Assembly (NCBI RefSeq): GCF_000372725.1
Contig: NW_005201213.1
Coordinates: forward strand, 62,001-126,000
Direction of reading: 5' to 3'
DNA: 64,000 nt
From: Emiliania huxleyi CCMP1516
Taxonomy: Eukaryota
Shown here: piece by piece, positions 1 through 64,000 of the stretch
Layout: every line of letters starts with the position of its first letter
Numbering within the stretch: the stretch's first letter is position 1
The notes under the pieces: model-generated
The model's database searches: none
What the model was told of the DNA's origin: nothing
What the model saw: only the letters and a program-made list of their open reading frames with translations
Position numbers and translations under genes: made by a program

Positions 1-698
1 CGTGGTCGTCGACGTGGACGACGGCCGCCTCTGGGTGTCCGCCAACCTCAGCTTCCGCCCCGGCCGCACGGTCGAGGGGGAGGCTGCGGCGTTGGGGGCT
101 TTCGTTTCAGCCAGACTGAGCTGTCCGCGGTGCGTGTGCTTTCTTTTTAAAACTCCGCTTCTGGGTGTCTATGTTCTTTTTTGCACAACACTGGGCACGG
201 GACTGGCTCGCACTGGCACTACACAGGTAGACCATTATTTTTTGCCTGTGCTCCAACCGTCCGTGAGAGAGTTGTTTTCGTCGAATTCTTTTTGCGGTAC
301 GATCTGATAAGCAAACGACTAAACAGTAAACTAAACTAGATTGTTGCAGATGGGGGACGCGCTCGCGGAGACGAGGCGCAGCGCGCCATATCGGAGAGGT
401 CGGTCGTCGGTGTGGCCGGTGTGCGACGTCAGGGCACAGCCACACAGGGGTTACAGGGGAGGGCGGAGGGGGGGCGGGGGGGGGGGAGGTCTCGAGGCAA
501 CGAGGGGGGGGTGCTAGTGGGTGGGATGAGGGGGGCGGGAGAATAAACAGCTTTTCACAGGAGGGGTACGCGTTACGCATGGTGATACCTCACTCGCCTC
601 AGTGCCCCGGCATTTCCGCATCCGGCCCTTCGACCTTCTCATACACATCGCTCTACTGCGTACTCTGACTACCCTGGTATACTCGTCTCGACATAGGC

Positions 699-1945
699 TC
701 ACGTGCTCTCGAGCGCCGGGTCCTCACCCGCGCCCCGGCTCAGCAGGGCCGACGTCACCCGCGGGGCCAGGCGCGGTGCATCGCCCTCGCCCTCGCCCTC
801 GCGCGCAGCGGCTGAGGCCTGCCCGTGCGCTGCGGCCTCCCGCCGCTGCTCCGCAAACGCCCAGAGCGTGATCCCGGAGACGGTCAACGGAAGGCCCCAC
901 AGGAGCGACGGGTGAAAGGTGCTGGCGAGATGGCCCATCAGGGCGGGCGCGGACAGCGCCGCCGCCACGAGCGGAAGCTGCAACGCGGCGAGGAGAAAGT
1001 ACACCGCCGCGCCCGCCTGCTGCACGGTTGCAAACTCGAAGGCGGCGAAGAGGGTCCCTGCGCCGCGCGCCGGGCGGCGTGGCGCGAGAGGGACAGGCAC
1101 GGACGGGGGAGGGAGGCGGCATTCGGGCTTGGTGGCGGCGGGGCGCCTGGGACAGCAAAGGCGAGCACCGCCGCCGCTGCGCCGCTGCAGCCAGTCTCGC
1201 GCAGCAGGCACAGCGCACCGGCGGAGTAGTCGTCACGCACGGCGTGCAGCGGCGGCAGGCCGCGCAGCGCCGACACAGCCAGATTCGAGGGCAGGTTGAG
1301 CGGGAGCGCGAAGAGGCCCGTCCAGAATGTAGCTCGCAGCACCGACCGCAGCTGAGGCCAGGCGCGTGGGGTAGGTCCCGGTGGCGCCAGGACGGCCTCC
1401 GAAAGCACGTTGGCGGCCGCTGCCGGCACTCTCGACACCAGCAGCGCCCACGCCCATCCCCACTGCAAGCTGGTGGTGATCGGCCCGCCAAATCTCTGCG
1501 AGGCGACGACGCCAGCGGTCACCGCGGCGGCGGCAATCCAGTGCAGCCTGCCGTAGCTCTTTCCGAGCAGCGATGCCGAGATGAGGAGCGTGATGGGGAT
1601 GACCGCCTGCTGAATCACGGTGGTCAGGCTGCCATTGTCAGGGCCGAGGCCGTCGATGGCGCTGATCTCGAGGGTGTTTTGCAGCACAAAGAGAGCGGCC
1701 AGCCCCAGCCACACCCTCATCCGGACCGGGGCTTGCCTCCGCCGCGGGGCGAGGCCGCTCAGGTCGAGGCAGACGAGGCCAGCGCCGCTGATGGTGCACT
1801 GGATAGCGGCGTTGATCTGCATTGTGAACTGCGGCGCGGCGGCCAAGATGAAGAGTTCGCGATAGTAGAGCACCGTGCTCACAGTCGCGACGGTGACGTT
1901 GCTCACGCACACGAGGACGACGACTCGCGCCCGGCTCACGCGCAT
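699..1945 (-). CDS. CRT-like (chloroquine-resistance-transporter-like, DMT superfamily) membrane transporter, 2 exons
   Basis: About 10 hydrophobic segments with a GSLTTVIQQAVIPITLLIS...LLGKSY motif. A GC-AG intron at 1058-1146 joins ORF 938..2254 to ORF 699..1211 in frame (VPG|TLFAAF). ATG at 1945. Confidence 0.7.
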
Positions 1946-2497
1946 CGGCGCGTCGTGCCGAAGGCACGTTCGCCGCACAAGGCGCGCAGCAAACTGGTTC
2001 GGCTCCCCCGGACGGGGCCAGGATTTCAGAATGCGAGGGGGGGGGGACCCACGACGAAAAGACATAATCTCTCGCTCTCTCTCGCTCCCTCTCTCCCGAA
2101 AAGAGCGCTGCCACTGGGACTGGTGGTGGCTCACCCCACACGACACACGACACAGCGTCTTCTGATAAATGCAGTATGGAAGATACAAAGAGACGGAGGA
2201 GCAACGAGCGCCCTGGCGTGAGCCGAAGACACTCCCTCCGTAGACACTGATCACACACGGGTGGGACAGGGTGGGTCACAACAACGAGGCACGAGAGCGT
2301 GCACGACAGAGCGACGGCGCAGCGTACCGCCGTCCAGCTAAAAAGCGGCGGCCGACGGTTGCTGCGCAAAGAGACGCGTCCTGCCGAGAAGGGCACCTCG
2401 ATCCCCCCCCCCCCCCCCGCGAACGGTTGTCGAGTGCCTGGCCCCTAGGCAAAGAAGAATTTTACCGCTTAAGGGAAAGCGCAGGTCGCGAGACCTC

Positions 2498-2534
<37 letters not shown>

Positions 2535-2592
2535 AGGGCGCATGCGAGAGAGAGAGAGAGAGAGACTCCGGCTCCGGCCGGTAGTCGACTGC

Positions 2593-2692
2593 GAGAGAGA
2601 GATTTTTAGAAGCCAACAAGAAATGTGTGACACAGAGTGATTTGGGCTCGGCAGCTTGTCGACTACCGGCCGAAGCCGGAGTCGGAACCGTA
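2593..2692 (-). mobile_element. 3' end of retroposed element family B (terminus ATTTCTTGTTGG...CTAAAAATCTCTCTC)
   Basis: Closely similar to about 36390-36494 and 39203-39310. (GAA)n filler lies at the inferred 5' junction (about 2693-2703). Confidence 0.6.
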
Positions 2693-2867
2693 CTTCTTCT
2701 TCTCGCATGCGTAACGACGCTGCTAGAGATGCCTTTCGGGGCCCAGAGACAAAACTTCTGATGCCATGCGTGACCTAGTAGTGTCCCCAGCTATGGGCGT
2801 GTCCACGTTGGAGCCAGGTGTGGATGGAGGCAACGATGCGACATGCGAGTCGACTGGTGTGTGTCGT

Positions 2868-3030
2868 GTGTGTCTCGCGCCTTGCGGGGGGGGAGCGGAA
2901 AGGAGGAACCTCTTCCCAAGAGCACCAACTCTTGGAGCGCCGCCACTACCACCCAGAGCGCTGCAAGCAGCGCCGGGCAATGACGGCTTACCGCCCACCC
3001 AGCCCCCCCTCGGCACACCCCGGCAGCCAA
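2868..3030. mobile_element. 163-bp insertion with 8-bp target-site duplication TGTGTCGT
   Basis: TSD at 2860-2867 and 3031-3038. The uninterrupted site occurs as a reverse complement at 15082-15118. Internal sequence is related to 47990-48076 and 60452-60590. Confidence 0.6.
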
Positions 3031-3577
3031 TGTGTCGTCGTGGTTTCGTATCAAGAATACTCACTCGCGAGACCTCGAGAGAAGCGAGCCAAGAATGACT
3101 TCTGGTGGCGGGCAAAGAGAACACCGTTAGTGCCATCGTCGTGCAAAACAGAAAAAGCGGGTTTTTCCGCGTTGTCGCGAGAGGTTTTCTTTCATTGTAC
3201 TACTGTGCCGTACGAAAGTCTGTGCAGCTTGCGGAGATGACGATCCCGGCGTGAACACGACTAACTGACGGATCCGCTCCTGACAGTCGCACGCGCCGCG
3301 CTGTGGCGCGTGCGACTGTCTTTGTTTGAAGTAAAAAGTCGAATCAGAGCGGCGTCGGCGTTGATCTCCGTTTTCCTCCCCTGGTCCCCCGTCCGGCACC
3401 GCTCCGGGACGCACGCCGGCGAAGCACCATCAAGCTGCTGTACGGCCCCGGCATCGCCTCCCCTGGCTTAGCTAGACTGAGAGATATTGTGCATATGGTT
3501 AGTCTCTACAATATATACATTGACACTGAACCTCCCAGAGCTCGTCCCGGTCCGTCACGGCCATCCTCGGCCTCCCT

Positions 3578-3690
3578 CACAGCAAAACTACGAGCATGGT
3601 AACGGGGGCTCGTTACGGGCCCGTACACTACGAGCATGGTAACGGGGCTCGTTACGGGCCCGTACATACCATGCTCGTAGTTTTGCTGTG
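3578..3690. mobile_element. MITE-like element with perfect 24-bp terminal inverted repeats (CACAGCAAAACTACGAGCATGGTA)
   Basis: TIRs at 3578-3601 and 3667-3690, CT on both flanks, and an internal tandem duplication of about 40 bp. Confidence 0.7.
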
Positions 3691-3893
3691 CTCCGGAGGG
3701 CCCCGGCCGCGGCGCGGTGCGGCGGCGTCACAAATCCGACCACAGAGCACCGGGACGCGGTCGGGCGATCTAAGGCCCAGTGAGGCGTATGCATTGCCTA
3801 TCCAGGGCTATCACCTGGACCTATCAACAGGCGCCTGCGGCGCCGTGCTCAGGAGCTGCTGTTCACAGCTGCACAGACTTCGTGCGGCACAGT

Positions 3894-5333
3894 ATGTCCG
3901 CCTCCTCAGACACGCCGCCGCCCGCCCACCTTCTCGACCTCCCCACGGAGCTCGTCGAGCGGGCCCTCTCTCGCTGCGACAGCCCCGCCGACATCGCTCG
4001 CGTCGCGGCCGTCTCGATCCTCTTCCACGCCTCGCTCGCGGAGGCGGGCATCCGCTTGTGGGCGCAAGAGCGCGGCTTGGAGCTGCCGGCGCAGCCAGAG
4101 GGCGAGAGCTGCGCCGTGCGGTGGCTTTGCGTTGCTGCCTTGCTGCGCGAGGCCAACCCGCCGGCGAGGGTGGCGGCAGGCGAACGGCACAGCGTCTTCG
4201 TCGACGGCGAGGGGCGGCTCTCGTCATGCGGCAAGGGAGTCGTATGGACGCCAGGGCTGCTCGGCCACGGCGAGGGCGTGCTGCGGCTCAACACGCCGAC
4301 CCGCCTCCCATCGACGCTGGGCGGCGAGCGCGCCGTGAGCGTGTCGGCGGGAGGATACCACAGCCTCGCCCTCACCGCCGACGGAGCTGTCTGGAGCTGG
4401 GGTGAGGGATCCTTTGGCCGCCTGGGCCACGGCGACGAGCAGCACCAGCGGCAGCCGACGAAGGTCGAGGCGTTGGCTGGCCAGCGCGTCGTCGCTGTGT
4501 CGGCTGGAGGCGGCCACAGCCTCGCCCTCACCGCAGACGGCGCTGTTTGGAGCTGGGGCTGGGGAAGCTCAGGCCGGTTGGGCCACGGCGACGAGCAGAG
4601 CCAGCTGCTGCCAAAGAAGATCGAGGCCTTTGGTGGCCGGCGCGTCGTCGCCGTGTCGGCTGGAGAGTACCACAGCCTCGCCATCACCGCCGACGGCGCC
4701 GTTTGGAGCTGGGGCTGGGGAGGCCATGGCCAGCTGGGCCACGACAACCAGCAGCGCCAGCTGCTGCCAAAGAAGCTCGAGGCCTTTGCTGGCCAGCGCG
4801 TCGTCGCTGTGTCGGCTGCAGCGTACCACAACCTCGCCCTCACCGCTGTCGGCAGTGTCTGGAGCTGGGGCTTTGGAGGCCATGGCCAGCTGGGCCACGA
4901 CAACCAGCAGCGCCAGCTGCTGCCAAAGAAGGTCGCGGCCTTGGCTGCCCAGCGCGTCGTCGCTGTGTCTGCTGGATCCTTCCACGACCTCGCCATGACC
5001 GCTGACGGGGCCGTCTGGACTTGGGGCGATGGAGAAGACGGCCGGTTGGGCCACGGCGACCACCAGACCCAGTCGCTGCCGAAGCTGGTCGCGGCCTCGG
5101 CTGGCCAGCGCGTCATCGCTGTGTCGGCTGGACCCGATCACAACCTCGCCATCACCTCCGACGGATCTGTCTGGAGCTGGGGCGGTGGCGACTATGGCCA
5201 GCTAGGTCACGGCGACCGGGAGCGCCAGCTCGAGCCCAAGAAGATCGAGATGTGGGCGAGCCGGCCGCCCACGCCTGCTTCCTTTGACGGAGAGGACAGC
5301 AGCAACGGAGAGGACAGCGATTCGGACGAGTAG
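3894..5333 (+). CDS. F-box-like + RCC1-repeat protein
   Basis: N-terminal LLDLPTELVERAL (F-box-like), then about 7 repeats of VSAG.xHSLALTADGAVWSWG.G..GxLGHG. Intronless, ATG at 3894. Confidence 0.85.
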   Translation: MSASSDTPPPAHLLDLPTELVERALSRCDSPADIARVAAVSILFHASLAEAGIRLWAQERGLELPAQPEGESCAVRWLCVAALLREANPPARVAAGERHSVFVDGEGRLSSCGKGVVWTPGLLGHGEGVLRLNTPTRLPSTLGGERAVSVSAGGYHSLALTADGAVWSWGEGSFGRLGHGDEQHQRQPTKVEALAGQRVVAVSAGGGHSLALTADGAVWSWGWGSSGRLGHGDEQSQLLPKKIEAFGGRRVVAVSAGEYHSLAITADGAVWSWGWGGHGQLGHDNQQRQLLPKKLEAFAGQRVVAVSAAAYHNLALTAVGSVWSWGFGGHGQLGHDNQQRQLLPKKVAALAAQRVVAVSAGSFHDLAMTADGAVWTWGDGEDGRLGHGDHQTQSLPKLVAASAGQRVIAVSAGPDHNLAITSDGSVWSWGGGDYGQLGHGDRERQLEPKKIEMWASRPPTPASFDGEDSSNGEDSDSDE

Positions 5334-6278
5334 GAAGCAAGGCGGGCAGCGGGAGGGCGAGTAGTCATTGAAGCAGGACCCGGGTAGTAGCGTTTGAGTG
5401 GCAGTGGGCGCGAGCGTTCCGTGACCGACATACACACACACACCACACCACACCAATGCAGCGCACACCGCCGCCGCGCGCGCACGACGTGTCCGCACTG
5501 CGGGACAGGGCGGTCCACGTGTGATTCCAGCGTGTCGTGTGAGAGAGCGCACACGCGCACTCACTCACTCACACGCGCACTACACAAAGAAGAATTTAGA
5601 CTCGGGTCGCACAGCACGATTCGAAAGAAAAATTTGTTTTCTCGAATGCGAGCGCATCGCCGATCGATCGCGCGTCGCTCCCGAATGCGAATCATGTCCC
5701 GAATGTCGGCCCCAACAAAAGCCAAGAATCACTATGAGAGTCGTGATTTCTTGTTGGTTTTCTAAAATCTCTCTCGCTCCCGTGACGAAAACGAACAACG
5801 CACCAGGCGACTGCCTGAGAACGCTGGATCGAATCGTAGGAGGCACCTAGAGCAAAATTGGGCCCGCTCAGGTGTGTGAAAAATTATAAGGGTCAACCTG
5901 CCAATTCGATCCGGAAGCCACTCGACCACCGAGCGGCCGACGGCCGAAGTAAGCAGAGTAGATGATGGTCAGAGGTAGCGTTCAAATCAGCGACCGATAC
6001 CCGTAACACATTACCGGGGGAATTAGACACAACAGATACGCACAACCGACGCCCGAAGTGCCAAGAAGGACGTCATTAGTACGAAACCTCAGAAGGCCAT
6101 GGGCGCCGAGAGAACATTCCCTCGAGAGGACAAAAGAAAGCCGTCGCACCCCCTCCTTGCGCAGTGTCCCCCGCTATGTGTCGCCAATTGGGGCACGCTA
6201 TCCTGTGCAGTCAGGGCAAGCGGGGGCGGGACGCAGTCCCATCTCTCCTGTGTACGGGTGGGTTCTGTCTCCAGTCTA

Positions 6279-6350
6279 GATCGCAAGGGCGGGGGCCTGT
6301 TCCTTTTTACCCATCTCACAGTAGAGGTGTCCGTTTTATTTATTTATTTA
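6279..6350 (+). mobile_element. 3' part of a small retroposed repeat ending in (TTTA)n
   Basis: Near-identical reverse-complement copy at 35577-35651, which is flanked by a TSD. Confidence 0.55.
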
Positions 6351-6720
6351 CGATAGGGACCAAATAGAACGAACAGAGGATTTCACTCAGAGTCCCACCC
6401 GAAGACATGCTCGAAGAGTCCCATGCATTGCAAGCTAGCAAGCAGCGCCAGCCGCGCGCGGGGCGCAGCAGCCACCGCAGTATCTGGTCGAAACGCCAAC
6501 CCCCAAAACAAACTCTCTCTCTCTCCCACCCACCCCCCCAGATCCGCGTGCCATTTTCCCTTGATGCGCGCAGAGCGGCAAAGTGCCCGGCCAATGGTGC
6601 GCCAGGGCGCCGGCGCGCTCTTAGCCAAAACAATCGTAAAAAGAAATCACGCAAATTTGAACACCTCTCGGCCGCTCGCCCTCCCGGAGCATCCGCGGCG
6701 TCGCTTATTTGGCGCCCCAG

Positions 6721-7590
6721 ATGGCGGAACGGGAGTCCGCTCCCCAGACGCCGGAGTGGCTGACCACCGCAGCAGGCATTGTCGACGGTGGCGGCGGCGG
6801 CGGCACGCGTCGAGTACTTCGCGACTTGCCCTCCAACTCGACACCCATGCGCGAGATCAAAGCGCAGATGGCGCGCATGCAGCAGGAGGTGGCGAAGGCA
6901 CGGACTGAGGCTGCCGCGGCAAACCAGCGCAATCAGGTGCTGGAGGCCCGTCTCGGCATTGCCAAGACGGGGCACGTCATCGACAGCTCGACTCGGATCG
7001 CGAGCTCGCTCCGGCGCCGACGGGCCGTGGTCCAGCTGCAGAATGCGCGGGCAGCCTGCGTTTGCATGCAGGCCGCCTGCCGCGGCTTGCGCGCACGTAA
7101 GCTGTTGCGCATCTGGAGCGCGTGTGCCCTCAAGATTGAGGCCTCGGCGCGCAGCTGGCTGGGTGTCACCGCCTACGCACGGGCTCGGGGCGCGGCTCTC
7201 GAGCTCCAGACTGCCAGCCGGCGCTGGGCGGCGCGGCGCGAGCTGCGCCGCGCCCGCGCAGCAAGCATCCGCTTGCAGGCGGTGCAGCGGACCCGTTCGA
7301 TGCGGCGGGTCTTCATGCTGCAGCGCCGCTCGGCCTCTCTTCTCCAGGGGGCGATGAGGCGGTATGCATCTACCGTGCTGCACGACCCGCGTGTCACCAA
7401 GAGCTCGCTCCGGCTGGAGATTGTGCGCTTGCGGCAGCACGTGCACTTGCTCACCGCTCCGAGCGAGCCTAGCGAGGCGAGTCGCCAGGCTATGGCTGCG
7501 CGCGAGGCACGGCAGCAGGCATCCAACGCGGAGAGCGCCGCGACGGCCGACGCGCCCCACTCGAGATCACCCAAGCGTCGACCGAGGTTA
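6721..7590 (+). CDS. Coiled-coil + IQ-motif protein (5' part), running in frame into a retroelement fragment
   Basis: Repeated IQ-like motifs (MQAACRGLRARK, LQTASRRWAARR, LQAVQRTRSMRR, LQGAMRRYA). Confidence 0.55.
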
Positions 7591-8118
7591 GGCTCGGCGC
7601 ATCCGGAGCGTGGTCGTCACCTTGGGCATGCCGTCGACTCGACGCGCGGCCTCTTCCTCCTCACGCCGAGGCGCGAGACGCAGCTGGCGGCGGAGGCACG
7701 CTCGCTGATCTGCCTCGCCACCAGGGAGCGACGGCTCGTGCCACCGCGGCGGCTGGCCGCCTTCGCGGGCTTGGCGCAGTCGAGCTACTTGGCGGTCCCG
7801 CTCGGCCGCTTCATGCTCCGGGCGCTGCACGACGACCTGGCGACGCGCCGAGGCTGGCGCTCGCGGGACGGCGTGCGATTGGGTCGGCAGTCTCTGGCCG
7901 ATCTAGGCTGGTGGGCGGAGCTGCGCGGCTCGAAGCACGTCGGCCGAGCCATCTGGCGGCCGGCGGAGACTCGGCTGCTCCACACCGACGCCTCCGACCT
8001 CGGCTGGGGGGCGGCCGTCGACCTCGCGCAGCGCCACGCGCCGGCCCACGGCTTCTGGTCGCCGGACGAGCTCCCCTTCCACATCACGTGGAAGGAGCTC
8101 GTTGCGGTGCGGAAGGGG

Positions 8119-8120
<2 letters not shown>
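7591..8120 (+). mobile_element. DIRS/Ngaro-type retrotransposon fragment (RT C-terminus and RNase H N-half)
   Basis: LHTDASDLGWGA...AHGFWS...HITWKELVAV matches the RNase H of tyrosine-recombinase retrotransposons. Truncated at a (CA)n tract. Confidence 0.75.

Positions 8121-8188
<68 letters not shown>
8121..8188. repeat. (AC)n microsatellite
   Basis: Directly visible. Confidence 0.95.
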
Positions 8189-8195
<7 letters not shown>

Positions 8196-9162
8196 CTCCA
8201 TACGCGATCCTGCTCTCGCTCCGCCGCTCGTGCGCCCCGCGCATGTCGGCTTTCTCATGCCTCCGGCCTCCGAGCGCCCTCCTCGGGCGCTCGGGCGGTT
8301 GGGGATGGCATATTGGTTCCCTGGGCGTTCACTAGCGCTCGCTTGTGGGTGAGAACGGCGTTCTCTGGGTAAGCTCAGCTGTGAACTTCCCAGTTGTTTG
8401 CTCTCCCTCCCCCCTTACCCTGTGGTCATGTGACTTGCTAGCGGGACCTGAGTATTGTATAAAAATACTGTAAGGCACATCGGTTCCCTGGGCGTTCACT
8501 AGCGCTCGCTTGTTTGGTGAACGATTTTTCGTTTGGCAGTTGCATCGGTGGGAAATCGCTTTCAAGGCAAAACCCGATTTGTTCTGGGGCGCGTTACACC
8601 GATTCGACCACTAAATGTGACGTGTGGGAAGCCAAAAACCTCCCTTGGCTTCCCACACAAACCAGAAAGAAGGTCTCACAAACCCCCCTTCACAGGGGGA
8701 GCAGCAAATGAGGTAGTCTCTGCGCAGAGACTGTCCCAGTGAATTCGCCCTAAAGGCCTCCGAGCTCCGTGTGGACTCGCAGCTCCGGCTGGATGTCGGC
8801 GACCTAAAGCTCGGCGGTCGTCGCTCGCGGTCCCCGCGCCGCGGCGCCGACTGCGAGTGCGACTCCAGTCTCCACCTGTGGTAGCCGAAGCCGTGGCGCG
8901 TGGGTCGTGGGTGTGGAGTGTGGTGCGTGTGTGGATTTTATCATTTCCGTGCCCAGTGTTGAGTGCGGAAGATCGTTAAACAACACGCTGGCGCGGACAC
9001 CCATCAACAGCGTCACAACACGGCGCCGAACCGTAAAAGATCGAGACAGCGGCGGAGGACGGTAAGGCAGGCGTGGTGCAGACGTGGCTTAGCGGGGATG
9101 GGCAGGTTGACGCAACGTGCGTGCGTCGCGGTCTTCCGAGTCGCATCCGAGGAGGTACGAAC

Positions 9163-20808: not shown

Positions 20809-22079
20809 TCAGCTGCGCGCCGGGCTCCGCGCCCGCCGCGTGCGTGTCGCCGAGGCCTGTTTGCCCGAGCTCGCGGCGCCGGCGCCCGCCGCACCACCGC
20901 CCTCCTGACTGCCCTCCTCGCGGAGGCGGGCGAGAAGCCGGTCGTTCGCCTTGAGCTGGTAGTAGAGCGTCTTCTTCTGGGCGTAGCACGCGCCGTCCGC
21001 CTCGAGGCTGTCGATGACCTCCTGCAGGAGGTGCGCGCGCTCCGCCTGGCAGCCGAGGTCGTTGTGCAGCCGTGTGAAGTGCACCTGCGGGGGGGGGGGG
21101 GGGGGGGGGCCCCTTCCCCCCAAAAGATTCTCCCCCCAGGGGGGGGGGGCGGTTTTTGTTGGAGGGCCAACCAAAGGGGGGAGGAACCACCCAAAGAGGA
21201 TCCCCCCGGCCCCCCCTGGAAAGGGGAAAACCCCGGCCGGGAGGGCCCAAACCCCCCCAGGGGGGGGGGTTCCACCCCCTACTTCTCCAAAAGGGGGCCC
21301 CCCCCCCGGCCCAAAATCCCCCAAAAAAACCGCAGGGGCCCCCCCGTCAGGTCGCGCAGGCTGCGGATGTCGCGCCGGTGGCAGATGGCGAGGCAGTAGA
21401 GGTCCTTGACGGCGGTGTGGCCGCGCCAAGACGCCCGCAGCTGCGGGTCGGCGGTGCACGGCGGGTGCGACTTCCACTTTGTGTCGACGTTGAGCAGGAA
21501 GCCGGTCGGCTCGGCCGGGTCGTTGAAGAGCACGCGCTCCGCCTCCTTGCTCAGGTCGAGGCACTTGTCGATCCACGAGGTCGACTTTGGGTCGAGCGCG
21601 TCGATGTACGGCGCGACGGCGGCGTGGTACAGCGCCGCCGTCTCGGTGACAAAGACGCCGGGCTGCGGGCGCGACCGTGCAATCTGCTTCTCGCTCGCCG
21701 GCGCGATCACCTCGAGTGCAAAAGCGGGCCGCTTCCACAGCACCGAGGCCAGGGAGGCCGAGCCGCGGTAGTAGGCGTACTCAGCGCCGCTGTAGGACGA
21801 GAGCGACGTCTCGAGATGCGCAGCGACGTCTGAGCTGGCCCGGTCGACGGCCGAGATCTTTACCAGCGCCCGCTCTCCGGCCGGCTGCCACGAGAAGGCA
21901 CCGAGCAGGACGGCATGGCCTTCGCCCTCGGAAAGCACCTCGCTCTGCTTGAAGGAGGAGAGATCGCGCAGCGAGGAGACGCCGCGTGCGCGCCGGAGCA
22001 GGTGGCGGATGGTGAGCGTGAGCGACACGACAGCCACAGTGAAGGTGGCGGCGTTCAGCGGGTTGTGTAGATCTAACAT
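20809..22079 (-). CDS. DCPS: m7GpppX diphosphatase (scavenger decapping enzyme); the HIT-motif region is corrupted in this assembly
   Basis: VIAPASEKQI...VTET..LY...W....L....E.ERVLF.D....GF....DTKW, YCLAICHRRDIRSLRDL, and C-terminal RAHLLQEVIDSL. Segment 21086-21345 is a homopolymer smear. Confidence 0.8.
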
Positions 22080-22245
22080 GCACATGCCCCCTCCAACTAC
22101 AGAAAAGTACTTGATTGAGGGTTGGCCGCTGCTGTGTATCTCGAGACCTCGAGAGAAGGGCCCCGCAGACACGGATTGGGTAAAACGGAACTCTGTGCCC
22201 GACGGCAACGCGGGGCCGTCCGCGGCGCAGGCCTTCAGCGCCCGA

Positions 22246-23000
22246 TGCGGCCCCCGCCATGGCTTGTCCTATGCGTGAGCCTCTATGGCGTAGCGCTTTT
22301 GCTGCCTCGACGATGCAGACGCCCCGCCGCCCTCCCCTTCGACTCCGCCGCTGGCACCAGGGGTATCCCGAGTGTGCGAGGACACGCCAGGTTGGGAACT
22401 TCTTGAGATTTATTGTCCGGCGGCAACATGTGATTGTGACTATATACGAACGATCCATTTTGCGGGGCAGCAAGTGTGCACTTCCGAGCTTGCCGCCGCC
22501 GGCATCCCACCAACGGGGACCAGCGGGACTCTATTCACGCACGAGTTTGGAAACCCCGAGCTCAACTGTTGCGGGTGCGGAAAGCAGGCTGGTACGAGCG
22601 TAAGCTCCACATGGCTTTGGGCGAATCAAACGTGCCCAGCCCTAGTCGCAGCGGGTGGTAGCCTGGACGCATGCCCTCGCTACCCTCTTGCCACGGCCGG
22701 GCTTGTGATGGATGGTGTCGAGGAGCTCTCCCCTGAGAAGATCACTCCTGGCTCGCAGTACCTATGTAATCTCAACTCTTGCAACTTCACTCGAGGCTTT
22801 TGGTGGTACAAGTCGCTAAATGTCTACCTCTTTGAGTGGCGCTCGGGCAACATCAGCGCAACGCCTGATGCCGCCACCTTGGTTTCTGGAGGCAAGGCTG
22901 GGATGGACGGCGTAGGAAAAGTGACGCTGTCAATGAACGCCAACGCAACGCTCTACTTTGTGGGTTGGCGCACTCTCGCGTGGGACGGTGCCGAGTTTCA
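22246..23000 (+). CDS. Possible Cys-rich secreted protein fragment upstream of and in frame with the kinesin
   Basis: Signal-like MRPPPWLVLCVSLYGVALLL, CEDTPGW and LNCCGCGK motifs. Exon structure is unresolved. Confidence 0.3.
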
Positions 23001-26000
23001 TGAGAGCGACCAATCAACCGTCCTGGTACGGACGGGCGATGGCGGGTTCCGACGCAACCGGGAGCAGCTGCCTGGGTCGCACCTGCACGGGCCGGATGCG
23101 GACCAGGAGTCCATCTACAGCGAGGTGGCTGTCCCCGTCCTTGAGTCCGTACTGCAGGGCTACAACGGCACGATCCTCGCATACGGCCAAACCGTGAGCG
23201 TGCTCCGCGAGCCGCCCCAGCCAGCGGGCCTGCTGCCGCCCACCGCAGTGTCGCTGCCTTCTGTAGGGGTCAGGGAAGACGTACACGCTACTCAATGGCG
23301 GGGGTGCTATTGCTCGCGCATCGAAGAGCGGGGGTGGTGGAAACTCGATGGCAGCCGTGGTTGCCTCCGCTGGCCTTGTGCCGCGGTTGGCGGCCGAGCT
23401 CTTCGTGGCCATCCAGTGCGACGTCCGCCACGTCTACAGCGTGTCAGCGAGCTTCTGCCAGATCTATAACGAGCAGGCGCGTCACGCAAAGGTGCGCGAA
23501 GCGCTCCCCGGCTCCACTTTATCATCTGTCGTTGCCCATAATTGCTGCAGGTTGATGACTTGTTGCGTCTGAAGAACAACAACCTCCGAATCAAGCCGAA
23601 GGGGGTCGGGACTGAGGTCGAAGGGCTGACGCGAACACGGTGCAACTCGGCCGAAGAGCTGCTGCAGCTCCTTGAGACCGGCCGTCGCAACATCATCTAT
23701 GCCGAAACCAAAATGAACAAATCTTCATCGAGATCGCACGCCGTGCTGCAAATGTACGTGACGCGCCGCGCTAGGATACTCGAGGGCCTCGGATCAAACT
23801 CCGGCCTCAGCGCGAGCCTCCGCTTGGGCGGCGACGTTCAGGCGACGCAGCTTACAGGAAAGCTCTCTCTCGTTGATCTTGCCGGTTCCGAACGCGTAAA
23901 GCGATCGGGCGCCGACGAGGAGAAGACTGGCAAGCGAATGAAGGAGGCGATCAACATCAACACGTCCCTCCTCGGCCTGTCCAACGTGATGAAGGCCCTC
24001 GGCCAGGCCGCGAGCCACGTGCCGTACCGTGACTCCAAGCTGACGCATCTGCTCTCTGACTCGCTCGGCGGCAACTGCCGCACGTCGCTCATTGTCTGCG
24101 CGAGCCAGGCATCGCTCGATGCATCGGAGACTACAGGTGCCCTCGACTTCGGCGCACGCGCCATGCAAGTCAAGGTGAGTGCCACCGTCAACTCCACGAC
24201 GGTGACTCTTGATGCCGCGGCCCTCGCAGACGACCTCTCGACGGCGATGCGCTTGCGTGCCGAGGGTGGCGTTGGAGGCCAGCTGCTGCAGCTGGAGGAC
24301 CAACTGAGACAGCGTGAGGATGCCCTCGGAAAGCTCACGCGGCAAGTAGCCGAGGCCGCTGCCGGTCGCGAGCGCGATCGAGCCGCGGCGGCAGCTGCGG
24401 CCGAGCAGAGCAACGCGGCACACAACGCGATGGTTGCGGAGCTCGAGCGAAAATTAGCAGCAGAGAGCGCGGCCGCAGCGGCGGAGCGGCAGCGCGCCGA
24501 GGCCGCGGCCAAGCGTGCTGAGGTTGCCGAGGGTCGTGCGGCGAGCGCTGCTGCCGAGGCGGCGTCGCTCCAGGCTGAGCTGTCATCCAAGGCGCTTGCC
24601 GAGGCAACAGAGCACGATGGGGCACTCAAGGCGCTAGAAATGGCGTGTGCTGCTGAAGCGGCTGCCGCGACGGAGGCTCGGCACCAAGCGGCCGCTGCAG
24701 CCGCCGATGGCAAGGTGCTCATACAGCGATTGCGCGAAGCGAACGCAGAGGCAGGCAGGGCACAGGCAGCCGCAGCCGTGGCGTCAGCGGAGACACGCGC
24801 GGCACTCGCTGCTCTGCTCGATGCAGATGCCGAGGTGGCGGGCGGGTGCGAGGAGGCGGCTGCGCGCATCACCCTGCTGCAAGAGGCGTGCGAGCTGCAG
24901 TCAACCTTGCGTGCGAGCGCTGAGACGGATCTGAGCAGCTCCAAGGCTGCGTGCCGCCGCCTCGAAGAAGAGCGCGATCGCTCGGACGCCGCGTTGCAGA
25001 GGGCGGAGCTGGCGCGAGACGGTGAGCGCACCGAGACGCAGGAGCAAACAGCGGAGCTCATCCGCTCCCGCGATGAGCTCGAGGCGGCGGCTGAAGGGCT
25101 CCATGCTACGGTTGCGTCGTTGCAGGGCCAGCTCTCCAACGCCGAGGGACGCGCAGCCGAGGAGGCGGCCGCCCGGCTGGAGCAAGTGCAGAGCCTTCGA
25201 CAGTCATACGACGAGGCACTCGCGAGGCTCGGCGTCTCGGAGGCCGAGGCCGAGGGGCTTCGCCAGCAATGCGACGAGGTATTGCGCGCCCTCGAGGAGT
25301 CGCGGCGCGCCCGGTTGGCGGAGGAGGCGACGCTGCGCACCGCGCTGGTGGAGCACGAGACGTCGCTCACCCGTGCGCTCGCCGATGCTCGTGCAAAGTC
25401 GAAGGCGCTCTCGGCGCTATTGGAGGCCCGCAAGGCGGAGAGTGAGCGGGCCGAGGGGCTCGCCAGCCGTGCGCACGCAGCGGAGGCGGCCTACGCTGCG
25501 AGCGAGGCGCGGGTGGGCGAGCTGGAGGCGTCGCTAGCTGGTGCGAGCGAGGAGCGAGCGCGGCTGCTTGAGGAGCTCGACGCGCTGACTATTGCGCGTG
25601 GCTTGGCTGACGGTCGGCTGACTGAGTCCGAGCTGGCGCGCGAAACAGAGGTGAGGAGCCTCGCCAGCTCTGCCGAGGCACGTGAAGCGGAGGCGCGGGC
25701 GTCGCTCGACGAGGCGCAGCGCACCGCTGCCGTCTACAAGCAGGAGCTCGAGGCAGCAGCGGCTGAGCAGCGGCGTTCCACCGAGGAGCTGCGCGCTCGG
25801 CTACAACGGGCGGCCCTCTTCGGTGCTGCGGCCGAGAAGCAGCGGCACGAACGGGCGGAGGCGGCGCGTGGCGTCGCGTCGGATGCCGCGTCGCGCGCCG
25901 CCCAAGCGCACGCGTCGTGGTCGGCCGCGCTGCACGCTCAAAAGACGGCGCTCTCGCGTGCGCTCGGCGACGCCAGAGCGGAGGAGATGCGCCACCTGCG

Positions 26001-26661
26001 CGAGATGCTGCTCACGGGTGTCTTGGCTGTCAAGCATGGCCGGAAGGGCAAGCCGCACCCGCGGCACATCCGGTGCGACCTGTCGCTCCGGCGGCTGGAG
26101 TGGGGTGCCTCAGCGGTGGCGCCCGCCGAGAAGTGCCTGCTAGCTGACGAGGTGGTCGCAATCACGCCCGGCCTGACGACCGACGTGGCGCGGCGAGGTG
26201 CGAAGGCGGGAAGCAAGGCGAGTGGCAAGGCCGGCGGGAGGGGCCGCAGCGCTGCGGACTTGCGCGACAACCTGTTCCTCTCTGTCGTCAGCCCCACCCG
26301 GACGCTCGACCTTGAGTTTCGGTCGGCAGAGCTACGTGATGCGTGGCTGGCCACTCTTCTCAAGTGGCGTGAGCACGTCGCTACCGGAGACCTCGCACCA
26401 ACGCGGCGGCAAGTTCGAGCCAGCTCACCGTCGGTGGCTTCCCTGCGCTCCGATGGTGACGTCGCTTACATCCCCGGGCCACAGTCCGATGAAGTGGGCC
26501 TTACAAAGCGCCCGTCGAGCGCTGGCAAGCGCGCCCTGCAACGCGCAGCCTCAGCTGTCGCTGTGGGCGGAGGGACGGGCGGCTCGACCGGCTCGCCGCC
26601 ACTTGGTCCTGCAAGGTCGGCCGACGTGGACGAGGCCATCGCGGAGGCTCTCGCAGAGTAA
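23001..26661 (+). CDS. Kinesin motor + long coiled coil + C-terminal PH domain (5' start uncertain)
   Basis: GYNGTILAYGQT|GSGKT, SSRSHA, DLAGSER and HVPYRDSKLT motifs. Introns 23194-23266 (GT-AG) and 23477-23550 (GC-AG). PH-like KHGRKGKPH...RTLDLE...RDAW. Confidence 0.9.
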
Positions 26662-26938
26662 GCACGCCACGGCATACTGTCCGCTTACGGCGGGCGCGTC
26701 CGAGGTCCGTCCCGTAGATTGCAGATCTTTCGTTTGACCCGGCACGCACTTGGATGGACTTCTCTCGTATGATACATTAATAAACAAAGGACGCATGATC
26801 GCGACTGGTGACACGCGCCGGCTGCGGCTCGGCCTCTGATGGCTCGGCCTCGCGCGCCGGCCGCTCCGCGCTCGGGCTCGGTCCACTTCGTGTGGGTCAA
26901 GAGTTTGAGCGTGGTCTCTGTGCGAGTCTGGCCCGCCC

Positions 26939-28113
26939 TCAGAGTTCAGCCTTCGCGGGACACGTGTCGCACGAAGCCGCGCACGCCTTGTGCATGTAGC
27001 CTGAAGCGCACGGGAACCCGCTCAGCCAACGGCCTCTCTCTCGGCCTCACCGTCACTAGCGTGAGGAAACGCGCCCGGGTTAGCGTCGCACTCGCCCGCA
27101 TCGGCCCACGCGCCGCACGCGTCGCTGTCGTCGGTACACGACCGCGGCGGTGGGGGCGGCGCGTGCACGGCGCTCGGGTCGGTGCCGTCGAGGCTATCGA
27201 TCGAGGCCTAAAACAAGAAAACGAGTGAGAAAAAGAAATACCGAGCGGCAGCGAGGCTGTCGATCGAGGCCATCTGCGCGGCCGACAGGTCGAAGGCAAA
27301 CAGGTCGAGCCCCTCCGCCATGTGGCGTCGCTTGGTGGAGCGAGGGATGACGGCGACGCCGTGCTGCAGCGCCCACCGCAGCGCCACCTGGGCGGTCGAC
27401 CTTCCCACCTCGGCCGCCACCGCGCCCAGCACCGGGTGGCGCAGCACCGGGTTGACGCGCACGCCACGGCCGGCCCACTGCGTGCCGAGCGTCGAGTACG
27501 CCTGGAAGAGGATGCCGTGCGCTCGGCACACCTCCCGCAGAGGCCGCTCCTGGTGCAGCGGGTCCATCCAGCTCTGCACGATGTGCGGCGGCGTACGCGC
27601 AAACCCGAGCAGCTGCTGGAGCTCGTCGGGCGAAAAGTTGGACACGCCGAGCGCACGCACCTGGCCCTGCTCATAGAGCGACTCGAGGGCGCGCCACGAC
27701 TCCCGCCAGGTGCCCTCGGGCTCGCGCCCGCCGCACAGGTCGCCAAAGCAGCGCGGGTAGTGCAGCAGAAACGCATCGATCGTCGACGTCTGCAGGTTGC
27801 GCAGCGACGCGGGGAACGCGCGGAGCGTGCTCTGCTCGCCGAGGTCCCGTGGGTGGAGCTTAGAGGTCAGGAACACAGCGGAGCGGTTCACGGACGACAT
27901 GGCGAGCGCCACGCCCAGCTCCTCCTCGAGGTACCACTCGCTCGCCTGCGAGGTGTCGAACAGCGCGTAGCCGAGCTCGAGCGCCTCGCCCAGCGGCTTG
28001 CGGCCGATGCGGCCGGCGCAGCCGTAGCCGACGAGCGGCATTCGCACGCCATTCGACAGCAGCGCCGACGTGGCTTGCCGCGTCGGATCTGTGCGGCTAC
28101 TCTCTCTCGCCAT
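26939..28113 (-). CDS. Aldo-keto reductase with C-terminal ShKT domain and terminal KAEL
   Basis: MPLVGYG, FDTS, FLTSKL, LLHYP, GVSNF, QAYS and IPRS motifs. GC-AG introns 27208-27270 and 27001-27074 give CTDDSDACGAWADAGECDANPGYMHKACAASCDTCPAKAEL*. Confidence 0.8.
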
Positions 28114-28193
28114 TCGTGTGCCGGAAGGGCTGGGGTGGGCGCGCTCGTGGCCGTGCTGGCCGAGATGTCGGGCTAACGAGTCCGTGTACCTAG

Positions 28194-28646
28194 GTACGAC
28201 TTCTGTGCGAGGAGTACCCGGCGCCGGAGAGGGTCGAGGGACAGAGCTACAACCCGTGCTACGACAAGTACACGCCCCGCGCGCTCTTCGAGGGCATGCA
28301 CAACGCGTGGACGCACTACCTCAACTCCCTCGTCCGGCTGCAGCGCATCTTCAAGCGGCTCAACGCGATCGGCAAGGCCGAGTTCCACATGCGCCATCCG
28401 CCGCCAGAGCCGGTGCGGCGAGAGATCGGCAACGGCGACGTCGATTACGACTACTCTATGCCGTCTCGCGTCTCCATCAACGGGACCGACTCGTTCATGG
28501 ACATCAGCAGCTACAAGACGTTTGTGGAGTACAACACGGACTGGGGCGTGACGGCCGACGACCTCCTCCCTCCCCCGCTCTTTCGGCTCGTCCGACTTCA
28601 TCGCAGGGGGACGGACGACGCCGGCTTTGATCTTGACGGCTACTGA
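28194..28646 (+). pseudogene. Orphan 3' exon of an unknown protein
   Basis: Begins after a CCTAG acceptor with coding-like codon usage (SYNPCYDKYTP...FDLDGY*). There is no room for upstream exons before the divergent reductase gene. Confidence 0.35.
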
Positions 28647-28651
28647 TCTCC

Positions 28652-31600
28652 ATGATGGCCGACGACTCTCAATCGTTCTCCCTCTGGATCGACGAGTTGC
28701 TGACCGGTGTCGACGACGGCGGCGACGGTGGCGGCGGGCTCGGCGGCGGGCACGGTGGTGAGGGCGGTGGTGGCGGCGGTGGCGGCGGCGGCGGCGACGG
28801 CGACCATGGTTGTGACGACTTGCCATCAACCTCTTGCTTGACGACAGCCTCCTCGTCTCCCTTTACTCCGACCTCGACGCCGCTGCCGCCGCCGCCTCAA
28901 GCGTGCTGGGGTGGCCTCCTCATGGGCGACTCGCTGCACTGTACAACGCTCCTGACGGGCGGCGACTTCCGGCGCATGTTCTGCACGCGCTGCCTCGAGC
29001 GCGGCGTCACCTTCCCCGCCGATCGAGTGCGGATCTGGTGCGCTGCCGGCAGTGCGCCACCCGCAAACACAAGGAGCCACGCCTTTTGGACGAAGCGGCT
29101 CGAGGGCGGGCCGCGCTTTCGCGTGGCCAACAATACGTCTCGCTGCAAGGGCCCACCCCTGTTGATCTTCGAGCACCCAACGAACGATGCATCCCAGCCT
29201 CCGTCGGCGTTGGCGATGGGATGGCGGCTTGCGCCTGAAGGCTCCTCGCTCTCTCCTTCTCCCTCGGGGTGGCCGCCGGGGTGCCTGGCCGCCGTCCCGC
29301 CAGAGTACCTCTCCCTCGACGGCCGAAGCATCACGCTGCACGTCAGCAACTCGACCCTTACCCCGGGAAAGAGGCAGCACACGGCCGGCGAGAGCCTCAG
29401 GACGGACAACGCGATGCTCACGTTCGGGCGCGCGAGAGCCAGAATGCGGGATGGTACAGCGCCGAGTGCCGAGGGTTAGTGACACACTTCACAGCGTAGG
29501 CGGGTGAGCGACCTCATCGGGCTGGAGATGGCCTCCCTTGCCGGCGCCGCCTCCCTCCCCCTCGACGAGCAGCGGGCTCGCTTCGGCGGCACCGCTGCCG
29601 AGCGGTTCGCGCTCCTTCAGCGGCTTCGGGAGGCGCTGGTCGGCGAGTTGCAGGGCCTCCCGGTCGCAGAGCTGCAGGGCCTCCTCGATCGCGTCGAGGC
29701 GGAGCTTCTGGCGGGTGGCGGCGGCACAGCGGCCGGGAGCTTGCCCTCTCCTGCGCCGTCGCCCCCAGAGCCAACGGCAGCGCCGATGCTCGACTTGCTG
29801 GGCGCTTCGACCGCCACGAGCGGAGCCGCGCCGCCCTCGAAGCTGTCCGAACGACAGGTTTGCTCATCCGCACGCCTTGCAACTTTAATGCCGTGGCGGC
29901 CCCTGCCTGTTACCTACCTTGTTGAGCCGCAGGGCTTGCTCGACCACGTCTCGCTCCCGTTGTCCCGCTCCCTGCCTCCGGTGGCACAGCTCTCCCGGGG
30001 CGCCGCCCTCATGCAGCGGCACCGCGCTGCCCCGTGGCTCCCGTGGCTTTTGGTGCTCGTGCAGTTCGCGCTCGACGCGACCTTGTATGGTGCGCGCTCA
30101 GAGGGAGCCTTGAACGGTCAGGTCGGTCTGCCCCGAGACGCCACTCTCTCGCCGCAGGTCTCGCCGAGAACGGGTCGCTCGACGGTGGCGTGTTCGGCCA
30201 CCGCACGTTACACGCAACTTCGCTCGGTGTTCTCGACTTCACCGGCGCCGGGTCGTGGGCGGGCGGCGAGGCTGAGGGCGCATCTCCTGCCGCCACTCTC
30301 GCCGCCACCGCCCTCGCCACCCTCGCCGCCACCGCCCTCGCCACCCTTGCCGCTTCCGCCCTCACAACCTCCGCCCTCTCCGCCGCCGCCCTTGCCGCCG
30401 CCGCCCTCGCCGCCTTCGCCCTCGCTGCCACCGCGCTCGCCGCTGCCGGACCGGGAGCGGCTGCCGCAACCACGTTTGACATAGCGGCCGTCTTCAGCGC
30501 GCGGCACTGGCGGCAGCTGCTGCCCCTCCCGGTGCGTTGCAGCGGGAAGAGACGCCGCTCACAGCCCGCAGCACTTGAGCGGTGCCCCTGCGGTGCCCCC
30601 TTTCCGCAGGTGTTCGCTGGTTCCCTCCTGGTGTGGCTGCCCCTGCTCGGGCCTCGGAGGGCCGCCTCGGACCCGCCGCCCCTCCCGCTCGTGCTTCTCT
30701 GGAGTGGTGACCCCCCCCCCCCCCCCCCCCGCTGCCTCCCCGAGTCCTCCCCCCGCCCCGCCTCTCCCCGCGCCCCTCCAAGGGAGCAGCTGTGGTGCCG
30801 ATGCATATGAGGCTGAGAGTGTGTCCATACACATACACACACATATTCCCGCCAGCCGGTTCGGCCCCCGTTCACCCCCGTGCCCGACGGTGTGATCTCG
30901 CAGGCCTCGCCCTGGCCAAGCTGTGTACTCCGGACGCGGGCTTGCCGACCGAGCAGGTGCAAGGGGGTAGATCTAGCAACATAGCGCCGCACCTCTGTCC
31001 GCCTCTGCTACCTCTTGCTTGTGCCACCCCTGTGCCACCCCTGTGGGCTTGCCCCTCCGGAGACTTTGGCATGCCCAGACCTCACGCCCGTATCTCACCC
31101 GCATCTCTCGCCCGTGCGCACAGGAGGGCTCCTCCGTCGCCCGCGGTGTCGTGCAGGCCGACTGCCTCTTCCGCCTCGTCCTCGTGCTGGGGGTGGTGTC
31201 GCGCCGCATCGGCACGTGGGAGTGGGTGCGCCATCTCGGCACCCGCTCTCGGCGTCATCCCCGCTGTATCTGGGCAGCATCTCGGCCGCATGCCGGCACG
31301 CCGTTTAAGCCCCAACTCGCGGGAAAGTGGCGCACGTGTGGCCGCCTCTCCTCCCGCCCCTTCCCCCGCGCTCCCCTCGACCTGCGGCTACCTGATGTGC
31401 TAGGCACGAATCGCCTACATGAGCTACGGGCTCGCGACCGCCGCCGCGTCGGGATACGCCCTCCACTGCCTCCGCCGCAGCGGCGCGGATGTCGCGGCCG
31501 CCGCCTTCCCGCCCCTCGGCGGCTCGTTCGCCGGCTCGCTCTCCTCTACGCGTGCAACCAATATGATTCCCGATGACCAGCATTCGTCGAGAGCGATAGG

Positions 31601-31784
31601 CTCGCTCCTCTACGCGGCGACGGTGTTCCTGATCGGCGCCGCGTGGCTCTCGCCAAAGGCGCGCGTCATGCTGCACGGTCTTATCCTGAGTCGGGCGGCC
31701 AGCCGCCGCTTGAAGTCGAGCTTGAAGCGCGTCGACGCTTTGCTGCGCGACTACCGACAGCTCGTCCACAGCCGCACAGCGTGA
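28652..31784 (+). CDS. Hypothetical multi-exon protein: Cys-containing N-terminal domain and hydrophobic C-terminal segments (possibly degenerate)
   Basis: Successive + strand ORFs (FCTRC...NNTSRCKGPPL, WLPWLLVLVQFALD, IGSLLYAATVFLIGAAWLSP). Splice structure is not resolved. Confidence 0.35.
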
Positions 31785-33005
31785 AGCCCCGCGGCGAGAG
31801 CTACCCCTCACAACTCACTTGCGACATGGGTCCGAATTTGCGCCGCCGGCGCGCGTAGGTTTCTGAGTTGTGTTCTGTCAGCGTTTTTTCTTCTCGGACG
31901 TAAAAGCAGTCTAGACCTCCCACCTACCCCGCACCTCTATCTCGCCAAACCAGCGTTTTCTTCTTGCTTGTGCTGGAGGATGCGGTGACCGACGGCGAGC
32001 AATGAAACTCTCCGGCTACGACGACGCGTGCGGTCACCCACGCCGCCAGCGTCTAGCTCGTGAGTGAGCTCGTGTTGCTGGCAACTGCTGCGACCTCGTT
32101 GCTTGCGCCGTGTACACGCACGTGCGTGTGTGTGGTACACAATGGTAGTGGATGGATGGATGGATGAACAGTGAACAGAACTCTATGCACTGGCTACGGA
32201 TCCTTTTTTGTTGCCAAGAAGTTTTTTGTTCCCGGCGGCACGGGACGCGGCCCAAACGGGGCACTGTTCTTCGTCGTTGGCGCTCGAGGCGTGCAAAGCG
32301 GTGTGCTCCAGCCTCCAAAATTGCAGAGCGATGGAGCATTGCGCCGGGAGCGGGTGTCAGGGAGAATGCCTGCTCTTCTCCTCCTCTGACTTTTGCGGAG
32401 GGTCGGTTTCGGTTCCCGCACAGCGAAATGAGCGACGCGGTAATAAAGCTCTGCGTGACATGCACATGCACGATCCCCACAAGGAACCCAGCACACGCCA
32501 CACCCACACCGAATGACGTCGACGAGGATACCATTCGCGCGCCTGCCTAGAAGTTTACAGCGCTGAAAAGTCCGAGCTCCGACCGTGACTGACCAGGGAT
32601 TCCGCCGCCGATTTTGATGAAGTTGAAGAGTCACCACGCAGTGCTCTTTTGGCCCCCGAGAACTTGTGGTCGAACTTCGAGCCATCCGATGGCGAAAAGC
32701 CCGTCCACGACTTGCGTGGCGACGGTTGTGACGGCCGAGTTCGTACGCAACCTGCACCGGCTGGCAGATACGTGGTCAGGCCCAATGCTCCCCTACATCG
32801 ATTAGCACGTGGCGGAAACGATTAGCAATCGACACATCCGCACCGAACCCACCCTCAGCGGGGCCTCGACACAAGGTTCCGGCTGCAGCTGGCGTTGCTG
32901 GGAGACGGCATGCCGGCAGTAGTGCACTGAAGTCGTGTGCTGCACTGAGAGATTTGCGCGGTGGCGGAGAGTGTCTGGCGGTGCCGATGCTTGTGTTCTC
33001 TTTTC

Positions 33006-33520
33006 GGAGCTGGGGCTTTGGAGACTTTGGCCGGCTGGGCCACGGCGAGCAGGACCATTCGCAACCGAAGAAGATCGAAGCCTTTGCTGGCCGGCGCGTC
33101 GTCGCTGTGTCGGCTTCGATCGAGCATAGCCTCGCGCTCACCGCCGACGGCGCCGTCTGGAGCTGGGGTGGTGGAGGCTCTGGCCAGCTGGGCCACGGCG
33201 ACCAGCAGCGCCAGCTGCTGCCGAAGAAGGTCGAGGCCTTTGCTGGCCAGTATGTCATCGCTGTGTCGGCTGGAGCATTTCACAGCATGGCAATCACCGC
33301 CGACGGCGCCGTCTGGAGCTGGGGCGGTGGATACATTGCCATGTTGGGCTATGGCGACCAGCAGCGCCAGCTGCTGCCCAAGAAGGTTGAGGCCCTTGCT
33401 GGCCAGCGCGTCGTCGCTGTGTCGGCTGGAGCATGGCACAGCCTCGTCATCACTTCCGACGGTGCCCTTGCGCTTCAGGCTACATGCACAAGGCGTGCGC
33501 GGCTTCGTGCGACACGCTGA
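33006..33520 (+). pseudogene. 5'-truncated RCC1-repeat gene fragment (left arm of inverted duplication)
   Basis: Three RCC1 repeats nearly identical to 42081-42600, with no F-box or start codon. Confidence 0.75.
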
Positions 33521-34003
33521 ACTCTGAGGGCGGGCCAGACTCACATAGACCTCGCTCAAACTCTTGAGACCCACCGAAGCACCGAGCCCGAGCCGCCGCG
33601 CGAGGCGAAGCCATCAGAGGCCGAGCCGCAGCCGGAGCGTGTCACATGTCTGTCACCAGTCGCGATCATGCGACTTTTGTTTCTTTAATGTGTTTCAACT
33701 ATCAAGTCTCTCGAGAGGCCGGGGTGGTCTCAACGCACGCGACGCTCAACGGAGCGCGTACGAAGTGTTGTGGACTTTGGGTTTGGGGCCGAAAACAAAT
33801 TTGCGAGCCTCCGTGGCCAGTGTTGTCGATTGTTTGGTCGGGAGTCCTCCCTTGAAAAAAGGCCTCTCCGTAAGAGCCACATACACCTGAAAAAGAGAAG
33901 ATTCCGCGCGCGGGTGGGGGGGGGGGATATACAAAATGAACTCGGGGGGGGGACGAGGAGTCATCGCAACTGCAGGATGTGCTAACTCCGACTCCTTGCG
34001 GTC

Positions 34004-35440
34004 ATGCCCGAGAGAGGCGAAGCCGGGGGTGGCGAGGGAGGCGGCGGCGACGGGGACGCTTTGCGCGAGCTCTTCAGATCGCTGGCCAGCAGCACAGCCG
34101 GTGACAGTCCCAGGGAGCGTCAGAGCCGCGCCGTTCTGCTGCGAAAGATGCTCGAGCGAGGCGTCTCTCCCGACGCCCGGGACCCTGACGACAAAGACCA
34201 GCCGACGCTGCTGATCTCAGCCGCCTACTATGTGGACCTGCCATTGGTGAGACTTCTGCTTGAGTCTGGTGCCGACGTGCACTTGACTGACGCCAGCGGC
34301 GGCACAGCTCTCATGAGCGCCGCGCTCACACTTTCCCTCAGCGAGAGCTCTCTCAGCGAGAGCTCTCTCAGCGAGAGTGCTGCGGCGGGAGAGGTTGTCG
34401 CTAGCCTGCTACGAGTTGGAGCCCGCCTACCAGCCGAGCTGCCGCCTGGCGCCGCCGATCGGGGTTGGGGTGCGCAGTGGACAGCTATGCACAAAAGCGT
34501 CTCGGAGGTGGCGTTTGTCGATGGCCCATTCCGCGATGCCGTGGCTCGAGGCCAACCCCGGATTCAGACTCCTCGTGGCGACGTCATCATGAAGGGCCAG
34601 AAGGGACACAGCCTGAGGCAGTTTCGAGCAGCCCCAGATGGCGGCCCGGACCTCGACAAACCATGGATGGAGCACATCTTGGGTGGGACAGCACAAGAGC
34701 GGGTGGTGGAGTTCCTGCAGCAGCACGAGCGGCAGGCTCGGCGGGAGGCGGCGGGAGCAGAGAGCCCCGCCAGCCGTCCCAGCGCCTCGAGCAGCGCCCT
34801 CGCCGTGATCCTCGCGCTGCTGCTCGTGACGGTCGTCTCTGGCTGGCGCGCGTGGCGGCAGCGGCGAGCACCCAGGAGGCAGAGAGGGAAGCAGCCCGCG
34901 GAGAGAGCGTTCCGGGAGCGGGCTAGGAGGCGGGCTGAAGCGAGGGCGACGGCGGCTGAAGCGAGGGCGACGGCGGCGGCGGCGGCAGCGGAATCCGCGG
35001 CGGCGGAGCAAGCAGAGGCAGACGGGAGGGAGGGAGAGGGGCAGCAGACTGGCGGTTCGCCCGACTGGGTCACCGTCCAGCATCTGCCGCAGACGTCGAC
35101 GGCAGAGGGCTGGCAGGCGAGGGAGCCGCTCAGTGATCCGGCATCCGATGGAGCTAGCGAGGCGGGATTGGCGCACGGCGGTCGCTCCACCCCCTCAGCA
35201 CCGCCTCACCCTGAGATCCTCTCGCTGGCGGCCGCTACCTTCGACACCGGCCGTCGAGACGCGCCCGAGTCCACAATAGGTGGCGAGACTACGTGTATCG
35301 TGTGCTTCACTAGGCCGAAGACGCACGCCGCTCTGCCGTGTGGCCACCAGTGTGTCTGCGGCCCCTGCTCCGCTCGGCTGCGAGCGTGCCCGTATTGCCG
35401 AACGCCAGCCGAGCGCTGGTGGCACGTGCGCGTGGTGTGA
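34004..35440 (+). CDS. Ankyrin + transmembrane + C3HC4 RING protein (putative E3 ligase)
   Basis: LVRLLLESGADVHLTDASGGTALMSAA, TM ALAVILALLLVTVVSGW, and CIVC...PCGHQCVC..C.....CPYC. Confidence 0.8.
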   Translation: MPERGEAGGGEGGGGDGDALRELFRSLASSTAGDSPRERQSRAVLLRKMLERGVSPDARDPDDKDQPTLLISAAYYVDLPLVRLLLESGADVHLTDASGGTALMSAALTLSLSESSLSESSLSESAAAGEVVASLLRVGARLPAELPPGAADRGWGAQWTAMHKSVSEVAFVDGPFRDAVARGQPRIQTPRGDVIMKGQKGHSLRQFRAAPDGGPDLDKPWMEHILGGTAQERVVEFLQQHERQARREAAGAESPASRPSASSSALAVILALLLVTVVSGWRAWRQRRAPRRQRGKQPAERAFRERARRRAEARATAAEARATAAAAAAESAAAEQAEADGREGEGQQTGGSPDWVTVQHLPQTSTAEGWQAREPLSDPASDGASEAGLAHGGRSTPSAPPHPEILSLAAATFDTGRRDAPESTIGGETTCIVCFTRPKTHAALPCGHQCVCGPCSARLRACPYCRTPAERWWHVRVV

Positions 35441-35576
35441 TCGCCCATTCGGTCGCTCGGTCGCCTGGCGGCACATCCGGAAGTGCACCTGCAAACAGGG
35501 ATTTCGGCTTTGCGCGGCGTCTCCCGCCCTCTAGCCCCTTCTTGGCTTTGGGACTCCTATTACCCGTAAGAGAAAA

Positions 35577-35682
35577 ATAAATAAATAAATAAAAACGGAC
35601 ACCTCTCTACTGTGAGATGGGTAAAAAGGAACAGGCCCCCGCCCTTGCGATCTTTGTGCAGGGTTCTTTGTGGGTGTGGTCG
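35577..35682 (-). mobile_element. (TTTA)n-tailed retroposed insertion with 11-bp TSD GTAAGAGAAAA
   Basis: TSD at 35566-35576 and 35683-35693. The insertion is absent from the mirrored arm at about 40010. Confidence 0.75.
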
Positions 35683-35779
35683 GTAAGAGAAAAGAACGCG
35701 CCCCAGGATTTCTTTTGCCAGGTGAGAGCGAGTGGCGCGGTCACGCCTCGCCGACAACAGAGAGAAATGCGCGCTTCAA

Positions 35780-36494
35780 GGTGCAAGCGGGGGCTGCGAG
35801 CGACCGAAGAGAAACTAGGAATTCCTACGGCAGGGACGCCCACTAGAGCAGTCAGGCCCGGACTGGACACCAGCGCGGCATGGGTGGACGCGGGACCAGA
35901 GAAAGAATGGACACCAGCTCACGGGAGGCGGTTCTCCTCCGACGAGGACGGGGACGGTCCCTTCGAGGCCGCGGCCGAAGGCGTCATCAAGTTCGACTCG
36001 GACGAGCGGTGCATGGCGCAGATCACGTGGCCGACGGCGGCGGCGACGCCACAACAGTCAACACGTGCTCCACGCCTCTTCCTCCACGGCTGGCGGCCGC
36101 TCTCGGACGGTACAGGTTGGTCACCGCTTGGTTCTACCCTCGCGACTGGTACACCTTGTACTGGGATGGCAGCTCGGCCGACAAGGTCGCAAGGCGCGCT
36201 GTCTTCCCGACGCTCGAGCACGACGACTACGACCCCGGCCCCCTCGCAGAGCGCATCAGGCGCGACAAGCGCGAGCGGTCTGACCGCTCCTCCGACGACT
36301 CCTCCTCCTCCGACCAAGACTCATGCGGCTCCGGCTCTACTAGCGAGGCGAATGACATATTCGACACCCTCGACGAACGACCATCTCGGCTACGGTTCCG
36401 ACTCCGGCTTCGGCTGGTAGTCGACAAGCTGCCGAGCCCTTATCACTGTGTGTGCCACATTTCTTGTTGGCTCCTAAAAATCTCTCTCTCTCTC
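35780..36494 (+). mobile_element. Longer copy of retroposed family B (5' boundary approximate)
   Basis: Ends in CTCCTAAAAATCTCTCTCTC and shares its 3' 100 bp with 2593-2692. Confidence 0.5.
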
Positions 36495-36593
36495 TTAGAC
36501 GCTTTATGGGGACCCGGCTCACCGCGCTGAAGAAGAAAACGCACCGTGCTGCAGGCGGTTCCTGCAGGCGTGCCACCCGGGCTGCCCCACACC

Positions 36594-37442
36594 ATTCCTC
36601 CAAAAAAGCGCGCCGCAGCCGGTCGCGGCGGCGGCCGCGGCCGCGGCCGCGGCGACGGCGGCGACGGCGGCGACGGCGGCGACGGCGGCGGCGGCGGCGG
36701 CAAGCGCTCCAAGCCGTCCAAGCCCTCGAGCCGCGTGGACGAGCTCGCTGAGCGGTGGGCGGTGGGCAGTGACGGCGACGGCACCTTCGACGAGGCGCTC
36801 GTCGTGGACGTGTACGGCCGCTTCCTGGCGGGCGGGCGCAGCGGCCGCGGCCGCTCGGCCGACCTCTCCCGGCTCGAGCTGTCTGGCTACCTCGAGCGCT
36901 ACCTCTGGCCGCACTTTGATGGCGAGAGCGCGAGTTGGGAGCACGTCATGTCCATCGTGGTGATGCTGAACGCCAAGTTCGGCGAGGGCGTCGATGGGTG
37001 GGCCGTGCTGCGCGCCGAGCGCGCCCGCTTCGACGCCTTCTTCGGCCGCGCGCTCGGGTTGCCGAGCGAGCGCGCCGAGATGCCGTGGCTGGAGCGCGCC
37101 GAGTGGGTCCGCTTCCTCGTGCGCGCCTTTGGCTCGCTCGAGGAGGAGATGGTGCGGGTGCAGGCGCTCAAGCTGGCGTCGCTGCCGATGTGGCTCACGC
37201 TCTCCGAGCGCGACGCCGCCTCCCGCCTCAAGGCCCAGCCCGCGCTCTCCCGCCCCTGGAAGTTTGTCAAGAAGCGGCGCACCAAGGAGGCGGCGTTGCC
37301 CTCTGGCCCGCCACTCTCGTCGCAGCGCGAGGAGAGCTTCCTGCCGTCGCTGCTGCGGCAGACGGTGGAGGCGCTCGCCCTCGCCGACGAGCGGGCGCGC
37401 GGCGCCGCCACCGAGGACGGCGTCGGCGGCGTCTACGACAAG
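36594..37442 (+). pseudogene. AQR: Aquarius (intron-binding spliceosomal helicase) N-terminal region, truncated by gap
   Basis: LELSGYLERYLWPHF...HVMSIVVMLNAKF...FLVRAFGSLEEEMVR...LASLPMW matches the Aquarius N-terminal domain. ATT stands where the ATG of MPPKKR is expected. Confidence 0.7.
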
Positions 37443-37542
37443 NNNNNNNNNNNNNNNNNNNNNNNNNNNNNNNNNNNNNNNNNNNNNNNNNNNNNNNNNN
37501 NNNNNNNNNNNNNNNNNNNNNNNNNNNNNNNNNNNNNNNNNN

Positions 37543-38278
37543 AGCTCTCCTCGCGCTGCGACGAGAGTGGCGGGCCAGAGGGCAACGCCGCCTCCTTGGT
37601 GCGCCGCTTCTTGACAAACTTCCAGGGGCGGGAGAGCGCGGGCTGGGCCTTGAGGCGGGAGGCGGCGTCGCGCTCGGAGAGCGTGAGCCACATCGGCAGC
37701 GACGCCAGCTTGAGCGCCTGCACCCGCACCATCTCCTCCTCGAGCGAGCCAAAGGCGCGCACGAGGAAGCGGACCCACTCGGCGCGCTCCAGCCACGGCA
37801 TCTCGGCGCGCTCGCTCGGCAACCCGAGCGCGCGGCCGAAGAAGGCGTCGAAGCGGGCGCGCTCGGCGCGCAGCACGGCCCACCCATCGACGCCCTCGCC
37901 GAACTTGGCGTTCAGCATCACCACGATGGACATGACGTGCTCCCAGCTCGCGCTCTCGCCATCAAAGTGCGGCCAGAGGTAGCGCTCGAGGTAGCCAGAC
38001 AGCTCGAGCCGGGAGAGGTCGGCCGAGCGGCCGCGGCCGCTGCGCCCGCCCGCCAGGAAGCGGCCGTACACGTCCACGACGAGCGCCTCGTCGAAGGTGC
38101 CGTCGCCGTCACTGCCCACCGCCCACCGCTCAGCGAGCTCGTCCACGCGGCTCGAGGGCTTGGACGGCTTGGAGCGCTTGCCGCCGCCGCCGCCGCCGTC
38201 GCCGCCGTCGCCGCCGTCGCCGCGGCCGCGGCCGCGGCCGCCGCCGCGACCGGCTGCGGCGCGCTTTTTTGGAGGAAT
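37543..38278 (-). pseudogene. AQR: Second, inverted copy of the Aquarius N-terminal region
   Basis: Reverse complement of about 36594-37337. Confidence 0.7.
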
Positions 38279-39202
38279 GGTGTGGGGCAGCCCGGGGAGG
38301 CCCACGCCTGCGGAACCAGGTTCGTTGTGAAGAGGCAAGAGCTGGGGCGCGCCACCCAAGAGCCTAGGCAGGTGCGGATCGGCAAGAGCGCAATCGATCT
38401 TTTTGCCCTCTATCACCTTGGGTTGTAAGAACTTGAAACACACCACGCAGGGGCACAGCAAGCACGGATAGCCGCGGCGGGATCGGAATTGCGGCCGGAG
38501 GGAAGGGCGAGCCGCCGCCGCCGCCGCCATATACCATCAGCGACGACGACCGCGGCTCGCCCCAAACGCCAGGCGCTGGATCGGCAGTAGGGCTTGGGCG
38601 GCGCAGCGTAGGCCTCGAGCCACACGAGTCGCCGACAACCCCCCCTCATCGACGTGATGGCCGCACCCGCTGCCGGCCGATGCAAGCTGCCGCCTCCACC
38701 GCACGAGCGATACTGGCCGCGGCTCGCCGCCACGCGCCGGCTCGGAAGAGGGGCTATCGGCGGCGCAGCAGAGCGGCATGCGTCGTCATTCGAGCAGCAC
38801 CAGGTCCCCTCTTCGACGTGACGGCCGCTCCCGGAGCCGGCCGGTGCGCGCCCGACCCACGCCCCCTCTCGCACCCCCCCGATCCCCCTGCGCGGCGCCC
38901 CCTCCACTGCGCGCCGGCTCGAGCGCCTATTGCCAAATCGCGACTTTCGAGCGCAGTGCGTGCGCCCCACACGTCACGCGAACGCAGGAGAGTTTGCGGC
39001 AGAGCAGTACCGTGTACTAGCCGGAGGCATCGCGCCGAAAACCCCGCGCATTCCGCCCCAACAGAGGCTGCAGGAGGCAGATGGCCAATAGCGACGATCG
39101 TTACGAAATGTAGCGTCACCGGGAGCTCTCCAAGCTGTCTTGGGTGGTTGGGTGGCGTTTTCTTCTTCAGCGCGGTGAGCCGGGTCCCCATAAAGCGTCT
39201 AA

Positions 39203-39915
39203 GAGAGAGAGAGAGAGATTTTTAGGAGCCAACAAGAAATGTGGCACACACAGTGATAAGGGCTCGGCAGCTTGTCGACTACCAGCCGAAGCCGGAGTCG
39301 GAACCGTAGCCGAGATGGTCGTCGAGGGTTGTCGAATATGTCATTCGCCTCGCTAGTAGAGCCGGAGCCGCATGAGTCTTGGTCGGAGGAGGAGGAGTCG
39401 TCGGAGGAGCGGTCAGACCGCTCGCGCTTGTCGCGCCTGATGCGCTCTGCGAGGGGGCCGGGGTCGTAGTTGTCGTGCTCGAGCGTCGGGAAGACAGCGC
39501 GCCTTGCGACCTTGTCGGCCGAGCTGCCATCCCAGTACAAGGTGTACCAGTCGCGAGGGTAGAACCAAGCGGTGACCAACCTGTACCGTCCGAGAGCGGC
39601 CGCCAGCCGTGGAGGAAGAGGCGTGGAGCACGTGTTGACTGTTGTGGCGCGTCGCCGCCGCCGTCGGCCACGTGATCTGCGCCATGCACCGCTCGTCCGA
39701 GTCGAACTTGATGACGCCTTCGGCCGCGGCCTCGAAGGGACCGTCCCCGTCCTCGTCGGAGGAGAACCGCCTCCCGTGAGCTGGTGTCCATTCTTTCTCT
39801 GGTCCCGCGTCCACCCATGCCGCGCTGGTGTTCAGTCCGGGCCTGACTGCTCTAGTGGGCGTCCCTGCCGTAGGAATTCCTAGTTTCTCTTCGGTCGCTC
39901 GCAGCCCCCGCTTGC
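39203..39915 (-). mobile_element. Mirror copy of retroposed family B
   Basis: Reverse complement of about 35780-36494 with small indels. Confidence 0.5.
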
Positions 39916-40138
39916 ACCTTGAAGCGCGCATTTCTCTCTGTTGTCGGCGAGGCGTGACCGCGCCACTCGCTCTCACCTGGCAAAAGAAATCCTGGGGCGC
40001 GTTCTTTTCTTACGGGTAATAGGAGTCCCAAAGCCAAGAAGGGGCTAGAGGGCGGGAGACGCCGCGCAAAGCCGAAATCCCTGTTTGCAGGTGCACTTCC
40101 GAATGTGCCGCCAGGCGACCGAGCGACCGAATGGGCGA

Positions 40139-41524
40139 TCACACCACGCGCACGTGCCACCAGCGCTCGGCTGGCGTTCGGCAATACGGGCACGCTCGCA
40201 GCCGAGCGGAGCAGGGGCCGCAGACACACTGGTGGCCACACGGCAGAGCGGCGTGCGTCTTCGGCCTAGTGAAGCACACGATACACGTAGTCTCGCCACC
40301 TATTGTGGACTCGGGCGCGTCTCGACGGCCGGTGTCGAAGGTAGCGGCCGCCAGCGAGAGGATCTCAGGGTGAGGCGGTGCTGAGGGGGTGGAGCGACCG
40401 CCGTGCGCCAATCCCGCCTCGCTAGCTCCATCGGATGCCGGATCACTGAGCGGCTCCCTCGCCTGCCAGCCCTCTGCCGTCGACGTCTGCGGCAGATGCT
40501 GGACGGTGACCCAGTCGGGCGAACCGCCAGTCTGCTGCCCCTCTCCCTCCCTCCCGTCTGCCTCTGCTTGCTCCGCCGCCGCGGATTCCGCTGCCGCCGC
40601 CGCCGCCGTCGCCCTCGCTTCAGCCGCCGTCGCCCTCGCTTCAGCCCGCCTCCTAGCCCGCTCCCGGAACGCTCTCTCCGCGGGCTGCTTCCCTCTCTGC
40701 CTCCTGGGTGCTCGCCGCTGCCGCCACGCGCGCCAGCCAGAGACGACCGTCACGAGCAGCAGCGCGAGGATCACGGCGAGGGCGCTGCTCGAGGCGCTGG
40801 GACGGCTGGCGGGGCTCTCTGCTCCCGCCGCCTCCCGCCGAGCCTGCCGCTCGTGCTGCTGCCGAGCCTGCTCCATCCATGGTTTGTCGAGGTCCGGGCC
40901 GCCATCTGGGGCTGCTCGAAACTGCCTCAGGCTGTGTCCCTTCTGGCCCTTCATGATGACGTCGCCACGAGGAGTCTGAATCCGGGGTTGGCCTCGAGCC
41001 ATGGCTTCGCGGAATGGGCCATCGACAAACGCCACCTCCGAGACGCTTTTGTGCATAGCTGTCCACTGCGCACCCCAACCCCGATCGGCGGCGCCAGGCG
41101 GCAGCTCGGCTGGTAGGCGGGCTCCAACTCGTAGCAGGCTAGCGACAACCTCTCCCGCCGCAGCACTCTCGCTGAGAGAGCTCTCGCTGAGGGAAAGTGT
41201 GCGCGCGGCGCTCATAAGAGCTGTGCCGCCGCTGGCGTCAGTCAAGTGCACGTCGGCACCAGACTCAAGCAGAAGTCTCACCAATGGCAGGTCCACATAG
41301 TAGGCGGCTGAGATCAGCAGCGTCGGCTGGTCTTTGTCGTCAGGGTCCCGGGCGTCGGGAGAGACGCCTCGCTCGAGCATCTTTCGCAGCAGAACGGCGC
41401 GGCTCTGACGCTCCCTGGGACTGTCACCGGCTGTGCTGCTGGCCAGCGATCTGAAGAGCTCGCGCAAAGCGTCCCCGTCGCCGCCGCCTCCCTCGCCACC
41501 CCCGGCTTCGCCTCTCTCGGGCAT
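40139..41524 (-). CDS. Ankyrin + TM + RING protein, second copy or allele (461 aa)
   Basis: Near-identical to 34004-35440 with two in-frame deletions. Confidence 0.8.
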   Translation of the reverse strand: MPERGEAGGGEGGGGDGDALRELFRSLASSTAGDSPRERQSRAVLLRKMLERGVSPDARDPDDKDQPTLLISAAYYVDLPLVRLLLESGADVHLTDASGGTALMSAARTLSLSESSLSESAAAGEVVASLLRVGARLPAELPPGAADRGWGAQWTAMHKSVSEVAFVDGPFREAMARGQPRIQTPRGDVIMKGQKGHSLRQFRAAPDGGPDLDKPWMEQARQQHERQARREAAGAESPASRPSASSSALAVILALLLVTVVSGWRAWRQRRAPRRQRGKQPAERAFRERARRRAEARATAAEARATAAAAAAESAAAEQAEADGREGEGQQTGGSPDWVTVQHLPQTSTAEGWQAREPLSDPASDGASEAGLAHGGRSTPSAPPHPEILSLAAATFDTGRRDAPESTIGGETTCIVCFTRPKTHAALPCGHQCVCGPCSARLRACPYCRTPAERWWHVRVV

Positions 41525-42080
41525 GACCGCAAGGGGGAACTCCGCAAGGAGTCGGTTTTAGCATCGGTGACATTCTGCAGTGGCGATGACTCCTCGTCCC
41601 CCCCCCCCACCCCGCACCCTTAAAAAGACGCCGTCGACCGTCGTGTCCTGGCGCTCTGGCGCTTGAATGCCCCCCCGTCGTTGACCCGGAATCTTCTCTT
41701 TTTCATCTCTCTCGGTGTATGTGGCTCTTACGGAGAGGCCTTTTTTCAAGGGAGGACTCCCGACCAAACAATCGACAACACTGGGCACGGAGGCTCGCAA
41801 ATGTGTTTTCGGCCCCAAACCCAAAGTCCACAACACTTCGTACGCGCTCCGTTGAGCGTCGCGTGCGTTGAGACCACCCCGGCCTCTCGAGAGACTTGAT
41901 AGCTGAAACACATTAAAGAAACAAAAGTCGAATGATCGCGACTGGTGACAGACATGTGACACGCTCCGGCTGCGGCTCGGCCTCTGATGGCTCGGCCTCG
42001 CGCGGCGGCTCGGGCTCGGTGCTTCGGTGGGTCTCAAGACTTTGAGCGAGGTCTATGTGAGTCTGGCCCGCCCTCAGAGT

Positions 42081-43150
42081 TCAGCGTGTCGCACGAAGCC
42101 GCGCACGCCTTGTGCATGTAGCCTGAAGCGCAAGGGCACCGTCGGAAGTGATGGCGAGGCTGTGCCATGCTCCAGCCGACACAGCGACGACGCGCTGGCC
42201 AGCAAGGGCCTCAACCTTCTTGGGCAGCAGCTGGCGCTGCTGGTCGCCATACCCCAACATGGCAATGTATCCACCGCCCCAGCTCCAGACGGCGCCGTCG
42301 GCGGTGATTGCCATGCTGTGGAATGCTCCAGCCGACACAGCGATGACATACTGGCCAGCAAAGGCCTCGACCTTCTTCGGCAGCAGCTGGCGCTGCTGGT
42401 CGCCGTGGCCCAGCTGGCCAGAGCCTCCACCACCCCAGCTCCAGACGGCGCCGTCGGCGGTGAGCGCGAGGCTATGCTCGATCGAAGCCGACACAGCGAC
42501 GACGCGCCGGCCAGCAAAGGCTTCGATCTTCTTCGGTTGCGAATGGTCCTGCTCGTCGCCGTGGCCCAGCCGGCCAAAGTCTCCAAAGCCCCAGCTCCAG
42601 ACGGCGCCGTCGGCGGGGAGGGCGAGGCTGTGCAGACCTCCAGCCGACACACCCACGGCGCGCTCGCCGCCCAGCGTCGACGGAAGGCGGGTCGGCGTGT
42701 TGAGCAGCGTCATGCCGTGGCCGTGGCCGATGAGGCCTGAGATGGCATGCACTGGCGAATGCGCAGCCGAGCCGCACGATGAGAGCCGCCCCTCGCCGTC
42801 GATGAAGAGGCTGTGCGACTGGCCTGCTGCCAACCTCGCCGGCGGGTTGGACTCGCACAGCAGCGCAGCGAGACACAGCCACCGCACGGCGGAGCCCTCG
42901 CCCTCTGGCTGCGCCGGCAGCTCGAAGCCGCGCTCTTGAGCCCACAAGCGGATGCCCTCTAGCGCGAGTGAGGCGTGGAAGAGCAGCGAGACGGCCGCGA
43001 CGCGAGCGATGTCGACGGGGTCGCAGCGAGAGAGGGCGCGCAAGAGGAGGTCCGTGGGGAGGTCGAGGAGGCGGGCGGGCGGCGGAGTGTCTGGCGAGGG
43101 GGCGGCGGCGGCGGAGGCTGGGGCGAGGCGGCGCGAGGCGGGGCAGACAT
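42081..43150 (-). pseudogene. F-box-like + RCC1 gene copy with frameshifted start and foreign 3' end
   Basis: The ATG at 43150 is out of frame with the F-box/RCC1 frame. RCC1 repeats stop at about 42140, where reductase-derived sequence begins. Confidence 0.7.
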
Positions 43151-43229
43151 CGCGAGGAAAAGAATTCTCGCTGCGCGAAATCAGTTTCAGGTCTTTCTTT
43201 CTTCACGGGATTGTGAGTGTGTGTGCGTC

Positions 43230-45050
43230 CAAACATGTCATTGCTCTCGCGCTTCTCCCGCACGCATGCTCATGCACCTCGTCACACACCACGCGGGCTG
43301 GCATCTGCGACCTATGCTACCTGCTCCGGGGAGAGACTGTAATCGAGACCACTCGGCACCTAGCCCTCGAATGCCCTTACACAGGCTTGGTCCATGAGGC
43401 CGCCCTCCGCACGGTTCTGGAAGTCACAACGCTAGACGAGGCGGTGCGTGAAGAGACACGGCGTTCGCAATGGCAACAACTCGCACACGAACACCGCCGA
43501 CTCTGCATAACCGGGTTTCGGCTTACTACGAGCAGAGGACAGATGGCAGAGGGGCGCATTGGGGCAACGCCGACACGAGTGATGATGCTGGAGACGCTGG
43601 CGGGCATCGTGCGGCGGCGGCACTACAACGCGAACCTTGCACACGACGCGACGCCGGACGCCCGAGTCGACAAGGACGCTAGGGCGGCACTCGTCCGCCA
43701 ATTTTATTACACAGCGAAGAGAGCACAGCAAACCGAGAGGGAAATACGCCTTCGCATACCCGGATGGCAGCCCTCGCCCGGGGAAGGACCAGTAGCAGAG
43801 TGGGAAAGGGATTGGCTCGCGTCCGGCTTCTTTTCTGACGACGGCCAATGCGCGCTTCCAGAGAGGATTCAGCTTGCCCGCGACGTTGCTGCAAATGATT
43901 GCACAAGCAACACGATGGCACTACTCAGCGTCGAGCCTTGTGATAGGGGCGGTGCTTGCCGTGTTAAAGTGCGGCTGATGGTGGAGGCGTCAGGAGTTAT
44001 ACTTCGACCCTGTCGACGGGACGGCACCACGCCCCCACAGCAGCAGCAACCACCCGACTGGACGGCGTACACTGATGGGTCGGAAGACGGAGGCAGGGCA
44101 GGATGGGCGTACGCCGTAGTCATGGGCGGGGACGGCATATGCGACGTGAATGCCATGCTCGTGACCGAAGGCTACGGCCCCGTCGTGACTAGCCCCGTGC
44201 ACGCCGCTTTCGTGGGGGCGCGGAAACACACCAATAACACGGCGGAGCTGTCAGCGCTTGCGGAGCTTTTTCGCTCACTACTCCACACGGCACCACGACC
44301 AGCAGGCTCACGAGGGGTGGTCCGAACGGACAGCGAGTACGCGATGGCGTGTGCGACGGGGAGAATCTCGCCGGGGGAGAACGCACAACTAGCGAGCTAT
44401 CTTCGAGCAGCGTGGCGGCATTTAGCGTCGAGGCACGAAGTGACATGGAGACACGTCAAGGGGCACAGTGGTCATAAGTGGAACGACTACGTCGATAAGC
44501 AAGCTGACCTCGGCAGGAGCGGCGCGAGGTATTGCGGCGCACCGGAGTGGCAAGACGAGTCGATCCCAACAGACGCAGACGACGGGGAGAGCAGCACCGT
44601 GGGCGACGACGTGGTTATTAACGGAGGAGGTACAACCATCCCACTCGACGACATCGGTGATGGGGCCTCTAGCTACGCCGATGACCCACCCGACTCCCCC
44701 GAAAACAGACCGCCGCCTGGCGCCCCGCCCTCGCCGCCTAAAGCCCCAGTCGTGGAGCATGGGGTGATATGGATTTCATACACGCCGAGCGCGCAGGCGC
44801 GACACATCGGAGACAACAAGGGGATCCGACGTGAAAGAGCTATCGACATTGACGTTGACCCAGCCGATTCCACCGATGTCGACGTCATCACCTCCGCGGC
44901 TACCGCGCTTTCGCTCGACGACACCGTGGAGAATCGCACCGAGGACCTTGCCGAGGCGATAGGCCGAATCACTTTGGGCCCCGACCCCGCCCCCGCCCCT
45001 CGGGGTGGGGGCACCCGCCCCTGTCGGGCACCGCTTGCGGCGCCTGAGAT
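43230..45050 (+). mobile_element. 5'-truncated non-LTR retrotransposon: zinc knuckle + RNase H
   Basis: CDLC...ETTRHLALECP (zf-RVT-like), then YTDGS, TNNTAEL, RTDSEYA and HVKGHSGHKWNDYVD (RNase HI motifs). Confidence 0.75.
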
Positions 45051-45064
45051 GGCCGTAGGGATGC

Positions 45065-45530
45065 ACGTGGCGCGTGTGTTGCTTGTGTGTGACGCGTGTG
45101 TGGCGCGTGTGTGGCGCGTGTGTGGCGCGTGTGTGGCGTGTGTGTGGCGTGTGTGTGGCGCGTTTGTGGCGCGTGTGTGGCGCGCGTGACACGTGTGAGA
45201 CGGGGCAGGAGACAGTCGTGAGACAGGAGTTTGATCAAGAGAGCGGGACGCCAAGGCCAGCGAGCCAGGGGAGAGATGTGAGGAGCGACGCACTGTGTCA
45301 GCAAGCAGAGATGGTGTGAGGCCACGTGTGACGTGGGTGTGGCATGGGTGTGGCAGCTGTGAGACGGGGCAGGAGACAGTCGTGAGACAGGAGTTTGATC
45401 AAGAGAGCGGGACGCCAAGGCCAGCGAGCCAGGGGAGAGATGTGAGGAGCGACGCACTGTGTCAGCAAGCAGAGATGGTGTGAGGCCACGTGTGACGTGG
45501 GTGTGGCTTGGATGTGGCAGCTGTGAGACT
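45065..45530. repeat. (GTGTGGCGCGT)n-like array followed by a tandem duplication of about 164 bp
   Basis: Units start at about 45195 and 45359. Confidence 0.85.
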
Positions 45531-46146
45531 AGAGTGAGACTGCAGTGAGACAACAGCGAGTGCAGTGAGACATCAGAGAGGCGCGGTGGGCGCCACTCGA
45601 GACGTGTGTGGCGGGAAGGAGAAGGGGGGGGGGGGGGGGGGGGGAGGTTTTCCTGGCCTTAAGCGAGCCACGGAGAACCGTGTTGGCCTTGTGAGTCTTT
45701 CGCGGGGCTGCCGGGACCGCGGGATAATGTTTTCCCGGGCAGGAACACCCTCCGGGGGTCTTTTAAACCAACTATGCCGGCCAAGCCCAGCTGTTCGGAG
45801 TATGGGAGATATAACGATATGATAACCTCCGCGGGCGCCGGCGGGGCCAGCGGGGAGCGGGCGGCGGGCCCAGCGCTCGGCCAGGGAACCCATATATCTT
45901 ATATGGTTATGGAATATGCCATAACGCAGAAGCTGCCCAGGCCAGCTGACCGGCAGTGTGTGTGTTACACTAGTGTGAGAGAGAGTTTTGTGCTTTGTTT
46001 GCACTAGTGTGGCGAGATGCCATGCACGCAATCCCATTCCGGCCAGCAATCCCGGACCACAGCAGCGTGTTCTCGGAGAGGCGAGGCAAAACCACTCACC
46101 GAAAAACAAACACTCTCTCTCTCTCACCGTACACCGACAGCTCTAG

Positions 46147-46463
46147 CAAACAAACAAACAGCTGCTCCACGAGACGTTCGGCGGCGGCTTCTCGCCCACC
46201 GCCGTTCTCAAGCTGCGCCGCCTCGCGCGCAAAGCCGCGCGCGGCAGCGTCGACCGCACGGCCTACTCGCCCAAGTACTCGCTTTCTTTTATGTCCCATC
46301 ATGCAGAGCGCATCTCTCTCTCTGTTGTGCGAGGCGTGAACCGCGCCATTCGCTCTCACCTGGCAACCCTGTCTGCACGTCTCGCGCGCGCGTGAACAGG
46401 GCTCCAGGCCCCAAATGACGTGTGAGTGTTAGAGTTGTTTGGTATTGCTAAAAATCTCTCTCT
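46147..46463 (+). mobile_element. 5'-truncated CRE-like (restriction-like endonuclease) non-LTR element, family A
   Basis: LLHETFGGGFSP...RISLSVVRGVNRAI, tail CTAAAAATCTCTCTC, TSD CAGCTCTAG at 46138-46146 and 46464-46472. Confidence 0.75.
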
Positions 46464-46691
46464 CAGCTCTAGTATAACAGTGTACAGCGGTGAGAATTAG
46501 TTCAACTGTGAACAGGGACATGCACACGCACACGCACACGCACATGTGCATGTGCACGCCACACGTGCATGCACATGCATATGCACATGCACGTGCACGT
46601 GCACGGGACGTGTCTGTCAGGGCCGCTTGCCTTCTCGCTTCTGCCCTGTTTGTCGGCCCCTTGCGAGACGCTCGAATCCCCCACTTCACCC

Positions 46692-47501
46692 ATGGATGTG
46701 CAGACGCGCAGCGAGTCTATCAACAAGCATGTTGCCTTCCGCATGTGCGTCGCCACCGTCCTTCTCGCCATCAGCGGCATCTTTGTCGTGGTTGCGTGTG
46801 CTGTGCCGGCATTCTCTGCCGGGACGCCAACCTTCATATATGAAGTGGACGGGAGCGATTACGGTGGGTCGGTTGGCTATGGCATCTGGGGCGTCGGCGG
46901 ATATCTGAACGAAGACAGCTGCGACGCGGTCAACGCGTTCATCACGCTTCGTGGTGGCGAAGAATGGTCTTGCTCGGACGTGGTCTCCTACCACTGCGAG
47001 TACGTCTCGTCGCCACGCATCCAGGAAGGCCTTGACAACATTCTCTGCGGCTACGCCCGCAGCATCGCATGGGAGGCGCGCTCCTGCGACGACGACGACG
47101 ACTGCGCCGAAGGCGACACCTGCGGCGGTGACGACAAGTGCTCCGGCGGCGCGGTCGGCAACTCGGCCACGCTCAAGCCCTGGATCGCGGGCGCGGAGGC
47201 GACATCGATCTTGACGGTTCTGCTTGTGTTCGTCGCCTTTGTGCTCGCCTGCCACGGCTCCCGCTCCAGGCGGCCCAAGCCCTGCCTCACCGCCGCCCTC
47301 GTCGCCGCGGCGGCGGTGCTCTCGGTCGTGCCGTTCGCGCTGTGGGAGTTGATCGCCTGCGTGACACTCGTGGACGACCCCGCAGACTTGGAGTGCGGCC
47401 GCTCGTGGTCGTACGCCCTCCAGGTCTGCGGCTTCCTGATCCTCATCATCGCCCTGTTCACGCTGCCCGGTGTTGAGAAGATTTGTGAGATTTGTTCTTA
47501 G
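46692..47501 (+). CDS. Four-TM claudin/PMP22-like membrane protein
   Basis: TM1, a large Cys-rich loop with GIW, three C-terminal TMs and a WSYAL motif before TM4. Confidence 0.6.
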   Translation: MDVQTRSESINKHVAFRMCVATVLLAISGIFVVVACAVPAFSAGTPTFIYEVDGSDYGGSVGYGIWGVGGYLNEDSCDAVNAFITLRGGEEWSCSDVVSYHCEYVSSPRIQEGLDNILCGYARSIAWEARSCDDDDDCAEGDTCGGDDKCSGGAVGNSATLKPWIAGAEATSILTVLLVFVAFVLACHGSRSRRPKPCLTAALVAAAAVLSVVPFALWELIACVTLVDDPADLECGRSWSYALQVCGFLILIIALFTLPGVEKICEICS

Positions 47502-48315
47502 TGTTGTGACCGCTCCACACGCGACACGGGCTCCTGTCGTTGCTTAGGGGTGGAGACGAGGAGACCCCTTGCCCCACCGCCTCGTGTGTGTAGACAAGTT
47601 TTTACTGGAATGATCCCAGCGGCACACGTCTACAAGGGGGGACTCCGAACGGCCTGGCATGTCGGCTAACTAGGTAGGTCATAGACCTTCCCGAACCCCG
47701 CATGTCCGCATCGGGGGGAGGGCGGCTCGTAACTGAGGTTCGCCGTCAGAGACAGTCGTCCTCCCCTACTCGGCCATTCCAACGGCCAGGCCGCTCGCTT
47801 AAGGCTGATTGGCTAGACGAGCGGTCTACCTCCAACGGGGCGGTCCGGGAACGCGTGGAACCTGCCCACCTCGGTGGGAGGTGGTTTGGCGCCGACGGAC
47901 CGCCCCCTCCACCACCCTCGCCCAGGGATCTACAACGCTGTCTTAAGGTCCGACCTGTGGGCTCCGCGCTCCGGCCTGCGCTCGGCACCGGGCACCTCTT
48001 AGCGCCATCGCCATGGACCTGCAAGCAGCGCCGGGCGACGACGACTTACCGCCTCCCGGTCCCCCTCGGCACACCTCCGCTGCTTAATGATTGACGACTC
48101 GAACCCGTGAAGCTTCCCCGTGCGCGGGTTACCCCGCACACGGGCCAGCCTGCCAGCCACGTATCCACGCAAGCGTGGTCCGCGCGCATGGCATACAGGC
48201 GTTCGCCAGACAGCGCAGAGGCTAGGCGACCGGGGAAGGACTAGCTCAAGGGCAACACAGCCGGACCACCTCCACACGTCTCCCAGCCTAAAATCCGGGG
48301 ACGTCCGAACGCGCG

Positions 48316-50023
48316 ATGAAGCTCCGCCTATCAAAGCTGCTGCGCGTGAGGCGCACGTCTCGGGCAACCTCAGTCCCATCGAGCTTCAATGTGGGAGGGG
48401 GCGATGATCTGCCCGCTCCAGTCGATCGGGCGGTGTCGGTGGAGGCAACCACGTTGTTAGAAGGCGTTGGTGGTGAGGCAGAGAGCGTGCCACAGCTCGG
48501 GTGGGGCGCCTCCAGTGACGAGGGTGAAGAGAGCGTGCCACAGCCCAAATATGGGACGTCCAGCGCCACGAAGCCGGTTGAAGACGACTACGGTGATCAA
48601 CCGGCTGATCATGAGCGAGAGTTTGCACCTGCATCTGATCTAGACCTCAAAGAGACCATTGCCGAGGCGGGAGCAAGGTTGGCAGAGGGCGGGAGGGCGT
48701 TGGCGAGCGCTCCCGCAGATTTAGACATCAGCGATACCAACGTGGCAGGCATCGGGAGCGAGGAGGACAAGGGTCTTCGCAAGTCGGCCGCGCAGAAGGA
48801 GGCGGCCTGGAAGGGCTGCGGTAGGGCGCCAGGCGTCGAGGTGTGGCGAGTTGAGCAGTTCGAAATCAAGCCGTGGCCAAAGGAGGAGCACGGCAAGTTC
48901 TACAAGGGCGACTCGTACATTGTCCTCCATACCCACAAAGAGGACGGCTCGACCAAGCTCCTCTACGACTTGTACTTCTGGCTGGGGCAAGTACGCACGT
49001 AGTAGGCAGGCCGTCAATCGGCGCCATCGTCGTGTGCCTCCTTCGAGACACTTTGAGACACACTACGCGGGCACACATTCTCACAGGTAGCAGGCGGTAT
49101 ACATTTACCAGACCACCACGGCCAACCCCGGCCAGGAGTCGACGGCGGACGAGCAAGGCACCGCCGCCTATAAGACGGTCGAGCTCGACGACTTGCTCGA
49201 TGGCGCTCCGATCCAGCACCGCGAGGTGTGACTGTCCCTTGAGAGCGACACGCGGTGTTGGAAACGTGATGAGTGTAGCATGGTTGCTCAGGTAATGCTT
49301 CACGAGAGCAACGCCTTTCGCTCGCTCTTCAAGACCGTCTCATACCTCGAGGGCGGCGTCGACTCGGGCTTCAACAAAGTCGAGCCCGGTGCCTTCAGCA
49401 GCCGCCTGCTGCAAATTAAGCGTGTCAAGAAGAACACGGCCATCATCCAGGTGCCCTGCCGGGCGACGTCTCTCAACCATGGCGACGTTTTTATCCTTGA
49501 CACGGGTGCGACCATCTACGCGTGGGAGGGCGCTGACTGCTCGCCGTTTGAGAAGCTCGCGGCCGACCAGGCTGCCTACGAACTCGCGTCTGAGCGCAAT
49601 GGCGCGTCGTCCATCTCGAGGGAGGCGGACGAGTACTTCTGGAGCAAGCTGGGCGGGGAACCGAGGCAGATCGCCAGCAAGGAGGAGGCGGGCGAGACGC
49701 TGCCAAAACCGCCCGAAGGCGGCGAGGCCGTCCTCTTCCAGCTCTCAGACTCGAGCGGCGAGCTCACGATGAGCGAGGTTGGACGCGGCAGCCTGGGGAA
49801 GGGCCTGCTCCACTCCGATGACGTGTACGTGTGCGACGCCGGAGGAGAGGGCCTGCTCGTCTGGGTCGGTGCGGGCGCCACGCAAAAGGAGCGCGCCGCG
49901 GCCATGAACACGGCGACTAAATACCTCAAGCAGTACGGCAAGAAAACTAGCACACCTGTAACGGTGCTCAAGGAGCACGGGGCCGACCGGAACAAGATCT
50001 TTCAGAAGGTCTTTGCCTACTGA
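48316..50023 (+). CDS. Gelsolin/severin-like three-domain actin-severing protein
   Basis: GVEVWRVEQF, GKFYKGDSYIVL, FWLG|ESTADEQGTAAYKTVELDD, YLEGGVDSGF and SLNHGDVFILD. Introns 48991-49135 and 49226-49291. Start uncertain. Confidence 0.9.
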
Positions 50024-51678
50024 AGCCGACTGGTGTACAACTAACAACACCCCAAAACGTGTATCGATGCGGAGCGCGTGACTCCCGAGGTGAGCTCCGG
50101 CGGGCGGGGTCTACGCTTTGTGCCAGAGCCCGACCTCACACCCATGCGCCATAGTCTAAGGGGGGGTTGAAAGAGGCTCGATAATATTACTTCCTTGTAT
50201 TCAATACGCACGCCGCCTTGGTAGAGGGTCCGCAGCGTCCTAATCTAAAATCTGAGGATTCAGGATTGAGGCATCGCTTCAGTGAGGTCAAAGTGAGTTT
50301 ATGGATGTGTGAGAACGGTACAGGACACGAGGAGTCACGCGGACCGACTCGTCGGTGACTCTGCTGCACGCCGTTTCATAGTTTTTCTCAGCGTGAGCGA
50401 GACGTGGAAGAGTGCCACCGTCGGGTAGGACGGTCGGCCCGGAGTATCAGAGTAGCCGTCGTGGTCGCGGCGAGCAGCGCCGGCCACTCCGGCGCCGCGT
50501 CGGCACCGTGGGAGCATGTCCACCGCCACTTCGCGGTCGCAGCGCTGTTTTGTCGCGAAACGCCGCATGTACCTCTGGCGAGCCAAAGATCGACTCGCAT
50601 GTCGATTTCGACTTGACGGGCGCATGGAGGCATCACGTCTCCATTGCCGCCGTCAAGTCGGAGCCAGTCTGCGGCGACCACAGCGCTTGCAGGAGGTACA
50701 TGCGAGCTTTTCAGAGTCAAGCGATTGCGCGGAATCCCACACTGGTGGATTTGGGATCCGTAGCCAGTGCATAGAGTTCTGTTCACTGTTCTCTCGAGGT
50801 TCTCGAGGTGGATATCCTTTGGCCGCGTTGGGTAGCGAGGATGTGAGTGTGTGTGTGACGCGAGGATTGGTGTAACCCGAGCCACGGAGGCGTGTTTTCT
50901 GACGGCCGACCGTCAGTGCACGGAGTTGCCCCTTCTCCGACTGCCCCGGCTAGTTCACGGGTTTCGCGGGAGTGACCCCATGCGTCAAACCCGAGACCTA
51001 GCGCGGGTGGGTTGGAGGGGGGCTCGCTGCAGGGAAGGGCTGTGTAAGAAGCCGATCCCCGTAGTCTGCCCCGCTCCTCCCCATCGGGCCGCATGAGCGG
51101 CCACGCCTCGCAGATTCGTTTTCGCGCCTGGGTCAGGCGCGCGGGGCATCCCCCGGGTCGCTCGACCAGCGGTCCGAAGATGTGGCCGCTATGCGAAGGA
51201 AAGAGTGGGGCCCTCGACGCCTCAGTCCGGCCCTCCGAGGGGGGAAGGGAATTGCGGGGTCCCCACGGGCGCCTCAGTTCGGCCCTCCCGAGGGGGGGGG
51301 GGGGGGGGGAACAAAGGGGTGGGGGGATTTGGGTTGTGGGAAAGGGTCTCGTTTCGTGCCCCGCAAAGCGTCTCGGTTCGTCGTCCCGCGCGGGGCCGGC
51401 CCGTGGGGCTCCAGAAGGGCCGGAATCCTCGCCGCTGGTGGCGTGTCGCAGTCTCGGCACACCCGTGATGTGCTCTGTGATGTATGGCTTCTAGCTGGAA
51501 ACGGTCTAGCTGGAGCGTGCGCGGGCCGCGGGCGGCGGGGCCCCGCGGGGCCGCGGCCCCGCGCGGCGGGCGGGTTGCCGCCGGCGGCGACGCTGTCGCT
51601 GCGATTTCGTGTCGTGTGTGCATGAAAAGTGCAGATGTAACTTAGCATGCGGGCGGACCCCTCACAGCTCACAGCTCA

Positions 51679-53107
51679 CTAAGCAGAGCCGCCGCGCCCC
51701 GCGCCCCGCCCACCCCGCCCGCCCGGCCCACCCCGCCCGCCCCGTCCACGCCCCCCTCTCCCCCCTCGCCCACCGACCGCCGCCGTGGCGCCCACGGGCT
51801 GGGCCTGGGGCACGGTGCGAGTGGGCGGCTGGTGGACAAACGTCGTCTGCGCCGCCACCAGCCGCCCAGTTGCGGCGATGGGCAGCGCTGGCTGGCGGCA
51901 GGCCGGGCAGTTGCTGTCGCGCTCCAGCACGCGCGGCGCACATGTCTCGCAGTACAGCGCGTGGCCGCACGCGAAGCGGACCGAGCGCGGCGCGTCGTAG
52001 CAGAGGTCACACTGGCGCTCCTCGGCCCCAACCTTCTCCTCCACCTCCCCCGCTGCTTCGACTAGCGCCTCCAGCCGCGGCAGCGCCTCTGCGAGCGGCA
52101 TCCGCCTCTTCTTCCTCACGAGAGCCAGCCCGACCACCAGCCGCGCCAACTCCTCGGCTTGCGCCGCCGACCAGCCCGCGTCGGCCGCCGCGATCGATCC
52201 TTCCGCCGTGTCGGGCTCCTCAAGCGCATCGTCGCACTCGTCGAGGAGGCCGACGGCGCCGCGGCCGGTCAGGGCGACGAGCAGCGTGATGCCGAGCGCA
52301 TAGCCGTCGGTCAGCGCTGACGCCTGCCCGCTCTGCGAGATGATTGGGTCCATGTACCCAAGCTTACCGAAGAGGCGCTGCGTCGACAGGTGCGACACCT
52401 GCTGGCTGCTGCCGGCCGTCGCCTCTGCCGCGCGCGCGAGGCCCACGTCGGCGAGGTAGCCGTTGCCGCGCTCGTCGAGCAGGATGTTGCCCGCCGAGAC
52501 GTCGCGGTGCAGGATCATGGGAGAGAGCGTGTGCAAGTAATGCAGCGCGCTTGCGGCGTCGCGCAGCACGCGGAGCCGCGCGGCGGAGGAGAGCGGCGGA
52601 GGCGGCGTCTCGAAACCGAGCATGCGGAGCCGCTGCAGCGCGGCCGGCGTGCGGTAGAGGCGGTCCTCGAGGCTGCCGCCGCGGCAGAGGGGGTAGACGA
52701 GGCACGCTCTCGCCGGTGCCAAGCAGACGCCGAGAAGAGGGAGCAGGGACCGGTGACACGCCGCGCTGAGCGTGCGCACCTCGCTCTGCAGCTCGGCGAG
52801 GCCTTGGGCGCCGACACCGACCAGCGCCGTCTTGACGGCGAACCCGCAAGCGACGCGCGGGAGAGACGGCAGCGCGTCGCAGCGATAGACGCGCCCAAAG
52901 CCGCCCTCGCCCACCTTGCGCGCCTCGGCAAAGCCGTCCGTCGCCGTAATCAGCTCGTCGAGAGGGACAGCGACGGGCGGCGCGGCGGCGGCGGCGAGGG
53001 CGGCGACACTCGCCGAAGCCGCCGCTGCCGCCGCTGCTGCCGTCGCCTCCGCTGCCGCCGCCTCTTGAGCCTCCGCCGCCGCCACGGCCGCCACCGCCGC
53101 CTCTACA

Positions 53108-53175
<68 letters not shown>

Positions 53176-56100
53176 CTCCGCCTCCGCTTCCGCCCTCATC
53201 CTCGCCTCCTCCCTCTCCCTTGCCGCCTCCTCCCTCGCCCTCGCCTCCGCCTCCTCCCTTGCCCGCGATGCCGCCTCCGCCTCCTCCGCCGCCCGCGCCG
53301 CCGCCTCCGCCTCCTCCGATGCCCGCGCCGCCCGCGCCTCCTCCGCCGCCCGCGCCTCCTCCGCCGCCCGCGCCTCGTCCGCCGCCCGCGCCGCCGCCTC
53401 TGCCTGCCTCGCCGCCGCCTTCTCCTCCTTCTGCCGCTGCCGCTTCAGCGGCTTGGCCAGGTCATCGCGCAGCAGCCGCGCCGCCCGCAGCGCCTCCGAG
53501 CCGTTGGCGGCGTCGACGTTCGCGTTGATCGCCGCCCTGAGCGCCTCGAGATCGGCGTCGCCTCGGCCGCACGCCTCAACCGCCTCGCGCAGCGCAGCCT
53601 CGGCAGCATCGCGCGCCTCCGCCGCCTCCGCAGCCGCTGCCGCCTCGCGTGCGGCTGCCGCGGCCTGTTCTACCACCGCCGTCTCCCCCTCAGCCTCTGC
53701 TGCGGTCGACGAGTGCTCCTCGAGGGCGCACACGCACGCGGCGTGGCCATTCTCCTCGGCCCAATGAAGCGCCGTGTTGCCGTTCGCATCGCGCGCCGCC
53801 GTGTCTGCGCCCGCCTGCAGCAAGCGCCGCACGACGGCGGTGCGGTTGAAGAAGGCGGCGCCCATCAGCGCGGTCCAGCCTTCGCTGCTCTGCAAGTTGA
53901 CCTCAGCACCATGTCGTATCAGCAAGTCGACCACCCGCTCGTGGCCCTGGAGGGCGGCGAGCGTCAGCGCGGTGTAGCCATTGCTGTCCTGCAAGTTGAC
54001 ATCAGCGCCGTGCTGGAGCAACACCTCGACCACCCGCTCGTGGCCGTGGACGGCGGCTTTCATCAGCAGCGTGATGCCGCTCGTCTCGCCCTTCTCGTAC
54101 GTCGCGTCGGCCCGCCCGCCGCCCTCGAGCCACGCCAGCACCGCCTCCTCCTTGCCTCCCTCAGCCGCTGCCACGACCGCGTCGGGGGCTGCCACGCCGC
54201 CGCTCGACGCCCGCCCCGCCGCCGCCGCCGGAGATAGCGTCTTCGCGACTCTCGGTCCAGCCGAGGAAGCGCCGCCGGAGGAAGCGCCGCCTGCGCCTGC
54301 GCCGCCGGCTGCCGCCGCAATGGGCCGTCCCGCCACCACCGACTCCTTGACGTGCTGCCGGAAGGCCTCGACGCACTCGGCGTGGCCCCTCTCCTTGGCC
54401 CAATGCAGCGCCGTCATGCCGCTCTCACTGCGCACCGCCGTGTCTGCGCCCGCCCGCAGCAAGCACCGCACGACGGCGGGGTGGTTGAAGGCGGCGGCGC
54501 CGATCAGCGCGGTCAAGCCGTTGCTGCTCTGCAGGTTGACCTCAGCACCGCGCCGTATCAGCAAATCGACCACCCGCTCGTGGCCATAGTGGGCGGCGCC
54601 CATCAGCGCGGTGCTGCTGACGCTGTCCTGCAGGTTGACCTCAGCGCCGCGCTGGAGCAGCAGCTCGACCACCCGCTCGTGGCCTTCGCTGGCGGCGTCC
54701 ATCAGCGCGGAGTCGCCCTCGCTGCTCTGCAGGTTGATCTCCGCGCCGCGCTGCAGCAACAGCTCGACCAGCCGCTCGTGGCCGTGGTTGGCGGCGCCCA
54801 TCAGCAGCGTGAGGCCGCTCACCTCGCCCTTCTCGTACGTCGCGTCGGCCCGCCCGCCGCTGTCAAGCCACGCCAGCACAGCCTCCTCCTCGCCCCGCTC
54901 AGCTGCTGCCACGACCGCATCGGGGGCTGTCGCGACACCGCTCGACGCCCGCTCCGCCGCCACCGCTGGAGACAGCGTCTTTGCAACTCTCGGTCCAGCC
55001 GAGGAAGCGCCGCCGGAGGAAGCGCCGCCTGCGCCTGCGCCGCCGGCTGCCGCCGCAATGGGCCGTCCCGCCACCACCGACTCCTTGACGTGCTGCCGGA
55101 AGGCCTCGACGCACTCGGCGTGGCCCTTCTCCTTGGCCCAACGCAGCGCCGTCTTGCCGCTCATACCGCGCGCCGCCGTGTCTGCGCCCGCCCGCAGCAA
55201 GCACCGCACGACGGCGGGGTGGTTGAAGAAGGCGGCGTTCATCAGCGCGGTGGAGCCTTTGCTGCTCTGCAAGTTGACCTCTGCGCCGTGCTGCAGCAGC
55301 AGCTCGACCACCCGCTCCTGGCCGTAGCGGGCGGCGTGCATAAGCGCGGTAGCGCCGTTGCTGTTCTGCAGGTTGACCTCAGCGCCGTGCCGCAGCAGCA
55401 GCTCGACCACCCGCTCGTGGCCCTGGAGGGCGGCGCCCATCAGCGCGGTGACGCCGCCGCTGTTCTGCTGGTTGATCTCAGCGCCGCGCCGCAGCAGCAG
55501 CTCGACCACCCGTTCGTGGCCCTGGAGGGCGGCGCCCATCAGCGCGGTGCCGCCGTCGCTGCTCTGCAGGTTGATCTCCGCGCCGCGCTGCAGCAACAGC
55601 TCGACCAGCCGCTCGTGGCCGTGGTTGGCGGCGCCCATCAGCAGCGTGAGGCCGCTCACCTCGCCCTTCTCGTACGTCGCGTTGACCCGCCCGCCGCCCT
55701 CGAGCCACGCCAGCACCGCCTCCTCCTCGCCTCGCTGAGCTGCTGCGACGACCGCATCGGAGACTGCCACGCCGCCGCTCGACGCCCGCCCCGCCGCCGC
55801 CGCCGGAGATAGCGTCTCCGCGACTCTCGATCCAGCCGAGGAAGCGCCGCCGGAGGAAGCGCCGCCTGCGCCTGCGCCGCCGGCTGCCATCGCCGTGGGC
55901 CGTGCCGCCACGACCGACTCCTTGACGTGCTGCCGGAACGCCTCGACGCACTCGGTGTGGCCTTGATCGTTGGCCCAATGCAGCGCCGTCTTGCCGCTCG
56001 CACTGCGCGCCGCGGTGTCTGCGCCTGCCTGCAGCAAGCGCCGCACGACGGCGGGGCGGTTGAAGAGGGCGGCGTACATCAGCGCGGTGTAGCCGTTGCT

Positions 56101-57354
56101 GTTCTGCAGGTTGATCTCAGCGCCGCGCCGAATCAGCAAATCGACCACTTGCTCGTTGCCGTTGCCGGCGGCGCAGATCAGCGCGGTGCGGCCGTCGCTG
56201 TCCCGCAGGTTGACCTCAGCGCCGTGCCGTATCAGCAGCTCGACCACCCGCTCGTGGCCTCGGAATGCGGCGAACATCAGCGCGGTGCTGCCGTTGCTAC
56301 TCTGCAGGTTGGCCTCTGCGCCGTGCTGCAGCAGCAGCTCGACCACCCGCTCGTGGCCTTTGACGGCGGCGTCCATCAGCGCGGTGATGCCGTTACTGTT
56401 CTGCAGGTTGAGCTCAGCGCCGCGCTGCAGCAGTAACTCGACCACCCGCTCGTGGCCTTCCTGGGCGGCGTTCATCAGCGCGGTGTGGCCGATGCTGTTC
56501 TGCAAGTTGACCCCCGCGCCGCGCCGTATCAGCAGCTCGACCAACCGCTCGTGGCCGTAGTTGGCGGCGCCCATCAGCAGCGTGAGGCCGCTCGCCTTGC
56601 CTCTCTCGTACGTCGCGTCGGCCCGCCCGCCACTGTCGAGCCACGCCAGCACCGCCTCCTCCTCGCCACGCTCCGCTGCTGCGCTAACCGCATCGGAGGC
56701 TGCCGCGGCACCGCTCGACACCGCCGGCGACAATTTACTCGGCCGCACCCGCACGCTCTCGCCGCCGCCCTCGAGCGCCACCGCGTACCGCCCGCCCTCG
56801 AAGCTCTGTGCCACGCCCCGCTGCCCGTTCAGCTCGGGGCGGGCCGAGAGCCCGCCGAGCACGACTCGCTGGCCGAGCAGCGGCGCGTCCACCGCTGCCG
56901 CTGCCGCGCCCGAGGAAGCGCCGCCCGCCCCTGCCCGGCCGTCTGCAGCCGCCGCCGCCTCCGACAAAACCTTGACGCACTCGGCGTGGCCCTTCTCCTT
57001 GGCAAACTGCAGCGCCGTCTTGCCGTGAAGAGTGCGCGCCGCGTCTGCGCCCGCCCGCAGCAAGCGCTGCACGACGGCGGGGTGGTTGAGGAGGGCGGCG
57101 ATCATCAGCGCGGTGCCGCCGTTGCTGTTCTGCAGGTTGACATCAGCACCGTGCTGCAGCAGCAGCTCGACCACCCGCTCGTGGCCGTAGCCGGCGGCGG
57201 TCACCAGCAGCGTGAGGCCGCTGATGCCGTCTCTCTCGTACGTCGCGTCGGCCCGCCCGCCGCCCTCGAGCCACGCCAGCACCGCCTCCTCCTCGCCACG
57301 CTCAGCCGCTAGCACGGCCGCATCCGAGCAGCTCAGGGAACCAGCACCCACCAT
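51679..57354 (-). CDS. Multi-ankyrin + coiled coil + IRAK/Pelle-like kinase + RING + RGG-tail protein
   Basis: Five ankyrin blocks, GEGGFGRVY, AVK, HRDVSAGN, DVG, GYMDP, and CDLC...CGH..C..C...CPAC. Intronless ORF. Confidence 0.9.
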
Positions 57355-57930
57355 GGTCCCCGCTGTGTCGGCCCCGTGAACCGTCAGCTGTGAGAGCTCC
57401 TGTGTGTCTCTCACACCCTCACTGTCGGCGTATGCGTGCTTCTTGTTTTCTTATCACCCTATCTGTGAAGAGTGCGTAAGGGGTTGTTTTTGTCATGAGC
57501 TTGCCTGCGGCGAGGGCGGTCGAGTGCACGGAGCTAAGTGCCTCGCCGTCCTCGCAGGAGTCGCTTAGGCGGCTCCCGCGTGGTGTACACCTGTGTTAGT
57601 GCCAGTGCGCACCAGTCCCGTGCCTATAGTGTCGTGCGAGGAGTTGTTCGTAAGATTCTTTTTGTCAGTGGACAGTGCGCGCCAGTCCCGTGCCCAGGTA
57701 CACCACAGGCAAAAAGAATTTTAGAAGAGGCGCGGCACCGGCTGAGACGGAAGGGGGGGGGGGGGCAACATGGCACGGATGCTGCATTTCCGAGCGTCAA
57801 CATTTCACGACATCTGGTGGCTCCATCCGAAGCCGTTGTCGACAAAGTTCAGAGGTTCGCGAGAGTTGAACTCTACCCAGCTGCCGAGGTGGGCTGATAG
57901 CGGCGTGGCCAGCAAGAGTGTAACAGAGGG

Positions 57931-58653
57931 CTAGGCTGGTACGTTAGCTGGTGGCCGAGTAGGAGCTGCCACCCCCATGCGGCGTGCGGCACGCACGAGC
58001 CGCGCCACCGCGATTCGGCGTCGGAGGTGCTGCCACCGCCGCCGGAACAACCCCGCGTCGCAGGGCACCGCTCCCATGCCACAGAGCACGAGGCGTAAGC
58101 TCACCCTGCGGTGCTCCTCCGATGGATAGAGTGGCACCGCCACCGTGTCGAAGAGGGTGTACGGCGGCTGCCGCAGCACCTGCGGCGTGTGTTGAACCAA
58201 GGAGCGGAAAGGAACGCCGCCACGGGCGGGCTCCTGCTCGTGGACCATGGCGATGGCGATGCGCCGGTCCATCGCCGCTTGTACGAGGCGCGCGACGGCG
58301 CCGCCGGCGTCCAGAAAGGTCTTGTCGTTCAGGTAGAGCATGAACACGACGTGGCCCTCCGGGGCCGCATTGGCGAGCGCCTCCTCCGCCTCGCGGATTG
58401 TGACTACATCGGCGTTGGCAGCCAGGCCGCGCCCCTGCCTCGCGCTCGCCGCCGACTTGATCTCTTCCGACAATTCGAAAGCGCCCTCGTTGTCACGGCA
58501 GTGTAGGAGGGTGACAGGTCCGCTGAGGGCGACGGGCACCACCTCCCCGGGCACCGTCACGCCTGCTGCAAGCTCGGCCGTGCGCCTCTCATTTGTGTCA
58601 CACCACGCGGAACGCATCTCCATCGCTTCGGTGAAGGGGGTGAACCGTGCCAT
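57931..58653 (-). CDS. Possible TIR-like alpha/beta domain protein or gene fragment
   Basis: FMLYLNDKTF...LVQAAMD..IAIAMVHE...GGVPF...TP...AVPLY pattern, recalled from algal TIR-like domains. Confidence 0.4.
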   Translation of the reverse strand: MARFTPFTEAMEMRSAWCDTNERRTAELAAGVTVPGEVVPVALSGPVTLLHCRDNEGAFELSEEIKSAASARQGRGLAANADVVTIREAEEALANAAPEGHVVFMLYLNDKTFLDAGGAVARLVQAAMDRRIAIAMVHEQEPARGGVPFRSLVQHTPQVLRQPPYTLFDTVAVPLYPSEEHRRVSLRLVLCGMGAVPCDAGLFRRRWQHLRRRIAVARLVRAARRMGVAAPTRPPANVPA

Positions 58654-61143
58654 CCTCGATCGCCGTGCAAAGCTCGCTTCCGAGCTCTCACGCCGCGCGT
58701 AGGGCCCTTAGGGGCCTAGAGAACACAACCCCCTCTCTCTTTTCTCCCAGTAAGCTATAAGTACGTACGCTATTACGAGAAGAAGCCGACGGGAGTTCAT
58801 TATAGCTCCGAGTAGAGGGGGCGGTCTGCTGCTAGGGGAAACCCGGAGCGCGGAGCCAACCCTCGGAGACCCGTGTTTACTTTAAGGCCCTTGCCCTGCG
58901 AACGCGCGCCCCCCCCTAGCTAGGGGTCAGGGCTCTCTAGCCCGTAGCCCGATGCCAATCATCCGGCCCGCTGGGTGTGCTTCTTAGCCCCCCGGCCCTG
59001 GATGTGCGGTTACTGACTGCACTCCAAGTGCTCCAAGTTGTGGTAATTCTTTCTTTCTGCACACGCGATTTCACCTTCCGTTCGGATCGGGGGGGGGGTA
59101 GGCGCGTGCTAACCACCCCAGAGGTGGGGCAGTGAGCGGTGGCCTGCTGAGGAAGGCGCGCGGGCCACCGCTGGAGGTAATTGATGGTCGGCTCGTGGTC
59201 GAACTTGATGGAGCCATCCGGATTGTCGCGCCAGCAATCCTTGTTGCAGCCGAGCTCGGGGTCGGTGACGATCTGCCGCTGGCTCCCCGTCAGTGGCTGC
59301 ATCGAGTGCCGGCCCATGAGCGCTGCCAACTCGTCCTGTGCGAGTGGGCAGCCGCTCCGGAGCGCGAGCGTCAGCCTCGCCATGTCCGCTTGCGACGGAA
59401 GCATGCACGCGATGAACTCGAAGAGCGATCGCTCGCCAAAGATAGGGTGCCCACAGGACCCCAAAAAAAGAAAAGAAAGGTGACGAGGCGTGCCGTGTGC
59501 CAGCAGAGTTGGGCGCGCGCGGCGCGACGGCGCCCGCGAGGGAAGGCGCGGGTGCAGCGGCCGCCGGCGGTCGTACCGCCCGTCCCCCCTCGGCGTTATT
59601 TGTCTCTGTCGTCTCCGCCTCCCCAATCTCGGGATCCTGGGCACGGCGCTCATCTGCGCCCCGGTCCCCGCCTCGCCCTCGCTGTCGTCTCTCTCCTCTT
59701 CTTCCTCCTGTACGAGTCATTCTTCGGAGACCGTACAGCTGTGCATCGCATCGATCTTCCTTTTCGTGGGAGCCAGCTGGTGGGAGCACTAGCTTGAAGC
59801 CCGCCCAGCAGCTCCCTAAGTCGTTAGTATCACCCGTTTCGCTCGCCCACTGCCGCTCCCTGCTCCCGGGGGGGGCGCAGCTTTCCGCACGATCGGGCAC
59901 AGCGGGTGAGGCCTCGCTCTATTGCCGCCCTCGCCGCCGCGTATCTCGCGTGGCGAGTAGGTAAGGACCCGAGCGAGTCGACCTCTTGTTGAGTGCGCGC
60001 CGAGCGACATGGCCAGCTCTCCAGCTCGTCGTTTGGTCACCAGGAGTGGAGCGAAAGCCGCCTGAACCTCAGGACGTGCCACGTGGACCCATCCTTCCTT
60101 GTCCCACTTATCGAATTTGCCGAGGCGAGAGTACTCGTCCGAATTCCGGCGTTTTTCATATTTCCCACCCTACTACACTATTCCCGCGTGAGGGGTCACC
60201 ACTGCATAGTGCGATTGGTCCTGCCGCGCACACCACAAAACGTATTTAGCAAACAACAATAGACGTCCAGGCTCACACAGTTGACACGGTCGGGGAAAGT
60301 CGAGCTTCTCCGCATGACTCGCTTTTTGGAGATACCGCTTCCCGGAGGCATGCTTGTTTCCTTTTGACGTCTGCGCCTTGTCTGTCGTGTGAATCGTGCG
60401 TGTGCGAGAGCCTTTTGTTGTGAAATTCCTTTTGACAGGGGGGGGGGGGGGGGAGGAACCTCTTCGTCCCAAGTGCCAAGAGCGCGCGCCAGCCTGTGTG
60501 TGCAGTCTCAAATAGATAGCGCCTCCCAATCGCCACCACGCACCATGGCGCTGCGCGAACAGCGCCGGGCGATGACGGCTATTACTTACCTGTTGGCTCT
60601 CTTCACAACAGGCTGTGTGTTTTGACCCTGTTGTTCGCTTGCTGATATGTGTCGTCTGATGTGTCACTGTGTGCGTCATATCAGTCTTGATAACAAGTAC
60701 GGTCGATCCGTCAAAGCGATACACTCGTTCCTATCACATATTCTCCCACCCACCGGGACGCAAAACGCTCTCGGCGAGAGCCACAAGAAGGCGTCCACAC
60801 AGCAAGCCGCTCGTCGGACAGGCGTGCTCGCTCGATGCCGGCGAGCGCATTGCGCACGCTTTGGACGGTGGCGAAGCCAAAAACACCGATGGTGGCCGTC
60901 CGCTGGCGTGAGCGGCGGCGGTCGAGACCTCACCCTTCTCGCCGACGACCCAACTTACGCGGAACAACCCAGGCCCAACCCAACCCAAAAAGTACGATTC
61001 TCCTGTTGGGCCCTCGGCAACGTTTGTCGGAGCATAGAACCGGCCTCTCTAGAGCTGAACTTCTCCCTTCCTCTGCTTGTGTGCGCCTGCGGCGCGATTT
61101 TCCCTCCCTATCCTCTTCACAGCGGGGGTTTGACTTCTTTGAG

Positions 61144-61585
61144 AGAGAGAGATTTTTAGCAATACCAAACAAATCTAACACTCACACGTCATTTGGGGCC
61201 TGCCTGGAGCCCTGTTCACGCGCGCGCGAGACGTGCAGACAGGGTTGCCAGGTGAGAGCGAATGGCGCGGTTCACGCCTCGCACAACAGAGAGAGAGATG
61301 CGCTCTGCATGGTGGGACATAAAAGAGAGCGAGTACTTGGGCGAGTAGGCCGTGCGGTCGACGCTGCCGCGCGCGACTTTGCGCGCGAGGCGGCGCAGCT
61401 TGAGAACGGCGGTGGGCGAGAAGCCGCCGCCGAACGTCTCGTGGAGCAGCAGGTTGAAGTTGTTGCGCTTGACAAAGATCGCGTCGTGGTAGAAACCGCG
61501 ATGCGCCTTGACGTAGCCGTGGCCGGTCTTGTGGGAGAAGGGTTGGCCGGGCTGCCCGCGCGTTGCAGCCCTTTTTTTTGTTTTG
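61144..61585 (-). mobile_element. CRE-like family A copy
   Basis: Reverse complement of the 63310-63743 region. TSD TCTTTGAG at 61136-61143 and 61586-61593. Confidence 0.75.
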
Positions 61586-61840
61586 TCTTTGAGTCCCTCT
61601 CCTTCGCTCTTCAGGGGCGCTGGCGCCGGCAACATCTGCTTGGAGGGCAACATCTGCTTGGCGTGAGGAGTGGGGAGGGTGTCTGTGGTGGGCTGTAGTC
61701 CTACTACTACTACTACACACACACACACACACACGCGGCTTGTTGGCCCTCTTCACAGCAGGCTGTGTTTCAAGGCCTGTTCTGCGCTCGCTCACCGCCG
61801 GGCGCCCAGCTTCTCGCCACTGCCTCGTCCTTGTCCTGGC

Positions 61841-62893
61841 ATGTCGGCGTCCGGCGCCTTCCCGGCGGCAGCGGGGACGTCATCCAGCAAAGCCGGCGCT
61901 CCTGCGCCCGCCGCGTCGGGCCAGTCCGTCAACAAGCGGTGCGTGCGCGCGCGCCCCCTCCACACGCGCGCGAGCACAGGAGCTGCCCGGACCGCCGCAA
62001 GAGAGGCTGAGCAGAGGAGAAAAGGGGGCGCGCGCGCTGTGGTCTGTGCGGGCGGCGCAAGCCATTTTGGCGCGGCGAGGCGCGTCCCCGCCGCCCTGCG
62101 CCCCGCATGACTGAGCTGCCCTGGCGCGTCCCGCTGCGCAGGCTGCAGTCGGAGCTCATGTCGCTCATGATGGGCGGCGACGCGGGCATCTCTGCGTTCC
62201 CTGACGGGGACAACATCTTTCAGTGGACGGGCACGATCACGGGCGGCGCTGGGACGGTGCGCCGCTGTGAGGCCTCGCGATCCGCCGCAGCGCTGCTGCG
62301 CGCGCACGCAACGCTCTTGCATCGCGCGCGCTGACGCCGCGCTCCCTCGCAGGTGTACGAGGGCCTCACCTTCAAGCTGTCGCTCAAATTCCCGACTGGC
62401 TACCCGTACGAGGCGCCCGCGGTCACCTTCAACCCGCCCAGCTGCTTCCACCCCAACGTGGACCAGTACGGCAACATCTGCTTGGACATCCTCAAGGAGA
62501 AGTGGTCGGCCGTGTACAACGTGCGCACCATCCTCCTCTCCATCCAGTCGCTGCTTGGTGCGCGCCTCTCGGGAGACACACACACGCACACACGTACCGC
62601 GGAGGGGGAGCCAGCGCTCTCCCCCTTCCCCCTCGCCGCCTGCCCGAGTCTCGCTCACAAGCGCTCGGCGCGCCATCTCAGGGGATCCAAACCTCGACTC
62701 GCCGCTCAACGGGCACGCCGCCTCGCTATGGCCGAACCAGGCTGACTTCAAAAAGGCGCGCCTCTCTCCGCGCCCGCGGAGCGGCTCGCGCCGCCGCTCC
62801 TCCGACCCCCTCTCCGACCCCCCCCTTCCCCCCATGGAGCAGGCGCTGCTCAAGCACAAGAGCAGCTTGCCCTCCGGCGAGCGGAGGCCGTAG
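61841..62893 (+). CDS. UBE2C: Ubiquitin-conjugating enzyme E2 C (UbcH10-type)
   Basis: [29 protein letters not shown] and [24 protein letters not shown]. Introns 61939-62141, 62257-62352, 62558-62681 and 62756-62842. Confidence 0.9.
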
Positions 62894-63166
62894 GACCGGC
62901 GCGCAGCCGCGGCGGCGGGCGATGCGGCGCCCAGGCCAACAGATGCCGCGGCGCGCTTAGAGAGCCCACGCGCGGAGCGGAGGGCGAGAGCAGAGCGCTC
63001 GGAGAGAGGTCGGGTGTAAGTCGGGGGCGATTCGCAGGGCCAGGGCGGGATGTGAGCTTGTTTGCGGGAGGCAGTGCGGGTTAACGCGCGACATGCAGAG
63101 TTGACTTTTAGAGGCTGATGCTGATGCTGTTCTACACACCTTGATCCTTGTGGCTTACAGATACAG

Positions 63167-63743
63167 CAAACAAGGACGCCCCTCCTCAAGACCTCGAGCT
63201 CAAGACCTCCTCGCCGGGCGTTGGCAACGCCTCGAGTGGCGGCACGCCCGCCTCCGTTGGCCACTCCTACGCCTTCGGCAACACCGAAGAAAAGGCCCGC
63301 CGCCTAAACATGGGCTGCAAGGCGCGCGGGCAGCCCGGCCAACCCTTCGACCACAACGGACCGGCCACACGGCTACGTCAAGGCGCATCGCGGTTTCTAC
63401 CACGACGCGATCTTTGTCAAGCGCAACAACTTCAACCTGCTGCTCCACGAGACGTTCGGCGGCGGCTTCTCGCCCACCGCCGTTCTCAAGCTGCGCCGCC
63501 TCGCGCGCAAAGTCGCGCGCGGCAGCGTTGACCGCACGGCCTACTCGCCCAAGTACTCGCTCTCTTTTATGTCCCACCATGCAGAGCGCATCTCTCTCTC
63601 TGTTGTGCGAGGCGTGAACCGCGCCATTCGCTCTCACCTGGCAACCCTGTCTGCACGTCTCGCGCGCGCGTGAACAGGGCTCCAGGCCCCAAATGACGTG
63701 TGTGAGTGTTAGAGTTGTTTGGTATTGCTAAAAATCTCTCTCT
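63167..63743 (+). mobile_element. Longest CRE-like family A copy (frameshifted)
   Basis: DLELK...HETFGGGF...RISLSVVRGVNRAI. TSD CAGATACAG at 63158-63166 and 63744-63752. Confidence 0.75.
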
Positions 63744-64000
63744 CAGATACAGACCCCGTACTGCCCTTACACATCTGATCAGACATCTGTGAAGTGTCAT
63801 CTCACCTTCCCCGTTCCCAAGATTCCGGACCGAACACTTTTACACAATAAATAATAAATAAATACAACGGACATCCCAAGCTACGGCTGGGTCGAGGACA
63901 GACACGTCCCCACCTTTGCAGGATTTTGCAAAAGCGAGGGGGGAGGGCGCATCGAACACTTTTACACGGCTCATTCCAAGGCCTAGTTTTTCTTTTTCGC

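What the first reader, a model, noticed from the sequence alone, without database searches (positions are those of the whole stretch)
27189..27271. Intron gain in the reductase by 20-bp exon duplication plus pyrimidine-rich filler
Seen: GGCCTCGATCGA(C/T)AGCCTCG is duplicated around TATTTCTTTTTCTCACTCGTTTTCTTGTTTTAG. A 63-nt GC-AG intron (27208-27270) removes a stop and opens the ShKT exon. On the other strand the filler is A-rich, like the fillers at LINE 5' junctions in this window. Inference: abortive retrotransposition or break repair creates spliceable introns.
Basis: partly seen in the sequence, partly recalled or inferred. Interest (0 to 1): 0.8.

Follow-up and report, generated by a model that had tools for sequence, protein, structure and literature searches.

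The report
Young repeat-flanked intron in coccolithophore reductase
A 63-base intron in an Emiliania huxleyi reductase gene is really spliced out and was found only in this lineage; it likely arose when a small T-rich insertion duplicated 20 bases of the exon, giving a clean example of how a new intron can be born.

Summary
A 20-nt direct repeat (27189-27208 and 27252-27271, 19/20 identical, 63 nt apart) brackets a 43-nt, mostly T-rich spacer on the minus (coding) strand.

The gene is Emiliania huxleyi EMIHUDRAFT_362921, an aldo/keto reductase (AKR) fused to a ShK-like domain.
- **Spliced:** RNA-type contigs from 3 studies skip exactly 63 nt. The only GY..AG register on the coding strand is 27270→27208 (GC-AG).
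- **Present in DNA:** a DNA-like run and a metagenome contig both keep the intron.
- **Ordinary features:** GC donors and intron retention are normal in this species, and the AKR-ShKT fusion is ancestral in haptophytes. The intron lies inside the AKR domain.
- **Lineage-specific:** no genomic copy from six other lineages has an intron at this site. E. huxleyi nests among intron-less copies, so a gain is the most parsimonious reading.
- **Tandem allele:** one natural allele carries the repeat-plus-spacer unit twice (period 64, 2.3 copies).

A LINE origin has no support. Break-repair-type insertion with duplication fits best. Remodelling of an older intron by spliced-RNA-templated repair is a serious rival.

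At least one other RNA-verified intron in the window, and three unverified candidates, share the same architecture.

The parts
27271..28113 (-). Exon 1 coding part (ATG 28113-28111 to ATG codon 27273-27271): aldo/keto reductase, 281 codons
   Evidence: Translation. 100% identical to P0003 and P0004 (EMIHUDRAFT_362921). Pfam PF00248. RNA-type contigs cover 27260-28163.
27252..27271 (-). Upstream repeat copy R1: the last exon base (27271) plus the first 19 intron bases. It supplies the GC donor (27270-27269) and repeats the codons for ASIDSL.
   Evidence: Register.
27208..27270 (-). 63-nt GC-AG intron, phase 0, between Met and Ala of ..AAQM|ASIDSL..
   Evidence: Skipped in contigs of X1, X2, X5 and X6. 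Kept in the DNA-like run X11 and in the retained-intron contigs of X7 and X8. The spliced product equals the database proteins P0003 and P0004.
27208..27251 (-). The non-duplicated 43-nt spacer (27209-27251) plus G 27208, which completes the AG and also belongs to the downstream repeat copy. Contents: an 11-nt GC-rich, hypervariable start; a candidate branch motif CTCAC at 27229-27225; a pyrimidine tract; AG at 27209-27208. The in-frame stop TAG is 27210-27208.
   Evidence: Sequence. No other copy in the window or in 23 loci. The branch site is inferred from the sequence only.
27189..27208 (-). Downstream repeat copy R2: the G of the acceptor AG (27208) plus the first 19 bases of exon 2
27075..27207 (-). 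Exon 2: end of the AKR domain, a Pro-rich linker, and the first part of the ShK-like domain
   Evidence: Translation. Contigs. Pfam PF01549 at residues 280-315 of P0004.
27001..27074 (-). Second intron, 74 nt, also GC-AG, phase 1 (..NPG|YMHK..), with no long flanking repeat
   Evidence: Skipped in X1, X2, X5, X6, X7 and X8 (joint 26998|27073, 3 letters fitting either side). It is 78 nt in L001.
26939..27000 (-). Exon 3 coding part up to stop TGA 26941-26939. Transcript contigs run on to about 26751-26763.

Best explanation
This is a real 63-nt GC-AG spliceosomal intron (27270->27208, minus strand) in the Emiliania huxleyi aldo/keto-reductase-ShKT gene. It is absent at this site from every other haptophyte genomic copy examined. 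It likely arose when about 43 bp of T-rich DNA was inserted together with a 20-bp duplication of the exon sequence at the insertion point, a break-repair or target-site-duplication type of event.

How it works:
- Shown: the upstream repeat copy lies at the very start of the intron and provides the GC donor.
- Shown: one repeat-plus-spacer period is removed from the RNA, which restores exactly the conserved coding sequence ..QM|A.ID.LDGTDP...
- Inferred from sequence: the inserted spacer provides a branch-like CTCAC, a pyrimidine tract and the AG.
- Inferred: the two repeats then act as substrates for unequal exchange or slippage. This would explain a natural allele that carries the unit twice.
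- Shown for the contigs, not for any protein: when the intron is retained, the mRNA still encodes a complete AKR domain plus a 14-residue hydrophobic tail and stops before the ShK-like domain.
For: 1. The repeat is far beyond chance: 0 of 100 shuffles.
2. It is spliced. Contigs of 1227-1295 nt in X1, X2, X5 and X6 (3 studies) skip 63 nt. X1 and X2 have 0 differences from the window. The only coding-strand GY..AG register is 27270->27208.
3. It is present in DNA. X11 has depth in 30 of 30 bins, and its 1313-nt contig crosses both introns without a skip. Metagenome contig L001 also keeps it.
4. The product matches conserved orthologues with no residue gained or lost.
5. No intron lies at this site in genomic contigs of six other lineages: L002/L003/L004/L008, L009/L012, L011, L013, L014 and L016. 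L010 is also uninterrupted there but is short and may be a transcript.
6. In the ML tree, E. huxleyi sits in a 97/94-supported clade with the intron-less L002/L004. The other intron-less loci and the green-algal outgroup lie outside it. One gain is therefore set against two or more events for an old intron.
7. The spacer is 43 nt of unrelated, locally unique sequence ending in a good 3' splice region.
8. L001 carries the unit in tandem: TRF period 64, 2.3 copies, 89% matches.
9. GC donors (56-65% of junctions) and pervasive retention (478 of 535 introns) are normal for this species (PMC4028052, passages read).
Against: - No source for the spacer was found, and no genome of the organism is held.
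- No allele with an empty site was seen. All 3 genomic haplotypes examined (window, X11, L001) have the intron.
- The closest genomic relative is only 72% identical in protein, so the gain is dated no better than 'after that split'.
- In the 5 in-register repeat-spacer-repeat pairs of this window, the repeat begins exactly one base before the exon-intron boundary. A random break with random filler does not predict that, whereas templated models do.
- The three intronic repeat copies (window R1, L001 R1 and R2) are identical at 19 of 19 positions, while the spacers differ at 4-9 of 45 positions. That is odd for neutral young sequence.
Confidence: 0.5

Rival explanations
1. An older, lineage-specific intron already sat at this site and was later remodelled. 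A break near its 5' end would have been repaired by copying from spliced mRNA or cDNA across the exon1-exon2 junction for about 20 nt, then end-joined to the remaining 3' part of the intron. This amounts to an aborted reverse-transcript-mediated intron loss. On this reading the repeat is secondary and the 'filler' is the old intron's 3' end.
For: - It explains why the repeat abuts the last exon base exactly, and why the spacer ends in a complete 3' splice region (branch-like CTCAC, T tract, AG).
- The same exact register is seen in 5 of 8 non-domain repeat-spacer-repeat pairs in the window, with repeat lengths from 19 to 43 nt and unrelated spacers.
- In the dinucleotide control with rough repeat edges (which placed only 3 of the 5 within one base of the edge), GC/AG and its one-base shift GG/TA scored 3 of 8; 214 of 256 pairs scored 0.
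Against: - No relative with an intron at this site was found.
- I found no description of such a mechanism in the searches made.
- The event would have to leave a usable GC donor by chance.
Confidence: 0.22
2. The spacer is a small intron-generating transposable element (introner-like) that inserts with a target-site duplication, one copy of which is co-opted as the splice donor.
For: The architecture (duplication, then an element ending in AG) is the logic I recall for introners; no paper was read on this. Several similar structures occur in one 64-kb window.
Against: - The spacer has no second copy in the window or in 23 related loci.
- The spacers of the five cases differ in length (43-124 nt), and I saw no similarity between them by eye.
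- No inverted repeat lies in the spacer.
- The duplications have unequal lengths.
Confidence: 0.08
3. Abortive LINE retrotransposition: a severely truncated target-primed insertion flanked by a 20-bp target-site duplication.
For: A 20-bp duplication is within the range I recall for LINE insertions. The spacer is A-rich on the + strand.
Against: - An A-rich tail should abut the downstream repeat copy. On the + strand the A-rich part abuts the upstream copy, and on the minus strand the end next to the downstream copy is T-rich.
- There is no similarity to any other sequence of the window.
Confidence: 0.04
4. An ancient intron lost repeatedly elsewhere, with the repeat arising by chance or being kept by selection or gene conversion.
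For: The intronic repeat copies are invariant while the spacer varies. Gene models P0005 and P0016 hint at introns 27 nt and 6 nt away from the two E. huxleyi introns in relatives.
Against: It needs two or more losses on the tree. The repeat is not a chance match.
Confidence: 0.06
5. Not splicing at all: the 63-nt gap in RNA contigs would come from a DNA allele lacking the unit, or from reverse-transcriptase template switching between the repeats.
For: Deletion between the repeats gives the same product as splicing. Template switching at direct repeats is a known artefact (recalled; no paper read).
Against: - The gapped form is the only form in contigs of 4 runs from 3 studies, two of them identical to the window elsewhere.
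- It matches the conserved protein.
- The neighbouring GC-AG intron, which has no long repeat, is removed in the same contigs.
Confidence: 0.03

Closest known systems
[quoted passage not shown] Described in PMC3296678, passages read; the Daphnia paper itself is recalled, not read.
   Same: A lineage-specific intron. Unrelated inserted DNA is flanked by a direct repeat of the target, and splicing restores the original frame.
   Different: The repeat here is 20 nt; the Drosophila survey read used repeats of 5 bp or more. The repeat starts exactly at the exon boundary and provides a GC donor. The source of the filler is unknown. A tandem two-unit allele exists.
Tandem genomic duplication model of intron gain (Rogers model; the potato RdRp case, PMC4974935, was seen only in a search listing).
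   Same: A duplicated exon segment provides a splice site, and one period is removed.
   Different: Only 20 of the 63 nt are duplicated exon. The rest is foreign. The repeat contains no AGGT, and the acceptor comes from the spacer.
Intron polymorphism by repeat expansion in Cryptococcus (PMC2395259, passages read).
   Same: Copy number of an intron-containing repeat unit differs between alleles: 1.3 units in the window against 2.3 in L001.
   Different: Here expansion lengthens one intron (63 to 128 nt) rather than adding separate introns, and the unit spans the intron-exon boundary.
Introner elements that co-opt a target-site duplication as a splice site (Micromonas, Aureococcus; recalled, no paper read on this point).
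   Same: The intron equals one duplication copy plus the inserted sequence, and is removed precisely.
   Different: No multi-copy family, no terminal inverted repeats, and variable duplication length.

Membership tests
Spliceosomal GC-AG (U2-type) intron | Absent from mature RNA but present in genomic DNA | tested here: met
   Skipped in contigs of X1, X2, X5 and X6. Present in the DNA-like run X11, in L001 and in the window. The runs are only guessed to be RNA, but they skip both introns and leave intergenic bins empty.
Spliceosomal GC-AG (U2-type) intron | GC at the 5' end and AG at the 3' end in a register compatible with the observed joint | tested here: met
   The joint has 12 ambiguous letters. 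The only coding-strand GY..AG register is 27270->27208.
Spliceosomal GC-AG (U2-type) intron | Branch site used in lariat formation | not testable with these tools
   Only a CTCAC motif 18 nt upstream of the 3' end and a T tract are seen.
Recently gained intron (break-repair type) | Absent at the orthologous position in related lineages | tested here: met
   Genomic contigs of six other lineages have no intron there. Polarity comes from the tree. Sister genera were not available.
Recently gained intron (break-repair type) | Direct repeat of the target flanking the insert | tested here: met
   20 nt, 19 of 20 identical.
Recently gained intron (break-repair type) | Identifiable donor of the filler (nuclear, organellar or cDNA) | tested here: inconclusive
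   No match in the 64-kb window or in 23 loci. No whole genome or organelle genome is held.
Recently gained intron (break-repair type) | Presence/absence polymorphism within the species | tested here: not met
   All 3 genomic haplotypes examined have the intron (window, X11, L001). Only unit number (1 versus 2) and point differences vary.
Tandem-duplication intron (Rogers model) | The intron consists of duplicated exon sequence, with an AGGT inside the duplicated segment | tested here: not met
   43 of the 63 nt are not exon-derived, and the repeat has no AGGT.
Introner / transposon-derived intron | Multi-copy family with defined termini | tested here: not met
   Single copy in the window and loci; no inverted repeat in the spacer. 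Genome-wide status could not be tested.
LINE (target-primed) insertion | 3' tail (A-run) next to the downstream duplication copy, and similarity to a LINE | tested here: not met
   There is no A-run at that end in either orientation and no similarity to other window sequence.

The most novel reading that the evidence does not exclude
Emiliania huxleyi has an active, genome-wide process that makes or remakes introns so that the intron begins with a 19-43-nt copy of the first bases of the downstream exon. The copy supplies a GC donor, and the intron ends in a spacer-borne AG. This would leave a datable footprint on a sizeable share of its short GC-AG introns, and it could help explain why GC donors dominate in this species.
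Probability: 0.3. Interest if true: 0.8.

Novelty: new member of a known kind. Interest (0 to 1): 0.5.

Why it matters
Clear cases of young spliceosomal introns that still carry the footprint of their origin are rare. The mechanisms of intron gain are still argued from a handful of species.

This case combines five things in an ecologically dominant alga:
- RNA evidence of splicing;
- DNA evidence of presence;
- comparative polarity pointing to a gain;
- a 20-nt duplication that supplies the donor;
- a natural two-unit allele.

If the same architecture proves common among E. huxleyi introns, as the window hints, the species would become a system in which intron birth or remodelling can be counted and dated across strains.

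Tried and rejected
- **Whole genome of the organism:** none is held, so there is no genome-wide census and no search for the spacer's source.
- **Run listing:** The look-up of sequencing runs listed no holder on record as RNA. The runs used are guessed RNA, judged by their behaviour.
- **Alternative 34-nt GT-AG intron (27241->27208):** rejected. Its length is not a multiple of 3, so it shifts the frame away from the ShK-like domain. No contig shows it, and the GT is lost in the X11 haplotype.
- **My first guess for intron 2** (a GT donor at GACG|GTGAGG): wrong. The contigs show the GC register 27074->27001.
- **Verifying the candidate intron 13222-13133:** I tried through database proteins. 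The 99%-identical P0124 reads through and stops inside the candidate, and the more distant homologues run on. It remains unverified.
- **Repeat scans:** the first scans were swamped by RCC1-like (156-nt) and ankyrin-like (99-nt) coding repeats and by 6- and 10-mer satellites. These were excluded by rule. My indel-tolerant seed missed the 31533 pair, which I added by hand.
- **Read-through frame under selection:** all 3 intron differences in X7/X8/X11 are synonymous in that frame (GCT to GCG; CGG to AGG to AGA). However, they are clustered, and L001's unit has a frame-shifting 1-nt indel. No conclusion was drawn.
- **Literature:** no held paper describes repeat-flanked introns in E. huxleyi. 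The genome paper (Read et al. 2013) is not held, and neither its text nor its supplements were seen.
- **Earlier notes of this scan:** nothing relevant.

Full report
**What is in the sequence.** On the minus strand an ORF runs from 28320 to a TAG at 27210-27208. The same frame continues at 27207.

The 20-mer with up to 3 mismatches occurs nowhere else in the window, and 0 of 100 shuffles give two hits. The single mismatch (27196 versus 27259) is GAT/GAC, which is synonymous.

Between the copies lie 43 nt. The first 11 nt are GC-rich. That T-rich stretch is unique in the window.

**Which gene.** Exon 1 (28113-27271) translates to an aldo/keto reductase (AKR). It is 100% identical to P0004, the hypothetical protein EMIHUDRAFT_362921 of Emiliania huxleyi CCMP1516. 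P0004 carries PF00248 plus PF01549 (ShK-like). P0003 and P0004 read ..AAQM|ASIDSLDGTDPS..NPG|YMHKAC.., which is exactly the product of removing 27270-27208 and 27074-27001.

**Is it spliced?** No whole genome is held. Eleven runs of one organism label hold the stretch.
- Laid on 26400-28600, single contigs of 1227-1295 nt in X1, X5 and X6 skip 63 nt at 27196|27260, with 12 letters fitting either side. They also skip 74 nt at 26998|27073, with 3 letters fitting either side.
- X2 does the same. These four runs come from three studies.
- The X1 and X2 contigs have 0 differences from the window.
- By script, the only GY..AG register on the coding strand that fits the 63-nt joint is 27270->27208.
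- The 74-nt joint fits 27074->27001, which is also GC..AG.
- X11 behaves as genomic DNA. It has depth in 30 of 30 bins, including bins where the RNA-type runs have none, and its 1313-nt contig crosses both introns without a skip.

The 63 nt are therefore in DNA and absent from mature RNA.

X7 and X8 (one study) hold both forms. A 111-nt contig retains the intron, and their exon contigs end at 27208 or start at 27260, where the spliced and unspliced forms part. In X7 a 48-nt contig also fits the spliced form; this is inferred from its 10 loose letters and one mismatch. Word depths in X7 are 189 for the retained form and 91 for the spliced form. These are contig depths, so they are only a rough guide.

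**How ordinary are these features?** In the passages I read of PMC4028052, GC donors make up 56% of 241 curated junctions and 61-65% in other sets. AG acceptors are about 99%, and 478 of 535 inspected introns show reads through them. A GC-AG intron with some retention is therefore the norm for this species.

**The fusion is old.** Haptophyte proteins carry the same AKR, then ..IDALDGTDP..PPPPPR.C.., then the ShK-like domain, without extra or missing residues at the intron site. These include Prymnesium parvum, Chrysotila carterae, MMETSP entries and many metagenome entries. Pfam places the AKR domain at residues 19-264 of P0004 and the intron after residue 257. The intron therefore interrupts the last helix of the reductase domain, not a domain boundary.

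The retained-intron ORF (window 27211-28113) still scores as a full AKR domain (profile 27-290 of 291), because the intronic repeat copy re-encodes ASIDSL.

**Is it a gain?** One metagenome scan gave 23 loci. By tblastn:
- L002, L003, L004 and L008 (72% identity; contigs of 4-40 kb) match residues 1-315 in one uninterrupted stretch.
- L011 and L013 also match in one uninterrupted stretch.
- L009 and L012 have a different, GT-AG intron inside the ShK-like domain.
- L014 has an interruption further upstream.
- L016 is uninterrupted at this site.
- L010 is also uninterrupted there, but it is short and may be a transcript.
- L005-L007 are short and may be transcripts. I do not count them.

No genomic copy from these six lineages has an intron at M|A, and none has one at NPG|Y.

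In an IQ-TREE tree of 32 rows, E. huxleyi plus L001 sit inside a clade with 97/94 support that also holds L002 and L004. The other intron-less loci, the Pavlovales and the green-algal outgroup lie outside it. One gain on the E. huxleyi branch explains this. An older intron needs at least two events. Sister genera could not be examined.

**A tandem allele.** L001 is a metagenome contig whose exons are 99.6-100% identical to the window. In it the intron is 128 nt: repeat, spacer, repeat, spacer, repeat. TRF gives period 64, 2.3 copies and 89% matches.
- The spacers differ at 4-9 of 45 positions, and the window's spacer is also 1 nt shorter than L001's two.
- The three intronic repeat copies (window R1, L001 R1 and R2) are identical at 19 of 19 positions.
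- X7/X8 and X11 carry further variants, confined to 27241-27244.

The locus is therefore variable in the species complex, and the repeats probably mediate unequal exchange. The invariance of the intronic repeat copy next to a hypervariable spacer start is unexplained.

**Mechanism.** A LINE origin is not supported. The A-rich side does not abut the downstream duplication copy in either orientation, and the spacer matches nothing else in the window or loci (best 11 nt, E about 1). A pure tandem duplication is excluded, because 43 of the 63 nt are not exon-derived. An introner-like family is not seen, though only 64 kb could be searched.

What remains is insertion with a 20-bp duplication (break-repair type). 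I take this as the best reading, at about 0.5.

One pattern argues for a templated alternative. I enumerated direct repeats with 17 or more matches in 18 at spacings of 35-300 nt. I set aside satellites and coding-domain repeats, both those flagged by the script and two RCC1-spaced pairs (16630, 33028) that I dropped by eye. I added one pair with an indel by hand. That leaves 8 repeat-spacer-repeat pairs.
- Six of the 8 have a GY..AG register on one strand.
- In five of those six the repeat starts one base before a GC donor, and the spacer ends in A before the shared G. These are 27270-27208, 31534-31599, 13222-13133, 8308-8474 and 57693-57624.
- In the control over all 256 dinucleotide pairs, 214 give 0 of 8. 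That control used rough repeat edges, which placed only three of the five within one base of the edge. Only GC/AG and its one-base shift (GG/TA) reach 3 of 8.
- Of the five, 27270-27208 and 31534-31599 lie in the 20 kb where RNA was laid, and both are skipped in contigs.
- The other three lie outside that region and are unverified. For 13222-13133 the database protein P0124 reads through it.

A random break with random filler does not predict that exact edge. Copying from spliced RNA or cDNA across the exon junction into a broken older intron would predict it. So would an element whose own end is the AG. I give the first of these 0.22.

**Verdict.** The retrotransposition inference is not supported, and the GC-AG ends and the ShKT 'opening' are ordinary. 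The single case is a good new example of a known kind of intron gain. The repeated architecture within one window is the part worth following up.

Noticed in passing
window 31534-31599 (+): A 66-nt GC-AG intron, skipped in contigs of X5 and X8 (9 letters fitting either side). Its first 19-20 nt copy the start of the downstream exon apart from a 1-nt indel. This is the same architecture as the finding.
   Followed up: partly
window 13133-13222 (-): A candidate 90-nt GC-AG intron. A 32-nt copy of the downstream sequence is followed by 5.8 copies of a 10-mer (GAGATTAGCC) ending in ..TAG. Database protein P0124 (99% identical) reads through it and stops; more distant homologues continue. Not verified.
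   Followed up: partly
window 8308-8474 (+), 57624-57693 (-), 51221-51272 (-): Three more repeat-spacer-repeat pairs with an in-register GC..AG. In two of them the repeat lies at the 5' edge of the putative intron, and in one at the 3' edge. Their contexts do not look clearly coding, and no RNA was laid there.
   Followed up: no
window 27001-27074 (-); L001: The second intron of the gene (74 nt, GC-AG, inside the ShK-like domain) is also absent from all related genomic contigs examined. It is 78 nt long in L001 (a 4-nt insertion).
   Followed up: partly
window 27241-27244; runs X7, X8, X11: Three intron haplotypes exist. All three differences are synonymous in the read-through frame (Ala GCT to GCG; Arg CGG to AGG to AGA). 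The retained-intron contigs in X7 and X8 carry the AGG form. The retained mRNA would end in a 14-residue hydrophobic tail after a complete AKR domain.
   Followed up: partly
proteins P0005 and P0016 (relatives): These gene models leave the conserved sequence after ..IDALDGT and after ..GECDA. This suggests introns 27 nt and 6 nt away from the two E. huxleyi intron positions in other haptophytes. Their DNA could not be fetched.
   Followed up: no
window 10130-10460 and the following N run: Arrays of telomere-like hexamers (GGTTAG/GGTCAG/GATCAG variants) run into a gap of N. The window holds 968 N, and GC drops to 0.42 in 10001-12000. This is either an interstitial telomere-like repeat or an assembly join.
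   Followed up: no
window 9790-9960 and 12700-12950: Arrays of a 10-mer (ATATCTCCCC and its complement), partly inside longer 70-103-nt repeat units. They look like intron or UTR satellites.
   Followed up: no
window 4300-5100, 16600-17600, 33000-33400, 42100-42650; 53900-56500: Coding repeats with 156/162-nt periods (RCC1-like by period and sequence) occur in four places. Some are mutual reverse complements, which hints at a large inverted duplication centred near 37-38 kb. A 99-nt (ankyrin-like) repeat array lies at 53.9-56.5 kb. The family names are my guess; no family search was run.
   Followed up: no
window 23542-26661 (+): A long ORF with a kinesin-motor-like start and an Ala/Glu-rich coiled-coil-like tail lies just upstream of the reductase gene's 3' end. 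The naming is from my own reading; it was not searched.
   Followed up: no

What the first reader, a model, noticed from the sequence alone, without database searches (positions are those of the whole stretch)
46138..63752. CRE-like LINE copies are each capped by (CAAA)n filler at different 5' truncation points
Seen: three copies with separate TSDs (CAGCTCTAG, CTCAAAGA, CAGATACAG) and a common CTAAAAATCTCTCTC tail. Between the upstream TSD and the element lie CAAACAAACAAACA (46147-46160), CAAAACAAAAAAAA (61585-61572, minus strand) and CAAACAA (63167-63173). Two TSDs fit CAGnnnnAG. Knowledge: the encoded C-terminus resembles restriction-like endonuclease non-LTR elements. Inference: biased extra-nucleotide or reiterative synthesis completes integration, and could also be the source of the intron-forming fillers.
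Basis: partly seen in the sequence, partly recalled or inferred. Interest (0 to 1): 0.8.

Follow-up and report, generated by a model that had tools for sequence, protein, structure and literature searches.

The report
Retrotransposon copies capped by family-specific filler
Short, broken copies of an R2-like jumping gene in a marine microbe nearly all carry a small A/C-rich spacer at their cut-off end, likely stitched in by the element's own copying enzyme, which leaves a natural record of how such elements finish inserting.

Summary
Three 5'-truncated copies (46161-46463 +, 61144-61571 -, 63174-63743 +) share a ...GGTATTGCTAAAAATCTCTCTCT end. Each has its own 8-9 bp target-site duplication (TSD) and 14, 14 and 7 nt of A/C-only filler between the upstream TSD and the element.

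The pattern is general. Of 59 non-redundant copies with a TSD of 6 nt or more (56 from metagenome contigs), 43 have A/C-rich filler, 8 have none, 4 are mixed and 4 are long or inverted. The filler is quasi-periodic. It is missing, together with the element, from an empty allele of copy 3.

A sister family with the same tail but another 3'UTR carries A/G-rich (AAG)n filler instead (6 of 7). So the filler is element-specified, not target DNA and not generic host repair.

Full-length relatives (1393-1632 aa) carry reverse-transcriptase (RT) motifs and a C-terminal D..E.K nuclease motif. A model matches R2 retrotransposon proteins (Z 15.5-17). Insertion is dispersed, with a weak CA|C preference; CAGnnnnAG is not general. 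"CRE-like" was not tested, and the intron idea has no support here.

Best reading, inferred: reiterative, element-templated synthesis at second-strand priming. Strict templating by the 3'UTR U/G motif is only loosely supported. No full-length 5' end was recovered.

The parts
46138..46146 (+). Copy 1, upstream target-site duplication CAGCTCTAG
   Evidence: Sequence; repeated at 46464-46472
46147..46160 (+). Copy 1, 5' junction filler CAAACAAACAAACA
   Evidence: longer copies read ...CAACCT before GCTGCTCC here
46161..46463 (+). Copy 1 of family A, 303 nt: last 77 codons of the ORF, 3'UTR and tail CTAAAAATCTCTCTCT
   Evidence: 98.7% identical to P0007 residues 576-652
46464..46472 (+). Copy 1, downstream TSD CAGCTCTAG
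61136..61143 (-). Copy 2, TSD on the element's 3' side (CTCAAAGA on the minus strand)
61144..61571 (-). Copy 2 of family A, 428 nt: intact last 114-117 codons, 3'UTR and tail
   Evidence: 99-100% identical to the C-terminus of P0004-P0007
61572..61585 (-). Copy 2, 5' junction filler CAAAACAAAAAAAA (minus strand)
   Evidence: loose end at 61562 shows that other copies continue with AACATGGGCTGCAAGG
61586..61593 (-). Copy 2, TSD on the element's 5' side
63158..63166 (+). Copy 3, upstream TSD CAGATACAG
63167..63173 (+). Copy 3, 5' junction filler CAAACAA
   Evidence: The empty allele in run X19 leaves no room for it (record 21)
63174..63743 (+). Copy 3 of family A, 570 nt. It starts just after the nuclease E-V-K motif and is frameshifted. 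By my reading of the copy 3 DNA against P0007's residues, it carries a 14-nt internal duplication near its start
63744..63752 (+). Copy 3, downstream TSD CAGATACAG
35784..36495 (+). Sister family B copy: 3'UTR ending TTTCTTGTTGGCTCCTAAAAATCTCTCTCTCTCTCT. Mirrored at about 39202-39914 (-) in an inverted duplication
35715..35783 (-). Inverted ORF-end piece (86% identical to family A positions 409-478) abutting the B 3'UTR, in a twin-priming-like arrangement. Mirrored at 39915-39983 (+)
2593..2692 (-). Truncated family B copy, about 100 nt, with tail
2693..2701 (-). Family B 5' junction filler AAGAAGAAG. It is preceded by GCATGCGAG (2702-2710); GCATGCG recurs at 2539-2545 beyond a complex 3' flank
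   Evidence: read by eye

Best explanation
These are 5'-truncated insertions of an R2-like (restriction-like-endonuclease) non-LTR retrotransposon whose 5' junctions carry a family-specific, quasi-periodic A/C-rich filler, likely made by reiterative, element-templated reverse transcription when the second DNA strand is primed.

Shown:
- The element inserts by a target-primed-type route. It has TSDs of mostly 8-9 bp, a fixed 3' end with a (CT)n tail of variable length, variable 5' truncation and a weak CA|C target preference.
- About three quarters of TSD-bounded copies have 2-31 nt of A-rich filler with a C every 3-5 nt.
- Filler and element are absent together from an empty allele of copy 3.
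- A sister family with the same tail but a different 3'UTR has (AAG)n-type filler instead.

Inferred:
- The filler has the sense of first-strand cDNA made on the U/G-rich (family A: GUUGUUUGG) or U/C-rich (family B: UUUCUUG, GGCUUCU) motif that lies 10-30 nt upstream of the tail.
- I propose that the nicked top strand is extended on that RNA motif with repeated slippage, as telomerase does on its template or as in an aborted twin priming.
- The polymerase then switches to the 3' end of the truncated first-strand cDNA.
For: Element class:
- Family members start at an FADD motif and end in the window's ORF.
- Full-length relatives of 1393-1632 aa show RPLG.GE, NMYN, QGCPLA, ADDT and D..E.K motifs and an N-terminal Cys/His stretch.
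- The AlphaFold model of P0059 (pLDDT 81.6) matches R2 proteins over 530-554 residues, Z 15.5-17.0. The next unrelated row has Z 10.5. Foldseek E-values are 3.5e-9 to 5e-6.

Generality of the filler:
- 103 family A tails were found.
- 75 are non-redundant with both junctions on the contig.
- 59 have a TSD of 6 nt or more. Of these, 43 have A/C-rich filler, 4 mixed, 8 none and 4 long or inverted.
- With a TSD of 8 nt or more, 41 of 53 have A/C-rich filler.
- Filler composition is A 345, C 122, G 11, T 24, against flanks with about 25% of each base.
- Filler frequency does not depend on copy length: 16 of 28 copies under 40 nt, 20 of 22 at 40-80 nt, 7 of 9 longer.

Order within the filler:
- 69% of the A-runs between Cs are 2-4 nt long, against 34% in shuffles (0 of 2000 shuffles reach this).
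- 21 of 46 fillers start with ACAA or AACA, against 10.5 expected (0 of 2000).

Family specificity:
- Family A has 43 A/C-type fillers and 1 A/G-type. Family B has 0 A/C-type and 6 A/G-type (Fisher p = 4e-7).
- The C-versus-G base counts give p = 8e-13.
- Two further B-type fillers were read by eye: AAGAAGAAG in the window and GAGAGA in L011.

Templating:
- The mean longest match to the reverse complement of the family's own 3' end is 5.48 against 5.12 for family A (3 of 500 shuffles reach it) and 5.14 against 4.32 for family B (9 of 500).
- B fillers show no signal against family A's 3' end.
- The filler of the family B copy in L071 starts with AACAAGAAA, the exact reverse complement of B's UUUCUUGUU.

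Top-strand priming on the RNA does occur. Copies L006, L052 (second copy) and L093, and the window's B copy, carry an inverted element piece at the 5' side.

Slippage is plausible. The (TC)n tail varies from 8 to 20 nt over 99 junctions.

Empty allele: a 467-nt contig of run X19 joins 62823-63131 and 63744-63875 with 26 letters between. That equals 63132-63157, so the TSD is present once with no element and no filler (table 8, record 21).
Against: - Strict copying of GUUGUUUGG predicts A-runs of 2 and 3. The observed mode is 3-4, and CAAAAC is common.
- Copies of the GATTTGTTTGG subfamily do not show longer A-runs than the GAGTTGTTTGG subfamily; they tend the other way (n = 5 against 26).
- The match-length enrichment is small.
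- Family B rests on 7 automatically called junctions plus 2 read by eye.
- In the three inverted family A copies the inverted piece starts where the very short direct piece ends. Their start near the motif may therefore be geometry, not a preferred priming site, and they carry almost no filler.
- No full-length element or true 5' end was recovered, so a 5'-terminal repeat cannot be excluded.
- Most metagenome copies come from a few assemblies, and only short copies assemble. The sample is therefore biased towards copies of 24-170 nt.
- Six of the 59 TSDs are only 6-7 nt long and could be chance matches.
Confidence: 0.45

Rival explanations
1. The filler is the retained true 5' terminus of the full-length RNA. 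On this reading, family A transcripts would start with a (CAAA)n-like repeat and family B transcripts with (AAG)n. The reverse transcriptase would jump from an internal position to that 5' end, or short RNAs with internal deletions would be copied, so each copy is an internal-deletion derivative and not a simple truncation.
For: - The filler is family-specific.
- The TSD-proximal start is preferred: ACAA or AACA in 21 of 46 fillers.
- Filler frequency does not depend on the truncation point.
- The strict 3'UTR template fits the A-run lengths poorly.
- From recall, not from a call: R2 protein is known to bind both 5' and 3' RNA segments.
Against: - Fillers differ widely in sequence and length (2-31 nt) and do not share one terminal sequence.
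- Copies only 24-40 nt long would need a jump across the whole RNA.
- 8 of 59 copies have no filler at all.
- No full-length 5' end was seen that would show such a repeat.
Confidence: 0.2
2. The filler is an untemplated terminal addition by the element's reverse transcriptase, made at run-off of the cDNA or before the top strand engages the cDNA. Each family's enzyme would have its own nucleotide bias: A with some C on the top strand for family A, and A with some G for family B.
For: - R1 and R2 junctions carry non-templated nucleotides, added either at run-off or before second-strand synthesis (PMC2718515; passages read).
- The A-run lengths do not fit any one template.
- Family A and B proteins are diverged. 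The one relative of family A whose sequence I read (P0019) is 65% identical to it; no family B protein was identified.
Against: - The order within the filler is not random: A-runs of 2-4 nt make up 69% against 34% in shuffles, and there is a start bias.
- Fillers reach 31 nt.
- The R2 additions are described there as being 'of any sequence'.
- A bias confined to two bases, with a different second base in two related enzymes, has no precedent that I found.
Confidence: 0.2
3. Host double-strand-break repair (polymerase-theta-type templated insertion, or end joining) makes the filler while sealing the 5' junction.
For: - Such repair makes short templated or snap-back insertions (established knowledge, recalled).
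- A few junctions carry non-A/C inserts or inverted pieces: L042, L077, L093 and L101.
Against: - One host would not give A/C filler to one family and A/G filler to the other, unless the filler is copied from nearby element DNA.
- The filler stays the same in copies of 310, 437 and 571 nt, where the 3'UTR lies hundreds of bases from the junction.
Confidence: 0.05
4. The A/C tracts are pre-existing microsatellites at the target sites.
For: None beyond the tract's resemblance to a microsatellite. One ambiguous case is L044, whose flank itself reads AAACAAACAA.
Against: - The tract lies inside the TSD pair in 43 of 59 copies.
- The empty allele of copy 3 has no room for it.
Confidence: 0.01

Closest known systems
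R2 and other restriction-like-endonuclease (RLE) non-LTR retrotransposons
   Same: - One large protein with an N-terminal Cys/His stretch, an RT, a linker and a C-terminal D..E.K nuclease.
- Best structural matches are R2 proteins over 530-554 residues.
- 5' truncation, and extra nucleotides at 5' junctions (PMC2718515; passages read).
   Different: - It does not insert into rDNA or any single target: 55 TSD-bounded target sites were reconstructed, and they share only a weak CA|C preference.
- TSDs are mostly 8-9 bp, and the tail is (CT)n.
- No conserved CCHC knuckle is visible before the nuclease in alignment A3.
- The filler is long, ordered, limited to two bases and family-specific, whereas R2 additions are described as of any sequence.
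- Sequence identity to R2 is only 11-14%, and Pfam RVT_1 is below its threshold.
   Same: RLE-type architecture. This is recalled for CRE; no CRE sequence was compared here.
   Different: CRE-clade elements sit in spliced-leader RNA genes (recalled). These copies are dispersed next to ordinary genes. Clade membership by RT phylogeny was not tested.
Twin priming of LINE-1 (5' inversions)
   Same: Some copies have an inverted element piece between the upstream TSD and a short direct piece, with the expected geometry: L006, the second copy in L052, L093, and the window's B copy at 35715-36495. The proposed origin of the filler is an aborted, slipping version of the same top-strand priming.
   Different: LINE-1 uses an APE-type nuclease and an A-tail. 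Ordered family-specific filler is not part of the twin-priming description as I recall it, and it did not turn up in the listing.
Telomerase-like reiterative copying and microsatellite 3' tails of stringent-type LINEs
   Same: Repeated short units (CAAA, CAA, AAG) and a (CT)n tail of variable length (8-20 nt) both point to a slipping polymerase on a short template.
   Different: Here the repeats sit at the 5' junction, are irregular, and their template is not identified.

Membership tests
RLE-type (R2-like) non-LTR retrotransposon | Reverse transcriptase domain with the palm motifs | tested here: met
   Alignment A3 shows RPLG.GE, D..NMYN, QGCPLA, (A/G)DDT and K..LG motifs. Pfam RVT_1 gives only a weak hit in P0059 (E = 5e-4, below the cut-off). 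The fold matches R2, LINE-1 and group II RTs. This was shown for relatives 29-36% identical to the window's family. P0007 itself begins at the FADD motif.
RLE-type (R2-like) non-LTR retrotransposon | C-terminal PD-(D/E)XK restriction-like endonuclease after the RT and linker | tested here: met
   D...E.K/R is conserved in 6 of 6 long relatives, and P0007 has DLAEP..NEVK. Model range 1-764 aligns to R2Bm residues 508-1107, that is through the C-terminal nuclease, with Z 15.5-17. Catalysis was not tested.
RLE-type (R2-like) non-LTR retrotransposon | N-terminal zinc-finger DNA-binding region | tested here: inconclusive
   P0042, P0055 and P0075 have Cys/His patterns near the N-terminus. There is no Pfam hit, and this part was not modelled.
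RLE-type (R2-like) non-LTR retrotransposon | CCHC knuckle between the linker and the nuclease | tested here: not met
   No conserved cysteines lie in the stretch before D..E.K in A3. Only an LGD...RH(N/D) pattern is kept. That this motif is typical of R2 is recalled, not tested.
RLE-type (R2-like) non-LTR retrotransposon | Insertion hallmarks of target-primed reverse transcription: fixed 3' end, variable 5' truncation, TSDs, no terminal repeats | tested here: met
   59 of 75 copies have a TSD of 6-14 nt (mode 8-9). Start positions are spread over the 570-nt reference. All copies share the tail.
CRE clade | Site-specific insertion in spliced-leader genes | tested here: not met
   55 TSD-bounded target sites were reconstructed. 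They share only a weak CA|C preference.
CRE clade | RT groups with CRE1, SLACS and CZAR in a phylogeny | not tested
R2 clade proper | Insertion at the 28S rDNA R2 site | tested here: not met
   The window copies lie beside protein-coding genes. The targets are diverse.

The most novel reading that the evidence does not exclude
An R2-like retrotransposon builds its own 5' junction by telomerase-style reiterative reverse transcription. The cut top strand is extended on a short U-rich motif of the element's own 3'UTR, slipping several times, and the product bridges to the first-strand cDNA. Each family therefore writes a signature (CAAA-type or AAG-type) at every insertion, which gives a readable natural record of second-strand priming in RLE LINEs.
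Probability: 0.35. Interest if true: 0.8.

Novelty: new variant of a known kind. Interest (0 to 1): 0.62.

Why it matters
How non-LTR retrotransposons finish integration is poorly understood. The open steps are second-strand cleavage, second-strand priming and 5' junction formation; the abstract of PMC6895275, seen in the listing, says as much.

In this family most insertions carry an ordered, two-base, family-specific tract at exactly that junction. Genome sequence alone therefore reports on the step. Comparing families, or mutating the suspected RNA motif, would show whether the element's RNA templates the start of second-strand synthesis.

It is also an RLE-type element that inserts in a dispersed way. 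Most described RLE elements are target-specific (abstract of PMC4640811, seen in the listing).

The practical effect on the host genome is many copies of 24-100 nt next to genes.

Tried and rejected
- No whole genome is held for this window, so a genome-wide census was replaced by one metagenome scan.
- Pfam found nothing in the window's ORF pieces, in P0007 or in the three full-length relatives.
- A profile search against PDB sequences found nothing relevant.
- A word-index search for longer proteins with the N-terminal 400 residues of P0007 found none.
- tblastn of long relatives against the 120 loci and the window found only C-terminal pieces, so no full-length element or 5' end was recovered.
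- The first read-laying over 18 kb was swamped by repeats. The second, over 2.9 kb, gave the empty allele only through table 8; the joint itself was not among the rows shown.
- RNA folding of the last 124 nt of families A and B gave weak z-scores (-2.0 and -1.6) and no shared structure.
- The prediction that the GATTTG subfamily should have longer A-runs than the GAGTTG subfamily failed.
- The ESM Atlas look-up gave only unnamed clusters carrying RVT_1.
- This scan's earlier findings held nothing for this genome, this sequence or these words.
- The literature searches listed no paper describing ordered, family-specific 5' filler. Only listings and abstracts were seen, except PMC2718515 (passages) and PMC6007223 (abstract and outline), so this is not proof that it is unpublished.

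Full report
**Observation**

The three copies are as described. Copy 1 is 46161-46463 (+), copy 2 is 61144-61571 (-), and copy 3 is 63174-63743 (+). All end in ...GTTTGGTATTGCTAAAAATCTCTCTCT.

Each is flanked by its own direct repeat:
- Copy 1: CAGCTCTAG at 46138-46146 and 46464-46472.
- Copy 2: CTCAAAGA at 61586-61593 and 61136-61143.
- Copy 3: CAGATACAG at 63158-63166 and 63744-63752.

Between the upstream repeat and the element lie CAAACAAACAAACA, CAAAACAAAAAAAA and CAAACAA.

These tracts are not element sequence. At the break points of copies 1 and 2 the longer copies read on with other letters. Contigs of the organism's own sequencing runs also continue past copy 2's break with AACATGGGCTGCAAGG. 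Upstream of copy 3's first base the related protein reads NEVKLW|TPLLK.

The 15-nt tail occurs 6 times in the window against 0.01 expected.

**What the element is**

The ORF end in copy 2 is 99-100% identical to the C-terminus of database proteins. The longest of these is P0007, 652 aa, from a cluster of 556 member sequences. It starts at ...GFADD... and contains DLAEP..NEVK about 170 residues before its end.

Pfam does not recognise the window's ORF pieces, P0007 or the three full-length relatives; the only hits among the relatives were below threshold. An exhaustive HMMER search found 1102 relatives, including three apparently full-length proteins of 1393, 1496 and 1632 aa at 29-36% identity.

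Their alignment shows an N-terminal Cys/His stretch, the RT motifs RPLG.GE, D..NMYN, QGCPLA and ADDT, and a conserved D...E.K/R near the C-terminus.

An AlphaFold model of the 858-aa relative P0059 (pLDDT 81.6) has R2 retrotransposon proteins as its top seven Foldseek matches (E = 3.5e-9 to 5e-6). Re-alignment gives Z 15.5-17.0 over 530-554 residues, with model range 1-764 on R2Bm residues 508-1107. The next unrelated chain has Z 10.5 and LINE-1 ORF2p has Z 9.6.

So the family has the RT-linker-restriction-like-endonuclease build of R2-type elements. A conserved CCHC knuckle is not visible. Whether it belongs to the CRE clade was not tested.

**Generality of the filler**

| Step | Count |
|---|---|
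| Family A tails found, 3 of them the window's | 103 |
| Dropped: ran off a contig end inside the element, had too little flank, or repeated a flank already seen | 28 |
| Copies left | 75 |
| Direct repeat of 6 nt or more found next to the tail end | 59 |
| No such repeat | 16 |

TSD lengths among the 59 were 6 nt (4 copies), 7 (2), 8 (23), 9 (18), 10 (6), 11 (3), 12 (2) and 14 (1).

Of the 59 copies:
- 43 have filler that is at least 85% A+C.
- 4 have mixed filler.
- 8 have none.
- 4 have long or inverted inserts.

With a TSD of 8 nt or more the figure is 41 of 53. The filler is 2-31 nt long. Its composition is A 345, C 122, G 11, T 24, while the flanks have about 25% of each base. Filler frequency does not depend on copy length: 16 of 28 copies under 40 nt, 20 of 22 at 40-80 nt, 7 of 9 longer.

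Letters between joints in the organism's own runs show the same kind of tract at other copies, for example ACAAAACA and CAAACAACAA (table 5c). These are anecdotal.

**The filler is ordered and element-specified**

Within fillers, A-runs between Cs are 2-4 nt long in 69% of cases, against 34% in shuffles (0 of 2000 shuffles reach this). Twenty-one of 46 fillers start with ACAA or AACA, against 10.5 expected (0 of 2000).

A sister family B ends in TTTCTTGTTGGCT(T/C)CTAAAAATCTCTCTC. Three copies lie in the window. Seven of its junctions have a TSD, and their fillers are AAGAAGAG, AAGAA, AACAAGAAAGAAAGAAGACTAC, GAAGAAGAGCC, AAGAAGG, GCTGGGCTC and AAGAA. Two more were read by eye: AAGAAGAAG at 2693-2701 and GAGAGA in L011.

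By copy, family A has 43 A/C-type and 1 A/G-type filler, and family B has 0 and 6 (Fisher p = 4e-7). By base, C against G gives p = 8e-13.

One host with two fillers rules out target DNA and makes generic host repair unlikely.

**Empty allele**

A 467-nt contig of run X19, which carries the same organism label, matches 62823-63131 and 63744-63875 with 26 contig letters between. The window has 612 bases there (table 8, record 21). Twenty-six is the length of 63132-63157. The contig therefore has the TSD once, and neither the element nor the 7-nt filler.

I could not see the 26 letters themselves.

**Target and tail**

The base before the TSD is A in 58% of sites, the one before that is C in 64%, and the first TSD base is C in 78%. 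That last figure is partly forced by overlap with the tail's last C. CAGnnnnAG fits 4 of 55 TSDs. The (TC)n tract of the tail varies from 8 to 20 nt over 99 junctions, as expected of a polymerase that slips at initiation.

**Mechanism (inferred)**

The filler on the top strand has the sense of first-strand cDNA. The reverse complement of family A's last 43 nt contains ACCAAACAAC, and that of family B contains CCAACAAGAAA and TAGAAGCC.

The longest matches of fillers to the reverse complement of their own 3' end exceed shuffles modestly:
- Family A: 5.48 against 5.12 (3 of 500 shuffles reach it).
- Family B: 5.14 against 4.32 (9 of 500).

B fillers show no signal against family A's 3' end. The filler of the family B copy in L071 begins with the exact 9-nt complement of B's UUUCUUGUU.

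Copies with an inverted element piece show that the top strand can prime on the RNA. These are L006, the second copy in L052, L093, and the window's B copy with the inverted ORF end at 35715-35783.

I therefore favour top-strand priming on the U-rich 3'UTR motif with repeated slippage, followed by a switch to the cDNA end.

Several results count against a strict version of this:
- The A-run mode is 3-4, not 2-3.
- The GATTTG subfamily does not behave as predicted.
- Family B numbers are small.
- The inverted family A copies may start near the motif only because their direct parts are so short.

The two main rivals remain open because no full-length copy was recovered. One is a retained 5'-terminal repeat of the full-length RNA. 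The other is untemplated addition with a bias specific to each enzyme.

In R1 and R2, junction additions are reported as non-templated and of any sequence (PMC2718515; passages read). That differs from the ordered two-base tracts here.

**Intron idea**

By my reading:
- Copy 1 lies about 230 bp upstream of an ATG at 46693.
- Copy 2 lies about 250 bp upstream of the start of the ubiquitin-conjugating-enzyme-like gene.
- Copy 3 lies about 270 bp downstream of that gene's stop.

No call tested a link to introns.

**Verdict**

- The element is an R2-like, dispersed RLE retrotransposon.
- The filler is a family-specific product of integration.
- The templated, reiterative mechanism is the best-supported but unproven reading (confidence 0.45).
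- I found no description of such filler in four literature searches (mostly listings and abstracts only).

Noticed in passing
window 35300-40280, N gap at 37444-37543: A large inverted duplication surrounds a 100-N gap. Both arms carry the family B copy and part of a gene-like region. The right arm is about 700 bp longer between the gap and the tail. It may be an assembly artefact or a real palindrome.
   Followed up: no
window 2539-2710 (-): After its tail, the truncated family B copy is followed by a 29-nt inverted piece of its own sequence and a second (TC)9 tract. Only then does the repeat GCATGCG recur. This is a compound or rearranged insertion.
   Followed up: partly
window 58565-58699 (+): A fragment of a third related family. 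It is 100% identical over 39 aa to the C-terminus of P0019 and 56% identical to P0007. No CTAAAAATC tail follows it, and its 3' end and junctions were not defined.
   Followed up: partly
L010/L055, L011, L018, L029, L035, L069: A recurrent motif of about 22 nt, GGGACTGGCGCGCACTGGCAC, lies beside many insertions. It is either another repeat family or a favoured landing site.
   Followed up: no
L001 and L036: The same sequence ...GGGTCCTGTGGGCACCCT... directly precedes a family B 3' part in L001 and a family A 3' part in L036. This could be a SINE-like 5' module joined to either tail.
   Followed up: no
L033 (986-1052), L042, L014, L056, L011: Very short copies sit in tandem or next to each other. 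In L033, two copies share the same flanking repeat CAGACAGAG. This suggests repeated or stuttering insertion at one site.
   Followed up: no
window 50200-61000: Most of this stretch is highly repeated in the organism's own runs, with summed contig depths 100-1000 times those of the neighbouring genes. It includes a stop-free frame of 1923 codons at 51679-57450 (-) that I did not examine.
   Followed up: no
window 63174-63230: Copy 3 carries a 14-nt internal duplication (GAGCTCAAGACCTC) relative to the protein P0007, plus several 2-nt indels that break its frame. Copy 2's frame is intact. This comes from my own comparison of the DNA with the residues.
   Followed up: partly
runs X2, X4, X7, X13, X17, X18: Poly(A)-selected and total metatranscriptomes from several marine studies hold 78-81% of the sampled words of copy 3. 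The 3' region is therefore present in RNA, either as element transcript or as read-through from host genes.
   Followed up: no
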